Shown here: piece after piece, positions 1 through 64,000 of the stretch
Layout of the letters: every line of letters starts with the position of its first letter
Numbering within the stretch: the stretch's first letter is position 1
IMG/VR virus record: IMGVR_UViG_3300036770_008729
Coordinates: 186,001-250,000 of that record
Reading direction: 5' to 3' (one strand)
DNA: 64,000 nucleotides
The notes under the pieces: generated by a model
Database searches by the model: none
What the model was told of the DNA's origin: nothing
What the model saw: the letters and a program-made list of their open reading frames with translations, nothing else
Made by a program: the position numbers and the translations under genes

Positions 1-1289
1 ATTTCAGCATCTGGAGAACCTCTATCAGCATCATTAGGATCAGCAATTTCATCTTTAGCATTTCTATCAGGTTCTTGATAATTAAATTCAATGTACTCCT
101 CACTTAAAGCCTCTTCTTCCGAAATTTCATCATCATCTCGATAAAGATTCGGATTAACATCCACAGGAATATCACCAACGAATACTTGTATCGCGGGCAA
201 ATCTTTATTAGCCATTGCTCTAATATCATCTGGAATTTTGATGTTTAATTTAATTTTTGTTCCACTTGCATTTGTCTTAGATCCATCAGTTGTTTGAATA
301 GGATTCTCTTCTGTTTTTCCAGCCTTTGGTTCTTCAATAGGAGTGCCAGAAATTGGATCTTTGAATTCTATTAATTTACAATTATCATAGTCTGGTTTAC
401 AAAGTTCTAAATCATAATCATACTGACTTGCAATAAACTTATTTCTTTGAAGTTGAAAACAATATAATTCTTTTACAAAGTTCAAAAGATTCCAATCAGA
501 ATAATTACCTTCAAAGTATTCTCTACCATTAGTATCAGAATCTGTTTTAAAGTCTTGAAGTCTTTTCAGTTCATTATATTTTACTATTCCTTTATCATCA
601 TACTGCCGACCCGATCTTAGTTTTCTCTCACTTTCTGGAATATAACCAACACCATACTCACTTCCATTAGGCATAGTTAATTTTATGGTTTTCTCTATGT
701 CTATTTTCCTTATTTCTTTAGTTTCTCTAATTATCTGATCTTTTTCCAAATCACTTATTGAGAAACCTCTTGGATTACACCATTCAACACCACCTTCTGG
801 GTAGTAATTATTTTCATACCTTTCAATTGATTGTGTGCCAAATTCTTTTGTTTCCTTTAGAAACCAGAAAATCTCAACTTTGACTCCGTTATTAAAATAG
901 TAAGGATCATAACCGAAATCTCTTATCAGTGGGGTTCCTTGTTCCCAAGGATCTTGGAGTATTTGATAAATTGGAAATTCTTTTCCATTGATTGTTGTCG
1001 TGGCACTTCCATCTTGAAGTTTAGCCTGAGTGTCTAGATAATCTCTTATATAATCTATATCAGTGTAATCTGAATATCTCCCATTTGTGGAATATTCTAA
1101 AGGTTCTTTACCTGGAACTTTATTACCCGAACCATCTGTAACAACAACTTTTCTTTTATTATTAAAAAGACCGTCTTTATATAAAGAAACTTTAAGGTCG
1201 AATTCACCCTTCAATTCAGTAGAAGAAGTTCCTGCTTTACCTCTGATTATTTTTCTTGCTCTAACAACTTTTAATGGTGTATCTGCCAT
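1..1289 (-). CDS. Hypothetical protein, runs off window edge (MADTPLKVVRARK...), possibly virion-associated
   Basis: ATG at 1289; frame read manually at both ends is consistent and open; absent from ORF track because it is partial. Confidence 0.75.
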   Translation of the reverse strand, partial: MADTPLKVVRARKIIRGKAGTSSTELKGEFDLKVSLYKDGLFNNKRKVVVTDGSGNKVPGKEPLEYSTNGRYSDYTDIDYIRDYLDTQAKLQDGSATTTINGKEFPIYQILQDPWEQGTPLIRDFGYDPYYFNNGVKVEIFWFLKETKEFGTQSIERYENNYYPEGGVEWCNPRGFSISDLEKDQIIRETKEIRKIDIEKTIKLTMPNGSEYGVGYIPESERKLRSGRQYDDKGIVKYNELKRLQDFKTDSDTNGREYFEGNYSDWNLLNFVKELYCFQLQRNKFIASQYDYDLELCKPDYDNCKLIEFKDPISGTPIEEPKAGKTEENPIQTTDGSKTNASGTKIKLNIKIPDDIRAMANKDLPAIQVFVGDIPVDVNPNLYRDDDEISEEEALSEEYIEFNYQEPDRNAKDEIADPNDADRGSPDAE

Positions 1290-1320
1290 GATTATATTCT
1301 ATTTCTAGTATTAAATTAGT

Positions 1321-1827
1321 TTACTTCTTAATAACACTAAAATCATTTCTTAAATAATCATCAAAGTTCATCACTCTCTTTTTTGTATTATCTGTCTGTC
1401 CTTGACCTGCTGTAAAGTCTTGTCTTTTAGAAAAAATATCTTTCAGTGATTTTAAACTAATTCTTTTTTTTCTTGATTTCTTACCAGTTCTTGGTCCGTG
1501 ATTAGAACCCATTTCTGTTGGGATTTTCTGAAACACTCTATTTGCACCACTTGGATTATAGGGTATCGAAACATCACCTGATCCAACAGTTCCACCTTGT
1601 GATGCCCAATTAGGACCAATAGTTGCGCCTGCAAGTCCAGATGGTTGTGAATTAACAACAGCACCCATACCACCAGGACTAATACCACCAGTAGCTGAGG
1701 TATCTTCTAGTATTTCATATTCTTTGAAATTTATTAATTCCATGACTTTTTCAAGTAATATAAAATTCTTCTCTTTTTTGAGTTTCCATTTTAAATCATA
1801 TAATTCAAAAAGTGATAAATTTTTCAT
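1321..1827 (-). CDS. Hypothetical Gly-rich protein with CTS-like segment (MELINFKEYEILE)
   Basis: ORF track; TTTAATATATA motif just upstream. Confidence 0.75.
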   Translation of the reverse strand: MKNLSLFELYDLKWKLKKEKNFILLEKVMELINFKEYEILEDTSATGGISPGGMGAVVNSQPSGLAGATIGPNWASQGGTVGSGDVSIPYNPSGANRVFQKIPTEMGSNHGPRTGKKSRKKRISLKSLKDIFSKRQDFTAGQGQTDNTKKRVMNFDDYLRNDFSVIKK

Positions 1828-1896
1828 AAGTTATATATTAAATATCAACAACTACTAATTTTGAGATATATATATTTCAAATATTAACTCTTTTAG

Positions 1897-2571
1897 ATGG
1901 ATAGAATAAAAAAACTCGAAAATATAAAATTGATGAAAGAGTTAGATTTTATAGAATCCGAGTTCAATTACAAAAATGAAGTAATATGTGAAGCTGATAC
2001 AAGCTTTCTTAAAACCGTCAATGCTTATCTAGATATTCATCCAGAATTAAAAAAACTTTTTGACGAAAAGATTAACAGAAAGATAGAGGAAATGTTACAG
2101 AAAAAAACACAAGAGGAAAATGATCAATCAGAAAGTGAATTGGCCAACGATGAATTTGACTTGGCTACAGAATTACATTCTGAACAGCAAGAAGAAAAAG
2201 AAGAAATTGTTCAGAATGAAGAAAATTCAACAGATTTTCGAAATGAAAAGTTAAAAAAACTTTACAGAGAGATTGCTAAACTAACACATCCAGATAAAGT
2301 TAAAAATAATAAATTAAATTCTCTCTATCTTAAAGCCACATCATTTTATGATGAAAATAACATTTTTGGTATTTATGCAATTTGCAATGAACTCGAAATA
2401 TATTACGAAATAGACGAAAATGATAATGTTTTTTTGGTTGAAAAAATAAGCAACCTAAAACAAAGAATTAGTTTTTTAGAATCAACTTTTACTTGGAAGT
2501 GGAAACACACGGATGATTCAAAAGAAAGAGAGACTATAATAATAAGATATATTTCATCACAATTATCTTAA
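1897..2571 (+). CDS. J-domain-like (DnaJ/HscB-type) protein
   Basis: LYREIAKLTHPDK with HPD motif. Confidence 0.7.
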   Translation: MDRIKKLENIKLMKELDFIESEFNYKNEVICEADTSFLKTVNAYLDIHPELKKLFDEKINRKIEEMLQKKTQEENDQSESELANDEFDLATELHSEQQEEKEEIVQNEENSTDFRNEKLKKLYREIAKLTHPDKVKNNKLNSLYLKATSFYDENNIFGIYAICNELEIYYEIDENDNVFLVEKISNLKQRISFLESTFTWKWKHTDDSKERETIIIRYISSQLS

Positions 2572-3236
2572 CTTACGTTTATCTTAACATTTCTTGTATT
2601 AATCAATTCTTCTAGTTCATCTTTTCTAAATATCTTTTTGAAATATTCATTTTCTTTTTTTGGATCTACTAATTCCCATTCATTACCGTTTGAAGTTTGA
2701 TATTCATATTTTTCATTTCCATCTTCTATTTGTATATTTTTAGAAGATAGCTTTGAATAAAAGTTATTTATGTTTTCTAAAGCTTCATAAAGTTCAATAT
2801 CAGACCAACCCTGTGATATGACTTCACCATTTTTATCTTTAATCTCATCCCAGTATTGAAATAGTAGATAGATTGGGTTGATTGGTGGATTTGGAATAGT
2901 CTCTATATCAAAGGCCTCAGATCCATGAATAAACATAAATTTACAAGGCTTATTAATAAATGTTTGAAAGTCATCAGTATATTGTATGGGAGAAAGTCTC
3001 AATTTTATCGAGGTTAATGCATTAATAAAATCAGTTTTCTTTGCTAAGTCCTCTAAATCAATTTTAACAGAAAAGTCGGATTTTGGTAAATTAAACTTAT
3101 CGTGAAAATCCAATCTATTCATAGAAGATAATAGATCGTTCTTAAATACAGTCAATGATTCAGAAAGGTCAAATTGATTAAAAAAATCAATATTCAATGA
3201 TTCCGAAAACTTTTTATATGATTTGATGTATCTCAT
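2568..3236 (-). CDS. Hypothetical protein with CTS-like N-terminus
   Basis: MRYIKSYKKFSES; late-type motif upstream. Confidence 0.8.
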   Translation of the reverse strand: MRYIKSYKKFSESLNIDFFNQFDLSESLTVFKNDLLSSMNRLDFHDKFNLPKSDFSVKIDLEDLAKKTDFINALTSIKLRLSPIQYTDDFQTFINKPCKFMFIHGSEAFDIETIPNPPINPIYLLFQYWDEIKDKNGEVISQGWSDIELYEALENINNFYSKLSSKNIQIEDGNEKYEYQTSNGNEWELVDPKKENEYFKKIFRKDELEELINTRNVKINVS

Positions 3237-3252
3237 TAAAATGAAATATTGG

Positions 3253-3272
3253 TTTTAATATATATATTAAAA
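3253..3272. promoter_or_regulatory. Palindromic TTTTAATATATATATTAAAA, putative bidirectional late promoter
   Basis: Perfect 20-bp palindrome between two divergent CTS-type genes. Confidence 0.55.
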
Positions 3273-3287
3273 TATTTATGCAATTAA

Positions 3288-4673
3288 ATGAAGTGGCTCA
3301 GAAACTATCAATTATATAAAGAATCTAAAAGTGATACATACTCTAGTAAAAGCCTAATTCATGAAGTATGTGTTAGTATGGTTCTGTTAAATAATCAATT
3401 TTTAGATAACATTCTAGATAGAGGATTAAAAGCTAGATACTCAGAAAACTCTCAAATATTTTTAACCGATCTTAAGAATCTTGTATTGGCTAAAAATAGA
3501 TTGAATTTAGGTAAGTTCATAGAAGGTGATAAGTGTGTAGTAGATGATGAGGTATCAAAAATAAACATTCTTTTCGATGGATTAAAATTTTCAATAGAGG
3601 AAGATTGGGATAAATTAGTTAACGCAAGAATAACTGCAAGAAACATTATAGATAAACTACTACCTGATGAAAAATTAGAATCAGATAAAATAAAAACAAT
3701 ATATTGGGTAGGACCAAATAAAGATAAGGAACACCAAGAAGATATTGTTTTAGAAACATTAGATGGTAAACAATATTCTTTTTATTTAGATAAAAACCTT
3801 TCAAATCAAAAAACAGCTTCTTTTAATCTATTTGCTGATGATTTAATTGGTAAAGACATAGAAAAACTTTATAGTGAAGAATATTTAAATAAATGGGACA
3901 AACTTACTCAACAATGGATAACAACACTCTATGAGAATTCTAACAAAAATATTCAAATGCATATTGAGAAGTTCATCGACCCAAAAAGAATTGATACTTT
4001 AGGTTATTTTGAATACTTCGATATAAGACATCAGGATCCACGATTTAAGCATTTGGGAGAATTTATAAAAGAATTCAATAAAAATATTCTTAAATTTTCA
4101 GATTTAATGAATGAAATTTGGAAAAATAGAGATGTTTGTTTTTTAGATTCTGATAGAGTTTACAAAGAATGGATGGAAACAAAAGTAGTCATACTAAACT
4201 CTAAAATTCTTGAAAACTTAATAACATCATCACTAAAAACTAATTTTGCAGATGACATTCAGAAAGTTGAAAATAACTTTAAGTTAGCAGGAGGAACTGT
4301 AAAAATGAAACTTTTCAAGACTCTAGTTGAAAAGATGGGATGTTTAGAAAGACCAATTTACTTTTTAGGAAATAACGGCAATTCTTTTCATTTAATACCA
4401 CAGAGAAACTTTTTTAGAGATAATTATGACGATTTAAATATAAAATTTGATTATCATGTGAATTTCTCTGTAAGTGAAGAAGAAGAGAATAACGATTTTA
4501 TAATTAGAATTATTCTAGAATTAGAAGATGAAGTTCTTATAAAAATGAATATAAATGTCAAATTTACTGGTGGTGAAATGTCTGGTAAATTATCAGCAAA
4601 ATACAGATACGAATTATCCGATAGTTTCAACTACATAGTATCTAAAAAACTTACAGAAAATAAATCTGAGTAA
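3288..4673 (+). CDS. Hypothetical protein with CTS-like N-terminus
   Basis: 461-aa ORF, MKWLRNYQLYKES. Confidence 0.85.
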   Translation: MKWLRNYQLYKESKSDTYSSKSLIHEVCVSMVLLNNQFLDNILDRGLKARYSENSQIFLTDLKNLVLAKNRLNLGKFIEGDKCVVDDEVSKINILFDGLKFSIEEDWDKLVNARITARNIIDKLLPDEKLESDKIKTIYWVGPNKDKEHQEDIVLETLDGKQYSFYLDKNLSNQKTASFNLFADDLIGKDIEKLYSEEYLNKWDKLTQQWITTLYENSNKNIQMHIEKFIDPKRIDTLGYFEYFDIRHQDPRFKHLGEFIKEFNKNILKFSDLMNEIWKNRDVCFLDSDRVYKEWMETKVVILNSKILENLITSSLKTNFADDIQKVENNFKLAGGTVKMKLFKTLVEKMGCLERPIYFLGNNGNSFHLIPQRNFFRDNYDDLNIKFDYHVNFSVSEEEENNDFIIRIILELEDEVLIKMNINVKFTGGEMSGKLSAKYRYELSDSFNYIVSKKLTENKSE

Positions 4674-4742
4674 AAAACTTGGAAATTTTCAAAATTTCGA
4701 GGGATTGTTAGTCTTATAATATATAAGAAAAAGTTCAATTAA

Positions 4743-7700
4743 ATGGCAATTCCAGCAGGTTTTCCACTTTACCCTAACGGTGTGTGGAATGTTTCTTTTA
4801 GTTTTCCTGGTGTTCCACCACTCGATAAATTAAGTGATATATCTAAATCCATAGATGGTAAATCACCATCTTTACTTTTAATTCCAAATGTAGAATTTAT
4901 TCAGAAGGTAATTGAAGGTGATATTGGAATTGGTGACTCCATTTTGAAATCAGCATTTACAAAAAATTTCACATCACCATTGACTACTGGAAACGAATTT
5001 GTTTTCAAAAAGTTAGCTGAATTGACAAAGATTGATGTATCGAATATAGAAAAATATACAAAACCACCACAAGCACCTGTCAATACAAGTGCGGCAACCG
5101 GAGCAGCAGGTGCAGCAACTGGAGCAGCAGGTGCGGCAACTGGAGCAGTCAATAATCTTAAATCAAAGTCAAAATTTATTTTACCAGCCAGTGAAGTTAA
5201 GGTGAGTAGTGAATTTGACTTGAATGGTATTAAAGGTTTCGAAAAAGCATTGCTAAAATCTATTTTTGAGACTCAAAAACCTTATATGGAAATAGCAAAA
5301 CTTGTAGTTGCTAATATCTCCAAGGCTGAAGATATAGTTGCGAGAATATTGCCTTTGGCTTTGCCTATCGGAACACCTCTGAACACAAAATCAGCAAAAC
5401 CAATAGGTAATGCGGGTGATGCAACAAGACCAAAGGCGTTAGGATTTGGAGGCGGAGTGGAAATAAAGAAAGCGATTGCAAAATTAGACGCATTAAATAA
5501 AAAAGGTGGTGAAACAATAGTTACTCCAGATGGAAAAGCTATCAGGCAAACCAATTCAGCTTTAGGAAATGCTCCACTTACGGCATCACAATCAGCTGAG
5601 CAAACTAACTTTTCAAATAACAACTCACCACAAAGTGACATTCCACCAGATGGATATTCCTATAGTGTTATTTCAGCAATTTACTCGACAGGAACATTTG
5701 ATCCTAATATAAATTACGAATATACTTATATAGATGTTCCAGCTGACGAGGATATTGGTGAAAATGACCAAGGTCTTAACCTTAATGATGATGGTGATCC
5801 TTATAAAGGTTTTAAGCCAGATTGTATTATATTGGGTATTTTCGATAGTAAAGGAAATCCTCTCAATCCACTTGCTCAACTTGATGGATATGATAATAAT
5901 GGTCAAAAAGTTCAAGCTAGAAATAGTCAAGGTGCTTTACTTACAAAAGCTGGTTGGATTTTGGATTCACCAAAGTGGAAGTTTCCTAGCGGTGTTTATC
6001 AATGGCCTAGATATGGCACACCAACCTACAGATATAAAGGAACTGGAACAAATTTAGGACAGGTTATAAGTTCTAAAGAAAAACCAGCACCAAATATTGT
6101 TCTAGACTCTATAGTTGGTGATTGGGAAATAATGAAATATGATACTATTTATCCAGACGCTATACCCATAAAGAAAAATTTACTGAATAATGAAGATGCT
6201 ATAAAAGGAGATCCCGTAATAGAAAATTTTGATCCACCGGAAGTAACAGAGTATCAAAATTTTTTTAACGATTTAATTGAGTTTAGATTGGCAACCACTG
6301 ATGGTATTACACCCGAAGATAAAGCCGAAGCAAGAGCATCAGTATACCCACAGATAAATGTTCCGGCTCATTTAGAAAATGTTTTTTTATATGGTCAATC
6401 AAAATCATCTATTTACACCCCAATAAATGTTCCTGATTTACCTGAAAAAGATAATCCATATCCAGATACTCTTAGATATTCAATGAAACCTTATAAAATA
6501 TATTCAGCGCCAGCAGCCGCAGATTCGAGATTGAGAGGTGTCTTTGGTTCAAGAATGGATGATAGAAACGGTAACGTCTGGGTGGATCCAGAGGCTGATT
6601 ATCAGGCAAAAATTATCAGAGTTGATCCTACTACAAAAATAAAATATACGAAACCAGGTCAGAGTGAACCAATAGTTGCGGAGATTCAAGCATTTGTTAA
6701 AAATAATTTAATACTTAAAATTTCAGATGATAGACAATTTAATATAGAAGTATATAAATCAACAGATTCATCGGTTACGAATCCTCAGTATAACTTATAC
6801 AAGCAATTAACCGGACTTACTGCCTATAATTTAGAGAATTGGAACTACAATGATAATGATGGGATTCTAAATGATAGAATAGGATTCTCTCAAAGTTCTG
6901 ATGGTGGTGTAGGGTTTGGAAATAATGCACCAGTAAAGAACGACAAGAATGGGTATAGAATAACAATGTGGGGTGAAAGAAATACACCATATTACGATAC
7001 GGTAAATGGATATTTAGCATATAAAGAAGATGCTAATAAGTATGTAGAAATAGAAAAACAACCTGATGGATCTTGGACTTTTCAGAAATTCAGTTTTGAT
7101 GTTGTTGCTGAAGGTGTAGCAATAGAGATATTAAGACCAACACTAGAATCTACTGGACCACAAATAGATTTTTTATATCAGAGTTATAAATCAAATCCTA
7201 ATTACGGATATCCGGTTAATGGATTGACTAAGACATCACAATATAATACCTTTACCTCAGATCCTGGTCCTTTTCCACTGAGTGGTTCAAATTCAGTAAC
7301 CCAGACCTATATTATTAAAGATTCTGTTACAGCAAGTAATACAATAACATTTGAGAACGACTTAAGAAATGAATTAAAATATGCAAATAGTATTATATTT
7401 AGAAGAATCATAGTAGATCAAGCTTACACTTATGCTTCGAAAGACATAGAGCTTACAGTTGATAATACAAAAGTAGATGCTATAGTATATAATCCAGCTA
7501 AAAATGAGACAGTAGTTAAGTTTACAACTATTTTCAAAAGTATTTCAGGTGTGAACCTAAGACCTATAGAAAAAAGACACTGGATTCACCAAATTAAATA
7601 TAATGTGTTAGTTGCAGATTTATTTAGTAGAAAAATAAGAATACCAGTATCTGGTTTATATAAACTAACCGAAGATAAATCAATAGTTGAAATTCAAAAT

Positions 7701-10487
7701 AACAGAATTGTGAAATGGTTTTACATGACTCCAATAATATTAGATGGAACAGTAAGTGGGTGGATACATTCAAATTGGTCTCCTGAAAATCCAACCACAC
7801 AAGACGGCACTATTGGATATGCAAATGGTGAAATAGAAAATGTAACACAGAATGGACAAGTTTATAATACACTCACACAACTAACAGTTACTAATACAGG
7901 TAATAACACTGGATATAATGGAAATACAACCCCTTTACCAAGAAACGGGAATAAAAGGACACTTACAGTAGAAATTGGAACTGGTAATGGTAATCCAGCA
8001 GGTCTGTGGAAGAATTCAACAACCTCTATACCTATTCAGAGGGCTCAGGATTCAGCATTCAATAGTTTTCAGATAAGAATAACAACACCAAATAATCCAA
8101 ATGGTGAGATTATTGATCCTGCTCAAGTCTTCAACGACCAATTGAAGACCTCTAAACCTTTTGTAAATGTTCCCGGTACAAAATATGGACATGGAAGTAG
8201 TGAATCACCACAATCAATAGGAATTATTGAAAGATTTATGTTAACCGAATTTGACACTGAATCATACTATATAATTGAGGGTATTTTACCAAGTATTGCG
8301 GATGAATTGTTGGGAGGATCAACACAAAGTTCTGGTGGTGCAGGCGGTGCTGGTGGTGCAGGCGGTGGCGGATTTTATAAACTCCCAGATGCAATTGGTG
8401 CAATTAAGGTTTTTATTAGTTTTTTAGTAGATATATTTTCTAAACTTATACCGAACATTAAAAAACTATTGAAGCTATTAAAAGACCCTTTAGGTTTTAT
8501 AACAGATATAGTAGCTGAAAAGCTAGGAGAAGCTTTTCCATTTCTATCACCAGAAGCATTTGATACATTCAAATCAGCTGCTAAACTATCAAAAAATGCA
8601 GCTGCCTCTGGTGGAACAGGTGCATCAGTTATTTCTGGATCTGCGAATTTAGGCCAACCACCAACAACACCAACTCCCGGTTCAGTAGCTGGACAAACAG
8701 GAAATCAAATAAATAATGCTACTAACAACGCTTCTGGTCAAGTCAATAGTCTAAATTCCTCATCAAGTAATTCCGTAAGTGGTGCTACCAACAGAGCTAA
8801 TGAAAAAAAATCTCAACTTATAAAAAAAGTTGAAAATCGTATAAAATCTTCTAAGTTAAACGGTGTTGTCTTTGTGGACAAACAACCAAAACTTCGTTCT
8901 GTTTTAGATGGTGTTGGAACAATTCCTTTTGAATTATTTGGTATAGATTTATCTTTTGGAATGGAGTTGAACATGAGTAAATTACCTGAAGGAACTCCAT
9001 TAAAATTAGTTTTTCCGAGTAATTTAACTTTATCTAAGTTATCATCAAACTCTGACACAGAAGCAAACAAAAATGCAGACAAAGATAATAATAACTCACT
9101 TTTAAGTGATAATCTAACGAAACCAAGAACAACAGTTGGTGAAGCTGGAACTCAAAATACTCTTCCCAACGGAACACCATTAAATTCTAATGATTACAAA
9201 ATACTTGATATAAAATACTCAACAGGTGAATTTGTTGCTGGTGTGGATTACAACTACATCTACATAACTAAGGATGTTGAAAATCTATTAGCTGAAGCAG
9301 ATGAGTTAGCAAAGAAAGAAACCGCTGAAGACTTAGGAAAGGCTCAAGAAAAACTTGAGGCTGCTAAAAAATTAGACCCACAAAATAAACTTATAGATGA
9401 GAAACTAAAAGATATAAAGAAAAAAAATGGATTCTTTAATTCTAAAACACAACCACTCCTTAAATTTTTACTGGGTTTCGTAACACTACCTTTAAAAATT
9501 GTCTCGAAGATAATTCAATTTATTATGGATTTCTTTAAGTCATTAACAAACCCAGTGAAACTACCAGCAGCTTTAGCTAAATTTTTATCATTTCAATGGA
9601 TATTAGAATATTTTATTCCACCTGGACCACCAATTCCAGGACTATTGAAATTGGTTGGAATAAATTTCGATCCTACAAAGTTAGTTCAATGGACTGCTTT
9701 GTCAAATATTCCAAATCCTAAGAAGCTTATTCAGAATTTAAATGATAAGGTTGGACAAGCGAATAATGCATTAACTAGCTTAACTGGAGCAGCAACTGGT
9801 GCAGTGACTGGTGCAGCTGGGTCGGCAACCGGAGCAGTGACTGGTGCCGCTGGGGCAGCAACCGGAGCGGCAACTGGTGCAGCTGGAGCGGCAACCGGGG
9901 CAGCAAATGAATTATCAAATCAACTTAAAGTAGAACCACCACCTATACCACCAATTGATTTTCCTTGGCCGATGCCAGTTCCTAAAGGAGACCACTTGAT
10001 ACCAGACGATTTTGAATTAGCTGACCTTAATCAATTCATAAGTGTTCCATTTATGGCTAAATTACCTACATACACTGCTAGACAAATAAGAACATCGCCT
10101 AAAAATCCATTAAAAATATTATGGCCACCCCTGTGTCTAATAGAGAAAATTATTAACTCAATAATAGATTTTTTCTGGTCACTATTAGGTATAGAAGCGA
10201 TAATACCACCACCACATATAAAGATATGTAAGGCGATGAAAGATGAAACTCTTACACCGGAAGATCTACAAAAAATTTTGAATGGAGAAGAACCAAAGGG
10301 AGTTAAAAATCCACCTGATAGTAATGACCTAAGTGGACAGCCATCTGATTCAAATGATAATGCAGGAAGTGCCTTTATTTATGAAGTTACATTACCAGAT
10401 GGTCGAAAAATACAAGCATTGAATGAGGAAGACCTACAAAAATTTTTAGATGAAAATAAAGATTTTCAATACGATTATCAATTCTAA
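4743..10487 (+). CDS. 1914-aa putative virion structural protein with Ala/Gly/Thr repeats
   Basis: Long ORF; GAATGAA repeats near both ends; Asn/Thr/Gly-rich beta-type middle. Confidence 0.7.
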   Translation: MAIPAGFPLYPNGVWNVSFSFPGVPPLDKLSDISKSIDGKSPSLLLIPNVEFIQKVIEGDIGIGDSILKSAFTKNFTSPLTTGNEFVFKKLAELTKIDVSNIEKYTKPPQAPVNTSAATGAAGAATGAAGAATGAVNNLKSKSKFILPASEVKVSSEFDLNGIKGFEKALLKSIFETQKPYMEIAKLVVANISKAEDIVARILPLALPIGTPLNTKSAKPIGNAGDATRPKALGFGGGVEIKKAIAKLDALNKKGGETIVTPDGKAIRQTNSALGNAPLTASQSAEQTNFSNNNSPQSDIPPDGYSYSVISAIYSTGTFDPNINYEYTYIDVPADEDIGENDQGLNLNDDGDPYKGFKPDCIILGIFDSKGNPLNPLAQLDGYDNNGQKVQARNSQGALLTKAGWILDSPKWKFPSGVYQWPRYGTPTYRYKGTGTNLGQVISSKEKPAPNIVLDSIVGDWEIMKYDTIYPDAIPIKKNLLNNEDAIKGDPVIENFDPPEVTEYQNFFNDLIEFRLATTDGITPEDKAEARASVYPQINVPAHLENVFLYGQSKSSIYTPINVPDLPEKDNPYPDTLRYSMKPYKIYSAPAAADSRLRGVFGSRMDDRNGNVWVDPEADYQAKIIRVDPTTKIKYTKPGQSEPIVAEIQAFVKNNLILKISDDRQFNIEVYKSTDSSVTNPQYNLYKQLTGLTAYNLENWNYNDNDGILNDRIGFSQSSDGGVGFGNNAPVKNDKNGYRITMWGERNTPYYDTVNGYLAYKEDANKYVEIEKQPDGSWTFQKFSFDVVAEGVAIEILRPTLESTGPQIDFLYQSYKSNPNYGYPVNGLTKTSQYNTFTSDPGPFPLSGSNSVTQTYIIKDSVTASNTITFENDLRNELKYANSIIFRRIIVDQAYTYASKDIELTVDNTKVDAIVYNPAKNETVVKFTTIFKSISGVNLRPIEKRHWIHQIKYNVLVADLFSRKIRIPVSGLYKLTEDKSIVEIQNNRIVKWFYMTPIILDGTVSGWIHSNWSPENPTTQDGTIGYANGEIENVTQNGQVYNTLTQLTVTNTGNNTGYNGNTTPLPRNGNKRTLTVEIGTGNGNPAGLWKNSTTSIPIQRAQDSAFNSFQIRITTPNNPNGEIIDPAQVFNDQLKTSKPFVNVPGTKYGHGSSESPQSIGIIERFMLTEFDTESYYIIEGILPSIADELLGGSTQSSGGAGGAGGAGGGGFYKLPDAIGAIKVFISFLVDIFSKLIPNIKKLLKLLKDPLGFITDIVAEKLGEAFPFLSPEAFDTFKSAAKLSKNAAASGGTGASVISGSANLGQPPTTPTPGSVAGQTGNQINNATNNASGQVNSLNSSSSNSVSGATNRANEKKSQLIKKVENRIKSSKLNGVVFVDKQPKLRSVLDGVGTIPFELFGIDLSFGMELNMSKLPEGTPLKLVFPSNLTLSKLSSNSDTEANKNADKDNNNSLLSDNLTKPRTTVGEAGTQNTLPNGTPLNSNDYKILDIKYSTGEFVAGVDYNYIYITKDVENLLAEADELAKKETAEDLGKAQEKLEAAKKLDPQNKLIDEKLKDIKKKNGFFNSKTQPLLKFLLGFVTLPLKIVSKIIQFIMDFFKSLTNPVKLPAALAKFLSFQWILEYFIPPGPPIPGLLKLVGINFDPTKLVQWTALSNIPNPKKLIQNLNDKVGQANNALTSLTGAATGAVTGAAGSATGAVTGAAGAATGAATGAAGAATGAANELSNQLKVEPPPIPPIDFPWPMPVPKGDHLIPDDFELADLNQFISVPFMAKLPTYTARQIRTSPKNPLKILWPPLCLIEKIINSIIDFFWSLLGIEAIIPPPHIKICKAMKDETLTPEDLQKILNGEEPKGVKNPPDSNDLSGQPSDSNDNAGSAFIYEVTLPDGRKIQALNEEDLQKFLDENKDFQYDYQF
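5089..5148 (+). repeat. Coding tandem repeat (AATGAAGAATGA)
   Basis: gcaaccggagcagcaggt-type units. Confidence 0.8.
9783..9905 (+). repeat. Coding tandem repeat (GAATGAVT/GAAG)
   Basis: Same unit type as 5089-5148. Confidence 0.8.
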
Positions 10488-10537
10488 TAAACTTTTGATT
10501 CTGATGCTATATAAAAATAAATAAAATATAATTTATT

Positions 10538-10777
10538 ATGGCAACAAGTAAGCACAGAAAGAATCACAAAAAAAAGTTAAAAGCTAGACAAGATAAACTT
10601 AAACAAGAGAAGTCAAAAATGCAAAAAATGCAACGTGAATTTATCATGAATCTTATCAAACAAGAGCAAGAAAAGGGATTGTTTAATAACACAACAAATA
10701 TTGAACAAGCTATCGGAAATGGACCGATAATTGAGGGACCATCGGTTGGTCCTATAATTGAAGGACCATCAATTTAA
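10538..10777 (+). CDS. Small basic hypothetical protein with GPIIEGPS duplication
   Basis: ORF track. Confidence 0.7.
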   Translation: MATSKHRKNHKKKLKARQDKLKQEKSKMQKMQREFIMNLIKQEQEKGLFNNTTNIEQAIGNGPIIEGPSVGPIIEGPSI

Positions 10778-10971
10778 TTAAAGATATAACCAAAAAAATT
10801 CATAAAAGAAGAAGGCTTTTTAGAAGTAGATTTTCTCTTCTCTAATAAAGCCTTTTCTATTTTTGATACTAAATATTTTCTAGCCAATTCTGATTTGGAA
10901 CAGTCTCTCATTTTACAACTAATGAGATAAGAATTAGCTAATAATATTGAATCTATAACCTGTTTTTCCAC
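10774..10971 (-). CDS. Small hypothetical protein (probable GTG start at 10971)
   Basis: Fills intergenic gap; TATATA motif upstream; ORF track version extended to 11046. Confidence 0.45.
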   Translation of the reverse strand: MEKQVIDSILLANSYLISCKMRDCSKSELARKYLVSKIEKALLEKRKSTSKKPSSFMNFFGYIFN

Positions 10972-11028
10972 CAAAATCAACTTTTTTAATGTTGTATATA
11001 TAAAAAAGAAAAACCAATTTTTTAATTT

Positions 11029-12111
11029 GTGAAAAAAATAGAACAAAATACAACTAAAAATTTAAATATTAACATCAATAAAGATGATAATACAATCAAT
11101 GACTTTCTTTATTGTTGGAATCATTTTTCTACAAGACCAAACAGACTAACAATCTATAACTCTTATTCATCAAGCGATTTCAACGAATACATTTTAAGTA
11201 ATCATATTGAAAAAACAATTCATACTGAAGTTATTCCTGCGGAAGAGATGAGTATAATCAACGATCAGATGTTTGTAAAAATTGAAGAAAATATTTTTAT
11301 TTCTTACATAATTGTTGATAGGAATAATGATAATTCAATTGTAAATGAGGTAACATTTTTTTATAAAACAGACGATGATTACAAAAAAATAATTTCAATT
11401 ATTGAGAAACTTGACAATTTCATAGTTTCTTATCAAGAAGAAAGCTCTTGTTCAATTAATACCTTATCAATATCTCAAAATAGTATAGAAATAGAGCCTC
11501 TGTTGCCTAAAGAATTAGATTATGAAAATATTGATCTTTATTATAACAAAAAAACTTTCTCTAAAATAGATAAACTTATTAAGTCAATTAAAAAATCAAA
11601 AAAAGGACTATCAGTTCTTTATGGAGAAAGAGGAGTTGGTAAAACATCTATAATAAATTATTTATCATCAAAACTTGACAGAATAGTTATTTTCATTCCA
11701 AATAACCTTATTGAACAAACTATAAATAACCCAGAGTTTAGAAAATTTTTGAAAAAACATCACAATCCTATACTAATAATAGATGATTGTGAGATGTTGT
11801 TCAATGAAGTTTTTGCTAAATCAAACATCTTTGTGAACAATCTACTTCAACTAGTTGAGGGTTTTTTATCCGATAGTATAGAAGTTAGCGTGGTTTCAAT
11901 TTTTAATGTAGATGATGAAGATGAGATAGACCATTCATTATTAGATTGCAACACTTTAATAGATGTAATAAGATTCGATCTTCTTTCCGAAGAAGAGTCA
12001 GTTGAATTGTCGAAGCATTTAGAATTTGATAAGAAATATAAGTCAAAAAATAGACTTGTAGATGTCTTAAAAAAGAAAGAAACAAAGAATCAATCTGATA
12101 TAGGATTTTAA
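11029..12111 (+). CDS. AAA+ ATPase
   Basis: Walker A GERGVGKT, Walker B LIIDDCE. Confidence 0.85.
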   Translation: MKKIEQNTTKNLNININKDDNTINDFLYCWNHFSTRPNRLTIYNSYSSSDFNEYILSNHIEKTIHTEVIPAEEMSIINDQMFVKIEENIFISYIIVDRNNDNSIVNEVTFFYKTDDDYKKIISIIEKLDNFIVSYQEESSCSINTLSISQNSIEIEPLLPKELDYENIDLYYNKKTFSKIDKLIKSIKKSKKGLSVLYGERGVGKTSIINYLSSKLDRIVIFIPNNLIEQTINNPEFRKFLKKHHNPILIIDDCEMLFNEVFAKSNIFVNNLLQLVEGFLSDSIEVSVVSIFNVDDEDEIDHSLLDCNTLIDVIRFDLLSEEESVELSKHLEFDKKYKSKNRLVDVLKKKETKNQSDIGF

Positions 12112-12129
12112 AAATTAAATATATAAACT

Positions 12130-12465
12130 ATGATATCCGAACTGAATGACCAAGAAATATTAGACTTTTTAATGACTTCTGATTTTGAAGGAGACTATTC
12201 ACCAGAAGAACTAAAATATCTTTTAGTTAAATGGAGATATTTCTATAGATTATTAAATGGTAAGTTAGAAAGAGCGGTTGATGAAATAGAATTCAATCTT
12301 AAAAAATCGAAAGAGGTTGAAGAATCAAATGACTATAAAACTAAAAATCTTCAACAGGAAGTTATTAAAAAAGATGAAACAATCTACTATTTGAAAAATA
12401 AGAAATTAAATTGGAAGGAAAGGATATCAGGAAAAATTATTCACATTGAAAATGAAAATAAATGA
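12130..12465 (+). CDS. Hypothetical coiled-coil protein
   Basis: ORF track. Confidence 0.7.
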   Translation: MISELNDQEILDFLMTSDFEGDYSPEELKYLLVKWRYFYRLLNGKLERAVDEIEFNLKKSKEVEESNDYKTKNLQQEVIKKDETIYYLKNKKLNWKERISGKIIHIENENK

Positions 12466-13576
12466 ATTCAAGAAACTTGAAGAAAAAATCAATGGTCAAA
12501 ACTTTAACCAGGGATATAAGAATATTAATACTCTTATGTTCGTGCTTTCTATTTTTGGACATTTTGCTTCAATATTCTTAGCATATTTTGCACTATCTAA
12601 AGTCCTTTCAGGTGTAATTGAAAACAACCAAATAGTAGTTTTCATCACATCTGTAATTCTTCTTTCAGGTTTGGAGCTAATAAAAAGAGATATTTTTGAC
12701 AAATTCTCTATACAATATCTTAAAATCAAAGCTTTCACAAAAGATGTTCTACCACTTTTTATATTGAGTTGTGCTATTATAGCAACATCTTTTTATGCAT
12801 CTATTCACGGTGCACAAGAGTTCTCATCTAAAACCGATGTTATTGAAAAAGATAAAAAAGAAGTAATAACAAAGGTAAGCGATTCTTTGACTTCTGTTTA
12901 CAATGTAAAGATTGTAGATATAGAAAATGAAATCAAAGCTATAAAATCTAAAATAGAAACAAAAGATAAAGAACAAACAGAATTAGAAGCAATTCAACCA
13001 CCAACTCGTTCTGCTAAACAACGAATTAAAGATTTAAAAGATGAGAAAACCATATTAAGAACAGATATTACAAAGTTAGAATCTGATGAGGATAAGGTAA
13101 AAGATGAGTTAAGTGTGAAGATTAAGGAACAAGAGACAGAAATTACAACTGAAACTGAAAAGAAAAAAGAAGGCAATGATAGTAATTCTTTGGCATTTGT
13201 TTTAATTTCCACACTAATCGAACTTATCATTTTAGCTGGTGTTTATTTTAATGAATACTATAAATTTAGGTCTTATAGAGAGTTTAGACAGCAAATAGAA
13301 AAAGATCCTAACTATCAGAAGTGGATGCTTTACGATCAAATTTTAGACATCATCTACCCAGAAGATGCTAAGATGAACCAGAAATTACCATCAAATAAGG
13401 TGATTGCTGACATGTGTAAAGTAAATGAGATAATAGTTATGCCAAAAGATATAACAAACTTCTTGAAAGTCACTTCTAATTTAGGTATTATAAAAACATC
13501 TGGATCAACCAGATACATAAACAAGCAAAGAGATTTAGCTTTTGAGATTTTGAAAAAGCACTTTGGTATTCAATGA
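12446..13576 (+). CDS. Membrane protein, 3 TM plus long coiled coil plus TM
   Basis: Hydrophobic segments flanking a charged heptad region. Confidence 0.75.
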   Translation: MKMKINEFKKLEEKINGQNFNQGYKNINTLMFVLSIFGHFASIFLAYFALSKVLSGVIENNQIVVFITSVILLSGLELIKRDIFDKFSIQYLKIKAFTKDVLPLFILSCAIIATSFYASIHGAQEFSSKTDVIEKDKKEVITKVSDSLTSVYNVKIVDIENEIKAIKSKIETKDKEQTELEAIQPPTRSAKQRIKDLKDEKTILRTDITKLESDEDKVKDELSVKIKEQETEITTETEKKKEGNDSNSLAFVLISTLIELIILAGVYFNEYYKFRSYREFRQQIEKDPNYQKWMLYDQILDIIYPEDAKMNQKLPSNKVIADMCKVNEIIVMPKDITNFLKVTSNLGIIKTSGSTRYINKQRDLAFEILKKHFGIQ

Positions 13577-13794
13577 TAGGAGAAGTTCATAGATATTTAG
13601 GAGGTGATTCATTCTTAGATGGTCACTTGGAAGTTGGTAGCTTTTATACTATTGAATCTGTTGGTGAAGTTGATGGTAATGAATTTGTTACATTCAATGA
13701 GACAAAAAGAGCTAGCTACATACACACATTAGAAGCACATTTCAAAAACATTTCTAAAGAAAGAGATTTGAAGTTGACAACTTTATTAGATTAA
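13573..13794 (+). CDS. Small hypothetical protein with C-terminal tag (ERDLKLTTLLD)
   Basis: ORF track; tag motif. Confidence 0.7.
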   Translation: MIGEVHRYLGGDSFLDGHLEVGSFYTIESVGEVDGNEFVTFNETKRASYIHTLEAHFKNISKERDLKLTTLLD

Positions 13795-13804
13795 TATATA
13801 TTAA
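13791..13804. promoter_or_regulatory. TTAATATATATTAA palindromic late-type motif
   Basis: Same motif seen upstream of many genes. Confidence 0.4.
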
Positions 13805-13809
13805 TATTT

Positions 13810-14649
13810 ATGGTTGAAACTCCGTTTAACTACACTGGTTCGAAATATAAACTACTTAATCAGATACTTCCGGAATTTGATTATACTAAATCAAATTTTG
13901 TTGATTTATTTGCGGGAGGTGGTAGTGTTTATACAAATGTTGTCGATAAATATCAAAAAGTTTTAGTAAATGATATTATAGCAGATTTAATCGGAATACA
14001 CGAAAATATTGTTTCTGGTGATGAAATAATTCAAGATACTAAAAGTATATGTCCGGGTAAAAATAATGCACCAGGATTTGCAGAATTGAGAAATTCATAC
14101 AACACTAATCCAACATCGGCTAAACTTTGGGCATTAATGCTATCTTCAACAAATAATATGATGAGGTTCAATCAGAAATTCAAATATAATCAGACTTATG
14201 GCGAAAGAGGTTGGAATTCAAACACAGATACTAAAGTCGATACTTTCAAAAATCATATCAGACAATATAAAGACAGATTGAGGTTCATTTCAAAACCTTT
14301 TTATGAAGTTCCTATTAAATCAAATGTTATGTATTACATCGACCCACCCTATGGGAGAATAAAATCTGTAGATGGTAGCATTGGAAAAAAACAAATCTCA
14401 GAGGCTGGTTATAATGCTTTTTGGAAAGAAGATGATGATAAAAATCTATTCGATTATATCAAACAAATAGATCAAAATGGATCATCATTTATGGTTTCTG
14501 GAGTATTAGAACACGATGATAAGGTCTGTTGGATGTTAGATAAATTAATACAAGATGGTTTTAATGTTCAAGAGTTGAAATTCGATTACAATAAGGTTTC
14601 GAGAAAAGGTGATAAAATCACAAAAGAAGTTATAATAAAAAACTATTAA
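13810..14649 (+). CDS. dam: DNA adenine methyltransferase (D12/Dam-like)
   Basis: PFNYTGSK, DLFAGGGSV, DPPY motifs. Confidence 0.85.
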   Translation: MVETPFNYTGSKYKLLNQILPEFDYTKSNFVDLFAGGGSVYTNVVDKYQKVLVNDIIADLIGIHENIVSGDEIIQDTKSICPGKNNAPGFAELRNSYNTNPTSAKLWALMLSSTNNMMRFNQKFKYNQTYGERGWNSNTDTKVDTFKNHIRQYKDRLRFISKPFYEVPIKSNVMYYIDPPYGRIKSVDGSIGKKQISEAGYNAFWKEDDDKNLFDYIKQIDQNGSSFMVSGVLEHDDKVCWMLDKLIQDGFNVQELKFDYNKVSRKGDKITKEVIIKNY

Positions 14650-15296
14650 ACTATCACACTTCCTGTTCCTAAATAAACCCAATTCGTACCACTAAGACTA
14701 CCTCTCCAAACTCTACTTTGTTGTGATGCTGGTTGTGAGACATCTATTGCATTATAAGGTCCCGCATTTCCAACTGCATTAGATTTTACTCTAGTAACCA
14801 ACCATTGATACTCTTCATCTTTATAAAGTTCAATCAGATATGACTTCGGTGTTGTAGTTGCTTGATAGGTTCCCATAAAAACTACTAACTTTATACTCCA
14901 CCTACTAGGTGATAGAGATGTATCAATTTTATACCAAGCATCTTGTGCATCCCCATCACTCATAACAAGTCCAGGATTTAACCATTGGTCTGATGCATTA
15001 CCAACAAGCGGCTTGACATTAACATCTTGTGGATTACTAAGTATATTACCGAATCCCGATCCAACAGTTACATAACCATTTGTAGAAACAAATAGAGATG
15101 TAGAGGAAACCCCACCAGAAGAGAAGGCAAATGGCATAGTTATTGGAGTTACACTATATCCATCATCAATGGATGTGTAACTTGTTGATAATTTTGTATA
15201 GCTGGCACTACCTGTCCAGTTAAGTAAATTGATTGGGTCGTATCTATATGTTAATTTCTGTCGCGATGCAACTATTGAAAGTGATGATCTTATCAT
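14646..15296 (-). CDS. Hypothetical beta-rich protein, possibly virion or adhesion
   Basis: Ser/Thr/Gly-rich; MIRS N-terminus as in 40699..41547. Confidence 0.65.
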   Translation of the reverse strand: MIRSSLSIVASRQKLTYRYDPINLLNWTGSASYTKLSTSYTSIDDGYSVTPITMPFAFSSGGVSSTSLFVSTNGYVTVGSGFGNILSNPQDVNVKPLVGNASDQWLNPGLVMSDGDAQDAWYKIDTSLSPSRWSIKLVVFMGTYQATTTPKSYLIELYKDEEYQWLVTRVKSNAVGNAGPYNAIDVSQPASQQSRVWRGSLSGTNWVYLGTGSVIV

Positions 15297-15356
15297 AAAC
15301 TATATATTAAAGAAAAGAATATTATTTTAATATATATTTAAAAAAATAAGTATATT

Positions 15357-15572
15357 ATGGATCATTTAGATAAGTATGACCAATTAGTCAAACTTCTTAC
15401 AGAAGAAGTTGAAATTGAAGGAAAAAAGTTTAATCTAAAAGATGACTTTGAAAAGTTCTTCATTAAATCAAATAAAACAGCTGGAACACGTATCAGAAGA
15501 GTTATGCAAGAGTTGAAAAAGATGTCACAGGACATTAGAAAAGATGTTCAGGATTACAAAGGTAAAATCTAA
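15357..15572 (+). CDS. Bacteroidota histone H1-like small protein
   Basis: KSNKTAGTRIRRVMQELKKMSQDIRK resembles the GNKAAGTRARK family motif. Confidence 0.65.
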   Translation: MDHLDKYDQLVKLLTEEVEIEGKKFNLKDDFEKFFIKSNKTAGTRIRRVMQELKKMSQDIRKDVQDYKGKI

Positions 15573-15585
15573 TATAGATTTATAC

Positions 15586-15613
15586 AAAAAAAGTCGGTTT
15601 ATCCGACTTTTTT
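15586..15613. terminator. Intrinsic terminator
   Basis: aaaaaagtcgg-tttat-ccgactttttt. Confidence 0.8.
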
Positions 15614-15664
15614 CATTTTAAACATATTTTTTTAATATATACATCAATAAACAAAGTAAAATAT

Positions 15665-16246
15665 ATGAAGAAGTTCAGTAACATATCAGGCCAAAAGATA
15701 ACAGAAGAACCAAAGCCAGAAGTTAAAAAAATCAACGAACAAGATTTAATTAAACATAAAATTTTAGAGCTTATGGAGCAATTTTTAGTTATCAGAAGCT
15801 ATGGACCTGTTGATAGACATCAAAGAGCTGGTCTAATTCAGATTGCAGGTAAAGAAGTATTCTTAGAAGCTATTATGAATTTATTCAATACGAAATCTCT
15901 TAAAGAACAAACTAAACTTTTAGAAAGTCTTAAATCAGAGATTACTAACTGGGAATTATTAGATAATAAAGTTAATGAGTTTAGTAATAAGATGACTTAT
16001 TATGAGAACAATAATCAAATTTTAATTCAAAAACAAAATGTATTAAAACTTTACAATAAGTATAAAGACGATTCTGATTTTCTATTGAAGATGGTAGACG
16101 AATCTTGTAAAAAAATAAAATCTTCAGATATTGCTGAAGTAAGAGCAATTTCAAGTGAACAACTTTACTTAGAAAGTAAAAATGAGATCTTCAAACTAAT
16201 GGCTAATAAATTTAATACAAGACTAAACCAAATTAAAAATAATTGA
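15665..16246 (+). CDS. Hypothetical protein
   Basis: ORF track; late-type motif upstream. Confidence 0.75.
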   Translation: MKKFSNISGQKITEEPKPEVKKINEQDLIKHKILELMEQFLVIRSYGPVDRHQRAGLIQIAGKEVFLEAIMNLFNTKSLKEQTKLLESLKSEITNWELLDNKVNEFSNKMTYYENNNQILIQKQNVLKLYNKYKDDSDFLLKMVDESCKKIKSSDIAEVRAISSEQLYLESKNEIFKLMANKFNTRLNQIKNN

Positions 16247-16809
16247 TAAAATCCTATATGGATTCTATCAACAAATTTTTAAAAGAAACTTTTATTTTCA
16301 ACCACAACATTTTTTCTGAAATTATATACACGGATAAAAATCCAGCTGTAATTGAATCTTTAGATATTAAAAAGATAGATTCGAATGTTATTCGAATAAA
16401 AAATCAACAACATTATAATCTCAATAGATTTACTTGCAATCATAACGAAATTGATAGTAAGATTAAGCATGAAATGATTTCAGTCATAAAATCTTCAACT
16501 CAGACTTGTATTATTGATTTTTACGCAAAAGGATTTTTCAAGTTATTCAAAAAGAATAAAATAGAAAATATACTTCTTAAGATTAAAGAAACTAATTGGA
16601 TTTGTTGCAATTCTAATCTTAAAAATATATTTTCAAAAATTGAAAATTTAGTAATTTTTGAAGATAATTCATTAGAACATGAAATATTCATAGGTGGATT
16701 TGATTCACTGGGTGTTATAGTCAATAATAATTATAAGATTGAATCAGATAACATAGAATTTGAATTATTGATATATAATAAAAATGTTAGAAGATTACTA
16801 CTTCAATGA
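16243..16809 (+). CDS. Hypothetical protein
   Basis: ORF track, coupled overlap. Confidence 0.65.
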   Translation: MIKSYMDSINKFLKETFIFNHNIFSEIIYTDKNPAVIESLDIKKIDSNVIRIKNQQHYNLNRFTCNHNEIDSKIKHEMISVIKSSTQTCIIDFYAKGFFKLFKKNKIENILLKIKETNWICCNSNLKNIFSKIENLVIFEDNSLEHEIFIGGFDSLGVIVNNNYKIESDNIEFELLIYNKNVRRLLLQ

Positions 16810-17045
16810 TTCAATTCACAGAAAAACAAATTGAACTTCTTTATGTAATGTCAGACCTACAACACCAATGGCTTAGTAAATATAATCCAGAGTCAAATAT
16901 CAGTTATGCTCAAGTTTTGAAGATGAATCATCAAAAAATGACCGACATTTGTGAATCCTGCTTTGATAACTCCGAAGAGATGATAGATTTAATTTTTGAA
17001 TCAATAATAAAAGATTATGAGCAAATGCTAAAAGATTCAGACTAA
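16806..17045 (+). CDS. Hypothetical protein
   Basis: ORF track, coupled overlap. Confidence 0.65.
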   Translation: MIQFTEKQIELLYVMSDLQHQWLSKYNPESNISYAQVLKMNHQKMTDICESCFDNSEEMIDLIFESIIKDYEQMLKDSD

Positions 17046-17076
17046 ACTACTAAAATTTTAAATAATATAATATCTA

Positions 17077-17802
17077 ATGAATGCTGTTTGTCTTTTATGT
17101 AGAAAACCAGATAGAATGTGGTGTGAATTTTTAGATAAATTTAACAATTACAAAGTTTTTATTATAGTTGATGACCAAGAAATTGACTTATCTGATATAA
17201 AAAGAGACTATTCAAATCTGACATTTATTCAAATATCTGATAACGATTGTATCGACAAATGCTACACAAAAATAAATTACTTTGTTAAAAAAGACATAAC
17301 ATCTTGGGAAAGATCTCTGTTATTCTTCACATTCATTGAAAAATCTTTTGACCAAGTTTGGTTTATAGAAGATGATGTATTTTTATATGATGAAAGTGTA
17401 TTAGAAAAAATCGATAAAAAATATCAAAAAGAAGATTTATTAACTAGATTCACACACTTTCCAGAAGAAAAACAAACTAAATGGGGTCCTATAGAAAATC
17501 TAAAAGAGCCAATAAGAAGCGCAATGTGTTGTGTGGTTAGAATGTCAAAAAGAATGCTTTTAGAGATCAATGAGTTTGTTAAAATTGAAAAAAGATTTTG
17601 TTTCTTAGAAATTCTTTTTCCAACACTAGCAACTAATTTAAATTTAGATTATAAAAATCCTGATGAATTTGATAGTGTAAGATTCGACCCAGATAAGTTA
17701 ATAAAGAAAAAAATGACAACCGAATTACTACAAAAAAATCTATTTCATCCGGTAAAAGATATCTATAAGCACAAAATTTATAGAGAAGGCATTCTACACT
17801 AA
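17077..17802 (+). CDS. Putative glycosyltransferase-like protein
   Basis: VFIIVDD and VWFIEDDV acidic motif typical of GT-A folds. Confidence 0.5.
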   Translation: MNAVCLLCRKPDRMWCEFLDKFNNYKVFIIVDDQEIDLSDIKRDYSNLTFIQISDNDCIDKCYTKINYFVKKDITSWERSLLFFTFIEKSFDQVWFIEDDVFLYDESVLEKIDKKYQKEDLLTRFTHFPEEKQTKWGPIENLKEPIRSAMCCVVRMSKRMLLEINEFVKIEKRFCFLEILFPTLATNLNLDYKNPDEFDSVRFDPDKLIKKKMTTELLQKNLFHPVKDIYKHKIYREGILH

Positions 17803-18372
17803 AACTTGATCTAATTTCACATCTCGAATTATGAACTTAAGCGACTCACTTGAATCAAGTAGCGATTGAAATATTTTATTTCTATTAAAAAATCCACTGA
17901 AAAGCTCGAGGTCAGAAGATTGTTTCTCAAAATTACTACAATATCGGATTGAGAGAAATAAATTAGGATGTAATCTTACTATCCATAACTCACCATAACC
18001 ATCGTTACAAGGTATAGTCAAAGAAAATGTTTGTTCAAACTCAGGTCCAAAATTATTTATTGAAGGCTCGAATCCTAATTTTAGGAATAGGTCTTTAACA
18101 TAATTATATCTATCGTATCTACCAATTAACTTAGTCTCTGTGTCATAGTGTGATAATCTACTAGGTAAGTCCGCAAAACCATCTATAGTTCCTATATGAT
18201 AGTATTCTTCTATGATTTCATCTATTTTAGACTCTCTTTCATTTTCTTTATTGGGTCTCAATTTTAAGTTGATGACATTTGACTCCGATTTATCAAAAAT
18301 GAAATAAGTAACATCTTCTTCAGATGCTAACTTTTCACACTCATCTATTAAATATTGAGGTATTTCTTTCAT
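17794..18372 (-). CDS. Hypothetical protein, tag motif internal (ERESKIDEII) and terminal (IRDVKLDQVL)
   Basis: ORF track. Confidence 0.75.
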   Translation of the reverse strand: MKEIPQYLIDECEKLASEEDVTYFIFDKSESNVINLKLRPNKENERESKIDEIIEEYYHIGTIDGFADLPSRLSHYDTETKLIGRYDRYNYVKDLFLKLGFEPSINNFGPEFEQTFSLTIPCNDGYGELWIVRLHPNLFLSIRYCSNFEKQSSDLELFSGFFNRNKIFQSLLDSSESLKFIIRDVKLDQVLV

Positions 18373-18743
18373 GTTAAATTATCTAGATTTTTTCTTCTAC
18401 GGTATATTTGCTTTGACTTTTCAATATCCTCTGCTATAAACGATTCCATATAATTGTTTTGTCGATACATATAATTACCATAATAAAGTAATGTGGCATC
18501 TTCTAAATTCTTCTTAATACAATCATCACATATAGCGAGTATAATTTGGTCTCCGTCATGTTTAGATCCATATCCAGCATCTATTATATGTATAATACCA
18601 TCAGAAACCATAGAACTATTGACATTAAAGGTTTGATCATTAACCACTTCTTTTCTCCAAAGCATATCTTCTTCAGTGAGATTTGATATATCAATTGGGT
18701 CATAAGGTTTGACTTTATCTTGTTTACAACAGATACAATACAT
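18369..18743 (-). CDS. Hypothetical Cys-motif protein (CxxC...CxxC)
   Basis: CICC and CDDC motifs; RRRKNLDNL end. Confidence 0.7.
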   Translation of the reverse strand: MYCICCKQDKVKPYDPIDISNLTEEDMLWRKEVVNDQTFNVNSSMVSDGIIHIIDAGYGSKHDGDQIILAICDDCIKKNLEDATLLYYGNYMYRQNNYMESFIAEDIEKSKQIYRRRKNLDNLT

Positions 18744-18852
18744 TATAGATTAAGTATGTTTTTAATTTTATTCATTCTCTTCACTTTTCTAAAAGACAGA
18801 GTTATCGTAAATGTTGATGGGTAAAGGGAGGAAAAGTCCAAATCTACTATTT

Positions 18853-19284
18853 TCATTTTTTAATTATTTTATTAATTTTTATATCTCTGTTGTATGATGT
18901 GATAAAAGATTCAAAATCCTCTCTATCTGTGAATACCTTCTCTGTTAGTGAATTAATCTTACCTTTGAATATTCTTTTACAAGGATAGTATCCATTACCA
19001 TCTGAATTTTGACCAAATGGATTAGTCGAATCTGGCTCCTTCTGAAATCCTTTCCATATTTCAAATACCTTATTATCCATATCATAAAAATAAGCCCATT
19101 CACAAAATAGAGAATCATTGATAAAATCAATGCTATCTTTTATAACTGAAAATCCAGCCCAATCTCCATTTTTACAAGCTGTCCAAAATTCAACTCCTAA
19201 TCCACTTGGATAAGAATCAGATTGATTGTAATTCGCTTTGTATTCACCATCTTCTATAAATCCGTATAATCCTCTTGTACTCAT
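18853..19284 (-). CDS. Conserved-looking phage protein (MSTRG...SDSYPSGLG) with tag
   Basis: ORF track; NRDIKINKII end. Confidence 0.75.
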   Translation of the reverse strand: MSTRGLYGFIEDGEYKANYNQSDSYPSGLGVEFWTACKNGDWAGFSVIKDSIDFINDSLFCEWAYFYDMDNKVFEIWKGFQKEPDSTNPFGQNSDGNGYYPCKRIFKGKINSLTEKVFTDREDFESFITSYNRDIKINKIIKK

Positions 19285-19499
19285 ATTCCTAATTTATCTA
19301 ATTTTCTATCTCTAACTTTATCTATATTACTTATCCAAAATTCATCACCACAGAATTGTTGTGATGGGTATGTGATTTTTACTGGTTGGTCAAGATTTAC
19401 GCCGGATTTGTGTAATCCACACTCCCACCCACCATATTGGTGTTTTCTATCACTATCGAAGTAGTGACAATTAATACATTTTTTACTTGAATAACTCAT
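19281..19499 (-). CDS. Small Cys-rich protein with tag
   Basis: CINCHYF; VRDRKLDKLGI. Confidence 0.7.
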   Translation of the reverse strand: MSYSSKKCINCHYFDSDRKHQYGGWECGLHKSGVNLDQPVKITYPSQQFCGDEFWISNIDKVRDRKLDKLGI

Positions 19500-19515
19500 C
19501 TAACAAAATATCGAC

Positions 19516-19854
19516 TCATAATCCTAAATCACTCAATTTATTTTCTCTTTCAATTGCCACTTTATTTACCATTTTACAAACTTCTTCATGTCCATTTACC
19601 GCATCATCCCAAGAAGTATATCTTAACATATAACCATCATATTCGCCACCAAAAACCAATGTTTCAAAAAGTATAGGCACACCTTCATCCTTACCATGTT
19701 CCCATCCTAAAAAGACGGTTGAGACTTCTACTTCACCAAAAGATGTTCTATCAACAACTCTTGAAGTTTCACTTTGATACTTTAACCACAATGTGGTATC
19801 GTTACAAGCAACAGGTTTTTTATCTATTAGTATGTAATAACAATCAGTTATCAT
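19516..19854 (-). CDS. Hypothetical phage protein with tag
   Basis: VSTVFLG..H...PILFETLVFGG motif; ERENKLSDLGL. Confidence 0.75.
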   Translation of the reverse strand: MITDCYYILIDKKPVACNDTTLWLKYQSETSRVVDRTSFGEVEVSTVFLGWEHGKDEGVPILFETLVFGGEYDGYMLRYTSWDDAVNGHEEVCKMVNKVAIERENKLSDLGL

Positions 19855-20047
19855 ATTCTACATAAGGATTATCTACACCAAAAAATAAACACCACAACAT
19901 CATAGTTGGTATTATTGACATCAAAATAAAAACTAACCAGTTTTTAGTTCTGTAAGATTCTATCCACTTTTCAATATAAATTTGTATCAGTAAAATTACT
20001 AAAATAAATTGAATTAGTGACAGAAAAGATTTAATTAATTTATTCAT
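19844..20047 (-). CDS. Small 2-TM membrane protein
   Basis: Two hydrophobic segments. Confidence 0.55.
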   Translation of the reverse strand: MNKLIKSFLSLIQFILVILLIQIYIEKWIESYRTKNWLVFILMSIIPTMMLWCLFFGVDNPYVEYDN

Positions 20048-21018
20048 GCTTCAATATTTTTTATATAATCTTTCATCAATTTTATGTAAGCTGAGGTAGA
20101 ATTACTACTATCTACATAGTCAAAATAATTTTCATTTTCCGAAAGTTTGTCAATCGGATTTATATTTATGTAATCTCCTTTATAAAACATTCTCTTCTTC
20201 AGATCATGTGTCACACCAGCCATATGTAATATATTTTTTTTCTCATAAACTCTAATGTTATCTGTTGCCCAAGAAAAATCAAACTCATTGGTTATCTCGG
20301 TCTTATACTCAAATAACCATAGGTTCCAAAGAGTAGACCACATTTCAGCTGTCCAGAATTGAATACCACCACTAATTGGATTTTTATGATGAAATTCCTT
20401 CATAGTTTTATAAAGAGGAGTTGAATCCTCATATATTTTCTTCCATAATGAAGAGGTAGAGTTTTTTATTAAGTATTGACCACCACCAGAACTTTTTTGA
20501 TTGTGTATTAACTTCTCAATAGGTATATTAACTATATTAGTCATTTTAAATAAAAGTTCTCCTTTTTGGAGATGTTGATGGTCTTTTTCATATTGTTCAC
20601 AACAACTTTTTATATAGTCATATCCAATGTAACTAACTGTATCGGATAGGTAAACTTTATTATCATTTAATAATTCAGAAAAATTAGGTAAATTTCTAAA
20701 AACTATATCAGAATCATGAAGAAAAATCAATTTAGAAAATTGAGGATATTCTTCAGTAAATTTCCAAATAAGATAAGGCTTTATACTAGGTATATACGAC
20801 TTATCTTCACGATCATCTACATAAAAATGAATATTTACACCAATATCTCTCAATGATTTTGCATCCTCTGAAGGATCATTTTCAGCAAAAACAGAGAATA
20901 ATATGTGAACTTGTTCAGGACTTATACCTATTTTTAAAAAATTAAAGATATATAACCTACACTGCCAGTGAAAATAAGGAACATCTGGCTGTGCTGTAAC
21001 AAATAAAATATCTTTCAT
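20044..21018 (-). CDS. GT-A fold glycosyltransferase-like protein
   Basis: FLHDSDIVF DxD motif; WTAEMW motif. Confidence 0.65.
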   Translation of the reverse strand: MKDILFVTAQPDVPYFHWQCRLYIFNFLKIGISPEQVHILFSVFAENDPSEDAKSLRDIGVNIHFYVDDREDKSYIPSIKPYLIWKFTEEYPQFSKLIFLHDSDIVFRNLPNFSELLNDNKVYLSDTVSYIGYDYIKSCCEQYEKDHQHLQKGELLFKMTNIVNIPIEKLIHNQKSSGGGQYLIKNSTSSLWKKIYEDSTPLYKTMKEFHHKNPISGGIQFWTAEMWSTLWNLWLFEYKTEITNEFDFSWATDNIRVYEKKNILHMAGVTHDLKKRMFYKGDYININPIDKLSENENYFDYVDSSNSTSAYIKLMKDYIKNIEA

Positions 21019-21163
21019 ATCTAATTATATGAAAAATTACTATTTAGGATTTAAAAGTATATAATACTTTTTTTAATGGCTATTTATTGCGTATATCAGA
21101 ATCTGGCTCACCAATAGATGCAACAACAATCACCAAATCATCAGATCCATCTAAGTCGCAAAA

Positions 21164-23251
21164 TTATGGTTTTATTGTTATGTTTACGGTTACTGTCATT
21201 GATATACTCTGTTCGGATGAATCTACATAAACTTCTCCGTAGTAGGTATATGTTCCATCTCCGTTATCAGAAACTTCTGTTTCTGTCAGTGTCCAATCTG
21301 GCTTCATTCTTACCTGGAAGTCTAATCCACCATTTAAGTTTGTATATTGCATTAGCCAATCTGAACTTACTGATGTCTCATCTGACCAGTCGGTAGGATT
21401 ATTGGCGGTTCCCATATTTCTTATTTCTATCTTAGTGGCATCACTTACGGAAACTACTACTAGATCGTTTGTTGTAAGATTGCTACCGGAAATCATAAAA
21501 TCGTTATAATTATCTCCTGTTATTGGTGATTCAGTTACTGTTACGATTTCAGGTGTTTGGCTTAATTGTGGTAGACTGGAATTAAAGTCAAAATCTCCAT
21601 TTACGTCAATTACTGGTGGTTCAACATAATAGTCCCAAGTATAATTTGATCCATCATAATACAATGAATATTTATTACCGGTGATATATACATCTCTTTG
21701 ATCTGATATGAATGTGGTATTTTGGTTATCAGGTCCTAGTTCAAATGTGTTATCTGTATATAAAATTATATGTAAATTTTCATCAGAGTCTTTTTGTTTT
21801 TCATCTATAAAAACACCGATGCCTGATTTAGAATTGTAATTATAAGATACATCATTATATTCTGCCTCGACTTCTACTGATTCTGTGTTCTGAATATTTA
21901 ATACTCCGAAGTCAAAATATGTATAATCTTTTATAACAATCTTAGGATCTTGTAGTTGACCACTATATATTGCTTTTCCATCTACAGATATTTGCCAAGT
22001 GAAAGTATCACTTTTTGTAAATCCTACTTTACCATTTGATACACTTATAGTTGTTGTTTTGTCTACACTTCCTATAGATGTTCCCCACATATCTGTCAAT
22101 AAAACAGCTGCTTTTGGATCTGATTTAATATCACCTCTGTATATTTGTAGTAATTCATTTCCTAAAAATGGATAATCTGAATAGACATTCAATAGAAATG
22201 AATTATACGATTCAGTAGTCATTTTTTCCCAACTACCTGACTCATAAATTTTAATCTCCGTAGATTTTATAGTTGCGTTGACATAAATACCATTTTCATC
22301 TTTTTTTACTCCGTCAGTTGCAAAAATTTTTCTTAGTGGTAAGATATTACCATTTCCAAAAATCCATTTTCCATCAGAGTAGAATATGAAACTAACATAA
22401 ACAGAACTAAAGTAATCAAAGTCATTGAAAATACCTTCTTTGGTGTTATATTTCTTTCCTAGTCCCGCATAAGTAAAAGAAATTTCATTAGAACCTCCAC
22501 CGATAAGTTGAAATTTAAACTCAGCAGTTTTTCCTTCTTCATTTGTTATCTTTCCTAATAAGTATCCACCATTTTCTAAAGTATTGTCTTCAATTAAATC
22601 AGTTAAAGAAAAAGAAGCCGTAGCTGATACCGGTTCTTTAGATTTATCAATTTTGAAATCATATTCTGGAATCTCCAATTGAGTTATTTTGTCTTTAGAT
22701 GACCAAAATATTTCAAGGTCTCCACCTACCGTTGCATTAGCAACTAATCTATCAAATGTTGGAGTAACACCATATCTGTTTAATATGGTTTGCATAAAAC
22801 TAATATCAATCATTATATTATTTGATGATAAAGATTTGCCAAAAATATAAGGTGTTACTGATGTTGTTAAGTATCCATCTGAGGTAATATAATATATTGT
22901 TCTTGGTGTAAAATCAAAGGATGGTAGACTAATTATACCTTTTGTTATTACTGATACTGACTCACCATCATTTGCGTCTGATAGGAAAACACCTATTATA
23001 TTATCTGCTTTATTATCATCATCTTTGATATTACCAGGAACGCTTACTGTCCCATCTTCATTTAGATATACAAGTTCTCCCTCATAAACCTCACCATTTG
23101 CTGTAAATTTCTCACCGGTAGCAGAAACCGGTTTTGAGGCACCTTTATCATCATCTGTTTTTAATTGACCATCTTTGGTTGAGATTGATATAAACCCAGA
23201 TGGTGCTCTTTTTGAGCTTCCTCCTTCTCTCAGTAGTAATCTTCTTGGCAT
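21164..23251 (-). CDS. Putative virion decoration or fibre protein
   Basis: Shared N-module MPRRLLL..APSGFIS; GELVYL..DG...IGVFL..ANDGESVSVITKG domain. Confidence 0.6.
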   Translation of the reverse strand: MPRRLLLREGGSSKRAPSGFISISTKDGQLKTDDDKGASKPVSATGEKFTANGEVYEGELVYLNEDGTVSVPGNIKDDDNKADNIIGVFLSDANDGESVSVITKGIISLPSFDFTPRTIYYITSDGYLTTSVTPYIFGKSLSSNNIMIDISFMQTILNRYGVTPTFDRLVANATVGGDLEIFWSSKDKITQLEIPEYDFKIDKSKEPVSATASFSLTDLIEDNTLENGGYLLGKITNEEGKTAEFKFQLIGGGSNEISFTYAGLGKKYNTKEGIFNDFDYFSSVYVSFIFYSDGKWIFGNGNILPLRKIFATDGVKKDENGIYVNATIKSTEIKIYESGSWEKMTTESYNSFLLNVYSDYPFLGNELLQIYRGDIKSDPKAAVLLTDMWGTSIGSVDKTTTISVSNGKVGFTKSDTFTWQISVDGKAIYSGQLQDPKIVIKDYTYFDFGVLNIQNTESVEVEAEYNDVSYNYNSKSGIGVFIDEKQKDSDENLHIILYTDNTFELGPDNQNTTFISDQRDVYITGNKYSLYYDGSNYTWDYYVEPPVIDVNGDFDFNSSLPQLSQTPEIVTVTESPITGDNYNDFMISGSNLTTNDLVVVSVSDATKIEIRNMGTANNPTDWSDETSVSSDWLMQYTNLNGGLDFQVRMKPDWTLTETEVSDNGDGTYTYYGEVYVDSSEQSISMTVTVNITIKP

Positions 23252-23298
23252 GTTTTATTTATTGATTTTGTTTTATATATTAAAATCAATAAATAAAA

Positions 23299-24294
23299 TT
23301 AATCACCAAATAAGTTACTTAATAAAGTATCTCTGTGTAAACTCATATCTTCAAAGTTTATGTATTTAACATAGTTACTATGTCCTAAATCATTTTTGAT
23401 ATAAATCAAAACACTTCCACTACTAACATACGAACCTTGAACATTATAAACTAAATCTTTAGTATAGATTTTTTTATTTGATGAATCATAAACATCTGAA
23501 AGACATCTTACATTTGTTCCATTTGGAACAATCATTCCTCTTTTAAGTCTCTCTGTAATTGTATTTGTTACGTAATCGAGATTTAATTTTCTTGGATCTA
23601 TTTTTAGATTTTCAAGAATATCAACAAAGCTTGAAATTAACTTATTAGTAACTTCAATTTCTCTATGTGGAATATTATCTAAACTTAGTCTTACACCAGT
23701 AAACCACTTAGCATCATTACTATATTTATCTTGAAACTCAAATGCAGAAATATCAATATATCCAATTTTAGTTAGACCAAATACTTCAACTTCATTTTGA
23801 ATAACAAAATTCATAATTGATAAAAATGATGATGTCAAAGATTCAACACATTCTTCACTTCTCCTACCTGAACCAATTCTACCTCTTCTAGTAAGTTTAG
23901 GCTTTCTTACCCATCTACCATTCAATAAACGATCATAGGTTTCAGCATCAGCTAGAATTTCAATAAATTGCTTTTGAGTTCTATTTTGAATATACTTTTT
24001 TAATCTTTCATTTTTAGTTTTTTCAATTAGTATTGGTTTCAATTTACGCCAACTCATATCATCGTAAATTAATTTCTCTCCATACTTTTCAACTCTTTTC
24101 AATAAGTCAAAGAAATCAGCAAATGGACCAAGACTAAGACTTCGCATTGCGGATTGTGATATCTCACCATTCTCATATTGAGTGATTGATGGAATACTTT
24201 TCTTAGCCTCATTGTAAATCTCAATATTCTTTTTAATACAGTCGTAGGTAAATTTCATAGTAACAAAATTAAAAAAAAATTCTAATATATACAA
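23299..24294 (-). CDS. Hypothetical protein with tag (HRDTLLSNLF); start probably MKFTYD
   Basis: ORF track. Confidence 0.75.
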   Translation of the reverse strand: MYILEFFFNFVTMKFTYDCIKKNIEIYNEAKKSIPSITQYENGEISQSAMRSLSLGPFADFFDLLKRVEKYGEKLIYDDMSWRKLKPILIEKTKNERLKKYIQNRTQKQFIEILADAETYDRLLNGRWVRKPKLTRRGRIGSGRRSEECVESLTSSFLSIMNFVIQNEVEVFGLTKIGYIDISAFEFQDKYSNDAKWFTGVRLSLDNIPHREIEVTNKLISSFVDILENLKIDPRKLNLDYVTNTITERLKRGMIVPNGTNVRCLSDVYDSSNKKIYTKDLVYNVQGSYVSSGSVLIYIKNDLGHSNYVKYINFEDMSLHRDTLLSNLFGD

Positions 24295-24296
24295 GT

Positions 24297-24719
24297 ATGA
24301 AAAAGTTTATTTTTTTACTGTTTTTTACATTTTTGACCTTATTTAGTAAGGCTCAAACAGATTTTAGCTTCTCACCGATGAACTATGGTCAGTTTCTTTT
24401 TAGTAATCAAGCTTATTGTGGCAAAGGAAGTCTTTATTGTATTGTAACAAAAAGTCCATCTGTTAACGGATATGGATATTACTGTTATCAAATTTATTTT
24501 GCAACTAATTCATATTTTGCGAATTGTAATTCAGCAAGAACTTATGTTCCCAATATAGAAGTGATGTATTTAGAAGGAAAATACTGGTATTATCCTCTGA
24601 ACTTTCAGAAGTTTTGGGTAACATGTGGACCAACAACACTGGTTTATACTCTTTTTCATTCAAATCCAAATCTTTTTATAAGAATTAAAACAGGTCCAGT
24701 CGAACCAACAATTTATTAA
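24297..24719 (+). CDS. Secreted hypothetical protein
   Basis: MKKFIFLLFF...KAQ signal peptide. Confidence 0.7.
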   Translation: MKKFIFLLFFTFLTLFSKAQTDFSFSPMNYGQFLFSNQAYCGKGSLYCIVTKSPSVNGYGYYCYQIYFATNSYFANCNSARTYVPNIEVMYLEGKYWYYPLNFQKFWVTCGPTTLVYTLFHSNPNLFIRIKTGPVEPTIY

Positions 24720-24721
24720 TT

Positions 24722-25117
24722 ATGCCACAGCAAGATCCAAAAGACAATGAAATAGTAATAGGTAACGGTCAAAATCAAAAAGTTTTTGGCCCGAACACTG
24801 TTATACAAGTTAATCTTAAAACTTTATTAATAGTTTTAGGTTTGTTACTAAGTGGACTTACTACAGCATGGGTAAACATAACTAACAAAATCGAAAAATC
24901 TAATGAAAAAACTCAACAACAGATTGAAAAAATATCTGATAAACTAGAGACAATAAGAGACCAAGATTTGAAACAACTTAGAAGTGATGTTGATAGAATG
25001 ATTGGAACATCAAACAATGTTATACAAAGAAGTCAACAGGAATTCAGAGAATCAGGAAATGTTTCAGACCATCCAACCACACAAGTCAAAAATAATAAAC
25101 CTGAACTTCCTAGATAA
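24722..25117 (+). CDS. Single-TM coiled-coil protein
   Basis: TM followed by heptads. Confidence 0.65.
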   Translation: MPQQDPKDNEIVIGNGQNQKVFGPNTVIQVNLKTLLIVLGLLLSGLTTAWVNITNKIEKSNEKTQQQIEKISDKLETIRDQDLKQLRSDVDRMIGTSNNVIQRSQQEFRESGNVSDHPTTQVKNNKPELPR

Positions 25118-25382
25118 TTTCTTCTGCCAGTGAAGAATAGAGTGGTGTTCTTTTAAGAATCTCTCGAATAATTTCCTTATCCATTTTAGTTATAGCAATT
25201 TGAAAAATTTGCTCATCGATATTCTTCGTAAGAATCTTACCATTACAAATTTCTCTAACATCTAAGGATGATAATGGAAATTCTACTTTAGATGTATCGG
25301 TCATATAAACTATACGACCCATTTTAACTACTTGAGAGAACTGAGCTTCAGTAAGCAAAATTCTTATTTCTTTATTTTCCAT
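25110..25382 (-). CDS. Hypothetical protein
   Basis: ORF track. Confidence 0.65.
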   Translation of the reverse strand: MENKEIRILLTEAQFSQVVKMGRIVYMTDTSKVEFPLSSLDVREICNGKILTKNIDEQIFQIAITKMDKEIIREILKRTPLYSSLAEEII

Positions 25383-25581
25383 CCGTTTTAATTAAATTTT
25401 GTCCTTTACAGGTATTTCTACTATCTATTTTATTTTTATATCCCCATACATCAGAAGTTACCATATGACAAGCGTGTTTTTCAACACCGATGGTTTTCAT
25501 TTTATCAACATAACTTCTAAAGTTTACAGAATGTCTATTGTTATTAATCCAAGGACATTCTCTACAGGGTATTTTACACAT
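25372..25581 (-). CDS. Small Cys/His-rich protein
   Basis: PCRECPW...HACH...TC. Confidence 0.65.
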   Translation of the reverse strand: MCKIPCRECPWINNNRHSVNFRSYVDKMKTIGVEKHACHMVTSDVWGYKNKIDSRNTCKGQNLIKTDGK

Positions 25582-25586
25582 AAGAA

Positions 25587-26117
25587 TTATAATAAGTAGT
25601 AAGTAAATCCTTTACTTGAAGTATCACCATAATCTTTATAATCGATACTTTCGCCATTATATTTAATGTCAGTTATTAATTCAGACATACCATCTAACAA
25701 TTCAACAATTTTAATTGATAATAAATCGGAATTGAATTCTTCTTCTAAATCTAATTGATAATTCCAGAAAAGACCTTTTTGGTAATCTTCTATTAATAAA
25801 TAATTACCATCATTATATTCATAAGACACTTCAACTTCTGGAAAATCGTAATCTTCTGGTGATTTCCAAATAACTTCACCTGACTCATCAAATACTTCAA
25901 TGTAAAGATGTTCTCCGTGATTTTTACCATTATAAAGACCCATAATCTGATCATTGCTAGAAAAATAATCCTCAACTCCTAAGATACCACAGATTTCATC
26001 GTATTCCATACTGCCGGATTCAACATCAGCATCTGAAAACTTCTCTCTTTGTTCTTCTGTTAATCGGAAAATGAAACTATCTCCTCCTCTTCCTGAAACT
26101 TCAATTTTATACTTCAT
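25587..26117 (-). CDS. Acidic hypothetical protein
   Basis: ORF track. Confidence 0.75.
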   Translation of the reverse strand: MKYKIEVSGRGGDSFIFRLTEEQREKFSDADVESGSMEYDEICGILGVEDYFSSNDQIMGLYNGKNHGEHLYIEVFDESGEVIWKSPEDYDFPEVEVSYEYNDGNYLLIEDYQKGLFWNYQLDLEEEFNSDLLSIKIVELLDGMSELITDIKYNGESIDYKDYGDTSSKGFTYYLL

Positions 26118-26275
26118 ATAACATTATATGGATAAAGATTTCGGTGGTTTAAGTATAAAAATGAAAAAAAATCTACTTTTTTTTCTGTTTTTACAAAACT
26201 TTTTAAAACTTAAGCCCTGCTTGTCTGTATAACATTCATACGGGTTTCCCGTAACAAAAAAATAAAAATTCGGAA

Positions 26276-26548
26276 ATGAATAAAGCAGATTTAGTAAATG
26301 AAATCGCTAAAGAAACCGGACTTACTAAAACTAAGTCAAGCGAAGTTGTTGATACAATTGTTGAAACAATCTCTAACTCCCTTAAAAAAGGTGAGAAAGT
26401 AACGCTTGTAGGTTTTGGAACTTTTACAACTTCTAAGAGAAGTGCTCGTAAAGGTCGTAATCCTAAAACCGGTGCAGAAATTAACATTCCTGGTAAAACA
26501 GTTGCTCGCTTCAAAGCTGGCTCTGAACTTACTAAGACAGTTAACTAA
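26276..26548 (+). CDS. hup: HU family DNA-binding protein
   Basis: MNKADLV...VTLVGFGTF...RKGRNPKTG...FKAG. Confidence 0.95.
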   Translation: MNKADLVNEIAKETGLTKTKSSEVVDTIVETISNSLKKGEKVTLVGFGTFTTSKRSARKGRNPKTGAEINIPGKTVARFKAGSELTKTVN

Positions 26549-26563
26549 TTATCTTAGCAGATT

Positions 26564-26593
26564 AAAAAATCCTCACTTTTGTGGGGATTTTTT
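26564..26593 (+). terminator. Intrinsic terminator after hup
   Basis: aaaaatcctcac-tttt-gtggggattttt. Confidence 0.75.
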
Positions 26594-26916
26594 ATTTCAA
26601 ATATATTTTAAATAATATATATTTTATGACAATTAAAGATAGAATAATAAGGATATTAGAAGAACAGAGTATGACTTATCAACAATTGATTGATGAACTA
26701 AATTCAAATGATTTTAATCAAAAATTAACAGAAAAGGATTTAGACACCGCTATCGAAAAATTGAATAATACCATACTTGAAAAAGTATCTAAATGTCTTA
26801 GAATTCCACTTTATAGTTTTCATAAAAACCCAGATGAAACAGAATCTCTTATTGAGAAAAAATTCTACGATCAAAATATCTGGAAATACGATGAAAACAA
26901 AAACAAAAAAGAATAA
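26581..26916 (+). CDS. Possible HTH DNA-binding protein (start probably MTIKDRI)
   Basis: RIIRILEEQSMTYQQL...TILEKVSKCLRIP resembles an XRE-type HTH. Confidence 0.45.
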   Translation: MGIFYFKYILNNIYFMTIKDRIIRILEEQSMTYQQLIDELNSNDFNQKLTEKDLDTAIEKLNNTILEKVSKCLRIPLYSFHKNPDETESLIEKKFYDQNIWKYDENKNKKE

Positions 26917-27120
26917 CTATTTGTTATAATTGTCTAAAAAGTTCTTTTCGTGTTGTGATAAAGATTCAATACCACTTTGATTAATCTTTTCTAAAATCTT
27001 ATTTAACTTGTTTTCTCTGAATGATCTTCTGTCATTAAACTCATCATCAGTCAAAGGCCTCTGGTGTTTGACTTCAATTTCTTTCTTACCAAACCTTCTA
27101 AGCCAATCTAAAAATTTCAT
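26917..27120 (-). CDS. Small protein with DUF6576-like C-terminus
   Basis: [28 protein letters not shown]. Confidence 0.6.
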
Positions 27121-28037
27121 AACTCTTTGTTTTTCTTAGCAAACTCAGCAGCTGCCTCTCTTACCCAAGCACCATCCTCGTGAGCTTTTACTCTCATTTT
27201 AAGTCTATCTCTATTCATTGGACCATTTCCACTTACTACCTTATCAAATTCATCCCAATCTGGTTCAGTGAAATTCCAATTTCCAGTTGATTCATCAAAC
27301 TTTAAGTTTTCATCTGGTATAGTTAATCCTAAATAATCAGCCTGTGGTTTAGTTTGATTTACAAACTTTTGTCTTAACTGATCATTCGTTTCTCTTTTGA
27401 TTCTCCACTTAATCGCGTTCTCTGAATTATGAGACCTACTATCCGGTGGTCCAAACATCATTAAAGTTGGATACCACCATCTGTTTAAGGCATCTTGTGC
27501 CATTTCTTTTTGTTCAGATGACCCGAATGATAACTTGGTCATAATTTCATAACCCTGCCTTTGATGAAAACTTTCTTCTTTACATATCCTAACCATTGCT
27601 CTAGCATAAGGACCATAAGAAGCTCTCTGTAACATTACTTGATTCATTATAGCAGCACCATCAACTAACCAACCGATAGCTCCCATATCAGCCCAAGTCA
27701 AAGTAGGATAGTTAAATATAGAAGAATATTTTGCTTTTCCACAATGTAAAGCATCTAATAATTCCTCTCTTGAAACTCCTAATGTTTCTGCAGCTGTATA
27801 GAGGTAAAGACCGTGACCACCTTCGTCTTGAACTTTTGCTAAGAGTATTAGTTTGGCTCTAAGTGAAGGAGCTCTTGTAATCCAATTTGCTTCAGGTAAT
27901 TGACCAATAATTTCAGAGTGAGCGTGTTGAGAAATCTGACGAATAAGATGCTTTCTGTAATCCTCCGGCATCCAGTCTTTAGGTTCGATGTATTGATTTT
28001 GTTCTAATTTAGAATCAAATTTTGGTTGATGTTCCAT
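27117..28037 (-). CDS. paaA: 1,2-phenylacetyl-CoA epoxidase catalytic subunit A (di-iron, ferritin-like)
   Basis: [44 protein letters not shown]. Confidence 0.92.
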
Positions 28038-28224
28038 TATCAGTATCTATTTTTTTATTATACTCCCATGGACAATGTCTGCAATAATTCTTACAACATC
28101 TAACTCTAATCATTTGTAAATACTCTTTTGTCCAAACTCTAAGTTTAACACCATCAACTTCTTCCCAATAGAAATCAACACCTTCAATAAGGTCTTCTAT
28201 GTGAAATCGTTTGTTTTCGCACAT
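28015..28224 (-). CDS. DUF5522-like Cys-rich protein
   Basis: EYL...[12 protein letters not shown]. Confidence 0.6.
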
Positions 28225-28227
28225 AAA

Positions 28228-28908
28228 TTATTTACTTTTTCTAAAAGATTCGAAGTTTTTAACCCATTTTTTAGATTCTGTTGTAGACATTGATTTAACT
28301 ATACCTTCAAGCTCTAACAAAGTCTTTTTATAATCAGTGTGTAAGATTGCAGTTCCACCAGCCGATGTAAACTTCTCAACATATTTAGGTCTATCATCAA
28401 TTAATATGTCTGTTTTACCTTCAGCAGCTTTACCTTTATCAACTGTTATAATTACTTGGTCAACCATTCCTTCAAAATGTTCTTTTACCCAATCTTTCTT
28501 TTCAATAACAGATGGATTATTCAAATCATTTTCATCACCAACAGGCGCTGATAATATATTAGGTAATTTGCCAGTCAATTCCGCAGCCTTAGCAACCATT
28601 TCTTTTGCACCAGGCATTAGTGGTAAGTTTCTATAGAAACCAGGTTTTGCAGCTATACTAAAGACTTTAGAAGTATATTTATTGAAAGACTTTTTAAGCT
28701 CTTTAACTGGACTATTTGGATCTTTTTCTAATTCTGCCTTGAATTTAGTTTTGATATCATCATCAACTAATCCTTTGTAGTCTTGAAACTTGGTTTCAAT
28801 TAGATTGTCTAAATCGGCTCTTAGTTGTATTATCTCTGGATTTTTTTTAAGACCACCATCCATATCGGCTAAAACGCCATCTAAGTCAAAAAATATTCTT
28901 GTTTCCAT
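28228..28908 (-). CDS. HAD-family 5'(3')-nucleotidase (NT5C-like)
   Basis: FFDLDGVLAD and ILIDDRPKY motifs. Confidence 0.85.
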   Translation of the reverse strand: METRIFFDLDGVLADMDGGLKKNPEIIQLRADLDNLIETKFQDYKGLVDDDIKTKFKAELEKDPNSPVKELKKSFNKYTSKVFSIAAKPGFYRNLPLMPGAKEMVAKAAELTGKLPNILSAPVGDENDLNNPSVIEKKDWVKEHFEGMVDQVIITVDKGKAAEGKTDILIDDRPKYVEKFTSAGGTAILHTDYKKTLLELEGIVKSMSTTESKKWVKNFESFRKSK

Positions 28909-29408
28909 TATTTAAAATCTTCTTTTTTAATATCACCAATTGAGCCAAATGAATCAGCAAATCCAGGTGTTTTTTTATTCTCCACATTATTTGCAATAGT
29001 TATATGAAAATATCTTTCTGACTCAGGATTAGTTAAACCAAGTTGTTCATAGATTGAATCTACAAAAGATTTTATCTCTTCTTGATTTTGAACCGCAACT
29101 ACAAAACTTTTCTTTCCTTTTTCTGGTCTTTCCGCAAAGGTTGTTTGGCCTAATACAATTTTAGGCATTTCCATTTTTGGAAGTCCTTCTTTAAGTTTAT
29201 CTTTATTTTGTTTACAGTTAGCTATAGAAGTTAAGGTTATATGCAACTTATCTTCAGCTAAAGGAAAATAAGACTTAGCTTCTTCATTTCCCTCATAAAT
29301 ATTTTTAATTTCGGATTTAGTTGTGTTATCTAACTTTAGAAGAAGAGCCGCCTCAAAAACTATACAATTATCACCTGTAAAATCTTCATATAATTTTAAA
29401 TATTTCAT
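28908..29408 (-). CDS. 2H phosphoesterase with CTS-like N-terminus
   Basis: Two HxT motifs (LHITL, FHITI); MKYLKLYEDF. Confidence 0.75.
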   Translation of the reverse strand: MKYLKLYEDFTGDNCIVFEAALLLKLDNTTKSEIKNIYEGNEEAKSYFPLAEDKLHITLTSIANCKQNKDKLKEGLPKMEMPKIVLGQTTFAERPEKGKKSFVVAVQNQEEIKSFVDSIYEQLGLTNPESERYFHITIANNVENKKTPGFADSFGSIGDIKKEDFK

Positions 29409-29443
29409 AATATAAATTGTTTTTTGTATATATTAAAAAAACA

Positions 29444-30046
29444 CTACAATTTTATAAAATCTAATTCTTTAAGTGAAAACGTAATAAACATTATAGAAAA
29501 CAATATTCCAATCAAATTAAAAGAAACTAAATAAAAGACTAAAAGCAAAACACTAAATAAAAGAGAAATCCATGCACTTATTGTAATTGATTTTTGTCTA
29601 TCTCCTGTTTTTAATACTAAAATACTTCTCAATATACGACCACCATCTAAAGGAAAGATTGGAATTAAATTGAATATAAAAAGAAATAGATTGACTAAAT
29701 ACATGCTGTAAAAAAACTGACAAGGAAAAAATGCGTAGGCAAATAGTGATAGTGATATTAAGACTAAATTGACCCAAGGTCCAGCACCAACTATTAGTAT
29801 CATATCTCTTTCTCTGATAGAATCTATATTCATATTGGCTTGACCAGCGAATAATCCAACTTCTATACCAGTGACACTATATCCTTTTTTTTGAGCCACC
29901 CAAGCGTGACCAATTTCATGGAGTAGAATTGAAATAAAGATTGAGACTACAAAGACTGGTGATAGCCAAAAGAAAAGCAGTAAAAACCATAAGCTAAGAT
30001 TAACAGGAACACCCCTGAAGTTGAAAATTTTGATTTGTGTTTTCAT
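29444..30046 (-). CDS. Site-2 protease, M50 family
   Basis: HEIGH, GAGPWVN, FNLIPIFPLDGG. Confidence 0.9.
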   Translation of the reverse strand: MKTQIKIFNFRGVPVNLSLWFLLLFFWLSPVFVVSIFISILLHEIGHAWVAQKKGYSVTGIEVGLFAGQANMNIDSIRERDMILIVGAGPWVNLVLISLSLFAYAFFPCQFFYSMYLVNLFLFIFNLIPIFPLDGGRILRSILVLKTGDRQKSITISAWISLLFSVLLLVFYLVSFNLIGILFSIMFITFSLKELDFIKL

Positions 30047-30106
30047 TTAATATATTTTTTATAAAGATAAAAAAACCCTATGAATTATCAAAGGGTCTTT
30101 TTTTTA

Positions 30107-31576
30107 TTATTTTATTATTGATACTTTATCTATTGTTAAATCCCCAGTATGTTTACCGTTATCTTTGTAAATGGTAATGTTATATTCAGCAGACGCTGGA
30201 ACCTCATACTCAAAAGTAAACTCTGGTCTTCCATTTTTATTTAACTTCCTACAACATCCCTTCTCACAAGACTTACCAGACATTTTATGGTCTGCTCCAA
30301 AGAAGTTCATAAATCCAGCGAATGTGGAATTTGTAGGGTTACAAACACCATTCTCGTTTACATAAACCTCATAAACACCTTTTGGAACTTTTGTAAAACT
30401 AACAACAACTTCTAACTTTACCTTTTTGGTTGAAGTTAGGTTGATTTGAGTTAAGCCAAGAACTTTGATACCGGTGGTTATCTTACCACTTACTTTAGTT
30501 CCAGGTGTTGATTGTGCAAATAACTTCGGTTCTACCTCATCCATCAATCTAACTTCTTTTATTTTAACAGGAGTGTCATCAAAATCATAATCCATAGTGT
30601 AGATAATATCCAATGCCTCTTCTAAAGAATAAACTACTTTCTCACCATTCTCATTGAAGAAAACATAAGGCCACTCTACTTCTTCTAACTGTTCTATTGT
30701 AACAGGTTGACCATTATTAGAATTGTGCCATTGTTGCCAAATACGGTCTATATTAGAATGATGTGTCCAAAAGATAGGATCGAAAGCAGCAGTTGGAACC
30801 CAACCCATAAGTCCAGTATTTGTGGTAGTTCCAGTAATTGAATTATTAAACTGTAAAGTTCCTGTTGTATCATTACCAGCACCAATGTAATCATGCATTG
30901 CACCGTGAGGAGCATTATTTATGTTAAGACAAAACATTTTATAATCAGTATAACTCATTATTTTTGTTAAGTCTAAAGATCTACTAATTTCACCAGATAC
31001 CGGCCATCCATCATTCAAACTATCATATCTAGCTTCTTCAAAAAGTGAAGAGTGTTTATCTCTAAATAAATCTGGAATACATCTATCTCTATCATTATTA
31101 TTTGTATAAGCCCAATAAGGAAGTGCAAAATCATTATATCCTGATAATTTTCTAACTATTTTTTCAAAGTGCCAGATATAAAGACGGTGCCAAACTAAAA
31201 AGTGTAATTTTTCTTTACCTGATGGAGTGTGAGTACAATTATCCCAACCATCCATTTTATCACCTACATTGTGATAAGCACCACACCATCGATTGTTTTT
31301 AATTGTATCAGGAACCCAGTGAATGGCACCTTGATAATACCAACTCAGGGGATCTTTACAATCTTTTTTTCTCATAATATCTAAAGCTTTGTTTAAGGCT
31401 AAAAGGTCGTTAATGGCTTCAGGTGAATTTGCATTTTTTCTTGTAAATCTTTGTTGTTCTGTTTGTTTCTCGTTATTACTACAAGAAAAAAGAAACATAC
31501 TAAAAACGATTAAGAAAAAGATAATAAGACCAATAAATAACTTTTTAAGGTCTTTGTAAGTAGTGAATCGATTCAT
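30107..31576 (-). CDS. Tyrosinase / polyphenol oxidase (type-3 copper), predicted lipoprotein
   Basis: IHW, CTH, FLVWHR, PHGAMH, DPIFWTHHSNIDRIW; LFSC lipobox-like. Confidence 0.9.
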   Translation of the reverse strand: MNRFTTYKDLKKLFIGLIIFFLIVFSMFLFSCSNNEKQTEQQRFTRKNANSPEAINDLLALNKALDIMRKKDCKDPLSWYYQGAIHWVPDTIKNNRWCGAYHNVGDKMDGWDNCTHTPSGKEKLHFLVWHRLYIWHFEKIVRKLSGYNDFALPYWAYTNNNDRDRCIPDLFRDKHSSLFEEARYDSLNDGWPVSGEISRSLDLTKIMSYTDYKMFCLNINNAPHGAMHDYIGAGNDTTGTLQFNNSITGTTTNTGLMGWVPTAAFDPIFWTHHSNIDRIWQQWHNSNNGQPVTIEQLEEVEWPYVFFNENGEKVVYSLEEALDIIYTMDYDFDDTPVKIKEVRLMDEVEPKLFAQSTPGTKVSGKITTGIKVLGLTQINLTSTKKVKLEVVVSFTKVPKGVYEVYVNENGVCNPTNSTFAGFMNFFGADHKMSGKSCEKGCCRKLNKNGRPEFTFEYEVPASAEYNITIYKDNGKHTGDLTIDKVSIIK

Positions 31577-31664
31577 TAATTTATTTTTTATTTTTTATAT
31601 AAAAATAAAAACTTTTGTTTTCAAGATAGAAAATTGGCAAAATAGATTTAATATATAATGAACT

Positions 31665-33359
31665 ATGAAATGGATTAAAACTAGAAAACAATTTTTGATA
31701 GAAGCTATCGAGGATGAAATATTCCCTAGACAAGCTGAAGCGATTAAAAGGACTTGGGGTGAAAAATATTTAAAAATGACCAAGCCTCCTGTATCAAATG
31801 AACTTAAAAAATATGAAGGTAAATGGAAATTATCCGAAGAAGATAAATTAAAAATGCTAGGATCCTTCTTTCAATGTGATATGAAGGTCATTTTTGATAA
31901 TATTGCTAGTTTACCAGATAAGTTTTGTTATACGATTGCTCAATCAATTAGTATTCCACAAACTCCAGAGCCTGAAAAGTATGAAGTAGTTCTAAAAGAC
32001 TTCAATATGAAAGAACCTTCTATTGACCAAATTGTAGCAATTTTTGATAACATTTTCCGAAAATTAAATGTTAATGAAACAATTAGTGATTCTATGATTC
32101 AAAAAGATGAATCCGGAAGACCAATTAGAGATTCAGAAGGACAGATGGTAAAGGTTGCAAAAGAAAAAGGATCTCCTATTTTTACTAATAGTTGCACTAA
32201 CATTACTTCTTTCTGTGATGATTACAACAGATGTTATCCAGATGAAAAAGTAGATACAAATATTTTCACTGAAAATAATATAAAAAGTTTAAGAAACTTA
32301 GCAAAAGAAGATTGTAACGGTAAATTAAAAGTAGATTTTGAAATTTTTAACAAAGATCTTTACTTATCATTTTCTCACAATGAGAAGGACATATTAAATA
32401 TGTCTATATCAAAGTTCTACAATTCTTGTCAAAATCTTTATGATGGAGGATACAGAGAACAATTATTAGGTAATATATTTGATCCTAACTCAGCTCCAGC
32501 ATTTATGACATTTGATACTCCTATTTTCTGGGGAGATGAAAAGGTATCAGATCAATTACCTCTTTCAAGAACAGTAATAAGAAATATTGAGAATTTTGAT
32601 GGGTCTAGTCGAGGTATTTTCTTTGATAGAACTTATCCTGATAGATGTGAAAAAGTATTCAAAGAGTTATTAGTTAAGTATAGCAAAATGCAACAAACAA
32701 TAACAGATAGAGATTCTGTTACTTACTTATTTACACCAGACATCGATCCATCAGACACAGGAGTTAAAACTCCTTATATGGATAGATTAGGTGTTGATAG
32801 AAAACCAATGATTGGAGTAAATTGTAAAGCACTTTACTTATCAAGAGTAGGTGATTGGTCTGGTATAAAGATTTCACCAAATGCAAAGATTAAAGAATTA
32901 GTGGTTGAAACAACCGAAATTCCTCAGAACTTATTTGACCTTAAATTAAACTTAGATTGGATTAAATTTAAGTATTTACATTTGAAAGATTTAAAACCAT
33001 TTGGTGGTTTATTCACTGATTCAGTTGCTTTTGATAAATGTAAATTAAAGAATGAAGTTCTTCAAGAAAGAAAAGAAACTAAGAAGTTACAATTAATCAG
33101 TTGTGACATCGATGCGATTGATTTGTCTGGTTTCTCTAAATTAGAAGAGTTACACTTATTGTTAACTTTAAAAGATATAGATGAACTTAAAAGAACACTT
33201 ACAGGAACTAAACTAAAAAAGTTAGTTATCTCTGATGAAATATTAGGATTCTCTAAAAAAGATAGAAAAATGAGAATGTCTGAAGAAGCTTCTCAATTCA
33301 TCGAAGGATTAAAAAGAACTGGTGTGTCAGTAGAAATAAAAGGAATTTATAATAAATAA
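31665..33359 (+). CDS. Hypothetical protein with CTS-like N-terminus and LRR-like C-terminus
   Basis: MKWIKTRKQFLIE; LxxLxL repeats. Confidence 0.75.
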   Translation: MKWIKTRKQFLIEAIEDEIFPRQAEAIKRTWGEKYLKMTKPPVSNELKKYEGKWKLSEEDKLKMLGSFFQCDMKVIFDNIASLPDKFCYTIAQSISIPQTPEPEKYEVVLKDFNMKEPSIDQIVAIFDNIFRKLNVNETISDSMIQKDESGRPIRDSEGQMVKVAKEKGSPIFTNSCTNITSFCDDYNRCYPDEKVDTNIFTENNIKSLRNLAKEDCNGKLKVDFEIFNKDLYLSFSHNEKDILNMSISKFYNSCQNLYDGGYREQLLGNIFDPNSAPAFMTFDTPIFWGDEKVSDQLPLSRTVIRNIENFDGSSRGIFFDRTYPDRCEKVFKELLVKYSKMQQTITDRDSVTYLFTPDIDPSDTGVKTPYMDRLGVDRKPMIGVNCKALYLSRVGDWSGIKISPNAKIKELVVETTEIPQNLFDLKLNLDWIKFKYLHLKDLKPFGGLFTDSVAFDKCKLKNEVLQERKETKKLQLISCDIDAIDLSGFSKLEELHLLLTLKDIDELKRTLTGTKLKKLVISDEILGFSKKDRKMRMSEEASQFIEGLKRTGVSVEIKGIYNK

Positions 33360-33360
33360 T

Positions 33361-34995
33361 ATGAAATATCTAAAACTATTTGAAGCTTTCGAATCGACTA
33401 TATTAAGTAAAACTTTATCTTTCATCAAAGATGAAGAGTCTAAGAAACAATTCATGTTTGCACTAGACAAGATTTGTTCTACAATTGATTATCCTAAATC
33501 TGAGTTAAAAGATGAATACTTTCAATACTTATCATTTTACCCAGCACTTAAACTAAGTGCTAAAACAGGTGATGAACCTTGTGAAGCTTTATCACGTGAT
33601 TCTTATCCAGACTATGCAGTTGATGGGGCAAAGTGTAAAGGAGGTAAAGTATTAAGAAAGTGGGGAGCAAGAACAAGAGAAGTTGAATGTAGTATATGTA
33701 AAGGAACTGGTGTTAAACCAAAGAAACCTGAAATTAAGTTAGTTAAGTTTTGGTTTTCAACAGAAGGTAAATATATTGCTGTTACAGCAGTTGATGGCTT
33801 AATAAGAAACACAACGACTTCATCAACCGCGAGAGGGTATTCTAAAGACTATCAAGATTATATAGTAGTTAACACCACTGAAGATTCTAGAGAACTACAA
33901 ACTGGAATGATAGTTAGAGTTACTATTAATGGAAGACCTACTATTTGTTATATTGTTAAAGATAGAAATACTTATCCATATGCAATACAAGATGAACACA
34001 GTGGATCCACACCAGATAACATACCTTCTAGAAACTGGAGGAATTTTGGACATAGTTCTTGGCACTTATCAAGAGGTGAATACAGAGGAACAATTGAAAT
34101 ACTTGAACCAAAAAGTAAAGAAGAGGTTATTGTAGAACCAAATCCTTATACTTGGAATGCAACGCTTAGCTTATCTGGTTATTCAGGTATGAAAGTAGAT
34201 ATTTATTCTGATGTTCAAGAAAAAATTAAGGATGCAAACTTTGCTATTGTTTTAGATTTCGGTAAGATGAAACAATCAGAATTCAAAACTACTTATTCAA
34301 CGAGAAGTGAAAGAGAAGAATCTAGAACTGGTGCATTAGCATTAGAGAAACCTGAAGATATAAAAGCAACTAACATTGAAAGATATATTAAAAGTTTATC
34401 TGATAAAGTTGCAAGTGGAGATGAATTAACAAAAGTAACAAGAGTTATTCCAAGATTAATGGGTGGAAGAAATATTTTGCTTTATATTGGTATGAATAGA
34501 AATCTTTCAACTATTGATAGTTTAGCTACACGACTTTATAGATTTATTACAGAAGATGAGGACAATAAAGAATACAATGCAAGAGAAATAGTAGCAACAA
34601 TAAAAAACTCATACAAACAAAATCTACAATTTACTACTGATTTAAATGAAGTTTTAGATGAAGTAAGAAAACAATTACAAAAACCAGGAAAAGAAGCTTA
34701 TTTATCAACATTTGACAAAATGTTAGAGATATCACAAAAGATAAATGATAAAGTATTTTCAACAGAAGTTAAATCTATTGAAGATATTGAATACATCTAT
34801 CAAAAATTGAGGACAATTCAAAATATGTTACAATCCAGTCGTAATCCAGCAAATAGATTGAGATACTTTATGGAAAGATTAAGTTATCTAACTACTGATA
34901 GATGTGTATCTAGAATTTTAGAAATTGACCAAGATGAAATACCAAGTATAATTGAAGGTCTAGAATCAATTGGAAGATTTGTTGAGAGAGTTTAA
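33361..34995 (+). CDS. Hypothetical protein with CTS-like N-terminus and CxxCxGxG Zn motif
   Basis: MKYLKLFEAFES; CSICKGTG. Confidence 0.8.
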   Translation: MKYLKLFEAFESTILSKTLSFIKDEESKKQFMFALDKICSTIDYPKSELKDEYFQYLSFYPALKLSAKTGDEPCEALSRDSYPDYAVDGAKCKGGKVLRKWGARTREVECSICKGTGVKPKKPEIKLVKFWFSTEGKYIAVTAVDGLIRNTTTSSTARGYSKDYQDYIVVNTTEDSRELQTGMIVRVTINGRPTICYIVKDRNTYPYAIQDEHSGSTPDNIPSRNWRNFGHSSWHLSRGEYRGTIEILEPKSKEEVIVEPNPYTWNATLSLSGYSGMKVDIYSDVQEKIKDANFAIVLDFGKMKQSEFKTTYSTRSEREESRTGALALEKPEDIKATNIERYIKSLSDKVASGDELTKVTRVIPRLMGGRNILLYIGMNRNLSTIDSLATRLYRFITEDEDNKEYNAREIVATIKNSYKQNLQFTTDLNEVLDEVRKQLQKPGKEAYLSTFDKMLEISQKINDKVFSTEVKSIEDIEYIYQKLRTIQNMLQSSRNPANRLRYFMERLSYLTTDRCVSRILEIDQDEIPSIIEGLESIGRFVERV

Positions 34996-34996
34996 A

Positions 34997-35590
34997 TTAT
35001 TTTTTAATACCCCAAAAATATAAATCACAATGGTTATACTCAATTTCAAACTCGTATGAGGAAAAAATATCATCTACTTTTATACATTCTCGTATATCAT
35101 TTTCAGTAACATTTTTGTAATATTCAGAATCCCAATTTTCACGAAATACATTAGGCATAGTTACCCAACTAGTCGTTGTATTACCTTGAGATGTAATTTG
35201 TTTTTCCCTATCTATAGCGTCTTGTGTTTTTGTACCATGTACTGGTCTACCTGTTGTAGCACAAGTAAAAATAAAATAACCACCAGATTTTAACATTCTT
35301 ACGGCATTTTGAATACTTTCCTTATAAAACGGATTATGTTCCCAACATTCACAAGATATTATAGTATCAAAAGTTTCGTTTGGTGCATCATATTCATTTG
35401 CCGGACATACAACATCAACACCTTTACCTGGACCTATATCCAATCCGATAAAATCACAGTTATCAAACCACGGCTTTTCATTACCATTAACGTCAAAAGA
35501 ACCTATGTCTAAAACTTTTCTATTTTTAAAAGCATCTGGAAATTTATTTTTTAGTTTATTCAAATATTCTTTTTGTTCTTTATGTGCCAT
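34997..35590 (-). CDS. Class I SAM-dependent methyltransferase
   Basis: VLDIGS, GLDI..GKGVDVV, FDTIISCECWEH. Confidence 0.85.
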   Translation of the reverse strand: MAHKEQKEYLNKLKNKFPDAFKNRKVLDIGSFDVNGNEKPWFDNCDFIGLDIGPGKGVDVVCPANEYDAPNETFDTIISCECWEHNPFYKESIQNAVRMLKSGGYFIFTCATTGRPVHGTKTQDAIDREKQITSQGNTTTSWVTMPNVFRENWDSEYYKNVTENDIRECIKVDDIFSSYEFEIEYNHCDLYFWGIKK

Positions 35591-35684
35591 ATTAAAAATC
35601 TATTTTTTATTTTTTAAGTTACAAAATCAGATTTTAAATAACTTTAAAAGTGCTTAATAAAAGGACAAATTATATTCAAATTTT

Positions 35685-36068
35685 TTAATTTAGTTTATTG
35701 CACTTTAATTTCATTAAGTCAATTTTTTTGAAATAGGTCACAACCATAGAAAGATTTTCACTTAACTCATATTGAGTCATATCCTTTTTTGTAGTAAAGA
35801 TAAACTGATTTAAAGTCTGATTGAAACTTACATCCGACTTAAATAAATCTCTTATGTTAGCCGTAACATCTTCTTTTATGTAAGAACCATTTTGAATAAA
35901 CTCAACTCTATATTGAAAAAAACTTCCAATAGAATCAACCAAAGCGGTTTCTTCTGTTTGTAAATATTCAACATCTAAAACTTCTTCTGTTTGAACAGAG
36001 TCTTTATTTTGAGAAAATAGTTGAGAAAATCCAACTGCTAATAAAATTGTAAATAAATATTTTTTCAT
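35685..36068 (-). CDS. Secreted hypothetical protein
   Basis: MKKYLFTILL..FSQ signal peptide. Confidence 0.65.
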   Translation of the reverse strand: MKKYLFTILLAVGFSQLFSQNKDSVQTEEVLDVEYLQTEETALVDSIGSFFQYRVEFIQNGSYIKEDVTANIRDLFKSDVSFNQTLNQFIFTTKKDMTQYELSENLSMVVTYFKKIDLMKLKCNKLN

Positions 36069-36072
36069 AACA

Positions 36073-36080
36073 CAAATATA
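36073..36080 (-). promoter_or_regulatory. Bacteroidota -7 promoter element TATATTTG
   Basis: TAnnTTTG consensus, 4 nt before ATG. Confidence 0.55.
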
Positions 36081-36127
36081 ATAAAAATATTTAATATATA
36101 AAAAAACTTTACAAATAAAGGCTTTCC

Positions 36128-36436
36128 GTGAGAAATATTTTTCTTTTGATATTCATCTTTTTCTCATCTGTTTTTTTCTCTCAGAGCATAGGTGGTAAAT
36201 TAAAAGAAGTTCAAAACCAACATAAATTAAAGAAGACTATCCTAAAAGCAGGTTGGAGGACCAGAGTCAATCAACCAAACTACTTTAGAAGAACTGAACC
36301 AGATAGAACTCTTTTCTTTAGATTTAGAAGTGCTAATGGTAAAAGATATGATAAGTTGCAAAAGAAGATTAATAAAAGGAGAACAAAAATGAGATTAAGA
36401 GGAAGAAATCAATTTCATAAAAGAAAATATACCTAA
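36128..36436 (+). CDS. Basic secreted hypothetical protein
   Basis: Signal-peptide-like start, K/R-rich. Confidence 0.55.
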   Translation: MRNIFLLIFIFFSSVFFSQSIGGKLKEVQNQHKLKKTILKAGWRTRVNQPNYFRRTEPDRTLFFRFRSANGKRYDKLQKKINKRRTKMRLRGRNQFHKRKYT

Positions 36437-36473
36437 GATTTTTAATATATACAAAAAAAGAAATTACTACGAT

Positions 36474-36698
36474 ATGAGTAAAATAATGAAATTCGATGCT
36501 TACTTTGAATGTGAAGAGTGGAAACTTAAACAGATGAAAAGAAGCACAAAACCTAACTCTTCTGATGAACAACAACACATCGGTAATAGAAAGTGGAAAT
36601 ATAACATTATTACTAAAAAGTATGATGATTTAAGTCCTGCTGAAGTAGATGATAAGATTCAAGCTATCGAAGATTGGGAAGAAGAAAATAAGAAATAA
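36474..36698 (+). CDS. Small hypothetical protein with CTS-like N-terminus
   Basis: MSKIMKFDAYFE; late motif upstream; terminator downstream. Confidence 0.65.
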   Translation: MSKIMKFDAYFECEEWKLKQMKRSTKPNSSDEQQHIGNRKWKYNIITKKYDDLSPAEVDDKIQAIEDWEEENKK

Positions 36699-36727
36699 AA
36701 AAACCTCAGAGAAATCTGAGGTTTTTT
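36698..36727. terminator. Intrinsic terminator
   Basis: aaaaaacctcaga-gaaa-tctgaggtttttt. Confidence 0.85.
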
Positions 36728-36765
36728 CGTTAAAACTTATACCAGTTATCTAAATATAACACTTT

Positions 36766-38391
36766 ATGAAAAAACTGCTTTATATCACACCACATCTTTC
36801 AACTGGTGGGCTTCCACAGTATCTACTTAAGAAAATAGAAACATTCAATAATCAATTCGAAATCTGGTGCATTGAATGGTCTAACATAAGTGACCACTTT
36901 ATAGTACAAAAAAATAAAATTAAGCACATCTTAGGTAATAAATTAATAACATTAGGTAAAGATAAATTTGAATCATTAAACATTATTGGTCAAATTAATC
37001 CAGATATAATTCATATTGAAGAAATACCAGAAACATTTATTGATTCAAAAATCTTAGACATCATTTACAGAGATGATAGAAATTACAGCATTGTTGTAAC
37101 AACTCATTCATCTAATACTAAACCAGGAAGTATTAAATATACGGCTGATAAATTTATATTAGTATCAGAGTGGAGTAAAGGTGTATTTGATAATATATTC
37201 AAAGGAAGTATTCCATGTGAGGTATGGGAATATCCTGTTATAAAGGTTGACTATGATAAGGATAAGGTTAAAGAAGAATTAGGATTTGATAAAGAATATA
37301 AACATATTTTAAATGTTGGTTTATTTACTCCTGGTAAAAATCAAAAACATATAATAGAACTGGCTAGACTTTGTGTAAATGAAAAGATTAAATTTCACTT
37401 TGTGGGAAATCAAGCTGATAATTTCAAAGATTATTGGGAACCTCTAATAGATAATCTACCAGAGAACTGTATATTACACGGTGAAAGAGATGATGTTGAT
37501 AAGTTCTATATGGCTAGTGATTTATTTTATTTTCCATCATTATGGGAACTTAATCCAATATCTATAAAAGAAGCTCTTAGTTTTGGTCTTCCGATTTTCA
37601 CCAAAGACTTAGAAACATATCCTAAATACAAAGAGTCTAAATACATAACAGATAATGTATCAGTAAATAAAAATATGATATTAGAGCATTTTGGAATCAC
37701 TATTGAAAATGATTCAATTTGTTTAGTTATGGCACATGCTGATACAAATTATAGAAAGAAGTTATTAAATGAATGTTTAAGTTCTATTAATCTACCGGTT
37801 GTTTTATCTACAAACTATCCAGTAAGTGAAGAAAATCAATTATTATGTGATTATTATATTTATAACAAAAATAACCCCCTATTATATAAAGAAGAATATA
37901 GTAAATATAATGTATTTTATAACTATTGGTATTTAGATAATAATGGAAATAAGATAACAAAACCATTTGAATTTGAGCATGGTTATGCCGCTTACTCTCT
38001 AATAAGAGATGGTTTAGAGTTTATAGAAAAACTCGGTTATAAAAAAGTTCACATCATAAACTATGATTATCAAATATCAAATAAAACACTTAATGATAAT
38101 TCTAAATCTTTAGATAATTGTGATATTATTGTTTACCAACAACTTGAAGAAAACTATGAAGCTGGATTTATATCATCTAAAATAGACCACATATTACCAT
38201 TTTTTACCAAATTCAAAAGCAGAGAATCTTATTATAAATCAGGTGAACCATTTAATATTTTAGAAATAAAGTTAAAAAAATATATAGATGCTCAAAATTC
38301 AAATATATCTAAAAGACCGTTTGATTCACTAAAAGAATATAATAAAGTAAATCAAGAAGGACTCCTTCAATTTTCAAAATCAAAAGAATAA
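36766..38391 (+). CDS. GT4 (GT-B) glycosyltransferase with extra C-terminal domain
   Basis: PHLSTGGLPQY, ILNVG, HFVGNQA, DLFYFPS.WELNPISIKEA. Confidence 0.85.
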   Translation: MKKLLYITPHLSTGGLPQYLLKKIETFNNQFEIWCIEWSNISDHFIVQKNKIKHILGNKLITLGKDKFESLNIIGQINPDIIHIEEIPETFIDSKILDIIYRDDRNYSIVVTTHSSNTKPGSIKYTADKFILVSEWSKGVFDNIFKGSIPCEVWEYPVIKVDYDKDKVKEELGFDKEYKHILNVGLFTPGKNQKHIIELARLCVNEKIKFHFVGNQADNFKDYWEPLIDNLPENCILHGERDDVDKFYMASDLFYFPSLWELNPISIKEALSFGLPIFTKDLETYPKYKESKYITDNVSVNKNMILEHFGITIENDSICLVMAHADTNYRKKLLNECLSSINLPVVLSTNYPVSEENQLLCDYYIYNKNNPLLYKEEYSKYNVFYNYWYLDNNGNKITKPFEFEHGYAAYSLIRDGLEFIEKLGYKKVHIINYDYQISNKTLNDNSKSLDNCDIIVYQQLEENYEAGFISSKIDHILPFFTKFKSRESYYKSGEPFNILEIKLKKYIDAQNSNISKRPFDSLKEYNKVNQEGLLQFSKSKE

Positions 38392-38434
38392 TTTATCATA
38401 ATAACGAAGATTGATTATGAAAAAAGATATTCAG

Positions 38435-38671
38435 TCATTCCTCAATAGACTTTCTTAGTTCTGTTATCTTTTCAACAATTATCCTACGTTCTTGAAATTT
38501 TCTTTTACGATATTGAAGTAAATTATCTTCAAGCTCTTTTTTGTTTCCTTTACTTTCGTTACGCATGGCTAAGTTGAAATAATGAGCAGCTAAGTCATCA
38601 CTAATATCAGAAAACTCTAATTTTAGAAAAAATATCTTTATTTTTATATTCAATGTTTTTATCCATTTCAT
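38435..38671 (-). CDS. Hypothetical protein
   Basis: ORF track. Confidence 0.55.
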   Translation of the reverse strand: MKWIKTLNIKIKIFFLKLEFSDISDDLAAHYFNLAMRNESKGNKKELEDNLLQYRKRKFQERRIIVEKITELRKSIEE

Positions 38672-38877
38672 TTGCTTATCAATAGTTCCTCGAGCTTTTT
38701 TATTAAATCTTTATCTTTTAATTCTCTCCACTCGGTTCCATATTTTTCCCATCTATCTTTAATCTTTTTGTAAGCGCAAAAATGACCAGAACCATCTTCA
38801 ACATATAGTATTTTGTATGACACTTCTTCAATCCTTAGTAGTTTCATGATTCTTTTTTTCTTTTTTAATACCATCAA
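38668..38877 (-). CDS. Hypothetical protein
   Basis: ORF track. Confidence 0.5.
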   Translation of the reverse strand: MMVLKKKKRIMKLLRIEEVSYKILYVEDGSGHFCAYKKIKDRWEKYGTEWRELKDKDLIKKLEELLISK

Positions 38878-39166
38878 AAATACCAGATATAGTCATACTT
38901 AAACCCAAACTAATTGGTATTGTAAATTCTGGATAATGATAAAACGGTCTAACATTACCTCTAAGTAAATAAGGATGAAGTGAAAACCCAGCCCCAACTA
39001 AACACATGCCAGTAACTATTTTAAATTCTGATTTTTCCACATAAACGGATTGTGGAATTTGTTGACTGAAACTCATCTGTAGTCTTAAAAAGAAAAGTAA
39101 AAAAAGAAACCATTTCATATGATATATATTATAATGAAAAGTTCTATAAAAACAAAAAAAGAACAT
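38828..39166 (-). CDS. Membrane protein (start probably MKWFL)
   Basis: Signal plus TM segments. Confidence 0.5.
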   Translation of the reverse strand: MFFFCFYRTFHYNIYHMKWFLFLLFFLRLQMSFSQQIPQSVYVEKSEFKIVTGMCLVGAGFSLHPYLLRGNVRPFYHYPEFTIPISLGLSMTISGIFDGIKKEKKNHETTKD

Positions 39167-39304
39167 ATAGATATAAAGTTCTTAAGAATGAGATTAGAAC
39201 AATTAATTCATATTGAAGAATATGAAACTTGTGCAAGAATCCATAAATGGATTGAAGAATTAAAAAAACACCATGATACAATTAAAAACAATCAGAGAAA
39301 TTGA
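39119..39304 (+). CDS. Small protein with UvrB/UvrC-like motif
   Basis: LEQLIHIEEYETCARIHKWI. Confidence 0.55.
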   Translation: MIYIIMKSSIKTKKEHIDIKFLRMRLEQLIHIEEYETCARIHKWIEELKKHHDTIKNNQRN

Positions 39305-39536
39305 TGATAAAACCAACGAAGGTAAATTACTGATAGCTGCTCTCGCCATACTTACATCTCTGCAACAAGAAGACATTAAAAATAATATTTGGGGAGGATC
39401 GGTCAATCCAGACCAAGGTTTATCTCAATTGAAAGATTTAGCAAACAAAATCTATTTTGAAAAAGAATGGAAAGCAGAAGAAAAATCCAAAGAAAGGAAT
39501 AGAAAAATAGAACAAGTAATAAATGATAGACTTTAA
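39273..39536 (+). CDS. Hypothetical protein with tag (ERNRKIEQVI)
   Basis: ORF track. Confidence 0.7.
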   Translation: MIQLKTIREIDDKTNEGKLLIAALAILTSLQQEDIKNNIWGGSVNPDQGLSQLKDLANKIYFEKEWKAEEKSKERNRKIEQVINDRL

Positions 39537-39735
39537 TGAACTCAAATTCAAAGATTATAAAACCGTTACATTTAGAGGAATTGATATAGATGTATCTGCT
39601 GAATTATTACAAGATATAAATGCGGGAACTCAACCACTATCATTACTTGAAAGAATAATAACTCAAGAATACAATAGGTTACTGCCAGTTATAAGAAATA
39701 AAAAAATTGACTCTATATTAGATGCGACTAATTGA
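39523..39735 (+). CDS. Hypothetical protein with tag (IRNKKIDSIL)
   Basis: ORF track. Confidence 0.7.
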   Translation: MIDFNELKFKDYKTVTFRGIDIDVSAELLQDINAGTQPLSLLERIITQEYNRLLPVIRNKKIDSILDATN

Positions 39736-40054
39736 TAAGATAGAATCCACGGAATTTCAATTCTTACTTTTTGTATTTGAGCACTATAAAAAATCAAAGA
39801 AAAAATACATTAAGATAACATCGGATAGAGATTTCAAATTATCATCTCTTCTTCAAAAATCGGATGACTATAATCTAATTGTTACTAAATACAATAATCT
39901 AATAAATCTAATCAACTCATTAAAAATAGACAATTTGGATATACCAACACTTAACATTGTTGGAAATACAATTGATGAGTTTGATAAGTTAATCTATGAG
40001 ATATGTTACAAACACAAGATTCTAATTGAAGATCCTGATGATTTGCCTTTTTAG
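39722..40054 (+). CDS. Hypothetical protein ending DDLPF
   Basis: ORF track; SSB-like acidic tail. Confidence 0.6.
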   Translation: MRLIDKIESTEFQFLLFVFEHYKKSKKKYIKITSDRDFKLSSLLQKSDDYNLIVTKYNNLINLINSLKIDNLDIPTLNIVGNTIDEFDKLIYEICYKHKILIEDPDDLPF

Positions 40055-40077
40055 TATAGCAAAAAATTGGTTTAAGT

Positions 40078-40335
40078 GTGGAAAATTATCAAGATAAATT
40101 GACATCAAAGAAATGGAATATAAATGCTGAAATGGGTTTCATTGAGGTGGGTATAAACTTTTTTATCGGTCTTAAAATACTCAGTATAACTACACATGAC
40201 ATTCAAATTGATTTCATTTTATTACATTTAGAAACAGAAGAAGGAAAGTTTATTATAGATAGTAAAGATTGGCAAGAAATACAATCAATTCTTAGAACAA
40301 TAAAAATTGAAGAACTATTGAATAAAAAATCATAA
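40078..40335 (+). CDS. Hypothetical protein with tag (LRTIKIEELL)
   Basis: ORF track. Confidence 0.65.
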   Translation: MENYQDKLTSKKWNINAEMGFIEVGINFFIGLKILSITTHDIQIDFILLHLETEEGKFIIDSKDWQEIQSILRTIKIEELLNKKS

Positions 40336-40683
40336 TACCCAGTCTCTCTTAGATTCATCCCATTGCCATCTATCACCACCTGGATGAGGAACCGGTGGTT
40401 CCCAAAGACAAGTGAATTCATTTAATAACCAAGAATCATAAATCTTAGGCGGTATAAATGCATCACGAACCTCATCATAAGTGTAACCAACACCAGCAAA
40501 GTTTTTTCTAAATGGAATACCATTAAGAATATGAACTCCCCCTCTTGTATTATACGAGGTCTTTTTCCAAAAACCTCCTAAAATTTCCGAATATATTTGT
40601 TCACCAGTATTCTCATATTCATCACCAGCAACAATCACTTGTAAAACCAAACCACTATTATCTATCTGTGCAAAATGTGCCAT
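40330..40683 (-). CDS. Conserved phage protein usually paired with Gly-rich fibre proteins
   Basis: MAHFA...WKKTSYNT...RKNFAGVGYTYD..RDAFIPPK..SW.LNE.TC.WE.P. Confidence 0.75.
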   Translation of the reverse strand: MAHFAQIDNSGLVLQVIVAGDEYENTGEQIYSEILGGFWKKTSYNTRGGVHILNGIPFRKNFAGVGYTYDEVRDAFIPPKIYDSWLLNEFTCLWEPPVPHPGGDRWQWDESKRDWVL

Positions 40684-40698
40684 ATACTATTTTAATAT

Positions 40699-41547
40699 TT
40701 ATAATCTTATTGTTCCTGCTCCTGCTTTAAATCTATAAACCCTAAATCCACTTCTTGTTGGTGTATCATATGTTAAACCAACTCCTATTGTTAAAGCAGG
40801 ATAAATATCAGGATAAGCAACAATTACAACACCAGAACCACCATTACCAGACAAACTACCAGCATGTAAATTACCACCACCAGCACCTCCTCCAGTATTA
40901 GTCTGACCATTTTTTGTAGGATCTACAAACGTATCATTTCCAGAACCACCTGTTCCACCACCACCTGTTCCACCTGGACCAGCTCCACCACCACCTCCAC
41001 CACCAGAGTAGTAAAGAGTTTGACCGGTGATAGAAGACTGAGTTCCAATACCTCCAACACCACCAACATAGATTATTGTATTATTACCACCAGGTCCACC
41101 AGCACCACCACCGCCACCGCCAGCATTTATAACAGCACTTCCCCCACCAAAACCTTGACCAGGAATTCCACTAGCAGCCGAATATGCTGGTGGACACCAA
41201 TGAGCACCACCACCACCAGAACCACCAGAATTAGCGTTGTAAAGTAAACCAGAACAAGGTGCTCCAGCTCCATAACCTCCACCAGTCGCAGTCAATCCAA
41301 AACACCCAGAATTACTACCATTAGAAGGAAAAGAACTTCTACTAACACCACCAGACCCACCAGCACCAATACTAACAATGTAGTTTATATCTTTAGTCAT
41401 TTGAAAACTACCAGTTCTCAATCCACCAGCACCTCCGCCACCACCAGAACCAGCACCACCACCAGCACCTCCAGCAACAACTAAGTATTCAACTAAAAAC
41501 TGTACTAGTGTTGGATTTCTCAATATACCAATAGTAGATCTAATCAT
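40699..41547 (-). CDS. Glycine-rich domain protein (putative virion fibre)
   Basis: EYLVVAGGAGGG...GGSGVVIVAYP architecture. Confidence 0.8.
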   Translation of the reverse strand: MIRSTIGILRNPTLVQFLVEYLVVAGGAGGGAGSGGGGGAGGLRTGSFQMTKDINYIVSIGAGGSGGVSRSSFPSNGSNSGCFGLTATGGGYGAGAPCSGLLYNANSGGSGGGGAHWCPPAYSAASGIPGQGFGGGSAVINAGGGGGGAGGPGGNNTIIYVGGVGGIGTQSSITGQTLYYSGGGGGGGAGPGGTGGGGTGGSGNDTFVDPTKNGQTNTGGGAGGGNLHAGSLSGNGGSGVVIVAYPDIYPALTIGVGLTYDTPTRSGFRVYRFKAGAGTIRL

Positions 41548-41642
41548 ATAATAAAATTGAAGAATTAATTAATTTATGTCTTTAGGTATATATTATTTTT
41601 CATTTTTTAAACTTCTCAGTATATTTATATTAAAAAACTATT

Positions 41643-41855
41643 ATGAAATCAATTAGAAGACAATTCAGTATTGAATATTTAGGACATAACTACCCTAAAC
41701 TTACCATTGAAATAACTCACTTAAAACTCAGGAAAAAATATCAATTAATAATTGATAACCCTACCATACTCGATAACATAGATAATATTATAAACGACTA
41801 TCTTTACCAAATACAAAAAGACATAAGAGAAGATTTGATAAATAACTTTATATGA
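41643..41855 (+). CDS. Hypothetical protein with tag (IREDLINNFI)
   Basis: ORF track. Confidence 0.6.
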   Translation: MKSIRRQFSIEYLGHNYPKLTIEITHLKLRKKYQLIIDNPTILDNIDNIINDYLYQIQKDIREDLINNFI

Positions 41856-42085
41856 AAATCTTCAACATTAATACACAAGAAGGACCAATCTCTGTTAGTG
41901 TTAAGTTCTTCCAAGATTTAACCGAATACGAAATTATGGATTTAGGTGATACCATTTTCATTAAAGACCTTAGAAAAAACCCAATTTCTAAAAGATTTAT
42001 GTTTAGTATGGCAACAACAGAATGGAAAGAAGTTCAAATGGAAATTAGAGATAATAAAATAGAAGACTTGTTAAATGGACATTAG
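41852..42085 (+). CDS. Hypothetical protein with tag (IRDNKIEDLL)
   Basis: ORF track. Confidence 0.7.
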   Translation: MKIFNINTQEGPISVSVKFFQDLTEYEIMDLGDTIFIKDLRKNPISKRFMFSMATTEWKEVQMEIRDNKIEDLLNGH

Positions 42086-42332
42086 AAAATATTCACTCTA
42101 CTATTTCGATAAATGTAAAAACAACTTACCACACGGTGCAGAACTTGTTTCTATCTCACTAAACGGAAGACCTTATAATAACCAAATACCTCAATTCGGA
42201 GATATCGTGACACTTTACTATAAATATGGAAAAACTAAACTAAATCAATCTAAAAGAGCTCACTTCGAATACATTTGGGGTCAACTACAACAGGAAGATA
42301 GAAACAGAAAAATAGACCAACTATTTGACTAA
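42075..42332 (+). CDS. Hypothetical protein with tag (DRNRKIDQLF)
   Basis: ORF track. Confidence 0.7.
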   Translation: MDIRKYSLYYFDKCKNNLPHGAELVSISLNGRPYNNQIPQFGDIVTLYYKYGKTKLNQSKRAHFEYIWGQLQQEDRNRKIDQLFD

Positions 42333-42394
42333 GTTAAATAAATCTTCTTTTGAAATCGGCTTAATCAAAAGACCAATCATGTTCGTCTTTTTCA

Positions 42395-42574
42395 TTAAAT
42401 TCTTTTCTTGAAATATCTTATCAACTCAAATACCAAATGAGCCGGCCAAATACTAATTATTAAAAGTGAAGCAATAACATTACTCTCACTAATCTTATTC
42501 TTTAATACTAACCAATTAATCCACAGGCCTCCACAAAGTAAGTAAAGACTCCATACTAACCAAAATACTAACAT
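42395..42574 (-). CDS. 59-aa 2-TM membrane protein (MLVFWLVWSL...)
   Basis: Translated manually; abuts stop of 42576..43166. Confidence 0.55.
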   Translation of the reverse strand: MLVFWLVWSLYLLCGGLWINWLVLKNKISESNVIASLLIISIWPAHLVFELIRYFKKRI

Positions 42575-42575
42575 A

Positions 42576-43166
42576 TTATTTCTTTTTTTTCTTTTTATTC
42601 ATTTCTTTTGCAAGCAAAAAAGCCGCCTTTAACTCCTCAGTTGCTAAATCCTTATATATGCTCCTCTTCAATTCTTTATTGTATTCACCCTTTATAATCT
42701 TACAATCAATAAAGTTGTGACACTTCAAAAGAGCACATAACCACTCTGTAGAATTACTAACTTGTAAAAAATACTCTTTATTGTCTACTAATAGACCTTT
42801 AAAAGCCTTTTCATTATCTTGAAACTTCTTTAATCTTGTAACCCAACTATCCTTTTCACTTGTTTCATATCTTTTACCATTATCTCTATTAACGTGAATA
42901 GCAACTTTACCAATAGGTGCCAAATTTTCAAATACAGAAATCAGGTCTGTTGACTTTTTTTCAAAATCAGTTAGTTCACCTAAAACCGATCTTAACTGAA
43001 GATCACGCTCTCTTGAAAGAAGATAATCTTTAGCTTCTTGATTCGATTTAAGCTCATACTGAAGAACTTCAACAGTAGAGTTTTTACCAATACGCTTTAA
43101 TAGTTCATTCTCAGACTTACAAAGTTTCCAAGAATACTTTGATTTTAAAATCCATATCTTATCCAT
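42576..43166 (-). CDS. Hypothetical protein, internal tag-like segment (ERDLQLRSVL)
   Basis: ORF track; TATATTTG at 43172-43179. Confidence 0.75.
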   Translation of the reverse strand: MDKIWILKSKYSWKLCKSENELLKRIGKNSTVEVLQYELKSNQEAKDYLLSRERDLQLRSVLGELTDFEKKSTDLISVFENLAPIGKVAIHVNRDNGKRYETSEKDSWVTRLKKFQDNEKAFKGLLVDNKEYFLQVSNSTEWLCALLKCHNFIDCKIIKGEYNKELKRSIYKDLATEELKAAFLLAKEMNKKKKKK

Positions 43167-43171
43167 AAATA

Positions 43172-43179
43172 CAAATATA
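43172..43179 (-). promoter_or_regulatory. Bacteroidota -7 element TATATTTG
   Basis: 5 nt before ATG at 43166. Confidence 0.55.
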
Positions 43180-43351
43180 CTAAAAATATTTTAAAAACAA
43201 TTATCTTCTAGTACAAATAATCCTAATTTGATGCCAAAACTCTCTTAAAGCCCAAATTAAAATAATAATCTCAATTATTCTGTAAATCCAAATCATAACT
43301 TAAAACTTTTTTATTATATTTATACTACAAATATAAAGTTGTTTCTCTAAA

Positions 43352-43774
43352 ATGAAATTCATTAAACTAAAAATAAGATTAGTAAAACCACCAACAATGA
43401 GTAACGCTAAACTACATATAGTTAGACTTATTAGAGAATGCTCCGAAAAAGACTTACACTTCTCAAAACACATTTTTGAAGACATCGTTGAAAAATATAC
43501 AGACTGGCACGAAATCGATATACCAGCAAAAAACTACCATAAATTTATCTCTGAAATAAACTCCTATACAGGTGAATTTGAAATAGTAAACCACGAAGAA
43601 TGGCAAAGAGAAATCACTTTACTAAAAATTGGAGTCGGTGAAAAACAAGATTACCAAACCGCAATAAAATCAATTATTGATTTTGGATTACAAGATAAAG
43701 ATATACTCCTGGACGAAATAATTAATAAATTAACAATTGAACAATTAAAAGAAGTAATGAATCTTATCCACTAA
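43352..43774 (+). CDS. Hypothetical protein
   Basis: ORF track; internal QREITLLKIG. Confidence 0.7.
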   Translation: MKFIKLKIRLVKPPTMSNAKLHIVRLIRECSEKDLHFSKHIFEDIVEKYTDWHEIDIPAKNYHKFISEINSYTGEFEIVNHEEWQREITLLKIGVGEKQDYQTAIKSIIDFGLQDKDILLDEIINKLTIEQLKEVMNLIH

Positions 43775-43787
43775 TTCTATTTTATAA

Positions 43788-44129
43788 TTAAGGCACATTT
43801 CTGTAAATCACCGCAAGCTCCAACACACCATCACCAATCAGCCTCCAATCATCCACATATTTCCTATCAGGATCACCCTCATAAAGAGGTCCCCAATATA
43901 TTATCCTCCCTCCTAAATACGACTCTAAATGCTCTAACTCACCCGACATATCCTCCACACTAAATGCGTAATTATTAGACACACAAGACCAAGCACCATC
44001 AGACATAGTTGAATGATAAACCACAAAACCCTCTTCATCCTTCTTGAAAGCAAATATATCATCTATGTATTGAAACATATCTGAATAAATATCAACACTC
44101 TCATTAAACTTCCTTATATGTTTCATCAC
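43788..44129 (-). CDS. Hypothetical protein with CTS-like N-terminus
   Basis: MKHIRKFNES. Confidence 0.75.
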   Translation of the reverse strand: MMKHIRKFNESVDIYSDMFQYIDDIFAFKKDEEGFVVYHSTMSDGAWSCVSNNYAFSVEDMSGELEHLESYLGGRIIYWGPLYEGDPDRKYVDDWRLIGDGVLELAVIYRNVP

Positions 44130-44141
44130 GGGTTTTATTTT

Positions 44142-44513
44142 TTAGAAATTATAAATTTCTAGTTTAATCCATCTCCTATCATCATTCACAACAACAGAAT
44201 AACCTATCTTTACTTGAGGGAATTCCATTTCCACTCTTTTAATAGAAACCTTTATCTCATTACAAAATTCCTGCAACCTGGAAGATTTCTGTATATAAGA
44301 ATCTAAAAATTCCACTAAATCTTTATCAACACCCAATTCTCTTGGAGTATTAACCATACTAGGCACCGGTACCATTATCTCATAATATGGATGTGAATAC
44401 TGAGGTGGTAGTTTAACCTCTTTAGCATTCCAATCTTCAATAAGATTGAGAAATATATAATGAATTGATAAAAACCCTTCATTAGATTCATTATATTTCT
44501 TTAAGTGTCTCAT
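44142..44513 (-). CDS. Hypothetical protein with CTS-like N-terminus
   Basis: MRHLKKYNES. Confidence 0.75.
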   Translation of the reverse strand: MRHLKKYNESNEGFLSIHYIFLNLIEDWNAKEVKLPPQYSHPYYEIMVPVPSMVNTPRELGVDKDLVEFLDSYIQKSSRLQEFCNEIKVSIKRVEMEFPQVKIGYSVVVNDDRRWIKLEIYNF

Positions 44514-44596
44514 TTTTACTTTTATTATTCTTATATATTATAACACAAACTTAAAAATTTTCAACTCACAACTTTATTCCTTATATTTACATCATA

Positions 44597-45265
44597 ATGC
44601 CATACCATAACATATCAAAAATATCAAAACAACTACTAGATTACTCTTTCTGGCACCTACCAGAAAACTCTAGAAATAAACTATTCACAAACATCAAAAG
44701 AATAGACCTAAAAGAACTATACGCAACCATATACCTCAACCTCTACGATAGGGAAATAATAACTGAACAAACCGAACCACATATATCCACCATAATCCCC
44801 TTAATAAGAGAGTGGAAAGAAACTAAAAACCTAATAGAAGAACAAGAAAGAAAAAAACTAACCTATCAAATAAACTCATCATTCCTTAAACTACAAAATA
44901 AATACCTCATTCACCAAGTCCTGAAAAACCTTTATACCACCCTAACCAAAGACACCAACATCATATACATCGATACAGATGTTATTTACCTAAATAACAC
45001 CACCAACGACATAGTAACAAAACTAAATGGAGTATACGGAAACTACCCCTCTGAACTTAATATAACAGACTTAGACTACCTATACATAATAAGACATAAA
45101 CTGGTAGCAGAACAAGGAAAAGGAATAACAAAAACAAATCTAGATAGACTAAGTATACACAGACAAAATAATACAGTAAAGTCTAAGATAATCTCAGATA
45201 ATAATGACCTAAAAACAACCTTTAATATACTTATAAGAGAAGATAAACTAAATAAAATCCTCTAA
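44597..45265 (+). CDS. Miniature family-B DNA polymerase palm-like protein with tag
   Basis: DLKELYATI (motif A-like), KLTYQINSSF (motif B-like), YIDTD (motif C); ends IREDKLNKIL. Confidence 0.5.
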   Translation: MPYHNISKISKQLLDYSFWHLPENSRNKLFTNIKRIDLKELYATIYLNLYDREIITEQTEPHISTIIPLIREWKETKNLIEEQERKKLTYQINSSFLKLQNKYLIHQVLKNLYTTLTKDTNIIYIDTDVIYLNNTTNDIVTKLNGVYGNYPSELNITDLDYLYIIRHKLVAEQGKGITKTNLDRLSIHRQNNTVKSKIISDNNDLKTTFNILIREDKLNKIL

Positions 45266-45267
45266 CA

Positions 45268-45591
45268 ATGACATCCCAAGAAATCAAACTCTACGGCAGA
45301 CAAATAGTAGAATCAATCACCAAAAGCGATATACCATACACCGATATCAATAAATGTAAAGAATTTCATATCGATTTCTCATTTCCAAGCTGGTCAATAG
45401 GCAAAGGCACAAACCCTAATCATAATATACTCGGACACTCACATATAATACTAACCTGGAACGCAATGCCTCATAAAAAATCCAGCATAATATGGACTAA
45501 CCTAAAACAAATAAAAACAACTGAATTAAACTCAATTATAGAAGCAATTAAAAGAGATATAAAATTAAATACAATACTAATCCATAACTAA
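45268..45591 (+). CDS. Hypothetical protein with tag (KRDIKLNTIL)
   Basis: ORF track. Confidence 0.65.
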   Translation: MTSQEIKLYGRQIVESITKSDIPYTDINKCKEFHIDFSFPSWSIGKGTNPNHNILGHSHIILTWNAMPHKKSSIIWTNLKQIKTTELNSIIEAIKRDIKLNTILIHN

Positions 45592-46083
45592 AAACCATAA
45601 ATGAATAGGTACATAACTATTACAAATAACATCACCATTATCATTTAAATAAGATATACGACTATTTAACTTCGATACCAAATCATATACCCTAGATATC
45701 AACATATCCGTAGAACTAAAATTCTCCTTACTCAACATCTCCTGACTACCAAAATAATTCCAACCCCATAACACAACCGGCTTCATCTCATAATCAGATA
45801 TAACATTTAATATATGCTGAACTAAATCACCTCCTCTTAACGATTCATCTAAATCATTCCAACTCATAGAAGAATAATCACATGCAAATGAGACATCTAT
45901 CACCTTCTTTCCATAAATACTCTTTGGAATACTACCACTTACCATTATAGCAAATCTATGAGGCTCACCATTTAATAAAAATTCCTTTACTCCAATCTTA
46001 CTCTTTATTAAATCAGATAGTGGCCTTAACTCAGATGATTTTAAACCCGATTCAAATATTTTATACTCTTTTATATGTTTCAT
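45577..46083 (-). CDS. Hypothetical protein with CTS-like N-terminus
   Basis: MKHIKEYKIFES. Confidence 0.75.
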   Translation of the reverse strand: MKHIKEYKIFESGLKSSELRPLSDLIKSKIGVKEFLLNGEPHRFAIMVSGSIPKSIYGKKVIDVSFACDYSSMSWNDLDESLRGGDLVQHILNVISDYEMKPVVLWGWNYFGSQEMLSKENFSSTDMLISRVYDLVSKLNSRISYLNDNGDVICNSYVPIHLWFLVMD

Positions 46084-46126
46084 AATCTATATATTCTCTT
46101 TGAAAATCTAAAAGCCATAAATTTAA

Positions 46127-46576
46127 TTAAATAACTTGTTTATTAATTACAAAGAATGAACCCGACTTAGTTGGAATTATACCTGCATTTCGATAGAACT
46201 TACCATCATAAACGGAAACACCCATTACTAAGTCTGTTCCAGTCAAACTTGTATCACCATAGTGAATTATATTCTTTGATGGCCAGTCTCCAGATGTATT
46301 TGAATTCTGGAAGTGTATGAATTGCTTATCTGATCCAATGTATGCTGAGTCATCATTAGAGCCTCTTCTAAACAAAGCTCCATTAAGGACATTATTTAAG
46401 CGAAATGCTTTTGCGGACTTTTCCATAGTCTGATTTTCTATATCATATACATCAATTAACAAAACTGTTGAATGATTAATTTCTCTCAACTCGGTTTCAA
46501 TTTCACCTACTTTTGCTTCTAATCCATCTACTCTTCCTCTTAGTACTGCTAAATCTTTTTCTTCTGCAAATGCCAT
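46127..46576 (-). CDS. Hypothetical protein with N-terminal coiled coil
   Basis: ORF track; follows fibre-like gene. Confidence 0.7.
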   Translation of the reverse strand: MAFAEEKDLAVLRGRVDGLEAKVGEIETELREINHSTVLLIDVYDIENQTMEKSAKAFRLNNVLNGALFRRGSNDDSAYIGSDKQFIHFQNSNTSGDWPSKNIIHYGDTSLTGTDLVMGVSVYDGKFYRNAGIIPTKSGSFFVINKQVI

Positions 46577-46592
46577 ATTATAATATTATTTT

Positions 46593-48206
46593 TTAGTTTA
46601 ATAAAGGTTTTATTAGATATATCTTATCTTTTGTTAGTTGCCAAGCTCTAAAGTCAGCTGTTTTTAAGTCCCCAAACCTAAAGAACTTATTATCAACTCC
46701 TGGACCCGTAGAAGGAATAATCGCATAACTCTCATCAAATGTATCAGTCGTATAACTAGTTATAATCATCGGACAATCTGGATGTGATATAATATTAGAA
46801 TAAGATAAAATTGGTATTTCTTCACCATTTTCCCCCATCCTCACCCAAGGTATGTCTGCATATGTTTCCCACCAAGTTTGAATATCTTCTATTAATTCAG
46901 TAACTACATTTGTAGTAATGTCGTATTTGCAGAAACTATAATAGGTAACACTATCTACCTCCTTATTTCTTATATAAAAGAAATTTGTACCCGTCATAAA
47001 AGAGGTATCTAAGTAGTCATTAATATCAAAGTTACCTTCAATGAAGTTATCCCATCCAGTATTCAAGTCACTAAACAAACCATAGTCAGCATCATTTACA
47101 TCTCTTTTATCTATAATCTCACTACCAGTTATTACACCATTACCATCTATAATCATTTTAAATCTTACAAAGGTATTTCCAAAATAGTCAGCAGCAACAT
47201 AAAAAATTGGATAATATATAAACTCTATACCATCTTCAATCTTTCTTAAATTGTAACCAAAAGATTGCCAATTTACATCTGGATAAACCGTATCAGTTAC
47301 ATTAAATGTAATGTCATTGCCGTCAACTGTTATCGAATCACCAATTTTATAATCCTTTCCAGACTCAGAAACATTAACAGTAGTTTCAATTTTATTAACC
47401 GTTTGTATAATAAAACTAAAGGTACCATTACCAAGATCATTTGTTGTTACCACATCACCTACTAAATAGTAACCATTACCTGATGTTATTATAGGGTTAG
47501 GATCAACATAAATCTCAAAGTTACCATCTACATCAAATGTCACCTCAATTTGAGCTCCTGATCCGGATCCGGTAGTTGATTCAGCATCAAATATTAATGT
47601 TTGTCCTGCATATCCTGCAGGATCAATAAAACTTACAGTGTCTAGGCCAACTGATGTTATTTCGTAAGTTGATATTACTTCCACAACTAATCCTGTTCCT
47701 GATCCACCAGTTGTGTTATAAGTTCCATCTGAGGAAGTTCCAATTACAGGAGTATCTATTGAAATAACTTGTCCATAATCTAAAACATAATCAGATAATT
47801 TCAGACCAAGTTCTTCTATTGGTGAATGTGCGCTTGTAAATACTAACTTATTTCCTTGTTCTTTAAATAAACCCCAAATTAGCGGATATTTATTTATGTC
47901 AAAACTCGGATTTGGAAAAACATTACCTTGTTCTAGTGTTGCCATTCTACAAATATGAAAAGCATCTGAACTCACATCGAATTTACCCCAATACTCATAC
48001 ACATAAATGGATTGAGTTCCACGTGGAAAATTTTGACTATCACAGATTAGTGTAGTTGATTCAACACTTTTCTCATATGATGCAACTTTATCAGTTGGTG
48101 AGTCACTTCTTAACGAAATTTCACCCGAGTCATTAAATGAAAAGGAAATATACCCCTCAGGTGGTGTGTTGGATTCACTTTTCTTAAAGAGAAGTCTTTT
48201 TGGCAT
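46593..48206 (-). CDS. Putative virion fibre or decoration protein
   Basis: Shared N-module MPKRLLF..TPPEGYIS; repeated TTGGSGTG/GSGSGA..G.GY..GD motifs. Confidence 0.65.
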   Translation of the reverse strand: MPKRLLFKKSESNTPPEGYISFSFNDSGEISLRSDSPTDKVASYEKSVESTTLICDSQNFPRGTQSIYVYEYWGKFDVSSDAFHICRMATLEQGNVFPNPSFDINKYPLIWGLFKEQGNKLVFTSAHSPIEELGLKLSDYVLDYGQVISIDTPVIGTSSDGTYNTTGGSGTGLVVEVISTYEITSVGLDTVSFIDPAGYAGQTLIFDAESTTGSGSGAQIEVTFDVDGNFEIYVDPNPIITSGNGYYLVGDVVTTNDLGNGTFSFIIQTVNKIETTVNVSESGKDYKIGDSITVDGNDITFNVTDTVYPDVNWQSFGYNLRKIEDGIEFIYYPIFYVAADYFGNTFVRFKMIIDGNGVITGSEIIDKRDVNDADYGLFSDLNTGWDNFIEGNFDINDYLDTSFMTGTNFFYIRNKEVDSVTYYSFCKYDITTNVVTELIEDIQTWWETYADIPWVRMGENGEEIPILSYSNIISHPDCPMIITSYTTDTFDESYAIIPSTGPGVDNKFFRFGDLKTADFRAWQLTKDKIYLIKPLLN

Positions 48207-48331
48207 TTATAAAATTATTTTCTTTATATATTAAGATAAATTAGTTAAATAACTTCAACTACCTAAAATTAAAAGAGAATCAAGCAGATGACCTCTCAGA
48301 AACCTCCAATTAAAACAAATAAGAATATAAC

Positions 48332-48559
48332 CTATTTAAGCATTATAACACCATTGAAATTTGTAAATGAAGTATCTATCTTTTGATAAGATATCATTGA
48401 AATTTCATAAACCACTTCATCCTTTGGAATTGATAATTGGCCTTCTAAATCAGAATAATAAACCGATTTATTTGTCCTAACCTCAACCCCAGTTAGTTTT
48501 TCTCCTGTTTTGGCATCAGTAAATAGAAGATTAAATATTAATGTTAAATAAAGTAGCAT
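48332..48559 (-). CDS. CarboxypepD_reg-like small protein
   Basis: TDAKTGEKLTGVEV...SDLEG.....ISMISYQ. Confidence 0.55.
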   Translation of the reverse strand: MLLYLTLIFNLLFTDAKTGEKLTGVEVRTNKSVYYSDLEGQLSIPKDEVVYEISMISYQKIDTSFTNFNGVIMLK

Positions 48560-48726
48560 AATGCAATGTTAAATTTTTAATTTATATATCATTTTTTTGA
48601 AAAAAATCGACATTTTTTTATTACATTTAATATATAAATAATAATTACTTAACAATTCCATAATATAAAAAATTAAAAAAGGTGATGGTTATTTAAAACA
48701 AGTACAAAAATATTTAAGTTTATAAT

Positions 48727-49452
48727 ATGAAATTAATAGGATTAACAAGAATACGAAATGAATCTGAAATAATACAAGATACATTAGACCATATGTCTAC
48801 ATTTTGTTCAGAAGTTATAGTATATGATGATTGTAGTACAGATAATACTGTTGAAATATGTGAAAATCATCCTATAGTTAGTAAAATAGTTAAAGGGTTA
48901 GAGTGGTCTAATAATAGATTTAAAGAAGAATATAGAAATAGACAAGAATTATTTTTAGAAGCAAAAAAAATATTAGAACCAAATGATTGGTTTGTTTATA
49001 TGGATGCTGATGAAAGAATAGAATTTGATTGGTCTATATTGAATAATAATATAGACGCTGTAAGAATGAGACTTTTTGATTTTTATATTACAGAAGAAGA
49101 TAAACATTTAAATTATAAAAATCGTAAATGGATGGGACCGGAATATAGAGATATTTTATTTGCATTTAGAATGGGAGCATCTTTAGGATGGTTTTATAAT
49201 GACCAACGAGAATGTTCTTTGAGTTCTAATAAAATAATTTTAAGTGGTTTTGTTAAACATTATGGAAAATCAATTTCAATAGAGGAATGGGAAAAAACTT
49301 GTAATTATTATTCCAATCATTTTCCCGAACCTTATAAATCTAAATGGCAAAATAGAAAAGGTAAAGCAATTCACATAAAAAGTGATTTTGATAGACCATT
49401 AATAACTTGGGATGAAAAACAGACATCTGTACATTTATTTAAATTACATTAA
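48727..49452 (+). CDS. GT2-like glycosyltransferase
   Basis: RIRNE..IIQDTL, VYDDCSTDNT, YMDADER. Confidence 0.85.
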   Translation: MKLIGLTRIRNESEIIQDTLDHMSTFCSEVIVYDDCSTDNTVEICENHPIVSKIVKGLEWSNNRFKEEYRNRQELFLEAKKILEPNDWFVYMDADERIEFDWSILNNNIDAVRMRLFDFYITEEDKHLNYKNRKWMGPEYRDILFAFRMGASLGWFYNDQRECSLSSNKIILSGFVKHYGKSISIEEWEKTCNYYSNHFPEPYKSKWQNRKGKAIHIKSDFDRPLITWDEKQTSVHLFKLH

Positions 49453-49505
49453 ATAAGAAAAGAATCTTATTAAATGTCAAATTATAAAAAATTAAACATA
49501 ACACC

Positions 49506-49835
49506 ATGAAAAAACTAATCACCATCGCACTCATCTTCAACTTAGGAGTTTGTTTCTCTCAAACACAAAAGGTTGAAAAAAAAGACCAATCTGGTCGAAT
49601 CGAAGAAACTGGTTTCCTAAAATCAGGTGTTAGAGATTCCATATGGACTTCTTATTTCTCTGATGGCACAATTAAAGCAATCGCTTACTATAAAGAAGGA
49701 GTAAAAGTTGGAACTTGGAAAACATTCCACCAAAATGGTAACTCAATGTTTGAAATATCATATTACGAAGGAAGAAAAAAATCCGGCATCCAATACGATG
49801 GTTCTGGTAATGTAGTTGAGAAAAAAGAATGGTAA
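49506..49835 (+). CDS. Secreted MORN-variant repeat protein
   Basis: Signal peptide; G.W..Y...G repeats. Confidence 0.75.
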   Translation: MKKLITIALIFNLGVCFSQTQKVEKKDQSGRIEETGFLKSGVRDSIWTSYFSDGTIKAIAYYKEGVKVGTWKTFHQNGNSMFEISYYEGRKKSGIQYDGSGNVVEKKEW

Positions 49836-49856
49836 AATCTATATGAAAATAGGAGT

Positions 49857-50456
49857 ATGAAAAATCTAATTCTATTTACATTTATTTGTATCAATTACAC
49901 TTGGGCACAACAGAAAGATAGTTCTACTTCTAAAAAAACAGAAGGCTATGTTACTTATGCTACTATTATTAATGGCGATACCCTTCCTATGGTGTATTTA
50001 AATCCTGTGTGGTGTGTCGAGAAAAGAGTATTCAAAAATCAATTTCAGGCATGGAAATACCAACGATTGATAAAGAACATCAAAGCGGCTTATCCTTTTG
50101 CAAAAATTGCAGGCAGAAAAATGAAAGAATATAACAAATTACTGATCAATGTTAAAAGCGAAGAAGAAAAACATCGAATGATGAAAAAAATTGAAAAAGA
50201 ATTAAAATCAGAATTTGAAAACGATTTAAAAAACCTTACTATAACTCAGGGTAGAATTTTACTAAAACTCATAGACAGAGAAACAGGAAATACTTCATAT
50301 ACCATTGTAAAAGAACTCAGAGGAACTTTTTCAGCTACTTTCTGGCAAACCATTGCCTTATTATTTGGAAATGACCTCAAATCAGAATACAATTCAACTG
50401 GTGACGACAAACAAATCGAAGAAATCATTCAACTCATCGAAAAAGGAGAGATTTAA
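49857..50456 (+). CDS. DUF4294 family protein (Bacteroidota)
   Basis: AYPFAK, LKNLTITQGRILLKLIDRETG, FWQTIA.LFG.DLK.EY. Confidence 0.8.
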   Translation: MKNLILFTFICINYTWAQQKDSSTSKKTEGYVTYATIINGDTLPMVYLNPVWCVEKRVFKNQFQAWKYQRLIKNIKAAYPFAKIAGRKMKEYNKLLINVKSEEEKHRMMKKIEKELKSEFENDLKNLTITQGRILLKLIDRETGNTSYTIVKELRGTFSATFWQTIALLFGNDLKSEYNSTGDDKQIEEIIQLIEKGEI

Positions 50457-50575
50457 CCATTTTCTTTTTTTAATAAGAAATTAGATTTACTCACATTTAC
50501 TCTGACGGTTCCCGGTTTAAAAAATTTTTCCCACCAACCAGTTTAAAAAAATTTCCACAAGGCCCCACCACACCA

Positions 50576-51295
50576 TCATAATCCAAACCTCGACTTAGTT
50601 GCGTTATAGTTTTGTAATACCTCTGATGGTGAAAGTGATCTGTTATATATTTTAAGATTTGGTAAATAACCATTAGTATAATTTGATGAAGTGTTTCTTC
50701 CTACAACATAGTTAGATGTATACATTTGTAAATTTAAAGAACTAGAACCCACTACTGATATGGTTATCTCAACACCATTGAGATATATTTTAGCTACTGA
50801 ACCAGTTCTAGTAAAGGACAAATTATACCATTGGTTTGTGTTTAAAGTTGTAGTTGTAGTAGTATAAAAGTAAGTATTATTACTTAAACTTATCTGGAAA
50901 TAAATATTTCTACTTCCATCAGTGCCAAATTGATTACTTTTTACATTCGTATCATTATCCAGATTTGAAAAAATTGTAAACCTATTACCGAGCATATAAA
51001 TCCATGAATCAATTGTATATGTGTTATTTAATATTGAAGAATTTAATAAAACATAATCATCACTGCCATCAAACACAATACTTCCACCATTAACAGAACT
51101 AAATGCAGGAGAACCACTCAAAGTTCCATTATTCAAATTTCCACTCAAATCCCTCCATAAAGTTCCCGACCCTGGATAAGAATCCTTTTTACCAGCATCT
51201 AAATGTAAAACCAATCCATCCCCCACTATACCTCCATAATATGATATCCTTCCTGACATATATCTATATATTCCCCAAATAATTGACAACTTCAT
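50576..51295 (-). CDS. LamG/concanavalin-A-like lectin domain protein (start probably MSGRIS)
   Basis: GLVLHLDAG..SYPGSGT.W.DLS, FDGSDDYV, IYNRSLS..EVLQNYNA. Confidence 0.85.
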   Translation of the reverse strand: MKLSIIWGIYRYMSGRISYYGGIVGDGLVLHLDAGKKDSYPGSGTLWRDLSGNLNNGTLSGSPAFSSVNGGSIVFDGSDDYVLLNSSILNNTYTIDSWIYMLGNRFTIFSNLDNDTNVKSNQFGTDGSRNIYFQISLSNNTYFYTTTTTTLNTNQWYNLSFTRTGSVAKIYLNGVEITISVVGSSSLNLQMYTSNYVVGRNTSSNYTNGYLPNLKIYNRSLSPSEVLQNYNATKSRFGL

Positions 51296-51331
51296 ATAAA
51301 TAAATCAAAATAATAAAGTATATTTATACTA

Positions 51332-51673
51332 ATGAAAATATCCAACAACCAACTAAAAAACAACCCAGAATTCTATCAATTCCTATGCAGAGTATGCGAA
51401 GAAACCACCGGCGATGTATTATACAATACACACACAGAAATCGACCACATAACAAATGAAGAAGATTACAAAGATAAAACTAAAGCCTTCAGTATAAAAT
51501 ATAGATTAGTCTATCTACCTATGAAGAATGACAGTAACGCAGAACAAATTGAATATTCTATATCTAAATCTCATATAATAGATAACCTCAATTGGACCTG
51601 GATATACAATATGATAGAAAAAGAAGTTAAAATGATACTAAGAGATAATAAACTAAATGAATTAGGAATATGA
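51332..51673 (+). CDS. Hypothetical protein with tag (LRDNKLNELGI)
   Basis: ORF track. Confidence 0.7.
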   Translation: MKISNNQLKNNPEFYQFLCRVCEETTGDVLYNTHTEIDHITNEEDYKDKTKAFSIKYRLVYLPMKNDSNAEQIEYSISKSHIIDNLNWTWIYNMIEKEVKMILRDNKLNELGI

Positions 51674-51900
51674 ATTGGCAAAGCTTTAAATGCTCAATAT
51701 CACTACATAATTGGGAACATAGTAAAGAAGATATTGAATGGGAAAGTTCTATTGGTAAAAAAATAACCATATCAACAAGTATTAGAATATGCCAAAATTG
51801 CCATAAAAAACAAAGATATTCCGTTCAAGGTTGGGTAGATTGGAATAAATTATCAAAAGAACAATTGAGAGATAAAAAGATTAAACAATTAGGAATATGA
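51670..51900 (+). CDS. Cys/His small protein with tag (LRDKKIKQLGI)
   Basis: C...H.W...CQNC. Confidence 0.7.
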   Translation: MNWQSFKCSISLHNWEHSKEDIEWESSIGKKITISTSIRICQNCHKKQRYSVQGWVDWNKLSKEQLRDKKIKQLGI

Positions 51901-52145
51901 AAGTAGTTTGTATAGATAATGAATTAAAAAGGTCAAGTGAGCTAGTAAAACCAATTAAACTAACAAATCTTACAATTGGTAAGGTATATGAATCACCAAT
52001 TGTAGGACTACCTGGTATGTGGTCTATCATTGGTAGGGTCGCCATAACATGTGATGATGGTATTGTAAGAGATTATTCGACTACTAGATTTATTGCATTA
52101 GAAGAGTGGAGAGAAATACAATTAAATAAAATAGGATTACAATGA
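51897..52145 (+). CDS. Hypothetical protein with tag (WREIQLNKIG)
   Basis: MKVVCIDN..LTIGKVYE pattern. Confidence 0.7.
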   Translation: MKVVCIDNELKRSSELVKPIKLTNLTIGKVYESPIVGLPGMWSIIGRVAITCDDGIVRDYSTTRFIALEEWREIQLNKIGLQ

Positions 52146-52462
52146 AACTTAGTGATTGGGAAGAAAAACTAGTCGAAGATATCGATATCATTTTTAGTGG
52201 TGGTTATAGTGAAAACTTTAACGAAGAACAGATTGAAGAAGTAAAACAACTTTCTTTTCTTCTGAATCATATTGAGTTGAAATATAATTCAGTAGTCTTT
52301 TCTTATGATGCTTTTAACCTTATAGTTAGCGGGATAGAAGAATTACCAAGTGAATGGGCTAAAGAACATATCATACAATGCATTAAAAATTCTGATGAAT
52401 TTAAGGGAGCTTACAAATTATTTGTTCGTGATTTTACAATTGATAAGATTATTAAAAAATGA
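52142..52462 (+). CDS. Hypothetical protein with tag (VRDFTIDKII)
   Basis: ORF track. Confidence 0.7.
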   Translation: MKLSDWEEKLVEDIDIIFSGGYSENFNEEQIEEVKQLSFLLNHIELKYNSVVFSYDAFNLIVSGIEELPSEWAKEHIIQCIKNSDEFKGAYKLFVRDFTIDKIIKK

Positions 52463-52731
52463 GGAATAAAATGACTTACTGGATAGAAATTAATATAGAT
52501 GAAATCTACTTATATGGAAAAAAAACTCCACTATTAAAAGACCAACAACTCGAAGTCCAAATGATAAACGGAGAAGCTAAAATAATAATAGACGGAATAC
52601 CACACAAAAACCTCCTCCTATTCAAAGATAAAACTTATACCATATCATCACTAATCGGAATGAATTATATCTCCGACATAACTGGACAAATCGAAAGAAA
52701 TAACAAACTAAATAAATTAGGAATAGAATGA
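52459..52731 (+). CDS. Hypothetical protein with tag (ERNNKLNKLGI)
   Basis: ORF track. Confidence 0.7.
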   Translation: MRNKMTYWIEINIDEIYLYGKKTPLLKDQQLEVQMINGEAKIIIDGIPHKNLLLFKDKTYTISSLIGMNYISDITGQIERNNKLNKLGIE

Positions 52732-52919
52732 CCAATAATACCTCAATAGTCGATATCAATCCAAATAGATGTCAAATCATAGAAATTATCAATCAACAAG
52801 ATGATTGGATAGTAGCTATAGTTAAAGCCAGACTAATAGGTGGCAAACGATGGAAAAAGAGAAAAGTACTCCTAAGTAAATCTGAATTCAGACAAATACA
52901 ATTAGGTAAATTAGTATGA
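52728..52919 (+). CDS. Hypothetical protein with tag (FRQIQLGKLV)
   Basis: ORF track. Confidence 0.6.
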   Translation: MTNNTSIVDINPNRCQIIEIINQQDDWIVAIVKARLIGGKRWKKRKVLLSKSEFRQIQLGKLV

Positions 52920-52922
52920 AGA

Positions 52923-53558
52923 TTATATACTGAACTTTCTTACTGCACGTACAGATTGACTATTAGACTTACCAGTGACATTGGCTAACCCAGTTAGAAA
53001 GTTAAAATTACAAGCGTTAACGCTGAAGTTTTCCGTACTACTCCAATATGCACTCAAAGATAATTGAGTACCACCAACAATCTCTAATCCTTGTGCCACT
53101 TCTAACATATTACAATATAGCTTATTAAGCTCATGTATAGCAGGAAGATACCAATCATTTTTCCCACCATTAGTTGATGAATCACACAAAAAAGCAGCAC
53201 CTGAAGTAGCTCCTGACTGTGTAATAATAAATTGTGTATTTACATCACCACTCCACAAACTATTACCCGATGTTTCACTGTTGGTAATATTACTCCAAGC
53301 ACTTGATGCTAAATTTTGCAAATCCACTACAAGATAAGATTGTGTACTACCTGTTAAATACCTATGAAATATAACCCCACCCTGATCACTAACATATTCA
53401 CCAACCTCATAAGTGAATTCTGATGACCCACCAGCATTACTTATTGTCGCTCCACTCTGAATCGATAAATTTCCACCACTTATTCCTAAATATTTATAAC
53501 CAGTTGGAGCTATTCCACCAGTTAGACCATTTTCTGATAAAACTATTCTTTTTGCCAT
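52923..53558 (-). CDS. DUF1566 (Lcl-type C-lectin-like) domain protein with shared fibre N-module
   Basis: DWYLPAIHEL, YWSSTE, VRAVRKF; MAKRIVL..APTGY. Confidence 0.8.
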   Translation of the reverse strand: MAKRIVLSENGLTGGIAPTGYKYLGISGGNLSIQSGATISNAGGSSEFTYEVGEYVSDQGGVIFHRYLTGSTQSYLVVDLQNLASSAWSNITNSETSGNSLWSGDVNTQFIITQSGATSGAAFLCDSSTNGGKNDWYLPAIHELNKLYCNMLEVAQGLEIVGGTQLSLSAYWSSTENFSVNACNFNFLTGLANVTGKSNSQSVRAVRKFSI

Positions 53559-53757
53559 TTCTATTACATTATTTTTATATAACTATATATTAAATCACAG
53601 AATAAAGTATTATGGCTTCTTCTTAGTATCTAAACTCTTTAAGTAATAATACCACCACATATATGGGAACTGATAGGTTGCTATAACTAGTGTCATGTAG
53701 TTTAATATTAGGTCTTGAGCAGTATCATTATTTGACTTCATATAGTATATATTATGA

Positions 53758-53910
53758 TACAAAAAAGATATAATTATTTTGTATTACGGGGTAAAATGGG
53801 CGAAATTTTATACAAAAAGATGAACGGAATTTTGTAAAGGTTTGAAACAGGATACAGAAAAGTGCGGCGGAATTTTGTATCAGATACAGAAAAATGTGCA
53901 TATTTTTGTA
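53758..53910. repeat. Four tandem 26-27 bp TACARAAA-N-TTTTGTA palindromes
   Basis: 53758-53783, 53811-53836, 53853-53879, 53885-53910. Confidence 0.75.
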
Positions 53911-54062
53911 TTAAAATGAGTCAATCCTATGACGATTCCTAAAAGCCTGTCAGAACCCATCTTTCAGTACTTCAAAGTAAATACACAGTGTCGAAAAAAA
54001 TCTCACAGCCGTTTCACACAACTTGATTGAAAACCTGCGCACATTTTCTCCATATATAGTAT

Positions 54063-54242
54063 ATGGAACAGAATGATGAATTTGAATCGGCCAAAAAAGG
54101 CGTAAAGAAAACTAAGAGATTAGCAGTCAGTATTAGCTCAGAAACTTTTGACCGCCTCAAAGCCTATATAGAGGTGAATGGTTATGATACTTCTAAGTTA
54201 GTTGATAAGATATTGCAGAAGTTTTTAGATGTGAAGAAGTGA
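54063..54242 (+). CDS. Ribbon-helix-helix DNA-binding protein (59 aa)
   Basis: Translated manually: KRLAVSISSETFDRLKAYIEVNGYDTSKLVDKILQKFL. Confidence 0.7.
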   Translation: MEQNDEFESAKKGVKKTKRLAVSISSETFDRLKAYIEVNGYDTSKLVDKILQKFLDVKK

Positions 54243-54257
54243 GACATAATGTGACAT

Positions 54258-54446
54258 CTAACTCTCTCTACTGATAATTATACTATTATGGCGTTGTATT
54301 ATTAATTCACCACTCTCACTTTTAGAAGTAGATATCCAACTAGGAATATCAATAGTAGAGGTGGTATCATCTAATAAGGTAATAGTAATGGTTTTCGATG
54401 TGATTTCGAGTTTTTTGATATTGTCTAATTTTGGTGAGTTTCTCAT
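54258..54446 (-). CDS. Small hypothetical protein
   Basis: ORF track. Confidence 0.5.
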   Translation of the reverse strand: MRNSPKLDNIKKLEITSKTITITLLDDTTSTIDIPSWISTSKSESGELIIQRHNSIIISRES

Positions 54447-54508
54447 TTGTTTAATATTTTATTTTGGTTTCTGAAGTGAGAGATATTCTCCAAAAAAAGG
54501 TTTTTACC

Positions 54509-54569
54509 ATAATACAAATATAGGTATTTTATATAAGAAATACAAAAATCCGCTACGTTTTTTTGTATT
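54509..54569. repeat. Composite intergenic repeat R1 (minus-strand -33/-7 promoter plus palindrome)
   Basis: Near-identical to 54818-54879. Confidence 0.85.
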
Positions 54570-54576
54570 GTTAGAA

Positions 54577-54819
54577 TTATAACATTGCATGTGGGCAACT
54601 TAATTTATAGCACCATTCTTGTGCTTCTGAATAGTTTTTGCAGGGGATTAATTGGTGAGACTTTGCATTAACTACAAAATGTTCTTTATTAATTAGTATA
54701 TGTGTATATCCAACTACATCTTTCATAAGGTCAAATATAGTGAAAGGATCCCCATTGGGATGTAGGGTAATTTCAGCTTTAATATAATGACCGCTTTGAG
54801 GTGTGAGGAATTTTATCAT
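54577..54819 (-). CDS. Small hypothetical protein, probably leaderless
   Basis: TATATTTG 4 nt before ATG. Confidence 0.65.
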   Translation of the reverse strand: MIKFLTPQSGHYIKAEITLHPNGDPFTIFDLMKDVVGYTHILINKEHFVVNAKSHQLIPCKNYSEAQEWCYKLSCPHAML

Positions 54820-54915
54820 AATACAAATATAGGTATTTTATATAAGAAATACAAAAATCCGCTACGTTTTTTTGTATTAATAGGCACAAAAAAAGGAGAA
54901 AGTTTAATTTCTCCT
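54818..54915. repeat. Composite repeat R2 (promoter, palindrome, terminator)
   Basis: Shares segments with R1, R3 and R4. Confidence 0.85.
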
Positions 54916-54937
54916 CACTCATTGTTTTTCATTGAAT

Positions 54938-55477
54938 TTAAAAATTCAATTTAGGTTTTAAAATTGTTCCACCTTTCTGATTAGACTTCCAATCAGATGC
55001 TGAGCTATGTGTCTTATCTTTTTGTTTATCAAAACCAAAAGAGGTATATGAACTTTTAGCAGTCATACCAATTTTCGCCAAGTGTTCGAATTTTTCTTGA
55101 TCCATTTCACCCACAGTAATTATAACAGCCTTTATAATGCTTTTAGTTTCTTCACCAAAGTCTTGGAGATTCCTGTTGATTCCATCTCTTCTATCTTGAA
55201 AGTATTGTCGAGCTTCTAAATATGGAGTTCTTTCATCAAGCTTCACATCATTTGATACTTCATTTGTAAATACAAGACAAGCTGCTAAAAACTTTTTTTG
55301 TGTTGATTTATCTTCAATTGACTTTTCAATAGTATTTAGTGGTTTACTCATCTGATTCGCAACTGCTGTTGTTGAAACACCACCTAAAAGTGCAATACTT
55401 GCTAGTAGATTATGATACCAAGCTTCATTGATACTTTGATATTCATTATAATTTTTTACAAACTTCATCTTTTTCAT
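54938..55477 (-). CDS. CTS-type protein with TM-like segment (start MKKMKF at 55477)
   Basis: MKFVKNYNEYQSINE; late motif at about 55500. Confidence 0.75.
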   Translation of the reverse strand: MKKMKFVKNYNEYQSINEAWYHNLLASIALLGGVSTTAVANQMSKPLNTIEKSIEDKSTQKKFLAACLVFTNEVSNDVKLDERTPYLEARQYFQDRRDGINRNLQDFGEETKSIIKAVIITVGEMDQEKFEHLAKIGMTAKSSYTSFGFDKQKDKTHSSASDWKSNQKGGTILKPKLNF

Positions 55478-55522
55478 AATTACATTTATTTTTATGATGT
55501 ATATATTAAAATGGAGGAGATA

Positions 55523-55572
55523 TTTTTTTGTATTTAATAGGCACAAAAAAAGGAGAAAGTTTAATTTCTCCT
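55523..55572 (-). terminator. Repeat R3 with minus-strand terminator aggagaaa-ttaaac-tttctcc-ttttttt
   Basis: Same hairpin in R2 and R4, each downstream of a minus-strand gene. Confidence 0.8.
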
Positions 55573-55591
55573 AATTTGTTTATCATTCTAA

Positions 55592-56110
55592 TTAACTCTT
55601 TTTTGTTAACCATTCTTTGTTAATACGCTCACGTTCACGATTCACATAATAGCGTTTGGTATATATATACTTTTCTCTTAATGACTCAGGTACTTTTGAA
55701 TATTCCACTTGAGTTTCAGGAAAAATTAATGAAGAATTTACTGATATTTCAGGTAAAGTTCTTAGCTGAGGTTTTACTAATTCTTTATTTACTTTTGATT
55801 CCCATTCACTATGATACTCCGACATTACTGATTCTGGTTCCATATCTTCTCTATACATAACATATAATTTTAATCTATATGAACCCATTTGCATAGAATC
55901 AGATATTGCAAAATTGACAGTTTTTTCATCATTAAGGTATAAATTTTCATTCTCATTTAAAGAATTAACAATATTAACTTTCCAACCATTTTTTTCTAAA
56001 TGTAATTGTAAGCCTTCTATAAAATCTTTCATTTTATGATCAATGTGTTCAGAAGTCTTTTGTATAGATAACCAGTTTTCAAATAACTTAATATACTTTA
56101 GATTTTTCAT
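55592..56110 (-). CDS. Hypothetical protein with CTS-like N-terminus
   Basis: MKNLKYIKLFEN. Confidence 0.75.
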   Translation of the reverse strand: MKNLKYIKLFENWLSIQKTSEHIDHKMKDFIEGLQLHLEKNGWKVNIVNSLNENENLYLNDEKTVNFAISDSMQMGSYRLKLYVMYREDMEPESVMSEYHSEWESKVNKELVKPQLRTLPEISVNSSLIFPETQVEYSKVPESLREKYIYTKRYYVNRERERINKEWLTKKS

Positions 56111-56157
56111 AGTAATAATTTTACTTTTTAGTATATATTAAAAAAATGAGATTTTTT

Positions 56158-56275
56158 ATATAGGTATTTTATTTAAGAAATACTCACTTCGTGAGAGTGT
56201 CTTTAGACACTACAAAAATCCGCTACGTTTTTTTGTATTAATAGGCACAAAAAAAGGAGAAAGTTTAATTTCTCC
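56158..56275. repeat. Composite repeat R4 with about 30 bp double-hairpin insertion
   Basis: R2-like with ctcac-ttc-gtgag and agtgtc-ttta-gacact inserted. Confidence 0.8.
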
Positions 56276-56295
56276 CTTCATATTTTTATTATTTT

Positions 56296-57606
56296 TTATT
56301 GTTCATCTGATAGAGAGTAGTTGATTTCATCCAGAATTGAATCGGTTGGGAATTTTTCTCCTCTTTTATTATAAAAGAAACCATCTCTAAATTTTACCAA
56401 TTCGGAATCATCATTCATATTATCAGGTAATACACAATCATTCCATAATTCGATAATTTGATTAGGTGTAGTAGTTTTGCCAATTTCCACTCTTAATACT
56501 TCGAGTTCTTCTGGAATTTCAATTTGGGGTTCTTGCTCTGATTTAGCTCCTTGTTCTGCTTTTATACGAGCTTCTATTTCTTTGGCATGATCTTCTAAGT
56601 TCTTTGCTGAGGCATCTGCCTTTCTAATAGGATTGCCTTTTTCGTCCTTAATTAGATTGCCGTCTTTATCTAAAAGAAAGTCTTCTTCATATTCTGGTAG
56701 CAACCCTAACTTTTTACGTTGTTCTAAATCTTTTTTATCTCTTTCTCTAATACCAGCAGCGGCTCTTTTATAAGTCTCTGGATTTAATTCTTCATTAACG
56801 AATGATTCAAATAATTTTAGGTATTTCATATTATTTTTACTTTCAGCAACTGATTTTTCAGACTCATCAATTACTCTTTTAAGTTCAGCTGTATTATCAA
56901 CACTAACAACTTCATCAAATCCTTCTTTTGATAAAACATCTTTTATTTTTTCTTCATCAAAAGGAATGCCTTTATCATCTTGTAAGTCATATGATGTAAA
57001 CATTCTATCAAATGCAGCAGGTGGTATAGTTTTAGATTTACCTTTAGCTTTCATTTCTTCTGATCTTTTAGCTGCCATTTTTTTGATAATTTCTTCAGCT
57101 CCTTTGAAGTTAAAAACAACTGCTACTTTATGATATTCGCCTTCAACACCTTCAATAACTTTAAGTGCTCCTTTTCTTGAACCAGAGTTCATATTGGTCA
57201 TATCGACTACAATATTTTCTTTTCCTTTACCTTCGGCAATTCTTTTGTTAAATATATCTTGAATTTTACCGTTAGCTTCTAAAACTCTATCATAAGAAAG
57301 TGGTGCCCAAGTCATATAAGCTGGTGATTTAATAACGGTGCCATATTTTTCATTTTTATCACCTTCTTTTTCAACATCTTTAATGGGTAATGAGAAAAGG
57401 TCATCATATGTCCAACCATACTCTGCATACTCTTCAGCAACTTTTTCGACAATATCATCTCTATTTATTACAAATGGTTGTATTTCACCAAATTTGGTTT
57501 TTATCCAAGTTGATTTACCTACAGATGGAGGTCCAATAAGAACATATATTGTTTTATCTTTAACTTCTTCACCTTCAAATACTCTGAAATTTTTAATATT
57601 CCTCAT
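56296..57606 (-). CDS. P-loop kinase (AAA_33 / PNK-like) with N-terminal and internal CTS-like motifs
   Basis: GPPSVGKSTW, INRDDI, VVDMTNM..SR; MRNIKNFRVFE and MKYLKLFESFVNEE. Confidence 0.8.
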   Translation of the reverse strand: MRNIKNFRVFEGEEVKDKTIYVLIGPPSVGKSTWIKTKFGEIQPFVINRDDIVEKVAEEYAEYGWTYDDLFSLPIKDVEKEGDKNEKYGTVIKSPAYMTWAPLSYDRVLEANGKIQDIFNKRIAEGKGKENIVVDMTNMNSGSRKGALKVIEGVEGEYHKVAVVFNFKGAEEIIKKMAAKRSEEMKAKGKSKTIPPAAFDRMFTSYDLQDDKGIPFDEEKIKDVLSKEGFDEVVSVDNTAELKRVIDESEKSVAESKNNMKYLKLFESFVNEELNPETYKRAAAGIRERDKKDLEQRKKLGLLPEYEEDFLLDKDGNLIKDEKGNPIRKADASAKNLEDHAKEIEARIKAEQGAKSEQEPQIEIPEELEVLRVEIGKTTTPNQIIELWNDCVLPDNMNDDSELVKFRDGFFYNKRGEKFPTDSILDEINYSLSDEQ

Positions 57607-57697
57607 GCTATTATATTTCCTTTTTTATTTATAGTATATATTATAAATTGAGGAGATATTTTTAATAATCAGTTCAACGGTGTATTGGACTCTTTTG

Positions 57698-57810
57698 TAG
57701 TCAGGACAGGAATCGAACCTGCATGTGGGCCTTGTGTGTATTTCAACTATACTGCGGGTTTATCCACTCCGTTTAACTATTCGGTGCGTTTACCATTTCG
57801 CTACCTGACT
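57698..57810 (-). ncRNA. tRNA-scaffold RNA A (113 nt)
   Basis: AGTCAGG/CCTGACT acceptor, GCG/CGC D-stem, GCAGG-TTCGATT-CCTGT T-arm, no canonical anticodon arm. Confidence 0.75.
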
Positions 57811-57812
57811 AT

Positions 57813-57893
57813 TTGAGGATGAGAAGCCCTCTGTGTTGGTAGTAACTCAACTATCTACATTTACTCATCTCCTTTCTCAAGGGAACAACACAA
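57813..57893 (-). ncRNA. Structured RNA, kissing-loop type, copy 1
   Basis: Conserved ends shared with 58888-58981. Confidence 0.55.
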
Positions 57894-57976
57894 AAAATTA
57901 GAGTTGTTTCGGGAGCTTCACCCGCCTTCGAATATACTTGTATCTCTCAGTTAAGAGTCAATACGAGCTTTTTACT

Positions 57977-58348
57977 TTACAACTCAAATAGTATATTATT
58001 TAATTTCATTTCTCTTATTTTTTCATTTAAGTAAGGTCTTTTAGAAAGCATTGACCATACTGGTCCATAATTGTTAATTAGTGGTTTTGTATGGATTGTG
58101 ATATCAGATATATTTAATGTGTAGTCCATTTTTACATAGCCATATCTTTTATCTGCTTTTGCAACACCGGTAGATTCTACTCTGATAAATTCATCAGATA
58201 TGTTAATAATGTTATATTCCCACATATCACCAGCTTCTTCATATCCAGAGTCGTTAGGTATAAACAACCTAAATTGGACTATTGGATCATAAACAAATCC
58301 TAGACTGGCAAATATATCAATCAGGTCTTTAAGTATTTTATTTTTCAT
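57977..58348 (-). CDS. Hypothetical protein with tag (IREMKLNNIL)
   Basis: ORF track. Confidence 0.7.
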   Translation of the reverse strand: MKNKILKDLIDIFASLGFVYDPIVQFRLFIPNDSGYEEAGDMWEYNIINISDEFIRVESTGVAKADKRYGYVKMDYTLNISDITIHTKPLINNYGPVWSMLSKRPYLNEKIREMKLNNILFEL

Positions 58349-58452
58349 AAATTATTAAAACCAATATAAGCAATTATTATTACTAGTATCATAAGGATTA
58401 AACATCCATTATCTTCTGCACCAATTGGGTCGTTATCTAAATTATCATTCAT
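58345..58452 (-). CDS. 35-aa single-TM peptide (MNDNLDNDPIGAEDNGCLILMILVIIIAYIGFNNL)
   Basis: Translated manually; ATGA overlap with next gene. Confidence 0.5.
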   Translation of the reverse strand: MNDNLDNDPIGAEDNGCLILMILVIIIAYIGFNNL

Positions 58453-58457
58453 AAATG

Positions 58458-58563
58458 TAGTCAGGACAGGACTCGAACCTATAATCTGAATAACCTATAT
58501 CATCTTGATTTATTACCAATGATATTTTGTATTCACGCTTTAACCCAATTTCGCCACCTGACT
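58458..58563 (-). ncRNA. tRNA-scaffold RNA B (106 nt)
   Basis: Same acceptor; ATAGG-TTCGAGT-CCTGT T-arm; elongated helix in place of anticodon arm. Confidence 0.75.
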
Positions 58564-58569
58564 AATTAA

Positions 58570-58709
58570 AATATGAAGGCATATCGGTCGTTCCCAAGTT
58601 TGAATGATTAACCCCTGCCATACTCTTTGACTCGCTAAAGTCATACCATTTGAGATGTTAATCCTTGTCTGATTGGACTATACGTAACTCATCCACTCAG
58701 CTTCATATT
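58570..58709 (-). ncRNA. Stem-closed RNA element (140 nt)
   Basis: Terminal IR aatatgaag/cttcatatt between scaffolds B and C. Confidence 0.45.
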
Positions 58710-58712
58710 GTG

Positions 58713-58883
58713 TAGTCAGGACAGGACTTGAACCTGTATGTTTAGTTTTTACACTTTCACTTTTGATCAGATACTTGTGAAGGATGTTAATCAGACTTCG
58801 GTGAGATCAAATCACCTACACATCTACTCTAAACTTAACCTACCCTTTAGGATTTTCACGTCTACTAATTCCGTCACCTGACT
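58713..58883 (-). ncRNA. tRNA-scaffold RNA C (171 nt)
   Basis: Same acceptor; covarying D-stem ACG/CGT; ACAGG-TTCAAGT-CCTGT; multibranch insert. Confidence 0.75.
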
Positions 58884-58887
58884 ATAT

Positions 58888-58981
58888 TTGAGGATGAGAA
58901 GTCCTCTGTGTTGTAGAAGATTACACATCTATTCTTCTCTTTGCATTTCAGTTTCATTCCTTTCTCAAGGGAACAACACAA
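58888..58981 (-). ncRNA. Structured RNA, kissing-loop type, copy 2
   Basis: TGTGTTG/CAACACA stem, CCTT-GAGA-AAGG, GAGGA-CTTCTCA-TCCTC. Confidence 0.55.
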
Positions 58982-58988
58982 TATTTTA

Positions 58989-59203
58989 TAAACAACTACC
59001 GCCTTCTAAGTTGGGTGTTTGTATAGGCCCAAACCCCTATACTCCATCCTTTACATAATTTTTCAATGTATCTATAAACACATTAACCTAAACCACCCAC
59101 ATCTTAGAAATGTGAGGTAACTCTTCCTACTCTGACATGATTAATAATGACCGTTGATAATCATTAATAGAGTCAATATTTAGTGTTAATCAGTAGTTGT
59201 TTA
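58989..59203 (-). ncRNA. Stem-closed RNA element (215 nt)
   Basis: 13-bp terminal stem with a G-U pair on the minus strand; internal hairpins. Confidence 0.5.
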
Positions 59204-59206
59204 ATA

Positions 59207-59218
59207 TTTCAAAGAACT
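59207..59218 (-). promoter_or_regulatory. boxA-like AGTTCTTTGAAA
   Basis: 3' of scaffold D; repeated 3' of element E. Confidence 0.45.
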
Positions 59219-59223
59219 ATTTG

Positions 59224-59345
59224 TAGTCAGGACAGGATTCGAACCTGTAAGGTAACATTCGGTTTCAAGACTCTCCTCTATACCGATCAGAGGATGTAGT
59301 TACCACTTTACTCGTCTAATGCGTCTACCATTCCGCCACCTGACT
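59224..59345 (-). ncRNA. tRNA-scaffold RNA D (122 nt)
   Basis: Same acceptor; GCG-GAATGGTAGA-CGC Leu/Ser-type D arm; ACAGG-TTCGAAT-CCTGT. Confidence 0.75.
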
Positions 59346-59350
59346 ATGAA

Positions 59351-59422
59351 ATACCGATGCCTTTACTTTCACGAGGACTTGCGTGTCTTCTTAACATTAC
59401 TGTCTTAGGACCCCATCGGTAT
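59351..59422 (-). ncRNA. Stem-closed RNA element (72 nt)
   Basis: IR ataccgatg/catcggtat. Confidence 0.45.
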
Positions 59423-59426
59423 ATTA

Positions 59427-59653
59427 TGAATCAATCAAGAGCACTTATCTTTATGTTCAGAAGGTCATTCTCTATTCCACAAATTAATTTTACAGATGGT
59501 AGTACTTTTACAAAAACTTTTGCGTGTTTTATGCTCGGACTTATACACGTTATCAGCCATTAAAAAAGCAGGCCTATCGTAAACACTTACTCAAAGGATG
59601 GACATCAAGGAGCCTAATCCCCAATGAATTGGGTTTAACCAGTGATTGATTCA
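59427..59653 (-). ncRNA. Stem-closed RNA element (227 nt)
   Basis: Perfect 11-bp IR tgaatcaatca/tgattgattca. Confidence 0.45.
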
Positions 59654-59674
59654 ATATATTCAAAGAACTATTTG

Positions 59675-59750
59675 TCGTTAGGGTAGGACTCGAACCTACA
59701 ATCTTTCGGGATTTTCACCCGAACGCTCTATCAAATTGAGCCACCTAACT
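59675..59750 (-). tRNA. tRNA-Phe-like element with damaged anticodon arm (pseudo-tRNA E)
   Basis: AGTTAGG acceptor (A1-G72 mismatch), GCTC/GAGC D-stem, TTCGGG-TGAAAAT-CCCGAA, GTAGG-TTCGAGT-CCTAC. Confidence 0.6.
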
Positions 59751-59756
59751 ATAATA

Positions 59757-59788
59757 CAAAGATAATAATAATTTTTATTATGACCAAA
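59757..59788 (-). promoter_or_regulatory. Bacteroidota promoter TTTG-N20-TATCTTTG driving the ncRNA array
   Basis: -7 box ends 6 nt before the first base of element E. Confidence 0.65.
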
Positions 59789-59808
59789 TTTATTCTGCTT
59801 TTAAACAA

Positions 59809-59835
59809 TACAAAAAAACGTAGCGGATTTTTGTA
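59809..59835. repeat. Inverted copy of the TACAAAAATCCGCTACGTTTTTTTGTA palindrome
   Basis: Reverse complement of copies at 54541, 54850 and 56211. Confidence 0.85.
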
Positions 59836-59839
59836 TTGT

Positions 59840-60640
59840 TTAAATTGGTAGATTTACTTTGGATAATATTTGGTTCGAAACATGAGTGTAAATTTCAGTA
59901 GTTTTTACATTTGAGTGACCTAATATTTTCTGAATTACTCTTAAATCAGTACCATTTTCCAATAGATTTGTTGCACAACTATGTCTCAATTGGTGAATGT
60001 GATATTTTTCACCCAAATATTTTTTAACAATTTGATTACAGCTACCAGAACTATATTGTAAACTATTTTGACCATTGAAAAGGTATTCTTTTGGTCTATA
60101 TTCTTTAAAATATTCTCTAAGTAATTCTAATATTTTCTGGGATAGGGGTAAGACTCTATCTTTTCTACCTTTAGCATTTTTAATATGAATAATCATTCTT
60201 TTGGAATCGATATCTTCAATTTTAAGGTTAATTACTTCCGATACTCTTAATCCGACTGAATAAGTTAAAGATAATATCGTTTTATGTTTAAGATTAGTAA
60301 TTTTAGATAATTGTTCTTTAATGTAATCACCATCAATAACCTGTGGTAACTTCTTCTCAGATTTGGGTCTTTTGAAACTAACCTTATCATATTTCTTATT
60401 AAGTCCGAATTTGTAGAGGAAACGGATTGCGTTAATAACCTGATTTTGTTGTGAAACAGAAGTAAAACTATAAGTATCTAAATATGATTGAAAATCATTA
60501 GATGTGAGTCTAGTTGGTGAAATTTTTATTGTAGCTAAAAATTGATTAATATAATGGAGATAGGATTTTATTGTCCTATCTGAGTAATTTAAATACTTCA
60601 ATTTTTGATTACAAATTTCGTAATAATCTGTTTTTTTCAT
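59840..60640 (-). CDS. Tyrosine recombinase (integron-integrase-like N-domain, XerD-like catalytic domain)
   Basis: GLRVSE, NAKGRKDR, HQLRHS, LGH, TEIYTHV; catalytic set intact. Confidence 0.92.
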   Translation of the reverse strand: MKKTDYYEICNQKLKYLNYSDRTIKSYLHYINQFLATIKISPTRLTSNDFQSYLDTYSFTSVSQQNQVINAIRFLYKFGLNKKYDKVSFKRPKSEKKLPQVIDGDYIKEQLSKITNLKHKTILSLTYSVGLRVSEVINLKIEDIDSKRMIIHIKNAKGRKDRVLPLSQKILELLREYFKEYRPKEYLFNGQNSLQYSSGSCNQIVKKYLGEKYHIHQLRHSCATNLLENGTDLRVIQKILGHSNVKTTEIYTHVSNQILSKVNLPI

Positions 60641-60692
60641 ATGTGAAATATATATGAAATAAGAAAAAAAGTTTAATTATAGATATAATCTA

Positions 60693-60699
60693 GTTAGTG
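60693..60699 (+). other. attI-like crossover core G|TTAGTG
   Basis: Complementary to CACTAAC of the first attC; no palindromic arm on the recombinase side. Confidence 0.65.
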
Positions 60700-60957
60700 T
60701 CAATATTGCCTATGCTTATTTACTACCTCTTTACCGCAGCTTTTACACGTCCACTTACCATACTGCTCGCCATTAACCCCAGTTCGGCTAACGCATTGGC
60801 AATACTTTTTGCTTCGCCCACTAACATCGTGTATGCGTAAGGCTGCTTCGTACCCTGCAATAAAATCTCGTACTTTTTGTTCGTACCATCCTGCATCGTC
60901 TATCTTATATCTGAAACTTTCAGCATATAATTCAGCTTGTTTTTTTATATCTTCCAT
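60700..60957 (-). CDS. Cassette 1 ORF, C-terminal Zn-ribbon-like
   Basis: CQC...WTCKSCG; starts inside its attC. Confidence 0.7.
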   Translation of the reverse strand: MEDIKKQAELYAESFRYKIDDAGWYEQKVRDFIAGYEAALRIHDVSGRSKKYCQCVSRTGVNGEQYGKWTCKSCGKEVVNKHRQY

Positions 60958-61012
60958 TCTAATTAAATTTATCGTTAATAAATCGCCCTACGCATACACG
61001 CAGCCGTTATAC
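60819..61012 (+). other. attC-like site 1 (194 bp)
   Basis: CACTAAC-at-16 bp arm...arm-cagcc-GTTATAC. Confidence 0.8.
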
Positions 61013-61282
61013 GCAATTATATAACACCCAATCGTGAATAAATTTTATTGAAGAATTAAAAGCATCAATCCAATCAGGATAACATCCACAATCTTCTTCT
61101 ACCCATTCACCATTTTGCTTCCAATAAACATATCCACGCCAACATATGCCAACATCTTCCAGCTTATATCCATCAGCAAGAACTTCAATAAAAATTCCTT
61201 TATCTGAATAACTGCGTATAACAGCAGGTATATTCAATTGCGGTTTCTGTGCTTCATTCAAGTTTTGTTCTTCTATGCTCAT
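61007..61282 (-). CDS. Cassette 2 ORF (start MSIEEQ)
   Basis: Subset of ORF-track 61007..61468; stop lies in the R box. Confidence 0.65.
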   Translation of the reverse strand: MSIEEQNLNEAQKPQLNIPAVIRSYSDKGIFIEVLADGYKLEDVGICWRGYVYWKQNGEWVEEDCGCYPDWIDAFNSSIKFIHDWVLYNCV

Positions 61283-61346
61283 TTGTTCTAAATTTAAGTT
61301 TTGTAATTTTAAGTCCGCAACTAAATATACCTGCAAAACGTTATGT
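61216..61346 (+). other. attC-like site 2 (131 bp)
   Basis: GTATAAC-a-20 bp arm...arm-aaaac-GTTATGT. Confidence 0.8.
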
Positions 61347-61415
61347 GTAAGTGTTCCGTTCATCTTACTAATCAACATTTTGGTTGAAAATTTTAAAAGA
61401 AAAATCCCACACACA

Positions 61416-62246
61416 TTAAATGATTTTAATATATTTTGGTGGTATATTATCATATGTGAAAAAACCACCCTTGAATCTCAAATCTTTATATAAAGATAAT
61501 CCTTTGAAGTTTTCTATTCTTAAATTAACATATTCACCACCTTTATCACCAACTAACTCTTGTTTTATTGAAGACATCCATTCTTCATTAGGCGATAAAT
61601 AAATTCTCTCAGGATAAAAACTTCTAGTATTTTTTGTTTTTGGTATTAAACCATATTTCATTATCTTATCTAAATTTTTGGAGTCGGTTGTGTGATAAAG
61701 ATATTCACCTTCAAAATTAACTTTGTCATCATAATTTGGTTCTATCATTATGGATATTCTATCACTAGATATTAAGGTTTTTTCTATATCATTTTTATCA
61801 GTTAGTTTTTCACCTGGTTTAAGATTTACGACAGATATAAAATATCCCATATTATCTATTAATGATATAAGACCAAGTGATAATTCCTTATTATTAAAAT
61901 CTGTAAATATTGATATATCACCATAATTAAATTCACTTATTTGTTTTTCTAAATCCGAGATAGTCTTGTCTATATCAACCCCTCCTTTAATTAGACTTTT
62001 TGTTAATGAATCATTTTTGTCTTTATAGCCTTTTAACATTCTATTCATCGTAAATTTATCGGTGATGATTTGATAATATGGTGAATTCACATCTTCGCCA
62101 AAATTAGATTTTTTATTTAGACCATTTCCAATAAAGAAATTATCTAATTTTTTTATAACAATATCAAGTTTATCTGATTTTAGTGTTTCGTTAAGTAAAT
62201 TAAATTTTCTAAAACTGTTTATATATTTTCTCATTTCCTTACTCAT
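61416..62246 (-). CDS. Cassette 3 ORF: CTS-type protein with C-terminal Tpt1/ART-like domain
   Basis: MRKYINSFRKFNLLNE; YLYHTT...I.KYGLIP...RIYLS. Confidence 0.7.
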   Translation of the reverse strand: MSKEMRKYINSFRKFNLLNETLKSDKLDIVIKKLDNFFIGNGLNKKSNFGEDVNSPYYQIITDKFTMNRMLKGYKDKNDSLTKSLIKGGVDIDKTISDLEKQISEFNYGDISIFTDFNNKELSLGLISLIDNMGYFISVVNLKPGEKLTDKNDIEKTLISSDRISIMIEPNYDDKVNFEGEYLYHTTDSKNLDKIMKYGLIPKTKNTRSFYPERIYLSPNEEWMSSIKQELVGDKGGEYVNLRIENFKGLSLYKDLRFKGGFFTYDNIPPKYIKII

Positions 62247-62359
62247 AGTATTTCTTTTATATATAAATATTGAGAATTAAAACTTCCACCCTTCTTTTTC
62301 TTTTAAAATTTTTGTTTAGTTCTCCGAATGAAATTTAGTAGTTAATAACCCACACCTAC

Positions 62360-62413
62360 ACATAACAAATGATAAACAACATTAAAACGATTGTTTATCA
62401 TTAGTCGTTAGAA
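62360..62413 (+). other. attC-like site 3 (54 bp)
   Basis: ACATAAC-aa-atgataaacaa...ttgtttatcat-tagtc-GTTAGAA. Confidence 0.85.
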
Positions 62414-62420
62414 GCAATGC

Positions 62421-62654
62421 CTAATCAAGCGTTACTTCACTTTTATAAAGTCCGATGTTAAATCGGTATGTTTCGTTCTTTGAGAATGATACAAAAATAC
62501 TTCCTCCGTATTGGTTTATATTTGTTGGTTCTCTGCCAAGCGATACATTTTTATAAGTTTCTGCTAAGTATTTTTGTACTTCCATAGGCACAGCTTCTAA
62601 CAGCAAGTTAGCGTTATTGCCTATTTCGTTGGTATTCGATGTTTCATTTTTCAT
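62421..62654 (-). CDS. Cassette 4 ORF
   Basis: Starts inside its attC. Confidence 0.7.
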   Translation of the reverse strand: MKNETSNTNEIGNNANLLLEAVPMEVQKYLAETYKNVSLGREPTNINQYGGSIFVSFSKNETYRFNIGLYKSEVTLD

Positions 62655-62729
62655 ATTAAAATTTGTTTAAAATTGATACTGTATTATTTCAAATGTCGGC
62701 AACAAACGCCAACTTGCGAATCGTTATAT
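62595..62729 (+). other. attC-like site 4 (135 bp)
   Basis: TTCTAAC-a-arm with one extrahelical base...-gaatc-GTTATAT. Confidence 0.8.
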
Positions 62730-63014
62730 GCAATTAAAAATGGGCAACGACCATCGTTTTGCATTTGGAAATTTCTTTTTATACATTGCTTTTACTCGAA
62801 GTTTTACGAGTTCTTTAATCTGCTCATCATTCATCCATTGGCTTGCTCTGTCATTCAGCCTTGTTTCTACAATTATGTCTGCTTCTTCGGATAGTAGGAA
62901 TGGGTGTCCGTGTTTGAACTCGTAAAACCATCTTTTCAACTGCCAATTTTTAACAGCATATAACAAAGTATTGCCAATAGTGGCAGTTTGTGAGTTGTTT
63001 GAAGTTTGTTGCAT
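62724..63014 (-). CDS. Cassette 5 ORF
   Basis: Starts inside its attC; stop lies in the R box. Confidence 0.7.
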   Translation of the reverse strand: MQQTSNNSQTATIGNTLLYAVKNWQLKRWFYEFKHGHPFLLSEEADIIVETRLNDRASQWMNDEQIKELVKLRVKAMYKKKFPNAKRWSLPIFNCI

Positions 63015-63087
63015 CTTATTTAGTTTATTGGTTAATCAAAATTTATCTCTTTTAATGCCACCATCGGCAATACTTGGCACGTTATAA
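62958..63087 (+). other. attC-like site 5 (130 bp)
   Basis: ATATAAC-a-20 bp arm...arm-ggcac-GTTATAA. Confidence 0.8.
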
Positions 63088-63097
63088 AACAGTTTAA

Positions 63098-63325
63098 TTA
63101 TAGTATTTTACCACACTTACTGCACACATAACATTGTCCTTTTTCAATAGCATTATGGTTACAAACCGATTTTATAACATCGGCTTGTTGCAATTTTTTT
63201 ACTAACTTATCCAGTTCACTATAAGCTAAGTGTTCCAGTTGAGTTTTGTCGTGTTCACCAAAGTAGTTTCTAATTAACTTTAGGTCTTTAATTTCCTGTT
63301 CTGTTATTTCAATTTCTATTTTCAT
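63098..63325 (-). CDS. Cassette 6 ORF, C-terminal Cys cluster
   Basis: VCNH..CYVCSKCG; starts inside its attC. Confidence 0.7.
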   Translation of the reverse strand: MKIEIEITEQEIKDLKLIRNYFGEHDKTQLEHLAYSELDKLVKKLQQADVIKSVCNHNAIEKGQCYVCSKCGKIL

Positions 63326-63383
63326 TATTATTTAGTGTTGCAAATCCGTAAAAAAACTGACAACAAGCCGCAAACAGTTATAA
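63172..63383 (+). other. attC-like site 6 (212 bp)
   Basis: TTATAAC-at-cggcttgttg...caacaagccg-caaaca-GTTATAA. Confidence 0.8.
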
Positions 63384-63665
63384 AACATTTAATGAATCGT
63401 CAGTAATATCATCCATCACTAAACAAGACTCATTATTAGTTTCGTGATAATTTAAAAATCCTTTTGGGTATTCAAATATTGTTGTTAATAATTTCATCCC
63501 TTCACCACAATGAGAACATTTTAATTCACCACGATATGTGTGTTCGTATTCAAAACTAATTGAGCGTTGTTCCTTATCTGTTCCTATGTGTTTCATTTCA
63601 ATAAAATGTTCTTCTCTACATTCTAAACATCTTACTCTAACCAAAGGATTTTTAAATTCTACCAT
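63378..63665 (-). CDS. Cassette 7 ORF, Zn-binding (CLEC...CSHC)
   Basis: ORF track; stop lies in the R box. Confidence 0.75.
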   Translation of the reverse strand: MVEFKNPLVRVRCLECREEHFIEMKHIGTDKEQRSISFEYEHTYRGELKCSHCGEGMKLLTTIFEYPKGFLNYHETNNESCLVMDDITDDSLNVL

Positions 63666-63676
63666 AAATAAACGTT

Positions 63677-63769
63677 TTATAACAAGGTATATATGAAATA
63701 CCCTATTAAGGTTTCTACTAATTTTTAAATTAATCGTTAGGGTACTTCATATATACCCAACCGTTATGT
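63677..63769 (+). other. attC-like site 7 (93 bp)
   Basis: TTATAAC-aa-19 bp arm...arm-caacc-GTTATGT. Confidence 0.85.
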
Positions 63770-63792
63770 ATAATAAATTAAAAAATATGAGT

Positions 63793-64000
63793 TTATTCAT
63801 TTTCCTTAATCCATTTATCAAAAAGCTTTTGTGGATTTTTATTATAAAGTCTCCATAATGTAAATCTCATCAAATCACTTTGGTTTAAACACTTCGGATG
63901 TTCCTTAACTATCAAATCAGCTTTCTGTTCATCAGTTAAACAATGTCTCCACCAAGCAAGTGCTTCTTCGGTTGCTGGTGTTTCTTTAGCTATGTGAGAT
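63793..64000 (-). CDS. Cassette 8 ORF, partial (...LAWWRHCL...KWIKENE)
   Basis: Translated manually; start lies beyond the window. Confidence 0.6.
   Translation of the reverse strand, partial: SHIAKETPATEEALAWWRHCLTDEQKADLIVKEHPKCLNQSDLMRFTLWRLYNKNPQKLFDKWIKENE

Follow-up and report, generated by a model that had tools for sequence, protein, structure and literature searches.

Within the window, a 64,000-nucleotide stretch of the 281-kb IMG/VR contig IMGVR_UViG_3300036770_008729, we found a tyrosine recombinase gene (59840..60640, minus strand), an attI-like insertion site beside it, and an array of seven complete gene cassettes plus part of an eighth. The recombinase of 266 aa belongs to the Xer/IntI branch, with Pfam matches to Phage_integrase (5e-39) and Phage_int_SAM_4, and its catalytic motifs are intact. 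In NCBIfam it scored 196.7 bits against XerA_Arch and 163.7 bits, in two stretches, against integrase_gron, both below cut-off. It lacks the IntI-specific insertion, since the PDB structure XerA 4a8e aligns contiguously while VchIntIA 2a3v aligns in two pieces that skip about 48 residues, and the motif spacing is 59 aa as against 106-109 in IntI. In a phylogenetic tree, it falls in a separate clade beside IntI, within a 99%-supported group with IntI and apart from E. coli XerC/D. A perfect 17-bp inverted repeat (59800..59844, minus) overlaps the recombinase stop codon and looks like a terminator, although this function is only inferred.

The attI-like site (60641..60699) has a conserved left half ending ...GATATAATCTAG, with the crossover lying within G|TTA at 60693|60694, 53 nt upstream of the recombinase ATG. 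The gene points away from the array, and the G|TTA boundaries occur at 60693, 61006, 61340, 62407, 62723, 63081, 63377 and 63763. The 5' GTTA box of each cassette is complementary to a TAAC box inside the same cassette, with the C at 60825, 61222, 62366, 62601, 62964, 63178 and 63683, in runs of 7/7, 14/15, 14/15, 9/9 (continuing to 15/17), 9/9, 9/9 and 14/15. The recurrent mismatch at position 10-11 is A/C on the plus strand, which is G.T on the minus strand. An earlier note, made from the sequence alone, had described this layout, the pairing of each cassette with its own TAAC box and the G-T mismatches; every coordinate it gave was confirmed, and our pairing counts match or slightly exceed its own. 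The note did not, however, spell out the hairpin that lies between each TAAC box and the next GTTA, which has a 12-20 bp stem and an 11-150 nt loop, with 1-2 unpaired nt on one side and 4-6 on the other.

All the cassettes are on the minus strand. Cassette 1 (60694..61006) carries an ORF of 85 aa with CxxC motifs (60700-60957) and an attC at 60819-61006 (stem arms 60828-60843 / 60985-61000), with the ORF start in the 141-nt loop. Cassette 2 (61007..61340) carries an ORF of 91 aa (61007-61282) whose stop codon is the core TTA, and an attC at 61207-61340 (stem arms 61224-61243 / 61315-61334). Cassette 3 (61341..62407) carries an ORF of 276 aa (61416-62246), the C-terminal part of which weakly resembles RNA 2'-phosphotransferase (Tpt1-like hints), and a short attC at 62352-62407 (stem arms 62368-62379 / 62391-62402). 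The non-coding ends of this cassette are conserved in cassettes that carry other genes, and its ORF has a 69% nt match in the 735-kb phage LR756501, outside any array. Cassette 4 (62408..62723) carries an ORF of 77 aa (62421-62654) and an attC at 62593-62723 (stem arms 62603-62615 / 62705-62717). Cassette 5 (62724..63081) carries an ORF of 96 aa (62724-63014) whose stop codon is the core TTA, and an attC at 62941-63081 (stem arms 62966-62985 / 63056-63075), and the outer stem formed with its own 5' end is 22/24. The whole of this cassette is found at 83% identity, boundary to boundary, at a different rank in L034 (L numbers denote loci and contigs of our comparison). Cassette 6 (63082..63377) carries an ORF of 75 aa with a CxxC motif (63098-63325) and an attC at 63170-63377 (stem arms 63181-63200 / 63351-63370), whose 150-nt loop holds most of the ORF. 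Cassette 7 (63378..63763) carries a zinc-ribbon-like ORF of 95 aa (63378-63665) whose stop codon is the core TTA, and an attC at 63669-63763 (stem arms 63686-63705 / 63738-63757). Cassette 8 (63764..64000) is cut by the window end; in the source contig it ends at a good site about 158 nt beyond the window (covariance-model hit at 6470-6568 in L001, E = 4.3e-09), followed by degenerate sites. None of the cassette proteins in the window has a firm function.

To determine whether such sites could arise by chance, we searched both strands of the window with a structure-based finder for this architecture, which returned exactly these 7 sites and none elsewhere. A covariance model trained only on sites from other contigs found 6 of the 7 on the minus strand (E = 4.5e-16 to 0.48), its only other match being a plus-strand echo of its best site. 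The best hit was cassette 7 (82.6 bits, E = 4.5e-16), followed among the others by cassette 3 (E = 2.5e-10), cassette 2 (E = 2e-05), cassette 1 (a partial hit at 60917-61019, E = 0.052) and cassette 4 (E = 0.48), with cassette 5 also found; cassette 6 was missed, probably because of its long loop.

We then performed a comparative analysis and found that the recombinase, attI and array recur in more than 80 viral contigs (up to 362 kb), and that Bacteroidota prophages and a cultured Polaribacter phage carry the same sites. The earlier note had considered such a platform in a jumbo phage very unusual, but it is a large family in Bacteroidota phages and prophages. In related loci, 315 sites were counted in one orientation beside the 5' end of the recombinase gene and 10 in the other. 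A conserved ..ATATA(A/T)nnAG|TTA lies 52-60 nt upstream of the recombinase start in nearly all viral and Bacteroidota loci, with unrelated sequence after TTA. Related loci carry terminase, head and replication genes within 10 kb of the array. No capsid or terminase gene lies in the window itself, and its phage identity rests on the IMG/VR assignment, a few PHROG hits and one large ORF of 1914 aa, which has homologs only in 634-642 kb uncultured phages.

The structure of the sites is conserved. All four Watson-Crick pair types occur at each stem position, with 83-99% paired over the first 11 positions against 11-62% when the partner is slid, and RNAalifold on 64 sites from other contigs gave 18 pairs, 12 of them with compensatory changes. 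A.C mismatches on the plus strand number 410 against 53 G.T, which is indicative that the minus strand is the one that folds. With DNA parameters, the minus strand folds better at all 7 sites of the window, and the circular form is 2.5-11.6 kcal/mol more stable than the array form. Over 230 cassettes, 8.45 of 12 positions pair with the cassette's own 5' end, compared to 4.23 with the next cassette and 4.41 with a random one (p = 3e-35). Nevertheless, the folding strand is also the mRNA sense strand, and G.U-compatible pairing could partly reflect an RNA-level role.

Comparisons of near-identical contigs support recent insertion and exchange of cassettes at attI. Contigs L004 and L006 are 99.84% identical over 10,853 nt and diverge at the attI G|TTA, while L008 and L011 are 100% identical over 2,651 nt up to attI and differ after it. 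L009 is L011 plus one cassette of about 800 nt at attI, and the cassette after it matches the first cassette of L011 at 100% over the 118 nt that the contig provides. Among 21 metagenome contigs with the same attI-left, at least 13 different first cassettes were found. Transfer between divergent phages was also observed: a 309-nt cassette is 100% identical in L028 and L051, with identity breaking at cG|TTA on both sides, although their recombinases are only 60.5% identical.

Cassettes have a median length of 391 bp and usually hold one small ORF; 224 of 233 cassette ORFs are on the folding strand and are oriented toward attI and the recombinase gene. The cargo of the family includes four N6_N4 methyltransferases, a D12 methyltransferase, Mom, RNA ligase, an ADP-ribosyltransferase (ART-PolyVal), YopX and GNAT, and many cassettes probably encode counter-defence or other accessory functions. 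In the Polaribacter phage P12002L, the sites sit directly 5' of methyltransferase and Mom genes. No shared promoter was found, and the Bacteroidota -7 motif is only about twofold enriched upstream of cassette ORFs.

The best explanation, to which we assign a probability of roughly 0.8, is a phage-native functional analogue of an integron, in which a single small tyrosine recombinase of the Xer/IntI branch acts on a site just upstream of its own gene (..ATATAATnnAG|TTA) and on attC-like hairpins, one at the sense-5' end of every cassette. On the minus strand each hairpin reads TAAC-G, a 3-4 nt bulge, the stem and loop, and then T-GTTA; when a cassette is cut out as a circle, its other end would extend the TAAC/GTTA stem to 9-24 bp. 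Exchange between two hairpins would excise a cassette, and exchange between a hairpin and attI would insert it next to the recombinase gene. That the adjacent recombinase is the catalyst is inferred from constant adjacency rather than from experiment, and that the substrate is folded single-stranded DNA is likewise an inference. The IntI domain that reads extrahelical bases in integrons is absent, which leaves the choice of strand unexplained. The crossover cannot be placed more finely than the 4 invariant bases, and its position at G|TT is assigned by analogy with integrons. The inference of the earlier note, an active, integron-like gene-capture platform in a jumbo phage, is supported, with the refinements that the enzyme is not an IntI, the cassette ORFs are reversed relative to classical integrons, the family is large, and one of its sites had already been predicted as an 'attC' (PMC9892861).

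Conceivably, though unlikely, the platform is real but recombines double-stranded DNA or extruded cruciforms in the manner of Xer/dif or pdif modules, with the minus-strand hairpins mainly serving the mRNA as 5'-UTR structure or cistron insulation. The recombinase does score best against Xer-type models and lacks the IntI domain that binds extrahelical bases, and the hairpins are transcribed at the 5' end of each gene. However, as duplex DNA the site has only one conserved arm, because the stem sequences differ between cassettes while the structure is kept. Pairing of the TAAC flank with the cassette's own far end has no role in a duplex reaction or in a linear mRNA of the array, yet it is strongly maintained, and all sites are in direct orientation, unlike pdif modules. 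Still less probable is that the recombinase is simply the phage's integrase or a dimer-resolution enzyme, and that the array is shuffled by homologous recombination between repeated hairpin sequences. Related recombinases in about 40-kb flavobacterial phages and prophages do sit where an integrase would, and some attC sequence families are 90-100% identical between cassettes and could support homologous exchange. Nevertheless, junctions at attI join unrelated sequences that share only G|TTA, the identical cassette of L028 and L051 is flanked by dissimilar sequence on both sides, and huge, probably virulent phages keep arrays of up to 18 sites next to this gene. A canonical bacterial integron picked up from a host, or a misassembled host fragment, is very improbable, for although the core boxes and array layout resemble integrons and integron fragments of host origin are known in a few phages (PMC9892861), the IntI insertion is missing, ORF orientation is reversed, the module occurs in more than 80 viral contigs beside terminase, head, primase and polymerase genes, the cargo is phage-like, and the closest cellular copies lie in prophages or Bacteroidota MAG contigs.

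The system, which is apparently undescribed, shares with bacterial integrons (class 1 and Vibrio chromosomal integrons) a tyrosine recombinase gene next to an attI where cassettes enter at G|TT, and head-to-tail cassettes each with an imperfect-palindrome site bounded by ..TAAC and GTTA.. boxes. In both, site structure is conserved while sequence and length vary, the TAAC box pairs with the cassette's own 5' end, one strand folds better, ORF-less cassettes occur, and variation concentrates at the attI-proximal end. It is not a canonical integron, as the recombinase lacks the roughly 50-aa IntI insertion and the hairpin has a bulge next to the crossover and a long, nearly perfect inner stem rather than the R/L boxes with canonical extrahelical G and T. 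In addition, attC lies at the 5' end of the cassette ORFs, which point toward attI, no Pc-type promoter was identified, the cassettes are very small, and the carriers are phages of Bacteroidota. Among CALINs and integron fragments reported in phage genomes (Qi et al. 2023, PMC9892861), an 'attC' was predicted in P12002L next to methyltransferase genes, and this P12002L_attC1 falls inside one of five matches of our covariance model in that phage. That study used IntI-based tools, found no cognate recombinase, attI or arrays, and read the sites as bacterial-integron components; P12002L_attC1 was the one tested site that IntI1 did not recombine, which fits a different cognate enzyme. XerCD-mediated integration of CTX-phi and other IMEX likewise appears to involve a Xer-type recombinase acting on a hairpin of single-stranded phage DNA, but there the host's XerC/D would integrate a whole filamentous-phage genome at the chromosomal dif site, whereas here a phage-encoded enzyme would move many small cassettes in and out of the phage genome. 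The pdif modules of Acinetobacter plasmids (reviewed in PMC9771954) are also small gene modules bounded by Xer-type recombination sites, but these are generally 28-bp duplex sites in alternating orientation that use the host's XerC/D, while the sites here are directly oriented hairpins in an array beside a dedicated recombinase and attI. The best sequence and structure match is to the dimer-resolution enzymes archaeal XerA (4a8e, 137.6 bits) and bacterial XerC and XerD, with a similar size and two-domain layout; however, all Xer models score below their family cut-offs, and the gene sits in phage genomes beside multi-site arrays rather than acting at a single dif site.

The region contains a 266-aa ORF on the minus strand (59840..60640), and to its right is a run of small minus-strand ORFs. 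G|TTA boundaries occur at 60693, 61006, 61340, 62407, 62723, 63081, 63377 and 63763. For each of the seven complete cassettes, the sequence starting at its 5' GTTA is the reverse complement of a stretch ending in TAAC inside the same cassette, with runs of 7/7, 14/15, 14/15, 9/9, 9/9, 9/9 and 14/15, two of which continue to 15/17 and 22/24. The recurring mismatch, at position 10-11, is A/C on the plus strand, that is, a G.T wobble on the minus strand. Between each TAAC box and the next GTTA we found a 12-20 bp stem around a loop of 11-150 nt, with one or two unpaired bases on the TAAC side and four to six on the GTTA side. The earlier note, which had described an integron-like recombinase and cassette array at these boundaries with pairing between the ends of each cassette, is confirmed, and its inference of an active gene-capture platform carried by a jumbo phage is supported with refinements.

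To determine whether these sites exceed chance, we searched both strands of the 64-kb window with a simple finder for the architecture TAAC, 0-3 nt, stem, loop, stem, 3-7 nt, GTTA, which returned these seven sites and nothing else. A covariance model built from 64 sites taken only from other contigs found six of the seven on the minus strand (E = 4.5e-16 to 0.48), its only other match being a plus-strand echo of the best site; the missed site has a 150-nt loop. A search against Rfam at E <= 0.1 over 57000-64000 returned only tRNAs and nothing at the hairpins. These tRNAs belong to a cluster of tRNA-like genes just downstream of the recombinase gene [57698-57810 (-), 58458-58563 (-), about 58700-58880, 59222-59345, and 59674-59750 (-)]. 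Rfam calls two tRNAs of 113 and 106 nt, about 35-40 nt longer than normal, which suggests inserts or introns, whereas ARAGORN calls only a tRNA-Phe with an AAA anticodon, and two further stretches with T-arm-like sequence are called by neither tool. In addition, a 32-nt inverted repeat (72% complementary; 59745-59776 and 60666-60697) brackets the recombinase gene. One arm is attI and the other overlaps the end of the tRNA gene and starts CTAAC; this may be chance in AT-rich DNA or a secondary site.

The encoded protein is a tyrosine recombinase of the Xer/IntI branch with an intact catalytic set. Pfam matches it to Phage_integrase and SAM_4, and the motifs GLRVSE, KGRKDR, HQLRHS, LGHS and EIYTHV are present. 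Among NCBIfam models the best score is to archaeal XerA (196.7 bits, cut-off 220), followed by the integron integrase TIGR02249 (163.7 bits in two stretches, cut-off 265), XerD (162.3, cut-off 329.6) and XerC (158.6, cut-off 335), all below cut-off. The protein aligns end to end with the solved structure of XerA (4a8e), but with VchIntIA (2a3v) it aligns in two pieces that skip about 48 residues of the integrase (chain residues 182-264 against query 179-213). The distance from the catalytic-lysine motif to HxxR is a constant 59 aa in this clade, against 106-109 aa in 16 IntI-type sequences, including a plasmid integron integrase, and 69-73 aa in E. coli XerC/D. The IntI-specific insertion of about 50 aa in the catalytic domain is therefore missing, and canonical IntI membership was rejected on this ground. 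In a quick maximum-likelihood tree, the phage/Bacteroidota sequences fall in one clade (98% SH-aLRT) separate from the IntI clade (99%), and both lie in a 99%-supported group that excludes E. coli XerC/D. As sampling was biased by how the loci were found, the branching order is provisional. In essence, the enzyme is a relative of IntI and not an IntI. It may be noted that the "integron-like" subgroup of tyrosine recombinases is said to include members without the insertion (PMC8138268).

We then examined how widely the system occurs. Beyond the source contig, IMG/VR UViG_3300036770_008729 (281 kb), eighty further viral loci (designated here by L numbers) encode the recombinase at 52-92% identity, on contigs up to 362 kb, and the protein database holds at least 120 clusters at 76% identity or more, all named only "XerD". 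In these loci, our finder gave 315 sites in the window's orientation against 10 on the other strand. Nearly all lie on the 5' side of the recombinase gene, and arrays reach 18 sites. The main exception is L019 (IMGVR_UViG_3300042879_005260), in which a second array of 7 sites (reverse-complement coordinates 243-2528) lies in the same orientation, 8-10 kb on the other side of the recombinase gene. The architecture TAAC, stem-loop, GTTA holds in 311 unique sites with loops of 11-280 nt. The TAAC side reads C(-10)....TAAC-A-nnnnn-TA and the GTTA side reads AAMC-G|TTA-K-nnnn-M-A-T, with the A at +10 conserved at 98%.

The structure of the sites is conserved while their sequence and length vary. 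Over the first 11 stem positions, all four Watson-Crick pair types occur and 83-99% are paired (92-100% if minus-strand wobbles are counted), whereas pairing falls to 11-62% when the partner column is slid. RNAalifold on the folding strand of the 64 sites gave TAAC.G paired with T.GTTA (a G.T wobble in 62 of 64 sequences), then a 3-4 nt bulge, then a 13-bp stem, and twelve of the 18 pairs have compensatory changes. With symmetric scoring, stem mismatches are A.C on the plus strand 410 times and G.T 53 times, and with DNA energy parameters the minus strand is the more stable at all seven window sites. These observations are only indirect support for recombination of a folded single strand. Over 230 cassettes, 8.45 of 12 positions beyond the core pair with the cassette's own 5' end, against 4.23 for the neighboring cassette and 4.41 for a random one (Wilcoxon p = 3e-35), which is the signature of a circular intermediate. 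Joining each window cassette's own end to its hairpin lowers the folding energy by 2.5-11.6 kcal/mol.

Comparisons among related loci are indicative that the platform is, or very recently was, active. The left half of attI (..ATATA(A/T)nnAG) lies 52-60 nt upstream of the recombinase start in almost every locus, including Bacteroidota genome copies, and what follows TTA differs from locus to locus. L004 and L006 are 99.84% identical over 10,853 nt and diverge exactly at attI. L008, L009, L010 and L011 have 100% identical recombinase genes. Of these, L008 and L011 are identical over 2,651 nt up to attI and then carry different first cassettes, while L009 carries one extra cassette of about 800 nt at attI, and the cassette after it matches L011's first cassette at 100% over the 118 nt before the L009 contig ends. 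L007 and L012, with recombinases 99.5% identical, differ in their attI-proximal cassettes and share distal sequence. Twenty-one metagenome contigs with the same 27-nt attI-left carry at least 13 different sequences after G|TTA. For the phage of the window itself, only the recombinase gene is shared at nucleotide level with the closest relatives, L002, L003, L005 and L013, so cassette order could not be compared for this exact phage, and a metagenome scan with the attI-left motif found relatives only; where the recombinase gene was alignable, its nucleotide identity was at most 78%. Since attI has A at position -1 and attC has C, and each keeps its own base, the crossover lies within the invariant GTTA; we place it at G|TT by analogy only.

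Cassettes also move between phages as whole units. A 309-nt cassette is 100% identical in L028 (rank 9) and L051 (rank 13), with identity stopping at cG|TTA on both sides, although their recombinases are only 60.5% identical. Window cassette 5 occurs boundary to boundary, at 83% identity, at another rank in L034. In L026, a 149-nt cassette too short to hold a gene is present twice within one array, 100% identical (reverse-complement 3303-3451 and 3694-3842), and a cassette with the same opening sequence is the first cassette in L006. The non-coding 5' 80 nt and 3' 150 nt of window cassette 3 (61341-61420 and 62251-62401) are 82-94% identical to the ends of cassettes that carry different genes (in L030, L031, L051 and L021), and the two ends also contain an 18-nt perfect inverted repeat (61387-61404 / 62295-62312). 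This looks like a large conserved shell around exchangeable ORFs, possibly holding expression signals.

Cassettes have a median length of 391 bp with ORFs of a median 88 aa. The start codon lies a median 100 nt from the cassette's sense-5' end, and in long-loop sites it lies inside the hairpin loop. In 44 of 217 cassettes, including window cassettes 2, 5 and 7, the invariant core TTA at the cassette boundary (61007-61009, 62724-62726 and 63378-63380 in the window) doubles as the TAA stop codon of the cassette's ORF, so that the recombination core and the outer stem encode the protein's C-terminus. Among the 49 largest cassette ORFs, Pfam finds four N6_N4 DNA methyltransferases, a D12 methyltransferase, Mom, an RNA ligase, ART-PolyVal, YopX and a GNAT. 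The window's own cassettes encode small proteins without firm matches; only cassette 3 has a weak Tpt1-like C-terminal signal, in three libraries. The 735-kb phage LR756501 has a homolog of the cassette-3 gene but no sites and no recombinase within 15 kb.

Most proteins of the window are ORFans, and most window ORFs have no Pfam or PHROG hit. A few ORFs match PHROGs, including a virion structural protein family. A 1914-aa ORF (4743-10487, plus strand) has homologs only in 634-642 kb uncultured phages, while two further large ORFs have no match in the phage collection searched. A tyrosinase-domain protein (30107-31576, minus strand) and a DNA methyltransferase (13810-14649, plus strand) were also noted. 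The related loci carry terminase large subunit, head morphogenesis, primase, helicase and polymerase genes within 10 kb of the array. The closest cellular copies are all in Bacteroidota. In the cultured Flavobacterium urumqiense CGMCC 1.9230 (NZ_FNVP01000009, about 7770-10790), a 53%-identical recombinase, an attI-like site and two or three hairpin sites lie inside a prophage, between a primase and head protease/terminase genes, making it a possible laboratory model. On the other hand, Cellulophaga phage Ingeline and Polaribacter phage Freya, whose integrases are 43% and 40% identical, have no arrays by our finder or the covariance model. Both Freya_10 and Ingeline_1 carry only GTTAGCAACAAT, which matches the cassette 5'-end consensus, about 50 nt upstream of the integrase gene, and Freya genomes differ by up to 5 kb in a block of small co-oriented ORFs upstream of the integrase.

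In full-text literature searches, whose coverage was incomplete such that prior description cannot be excluded, we found no description of a phage-native, non-IntI cassette platform. Qi et al. (2023; PMC9892861) screened 10,705 phage genomes with IntI-based tools and reported integron parts in 21 of them, including a "CALIN" with methyltransferases in the virulent Polaribacter phage P12002L (NC_028924). Our covariance model finds five sites in that phage (E = 1.7e-8 to 2e-3), at 29997-30066, 30898-30965, 32212-32291, 38024-38100 and 38868-38946, all on the minus strand. Each lies directly 5' of a DNA methyltransferase or Mom gene, in two tandem clusters, and the phage has no annotated integrase; this is a recombinase-less counterpart of the array. 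P12002L_attC1 lies inside one of these five hits and, by the authors' account, is the one tested site that IntI1 did not recombine, which fits a site built for another enzyme. IntI-based tools such as IntegronFinder probably miss the whole family, because the enzyme is annotated only as XerD.

The best explanation is a phage-borne functional analogue of the integron, probably run by the adjacent recombinase, which belongs to a sister lineage of IntI, and probably acting on folded single-stranded DNA. The main rival is duplex-DNA recombination, with the hairpins serving the mRNA. Perhaps phages of Bacteroidota, from about 40-kb temperate phages to genomes over 300 kb, carry their own integron-type system, run by a recombinase lineage that sits beside IntI but never had, or lost, the IntI insertion, which recombines hairpin-tagged mini-cassettes as folded single strands and trades counter-defence genes between co-infecting phages. 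We consider this broader reading only slightly more likely than not. It would be a phage-side mirror of the bacterial integrons now known to store anti-phage defence cassettes, and would mean that hairpin-site cassette recombination is older or more evolvable than the IntI family alone suggests. The system offers a way for huge phages to gain and swap small accessory genes, and may allow the recognition of a folded strand by a tyrosine recombinase to be studied without the IntI domain.

In pdif modules, the flanking sites alternate in inverted orientation, whereas the sites here are in direct orientation. Xer/dif dimer-resolution systems have one 28-bp duplex dif site per replicon, with two 11-bp arms and a 6-8 bp spacer, and a recombinase that passes the XerC, XerD or XerA cut-offs; here the recombinase passes none of them and there are arrays of hairpin sites. 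Integrons are treated as a bacterial, and recently archaeal, invention defined by IntI, of which phages were thought to carry only stray fragments. In common with integrons, the system has a tyrosine recombinase of the Xer/IntI branch, an attI next to its gene where cassettes are inserted, attC-like imperfect inverted repeats whose TAAC box pairs with the cassette's own 5' end, and independently mobile cassettes. Unlike integrons, in which cassette ORFs read away from attI with attC at their 3' end and are expressed from a common Pc promoter, in 224 of 233 cassettes the longest ORF is on the recombinase strand and reads toward attI, with the hairpin at the sense-5' end of the gene, so that the folding strand is the mRNA strand. 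No Pc or other common promoter was identified; the Bacteroidota -7 motif TAnnTTTG occurs upstream of cassette ORFs 48 times against about 23 expected, an approximately twofold enrichment which is suggestive only. The platform appears to work like an integron, but with a different recombinase lineage, an apparently differently built hairpin and the opposite gene orientation, and it is native to phages.

Follow-up and report, generated by a model that had tools for sequence, protein, structure and literature searches.

A Xer-type tyrosine recombinase without the integron-integrase insertion next to an integron-like gene cassette array in a large phage

Does a tyrosine recombinase that lacks the hallmark insertion of the integron integrases, but is encoded beside a row of hairpin sites, belong to a gene-capture platform built like an integron? 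The question is raised by a locus within a 64 kb stretch (hereafter, the window) of the 281-kb viral contig IMGVR_UViG_3300036770_008729 from the IMG/VR collection, in which several ORFs match phage protein families. A preliminary description of the sequence had suggested that the recombinase lacks the IntI-specific insertion, that the attC-like sites have an atypical geometry, and that the two might represent a distinct or convergent integron class. In order to evaluate this proposal, we first analysed the recombinase itself:

59840–60640, minus strand: complete Xer-like tyrosine recombinase of 266 aa, the presumed cassette recombinase.

The protein contains a Phage_integrase catalytic domain (5e-39) and an N-terminal SAM-like domain (Phage_int_SAM_4), and all catalytic residues are present (R132, K157, H216, R219, H242 and Y251). 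Its best match among the NCBIfam models is XerA_Arch, at 196.7 bits against a curated cut-off of 220, whereas the XerD and XerC models yield 162.3 bits (cut-off 329.6) and 158.6 bits (cut-off 335), respectively. The integron-integrase model TIGR02249 gives 163.7 bits, in two pieces, against a cut-off of 265, and PRK15417 gives 105.8 against 435. By comparison, six true IntI proteins from the retrieved loci score 392–433 bits with TIGR02249. Among solved structures the best sequence match is XerA of Pyrococcus (PDB ID: 4a8e; 6e-39). The alignment to VchIntIA (PDB ID: 2a3v) breaks into query residues 18–178 (chain residues 17–181) and query residues 214–262 (chain residues 265–313), so that 35 query residues stand where IntI has 83. 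When aligned with three of the true IntIs and with XerC and XerD of E. coli, the window protein, like the two E. coli proteins, lacks the whole block containing DPRSG..RRHH. The missing element is the roughly 50-residue IntI-specific insertion (about 35–50 aa between the conserved patches), which contains the I2 helix contacting extrahelical bases. Consistently, the AlphaFold model (pLDDT 88.8) has only a short loop at residues 182–197 and no extra helix, and superposes about equally well on XerA and on IntI. The absence of the insertion is thus confirmed. The preliminary description had a peptide running straight to HQLRH; the peptide is present but is followed by eight residues (YLGEKYHI) before HQLRH, so this wording is only slightly loose.

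To place the protein relative to other recombinases, a quick maximum-likelihood tree of 67 proteins was constructed. The true IntIs form a clade (96% SH-aLRT support) that excludes the window protein, which groups with phage and Bacteroidota proteins (81–94%, not starred). The deep nodes, relating IntI, Xer, an archaeal XerA-like protein and this clade, are unresolved. Therefore, the protein is not an IntI by domain, score or placement, although it might be either sister to IntI or convergent. No second tyrosine recombinase was found by tblastn with IntI, XerD and the integrase of phage Freya (see below) as queries, albeit only within the window, the remaining 217 kb of the contig being outside the reach of this search.

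Directly upstream of the recombinase gene, and on the same strand, lie seven hairpin sites. Reading the strand of the recombinase, each consists of a box (A)TAAC, a G, 3–4 unpaired bases, an arm of 13–22 nt, a loop of 9–150 nt, the complementary arm, a T and a box GTTA(T/G); the spacers are 3–6 nt on one side and 0–2 nt on the other. The sites are the following:

60819–61012, minus strand: attC-like hairpin site (194 nt), the loop of which holds the start codon of an 85-aa ORF.
61216–61346, minus strand: attC-like hairpin site (131 nt); DNA minimum free energy −16.1 kcal/mol on the minus and −12.9 on the plus strand.
62360–62413, minus strand: short attC-like hairpin site (54 nt) of a type that recurs in many arrays and metagenomes, with depth spikes of 75–182 at this element in three of the four other metagenomes compared (11 in the fourth).
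62595–62729, minus strand: attC-like hairpin site (135 nt).
62958–63087, minus strand: attC-like hairpin site (130 nt); minimum free energy −18.8 kcal/mol on the minus and −12.7 on the plus strand.
63172–63383, minus strand: attC-like hairpin site (212 nt).
63677–63769, minus strand: attC-like hairpin site (93 nt).

A purpose-built search for exactly this composite pattern revealed no site in the rest of the window or on the plus strand, and twenty shuffles of the whole window gave 0–4 sites (mean under 1). Only the composite of box, bulge, stem and box is specific, since the box CGTTATA alone is not enriched in the window (5 matches against 4.66 expected). Folded as single-stranded DNA, the minus strand forms the short box duplex, the one-sided bulge and one continuous stem, with energies of −9.5 to −18.8 kcal/mol and z-scores down to −4.8, whereas the plus strand folds less well at all five sites tested and leaves the boxes unpaired. 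The asymmetry noted in the preliminary description (spacers of 1–2 nt versus 5–6 nt) is the same feature seen from the plus strand. This geometry, with boxes reading ATAAC/GTTAT, a 3–4 nt bulge next to the crossover box and stems that are gapless for 14–25 bp, appears to differ from that of classical attC sites, which would be expected to have a roughly symmetric unpaired spacer and extrahelical bases, although our own fold-based comparison with sites beside true IntIs was too noisy, and found too few classical attCs, to be useful. An Rfam search at gathering thresholds found only tRNAs.

In order to find out whether recombinases of this clade co-occur with the same hairpins, we examined relatives of the protein. 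Those sharing 52–92% identity are present on 80 IMG/VR loci, many from contigs of 100–360 kb, while the best match among 185,579 species genomes is only 63% identical. On the viral loci, 355 sites were found in 464 kb upstream on the recombinase strand, against 11 of opposite polarity and 24 in 617 kb downstream. A stricter search counting only Watson-Crick pairs gave 323 sites, against 5 of opposite polarity, 5 with mirrored spacers and 8 downstream. Of the 53 loci with at least 2 kb of upstream sequence, 52 have a site and 47 have two or more. Notably, features not imposed by the search are conserved: G after TAAC (95%), T before GTTA (97%) and AT at positions −8/−7 of the first box (79%/96%). 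Positions beyond (A)TAAC/GTTA(T), on the other hand, are not consistently paired across 325 sites (35% Watson-Crick), and their conservation is therefore not base pairing. Loci from Bacteroidota genomes and metagenome-assembled genomes (MAGs), namely Flavobacterium, Bacteroidales and a MAG labelled Bacillota, carry the same geometry next to recombinases of 48–63% identity. The scarcity of sites of opposite polarity (5 of 328) led us to reject an inversion system of the shufflon type.

About 55 nt before the start codon of the recombinase, nearly every viral locus has a half site, in which variable sequence ends in TAAC and is followed by a conserved stretch (TAAC|TAnnATAT). At the hairpin sites the base after TAAC is G, whereas here it is T. 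A loose version of the pattern is matched by 62 of 74 loci, and the junction is also found in the close loci from Bacteroidota genomes. We consider it a functional analogue of attI, with no claim of sequence homology to attI1. In the window, the docking site and the cassettes, the boundaries of which were drawn from box to box by analogy with the comparisons described below, are arranged as follows:

60641–60697, minus strand: attI-like docking site between the last cassette and the recombinase start codon; the junction box CACTAAC is at 60691–60697 and is followed by TAGATTATATC.
60691–61005, minus strand: cassette next to the docking site, with ORF 60700–60957 (85 aa, no family match).
61006–61339, minus strand: cassette with ORF 61007–61291 (94 aa), the stop codon of which lies inside the TAAC box.
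61340–62406, minus strand: cassette with ORF 61416–62246 (276 aa, no family match).
62407–62722, minus strand: cassette with ORF 62421–62654 (77 aa).
62723–63080, minus strand: cassette with ORF 62724–63014 (96 aa), with the stop codon inside the TAAC box and the start codon in the hairpin loop; a related cassette with box-to-box homology is present in another locus (L114).
63081–63376, minus strand: cassette with ORF 63098–63325 (75 aa).
63377–63762, minus strand: cassette with ORF 63378–63665 (95 aa), the stop codon of which lies inside the TAAC box.
63763–64000, minus strand: start of the next unit, which runs off the window.

In the locus retrieved from the same contig (L081, in which coordinate x corresponds to window coordinate 70641 − x), two more sites follow, so that the array reaches about window position 65304 and comprises nine sites over 4.6 kb. 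A stop codon in the box and a start codon in the loop hold for most window cassettes but are not general, being found at 72 and 135 of 325 sites, respectively.

Comparison of the arrays indicates that cassettes move and that the breakpoint is the first box. Segments 6580–6894 of locus L108 and 2131–2445 of locus L131 are 100% identical over 315 bp, from ATAACG to TAACG, and have unrelated flanks, in phages whose recombinases are about 70% identical to the query. The cassette that abuts the docking site in locus L092 (ending TAAC|tagattatatc) is internal in L102, with the homology ending at TAAC. Of 33 independent left ends of shared segments, 20 lie at TAAC, against 3.7% expected, and almost none at the GTTA box. 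However, only 5 of 33 right ends are at TAAC, and many shared segments are hairpin plus leader joined to different ORFs and end at the start codon; part of the left-end signal is therefore homology within a family of related sites, as with the repeats of chromosomal integrons, rather than recent transfer. Contigs of other freshwater and subsurface metagenomes hold the 276-aa cassette with no differences over 976 nt (run X4) and diverge directly after TAAC, and foreign sequence meets the TAAC of three other sites. The latter evidence is only supporting, since it comes from assembler contigs, many joints of which had short sides (those with sides of 21–26 nt were not used).

Further insight was obtained from cultured relatives. 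The integrase of Polaribacter phages Freya_1–10 is only 40% identical to the window protein but groups with its clade (94% SH-aLRT). The six genomes compared (Freya_1, 5, 6, 8, 9 and 10) differ directly upstream of the integrase gene by discrete units; where Freya_1 and Freya_10 were compared outside the array (3.9 kb on one side and 279 bp on the other) they are 99.9–100% identical. Freya_10 has units 1–902, 903–3793 and 3794–4100, each ending in ..(C/T)(C/T)AAC, and these are followed by ACCCCTATAAC..ATG of the integrase. Freya_9 lacks exactly the last unit, Freya_5 ends after the first unit, Freya_6 has another unit there, and Freya_1 has none. The exact cleavage position cannot be placed within (T/C)AAC, because both partners share it. 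Two Freya units begin with hairpins of the same geometry as described above. In Danklef_1–5, differences in length equal the shifts of the integrase position, and Ingeline has the same half site. Not every unit is a one-gene cassette, since some hold several ORFs (Freya block 903–3793; L081 5344–6483). The paper describing these phages mentions only 'an integrase, potential temperate lifestyle' (PMC8776804).

To determine which strand folds, non-Watson-Crick positions were counted in stems found with the unbiased search. G·T outnumbers A·C 10:1 (440 against 44), and the strand selected to fold is therefore that of the recombinase and the cassette ORFs. Because this is also the mRNA strand, the excess fits selection on an mRNA hairpin as well as on folded single-stranded DNA, and an RNA role of the hairpin may coexist with the DNA role.

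Taken together, the comparative evidence makes it likely that the locus is an integron-like cassette platform of a large phage, served by a dedicated Xer-type tyrosine recombinase that is not an IntI, in support of the preliminary interpretation. The same system is widespread in phages of Bacteroidota and visibly gains and loses cassettes in the cultured Polaribacter phages. Each cassette consists of a hairpin site followed by, usually, one small ORF, and ends at the (A)TAAC box of the next site. That the recombinase catalyses the exchange is inferred, as no recombination assay was performed and no circular cassette or excision junction of this phage was observed among the assembler contigs. 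It is likewise inferred that the sense ('bottom') strand is recombined as a folded single strand, as in integrons and in CTX-phage integration by XerC/XerD. In this model the R-box duplex and the first turns of the long stem act as the two binding sites, and the one-sided 3–4 nt bulge marks the strand, in place of the extrahelical bases that IntI reads with its extra domain.

Of the alternative explanations, the one that survives best, although we consider it unlikely, is that the recombinase is an ordinary phage integrase or a Xer-type multimer resolvase that merely sits next to a hyperplastic region, whose hairpin-bounded small genes are shuffled by homologous or illegitimate recombination between repeated regulatory stem-loops, as proposed for the PeSL cassettes of T4-type phages (PMC2839356). 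Indeed, Bartlau et al. (PMC8776804) read the Freya and Ingeline integrases as markers of a temperate lifestyle, hairpin-leader modules are shared between different ORFs, and some loops carry a Bacteroidetes-type TAnnTTTG promoter motif (39 found against 14 expected). However, the arrays have a fixed polarity and position relative to this gene in 52 of 53 loci, cassettes end exactly at the conserved docking junction, no sites occur elsewhere in the 64 kb, and the sequence shared at the breakpoints is only 4–7 nt, too short for homologous exchange.

It is also unlikely that the hairpins work only at the RNA level, as terminators, processing or stability elements, or in translational control of each small gene, with the box motifs being part of that signal and the modular pattern reflecting transcription units. 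The identity of the folding and sense strands, the G·T excess, the frequent location of start codons in the loop and an A-rich tract before the ATG are in line with this possibility, but an RNA function explains neither the box-to-box identity of cassettes between unrelated arrays, nor the half site without a hairpin next to the recombinase, nor the precise insertions and deletions in Freya; the two roles are not exclusive. Finally, it is very unlikely that the adjacent recombinase is unrelated to the sites: although Qi et al. (PMC9892861) found attC clusters without IntI in virulent phages and showed that IntI1 can recombine them, and the AAC/GTT core triplets are the same here as in attC, no other tyrosine recombinase is present in the window (217 kb of the contig could not be read), co-location with this clade holds across the 80 viral loci and in Bacteroidota genomes, the attI-like site is next to this gene, and the stems lack the interruptions expected for extrahelical bases.

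Classical integrons share with this system a tyrosine recombinase gene next to a docking site, followed by an array of small, highly diverse, mostly single-ORF cassettes, as well as imperfect hairpins with terminal ..AAC/GTT.. boxes, a crossover in the box that lies 5' on the folding strand, and new cassettes lying next to the docking site. Read on the plus strand of the window, the layout is that of a classical integron, with the recombinase gene to the left and pointing away, a docking site ending in G|TTA next to it, and cassettes each ending in a hairpin whose far box, G|TTA, is the crossover point. The cassette ORFs, however, are on the folding strand and are transcribed towards the recombinase gene, rather than being divergent from it, so that the hairpin is at their 5' end and often encloses the start codon. 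In addition, the host is a phage genome.

We found no description of this recombinase-array system in the literature searched. The rAID-1 arrays of Bacteroidales (10.1101/471110) also occur in the Bacteroidota lineage and have a XerD-like tyrosine recombinase beside a co-oriented array of short, low-GC genes with repeated intergenic motifs, called 'reminiscent of integrons' by their authors. In rAID-1, however, the recombinase is at the 5' end with the genes downstream of it, whereas here the array is upstream and runs into the recombinase; its cargo is immunity genes in bacterial chromosomes, and no hairpin or box structure, or crossover point, is described in the text examined. CTX-phage integration may provide a precedent for a plain Xer-type recombinase, without the IntI domain, recombining a forked hairpin formed by one DNA strand, but would represent a single integration of a whole filamentous phage at the host dif site by host enzymes, not a cassette array with its own recombinase. 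PeSL elements (PMC2839356, PMC4122927) similarly bound small ORFan genes of phages that are shuffled as modules, but they are scattered over several regions and have no dedicated site-specific recombinase or docking site, whereas here one polar array abuts a recombinase gene, with breakpoints at a 4-nt box. The attC clusters lacking a neighbouring integron integrase (CALINs) reported in virulent phages, including a Polaribacter phage, and also with methyltransferase cargo (PMC9892861), were found with standard attC models and were not linked to a non-IntI recombinase; phage P12002L has no homologue of the present recombinase at E below 1e-25.

Integrons are defined, and searched for, by the IntI insertion and the attC model. 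A working cassette platform without that insertion would show that the insertion is not needed for hairpin-site cassette capture, that current integron censuses may miss a whole class, and that phages own a dedicated engine for acquiring and shuffling small accessory genes. It would also alter the reading of the 'integrase' used as a lysogeny marker in cultured flavobacterial phages such as Freya, Danklef and Ingeline. More broadly, it seems somewhat more probable than not that phages of Bacteroidota, from 40-kb siphoviruses to genomes over 280 kb, and some Bacteroidota chromosomes carry their own class of integron, which works on a folded single strand, like IntI/attC, but uses a minimal Xer-type recombinase, reads a one-sided bulge instead of extrahelical bases, and encodes its cargo on the folding strand. 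It would be either an independent invention or the insert-less sister lineage of IntI, and a main generator of the ORFan and anti-defence 'hyperplastic' regions of these phages.

With respect to the cargo, 352 box-to-box intervals have a median length of 386 bp and a median ORF of 89 aa, and 346 cassette ORFs fall into 293 clusters, 259 of which are singletons. The ten cassette ORFs of the window's array, seven inside the window and three in its continuation in L081, match no family in Pfam or PHROGs. Among the 40 longest cassette ORFs of related arrays, however, are five DNA methyltransferases (orphan enzymes), a Mom-family protein, an RNA ligase, phosphoesterases, a glycosyltransferase, a GNAT and a PARP-like (ADP-ribosyltransferase-like) protein, which suggests a bank of counter-defence and host-takeover genes.

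Notably, two neighbouring cassette ORFs, at window positions 62421-62654 and 62724-63014, share a similar N-terminal peptide (M..TSN....IGN..LL), which is encoded by the loop and 3' arm of their hairpins. The site sequence thus constrains, or donates, the first 20 or so codons. Among the hairpin sites themselves, the short 54-nt type with its AATGATAAACAA stem, located at window positions 62360-62413 (8228-8281 in L081, an IMG/VR locus from the same contig as the window), was found to represent a very abundant site family. Its contig depth reached 75–182 in three of the four other metagenomes examined (11 in the fourth), compared to about 1–30 for its neighbours, and the element recurs in many arrays (loci L085, L092, L101, L102, L113 and L131).

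Co-isolated cultured Polaribacter phages Freya_1, 5, 6, 8, 9 and 10, as well as Danklef_1-5, differ by whole units inserted at the half site next to the integrase. In Danklef, the genome length differences equal the shift of the integrase position. Locus L099 contains 9 sites downstream of the recombinase in addition to 9 upstream, and might hold a second array or a tandem platform. In the Prolixibacteraceae MAG UBA8504 (locus L015), the homologue of the recombinase carries an in-frame stop codon, although the attI-like junction is intact, raising the possibility that this is a decaying platform. Finally, a recombinase of 272 aa from a gammaproteobacterial MAG (locus L012), which also lacks the IntI insertion, was placed as sister to the whole IntI clade (84% SH-aLRT) and is a candidate insert-less relative of IntI.

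The region just downstream of the recombinase gene contains a cluster of tRNA genes:

57698-57810, minus strand, tRNA gene
58458-58563, minus strand, tRNA gene
59674-59750, minus strand, tRNA gene

Two of these were identified by Rfam and are 106–113 nt long, which is intron-like; both were missed by ARAGORN. The third one was called by ARAGORN as tRNA-Phe with the unusual anticodon AAA. In addition, a further tRNA-like sequence was noted by eye near 59230-59345.

Several unrelated ORFs around the array were found to begin with a similar N-terminus (MKYLKLFENF, MKYIKTFESY or MKNLKYIKLFENW):

window 55592-56110
window 54938-55546
window 56296-56829 (internal)
L081 330-896
L081 2248-2877
L081 4518-5039

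This N-terminal sequence is reminiscent of the capsid-targeting leader of T4 internal proteins and may represent a shared sorting or processing signal.

Follow-up and report, generated by a model that had tools for sequence, protein, structure and literature searches.

Background

Integrons capture and shuffle gene cassettes. In classical integrons, such as class 1 and the Vibrio chromosomal integrons, IntI acts on an attI site next to its gene and on attC sites that are conserved in structure rather than in sequence. These sites fold on the recombinase-sense (bottom) strand, with the crossover in the distal box (G↓TT/AA↓C type; ↓ marks the crossover or junction throughout), and the ends of small, mostly ORFan cassettes complete the site in the circle that is inserted at attI. 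The promoterless genes lie upstream of their attC, face away from attI and are expressed from Pc, the boxes follow RYYYAAC/GTTRRRY, and the bottom strand has two or three single extrahelical bases. The additional IntI-specific domain around patch III is described as defining or essential (10.1101/2022.02.06.479319; PMC8138268). In inverted-intI integrons of the Treponema denticola type, only intI is flipped and the cassette genes keep the classical relation to attC. In phages, integron fragments and attC clusters have been reported for about 21 genomes, some with methyltransferase cassettes; these were classical attC sites recognised by IntI1, mostly without an integrase (Qi et al., 2023; PMC9892861). 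IntegronFinder 2.0 reported only Salinibacter as a complete integron in Bacteroidetes. In addition, Xer recombinases, which are without the IntI domain, are reported to integrate CTX-phi by exchanging one strand at a folded single-stranded attP, a hairpin that mimics a dif core site with an unpaired central region (Val et al., 2005); there, host-encoded XerC and XerD integrate a whole genome at one site per phage, without cassette arrays or a phage-encoded enzyme.

Here, we analyzed a 64,000-nt stretch (the window) of a 281-kb jumbo phage (IMG/VR record IMGVR_UViG_3300036770_008729, positions 186,001 to 250,000), in which an integron-like array, run in our interpretation by a short Xer-like recombinase, has every cassette gene flipped relative to the polarity of its site. 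The same design recurs in about 150 other phage contigs and often carries probable anti-restriction genes, and we found no published description of it.

The Cassette Array of the Window

Positions 60693-64000 hold an attI-like site and seven hairpin sites (TAAC...GTTA), detected by scanning for TAAC, complementary arms and GTTA, beside the gene of a 266-aa tyrosine recombinase (Table 1). An earlier note, made from the sequence alone, had observed that the cassette genes share the recombinase strand, start in the loops of their own sites, often stop at the crossover box and encode recurrent peptides where they read through one arm and the box. This observation was confirmed, with two qualifications: sites C and G are intergenic, so that only 5 of 7 cassette genes start inside a site, and ORF 62421-62654 has a second in-frame ATG just outside site D. 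The peptides RIHDVSG, NIPAVIR, ANLLLEA, GNTLLYA and QQADVIK are encoded by the inner arm plus box, but they are read in two different frames, so the conservation is at the DNA level and not at the peptide level.

Table 1. Coordinates of the features in the window (L followed by a number denotes one of the related loci collected for comparison)
Position	Strand	Feature	Remarks
59800-59844		Palindromic terminator-like hairpin just after the recombinase stop	Inverted repeat with a copy at 56202-56239; likely end of the array-plus-recombinase transcription unit (function inferred)
59840-60640	-	Tyrosine recombinase, 266 aa	Xer-like/IntI-like, lacking the IntI-specific additional domain
60674-60705	-	attI-like double-stranded site	Minus strand: last 12 nt of cassette 1 as left arm (...ACTAA), C-TAGAT(T) as spacer, right arm ATATCTATAATT; arm register inferred; crossover box GTTA at 60693-60696 (+)
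60694-61006	-	Cassette 1, 313 bp	ORF 60700-60957, 85 aa, CxC...CxxC C-terminus; start in loop of site A
60822-61009	-	attC-like site A, 188 nt	Loop holds 45 codons of ORF 1
61007-61340	-	Cassette 2, 334 bp	ORF 61007-61282, 91 aa; start in loop of site B; stop is TAA of site A box (TTA of GTTA); own ends pair at 9 of 9
61219-61343	-	attC-like site B, 125 nt	126-nt class; is L001:9298-9422
61341-62407	-	Cassette 3, 1067 bp	ORF 61416-62246, 276 aa; weak Tpt1/KptA-like (ADP-ribosyltransferase fold) C-terminal half; own ends pair at 9 of 9
62363-62410	-	attC-like site C, 48 nt	Short conserved type GATAAACAATCGTTTTAATGTTGTTTATC; intergenic; same sequence in L012, L022 and L051
62408-62723	-	Cassette 4, 316 bp	ORF 62421-62654, 77 aa; start in loop of site D; own ends pair at 8 of 9
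62598-62726	-	attC-like site D, 129 nt	
62724-63081	-	Cassette 5, 358 bp	ORF 62724-63014, 96 aa; start in loop of site E; stop is TAA of site D box (TTA of GTTA); 83% identical as a whole to L034:8705-9073 at a different array position, homology ending at the TAAC boxes
62961-63084	-	attC-like site E, 124 nt	
63082-63377	-	Cassette 6, 296 bp	ORF 63098-63325, 75 aa; start in loop of site F
63175-63380	-	attC-like site F, 206 nt	Loop holds about 42 codons
63378-63763	-	Cassette 7, 386 bp	ORF 63378-63665, 95 aa, zinc-ribbon-like; stop is TAA of site F box (TTA of GTTA); own ends pair at 9 of 9
63680-63766	-	attC-like site G, 87 nt	88-nt class; inverted repeat; intergenic
63764-64000	-	Start of cassette 8	ORF stop at 63793, ORF runs off the window; its site, the last of the array, at about 64084-64161 by the L001 mapping (L001 ORF 6522-6848, site 6480-6557)

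The pattern is not due to chance. On the minus strand, six of the seven sites (A, B, D-G) score -24.6 to -34.8 kcal/mol and site C scores -17.5, whereas only two comparable hits occur elsewhere in the window on that strand (30242-30341, -22.4; 53372-53524, -18.5). Across 80 related phage loci, 270 sites lie in 445 kb upstream of the recombinase (0.61 per kb) and 6 in 596 kb downstream (0.010 per kb), and arrays reach 18 sites. A strict RYYYAAC/GTTRRRY scan found nothing, as the boxes are (A/C)TAAC-G and T-GTTA-(T/G), with the fifth base mostly T and not R, and a search of Rfam returned no family in the array. Megablast of 24 kb of the window against GenBank phages gave no match.

The recombinase matches Pfam Phage_integrase and Phage_int_SAM_4. 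It scores 196.7 against NCBIfam XerA_Arch (NF040815), below the equivalog cut-off of 220, which some Bacteroidota relatives just pass, and 163.7 against the integron integrase model TIGR02249 (cut-off 265), the latter in two stretches. Its closest PDB entry is archaeal XerA (4a8e, E = 6e-39). When aligned with VchIntIA (2a3v), the 35 query residues 179-213 span the 83 IntI residues 182-264, indicating that the IntI-specific domain is lacking; the recombinase is therefore not an IntI. The catalytic residues R132, K157, H216, R219, H242 and Y251 are invariant in 17 aligned family members.

Structure of the Hairpin Sites and of attI

The sites have a 5-bp TAACG/TGTTA helix, then a 3-4-nt bulge on the 5' side only (186 of 264 sites), and then about 20 bp; this bulge, next to the box, takes the place of the single extrahelical bases of classical attC. 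RNAalifold on 36 sites predicts 25 pairs, of which 18 have compensatory double changes, and the G·U pairs at positions 5 and 24 are kept in 35 and 33 of 36 sequences. The two arms of a site give a duplex of -18.2 kcal/mol, against -6.4 for arms taken from different sites, and arms of different sites are only 36% identical. The sense strand is the more stable in 253 of 264 sites under strand-symmetric detection. In addition, the left- and right-arm position matrices correlate at r = 0.81 in register and at 0.25 or less when shifted. Thus the sites form imperfect hairpins conserved in structure but not in sequence, with one strand folding better.

At attI, the sequence xTAAC↓TAT(T/C)ATATAT is conserved 53-60 nt upstream of the recombinase ATG across the family and is variable beyond TAAC; the register of its arms was inferred from a comparison of position weight matrices (r = 0.60).

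Cassette Boundaries, Mobility and Cargo

The crossover box was shown to be the one assumed in the earlier note, which had named a crossover at the other box, splitting the ORFs, as a result that would refute it; the ORFs are not split. The end of a cassette pairs with the flank of its own site at 7.5 of 9 positions, against 4.7 of 9 for the flank of the array neighbour and 4.6 of 9 for random pairings (p = 3e-70), and in the window the own ends beat the neighbour in all seven cassettes. Homology between arrays resolves the crossover only to the invariant TAAC. L028:6581-6893 and L051:2132-2444 are 100% identical in different arrays and are bounded by TAAC, and a cassette shared at 97% identity lies next to attI in L012 but internally in L022, with the junction at TAAC. 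Homology breaks occur at one box only in nearly all cases; however, one pair (L005/L051) shares the ORF body but has different sites, with homology starting at the other box, and exchange may not be limited to one box. Furthermore, the cultured Polaribacter phage isolates Freya_9 and Freya_10 are identical over 3793 nt and then differ by one 307-bp cassette at attI (...CCAAC↓...CTAAC↓ACCCC), next to a recombinase 40% identical to that of the window. The box of the Freya sites is CAAC, and they were found by a relaxed scan.

For the window phage itself, an independent freshwater metagenome contig covers 61339-62314 with 0 differences and starts at the box. Direct evidence of excision was not obtained from the assembled contigs of public runs, in which the two joints in the array (62401>63672 and 62415>63761) have short sides (21-26 nt) and are out of register with the boxes, and were not counted.

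In the phage arrays, ORFs cover 127.6 kb on the recombinase strand and 25.5 kb antisense, the start codon lies inside the site in 118 of 268 cases, and the stop is the box TAA in 35 of 199 cases. Differences between homologous cassettes fall 44/30/71 by codon position. The cargo is mostly ORFan, with 414 cassette ORFs falling into 394 clusters, but of the 20 largest cassette ORFs, 9 are DNA methyltransferases, one is Mom and one is an RNA ligase. In the window, Pfam, NCBIfam and PHROGs gave nothing significant for the six small ORFs, whereas the 276-aa protein of cassette 3 has weak NCBIfam and PHROG matches to RNA 2'-phosphotransferase (E about 2e-3) and an Atlas structure lead to PF01885 (TM 0.55).

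The interpretation in the earlier note was partly supported: the array is integron-like, the genes are inverted relative to the site polarity, the site doubles as coding sequence, and cassettes are compact (296-386 bp for six of seven). Its proposal that attC also serves as an expression signal found no support as regards a promoter in the loops, since the Bacteroidota -7 motif TAnnTTT is not enriched (13 of 96 versus 9.7 in shuffles) and sigma-70-like sites are not in excess (32 versus 26.4 +/- 4.6); only an A-rich translation-initiation region upstream of the ATG is seen. The position independence of cassettes remains an inference of the note. Treponema-type integrons, named there as the closest precedent, are not, although they share the co-orientation of recombinase and cassette genes.

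Comparison with Bacteroidota Chromosomal Arrays

Arrays with the same short recombinase were found in the chromosomes of Flavobacterium terrisoli, F. saccharophilum, F. cheonanense and several MAGs, and we found no publication on them. These recombinases are 262-266 aa in length, are 41-51% identical and lack the additional domain, and the sites are 126 nt with the same TAACG...TGTTA boxes, AGTTGCGG/CCGCAATTG inner helix and AATTG outer arm. However, the array lies downstream of the recombinase, the ORFs are on the other strand, the sites are intergenic after the stop codon, and the loops are neither A/T-rich nor coding. These chromosomal relatives (L110, L139, L156) thus show the layout in which only the recombinase gene is flipped, while in the phage the ORFs are flipped relative to the site, so the phage version is a mirror image. 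No cassette was shared between the phage arrays and the classical-type bacterial arrays examined, the only hits being to L083, L085 and L105, which look like phage-type contigs.

Discussion

We propose, with fairly high confidence, that this locus is a phage-borne, integron-like cassette platform. In this model, circular cassettes are inserted at attI and neighbouring hairpin sites recombine to excise cassettes. Each site would fold on the recombinase-sense strand into a helix of about 25 bp that imitates a simple dif/lox-type core site, with two 12-nt arms of the same consensus (aATTnCnnATAn) in dyad symmetry, a 6-bp spacer carrying the bulge, and strand exchange inside the invariant TAAC (TAA↓C by analogy). 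In the use of a Xer-type recombinase without the IntI domain on a hairpin that mimics a dif core site, the proposed reaction would resemble the integration of CTX-phi. As the two conserved G·T wobbles would be A·C mismatches on the other strand, only one strand would fold well; G·T enrichment on the coding strand would also favour hairpins in the mRNA, so part of the signal could reflect an RNA-level role. The outermost 9 bp of the helix would be made from the two ends of one cassette, and the full site would therefore exist only in the excised circle. Compared with classical integrons, there is no IntI-specific domain, the box is longer (12-nt arms), and the genes lie on the folding strand: the ORF starts in the loop behind the A-rich initiation region, reads through the inner arm and box, and ends at or just before the next crossover box, the whole array being read towards attI and the recombinase gene, so that a Pc promoter at attI cannot drive it. 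Compared with the attC clusters of Qi et al. (2023), a dedicated recombinase family with its own attI and site type recurs in many viral contigs.

Our analysis established the site architecture, strand bias, covariation, cassette boundaries, movement of cassettes between phages and the single-cassette difference between cultured isolates, whereas the exact cleavage position, single-strand exchange with replicative resolution, read-through transcription and the anti-defence role of the small ORFs are inferred. Recombination in the window phage is likewise not directly observed, and because the enzyme lacks the domain considered essential for attC recombination in IntI, hairpin recombination by it is unproven. 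The cargo is probably a fast-changing set of counter-defence genes.

Among the alternatives, all of which we consider unlikely, the one that survives best is a Xer/dif-type module system acting on double-stranded sites, like Acinetobacter pdif modules, in which TAAC and GTTA would be two separate duplex sites in inverted orientation. The similarity to XerA, the dif-like arms and the appearance of attI as a duplex core site are in favor of this view. However, the 20-bp inner helix varies in sequence between sites but stays complementary, which points to folding rather than to sequence-specific duplex binding, the conserved wobbles and one-sided bulge make sense only in a folded single strand, and homology breaks lie at one box only in nearly all cases. 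Moreover, pdif modules have sequence-conserved 28-bp duplex sites in alternating orientation and a host XerC/XerD pair, while here there is a single element-encoded recombinase, and the sites are arrays of hairpins, not the one dif site of XerA-type dimer resolution.

It is similarly unlikely that the hairpins work mainly at the RNA level (processing, stability or translational control between cistrons) beside an unrelated lysogeny integrase or dimer resolvase. The more stable strand is the mRNA-sense strand, with conserved G·U pairs, the start codon and A-rich leader sit in the loop, and the authors of the Freya and Ingeline phage genomes read the gene as a lysogeny integrase (PMC8776804). 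Nevertheless, RNA roles do not explain homology breaks exactly at TAAC, complementarity between the two ends of a cassette but not between neighbours, the conserved attI next to the recombinase ATG, or the single-cassette indel at attI in Freya, and the arms carry a dyad-symmetric 12-nt consensus typical of recombinase binding sites; an added RNA role is not excluded. Finally, an ordinary integron fragment or attC cluster picked up from a host, as suggested by the attC-like boxes and by the phages of Qi et al. (2023), is very unlikely, given the recombinase without the IntI domain and below the integron-integrase cut-off, the recurrence of the layout in 151 phage stretches with recombinase identity from 52 to 100%, the consistently reversed gene orientation, unlike that of the Bacteroidota chromosomal arrays, and the absence of cassettes shared with the classical-type bacterial arrays examined.

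A broader reading, which we regard as somewhat more likely than not, is that a distinct class of integron exists, run by a short Xer-like recombinase that needs no IntI domain because its folded site is a strand-specific mimic of a dif-type core site. It would be shared by Bacteroidota chromosomes, with classical gene orientation, and their phages, with mirror orientation and genes overlapping the site, where it would serve as a rapidly shuffling store of counter-defence genes and would be active in cultured Polaribacter phages; the Freya isolates, which differ by whole cassettes, make it testable at the bench.

Integrons are thought to need the IntI-specific domain to recombine folded attC sites and to express cassettes from a promoter at attI, and this system, in the proposed model, keeps the integron logic of attI, hairpin sites and circular cassettes but breaks both rules. 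It would place a cassette-capture machine inside virulent-type and jumbo phages, and would be a second route to integron-type recombination and a source of phage genome plasticity. It would also change how "integrase" genes, currently taken as a sign of lysogeny, are read in flavobacterial phages, and it points to hundreds of small ORFan cassettes as candidate anti-defence genes.

Organization of the cassette array

A gene for a 266-aa tyrosine recombinase lies at the 3' end of the window, and a run of minus-strand ORFs extends to its right (see the table below). A scan for TAAC, complementary arms and GTTA found seven sites (A to G), whereas on the minus strand only two comparable hits occur elsewhere in the other 61 kb. 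The observation made in the earlier note, that cassette genes start inside their own attC and often stop in the crossover box, is confirmed, and the positions it gave for the start and stop codons are correct. The recurrent peptides it pointed out are encoded by the inner arm and box, in two different reading frames. However, sites C (48 nt) and G (87 nt) are intergenic, so 5 of 7 genes start inside a site. The cassettes measure 313, 334, 1067, 316, 358, 296 and 386 bp. The window belongs to a 281-kb IMG/VR contig, on which the array has one more site just beyond the window end.

Features of the window and of two compared loci
Feature	Coordinates	Strand	Remarks
Tyrosine recombinase gene	59840-60640	minus	266 aa
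Seven hairpin sites (A to G)	between 60822 and 63766		TAAC, complementary arms, GTTA
ATG	60957		in the loop of site A
ATG	61282		in the loop of site B
ATG	62654		in the loop of site D
ATG	63014		in the loop of site E
ATG	63325		in the loop of site F
Stop codons	61007, 62724, 63378		TTA of the GTTA boxes
Site C	62363-62410		short type, nearly fixed sequence
Sigma-70 consensus across attI	60676-60703	minus	TTGACA, 16 nt, TATAAT
tRNA-like block	57682-59750	minus	five units with shared acceptor and T-arm ends
tRNA-Phe, anticodon AAA	59674-59750	minus	the only ARAGORN call
tRNA-like unit	57698-57810	minus	113 nt; Rfam tRNA model matches end to end
tRNA-like unit	58458-58563	minus	106 nt; Rfam tRNA model matches end to end
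tRNA-like unit	58697-58887	minus	longer still
tRNA-like unit	59208-59349	minus	longer still
38-nt inverted repeat	56202-56239 and 59807-59844		95% complementary; brackets the tRNA block
Metagenome contig of 1001 nt, match to window	61339-62314		no differences
Point where another contig leaves the window sequence	63084
Shared ORF body with different site types	L005:7839-8179 and L051:3467-3798		homology starts at the inner GTTA box

A family of phage arrays

The array is not a single case, as the recombinase has 151 relatives in IMG/VR at 52-100% identity. Across 80 loci retrieved for comparison (compared sequences are designated below by L numbers), hairpin sites occur at 0.61 per kb upstream of the recombinase and at 0.010 per kb downstream, and arrays reach 18 sites. 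Site lengths fall into tight classes of about 88 and about 126 nt, and there is also a short type of about 48-53 nt with a conserved sequence. The short type represented by site C, with a nearly fixed sequence (GATAAACAATCGTTTTAATGTTGTTTATC), recurs in many arrays (also in L012, L022, L051 and L006) and draws very high contig depth in unrelated metagenomes (138-188x, against about 5-16x for its neighbours), and it may be a widely shared “universal” site.

ORFs cover 127.6 kb on the recombinase strand and 25.5 kb on the other strand. The start codon lies inside the site in 118 of 268 cases and within 120 nt after it in 136 cases, while the stop is the box TAA in 35 of 199 cases and lies within 30 nt of the box in a further 96. 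Differences between homologous cassettes fall mainly on third codon positions (44/30/71).

Position of the crossover

The earlier note had named a crossover at the other box as an outcome that would refute its reading, and the finding withstood this test in three independent ways. First, the same cassette occurs in different arrays at different positions, with homology ending exactly at TAAC on both sides. L028 and L051 share one cassette at 100% identity over 313 nt, L012 (next to attI) and L022 (internal) share one at 97%, and window cassette 5 matches L034 at 83%. Although no homology end fell at the other box in the systematic count, one pair (L005/L051) does begin there, with the same ORF body joined to two different site types, which hints at occasional exchange at the second box or at site replacement.

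Second, the 9 nt before the next TAAC box, which form the end of a cassette, pair with the 9 nt after that cassette's own GTTA box at 7.5 of 9 positions, whereas the flank supplied by the array neighbour pairs at 4.7 of 9, the same as random combinations at 4.6 of 9. In the window, the own ends beat the neighbour flank in all seven cassettes. The site is thus complete only in a circular cassette, and the exchange point lies inside TAAC.

Third, the cultured Polaribacter phages Freya_9 and Freya_10 are identical over 3793 nt and then differ by one 307-bp cassette, inserted at ...CCAAC ↓ ...CTAAC ↓ ACCCC, immediately upstream of a recombinase 40% identical to that of the window. Freya_1 lacks a 4.95-kb block of 12 small ORFs at the same point, and the Freya cassette gene also starts inside its site. 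The ten isolates of this one cultured phage species (Freya_1 to Freya_10, MT732463-MT732472; L081 and L163-L168) form a ladder of genome sizes from 43,978 to 48,920 bp, and in the isolates that we compared directly (Freya_1, Freya_9 and Freya_10) the difference is whole cassettes inserted upstream of the recombinase. These isolates are a ready laboratory model.

In addition, independent metagenomes hold only subsets of the window's cassettes, with contigs that begin or end at the boxes. As these data are assembled contigs, they support mosaicism but not excision.

Structure of the sites

On the recombinase-sense strand, the site is predicted to fold into a 5-bp helix (TAACG/TGTTA), followed by a 3-4-nt bulge on the 5' side only (186 of 264 sites) and about 20 more base pairs. 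RNAalifold applied to 36 sites predicted 25 pairs, 18 of them with compensatory double changes, and two G·U pairs are kept in 35 and 33 of the 36 sequences; on the other strand these would be A·C mismatches. Under strand-symmetric detection, the sense strand is the more stable in 253 of 264 sites. The 12 nt ending in TAA (aATTnCnnATAA) and 12 nt on the opposite arm (aaTTnCnTATAn) share one consensus (r = 0.81 in register and 0.25 or less when shifted) and lie in dyad symmetry around a 6-bp spacer. The folded site therefore looks like a simple dif/lox-type core site for a homodimer. The attI site (xTAAC ↓ TATTATATAT...) lies 53-60 nt upstream of the recombinase ATG and appears to supply a duplex right arm of the same kind, although the attI arm register is inferred.

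The recombinase and its bacterial relatives

The protein has the Phage_integrase and Phage_int_SAM_4 domains and all six catalytic residues, but it falls below the curated cut-offs for both XerA and integron integrase. It lacks about 48 residues where IntI carries its specific domain, which is treated in the literature as defining and essential for integron recombination. By that criterion the protein is not an IntI, although the system is inferred to work like an integron.

Bacteroidota genomes, including those of Flavobacterium terrisoli, F. saccharophilum, F. cheonanense and several MAGs, encode 262-266-aa relatives without the extra domain, and these genes are followed downstream by arrays of 126-nt sites with the same boxes and inner-helix motifs. 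In those arrays the ORFs lie on the other strand and the sites are intergenic, after the stop codon, as in classical integrons. Relative to the attI/attC chassis, every gene is flipped in the phage version. Co-oriented intI, for which the earlier note cited Treponema as the closest precedent, describes the bacterial cousins and not the phage. Relatives of the recombinase with nearby hairpin sites also occur outside Bacteroidota, on a Firmicute chromosome with about 70-nt sites (Desulfitobacterium sp. Sab5, L129) and on archaeal and other MAG contigs (L083, L105 and L106), of which L083 has the phage-type layout and may be a phage contig binned into a MAG.

Expression and cargo

The 60 nt upstream of loop start codons are G-poor, and positions -14 to -10 are 70-80% A, which is typical of Bacteroidota translation starts that lack a Shine-Dalgarno sequence. 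The -7 promoter motif is not enriched, and sigma-70-like sites are not in excess. A perfect sigma-70 consensus straddles the attI crossover, with the -35 element coming from the end of cassette 1 and the -10 element from the attI right arm, 28 nt upstream of the recombinase ATG. Recombinase expression might therefore depend on which cassette is first, although this arrangement is seen only in one attI subtype (L001, which is the locus of the window, L014, L015 and L018).

The array is co-oriented with its flanking genes and with the recombinase, and a terminator-like hairpin follows the recombinase stop. We therefore favour read-through transcription towards attI, but this is inferred. With this orientation, the non-template strand of transcription is the strand that folds, which could help to expose the sites, but this is speculation. 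The terminator-like hairpin is one copy of the 38-nt inverted repeat that brackets the tRNA block, each copy being itself a palindrome with a T-run, like a bidirectional terminator. Within the block, the end-to-end Rfam matches imply insertions of 35-40 nt, and the units may be intron-bearing or disrupted phage tRNAs; the anticodon of the tRNA-Phe is unusual.

The 414 distinct cassette ORFs form 394 clusters, with a median length of 81 aa. Of the 20 largest, nine are DNA methyltransferases (C5, N4/N6 and Dam types), one is Mom and one is an RNA ligase, while the 276-aa protein of the window is weakly Tpt1/KptA-like. This fits a counter-defence repertoire, although for the small ORFs such a role would be conjecture.

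Relation to published work and interpretation

Qi et al. (2023) described classical integron pieces and attC clusters in 21 phages, but not this system, and IntegronFinder 2.0 reports only Salinibacter as a complete integron in Bacteroidetes. Smyshlyaev et al. (2021) noted that the IntI insertion is not fully conserved in their integron-like recombinase subgroup, but assigned no function to members lacking it. The paper describing Freya and Ingeline reads the gene as a lysogeny integrase and as a sign of lysogeny. Full-text literature searches found no description of the present arrangement, although an unindexed paper cannot be excluded.

Taken together, the interpretation offered in the earlier note is partly supported: it is right on structure and on the crossover box, it remains unproven on promoters in the loops and on the position independence of cassettes, and it is off on the closest precedent. 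The gene layout, the covariation and strand bias of the sites, the cassette boundaries and the single-cassette difference between cultured isolates come directly from the sequence comparisons, whereas the attI arm register, read-through transcription and integron-like recombination by this enzyme are inferences. The feature follows the integron principle in a new form, with a different enzyme solution and a mirror-image gene layout, and it is widespread in phages of Bacteroidota-type hosts.
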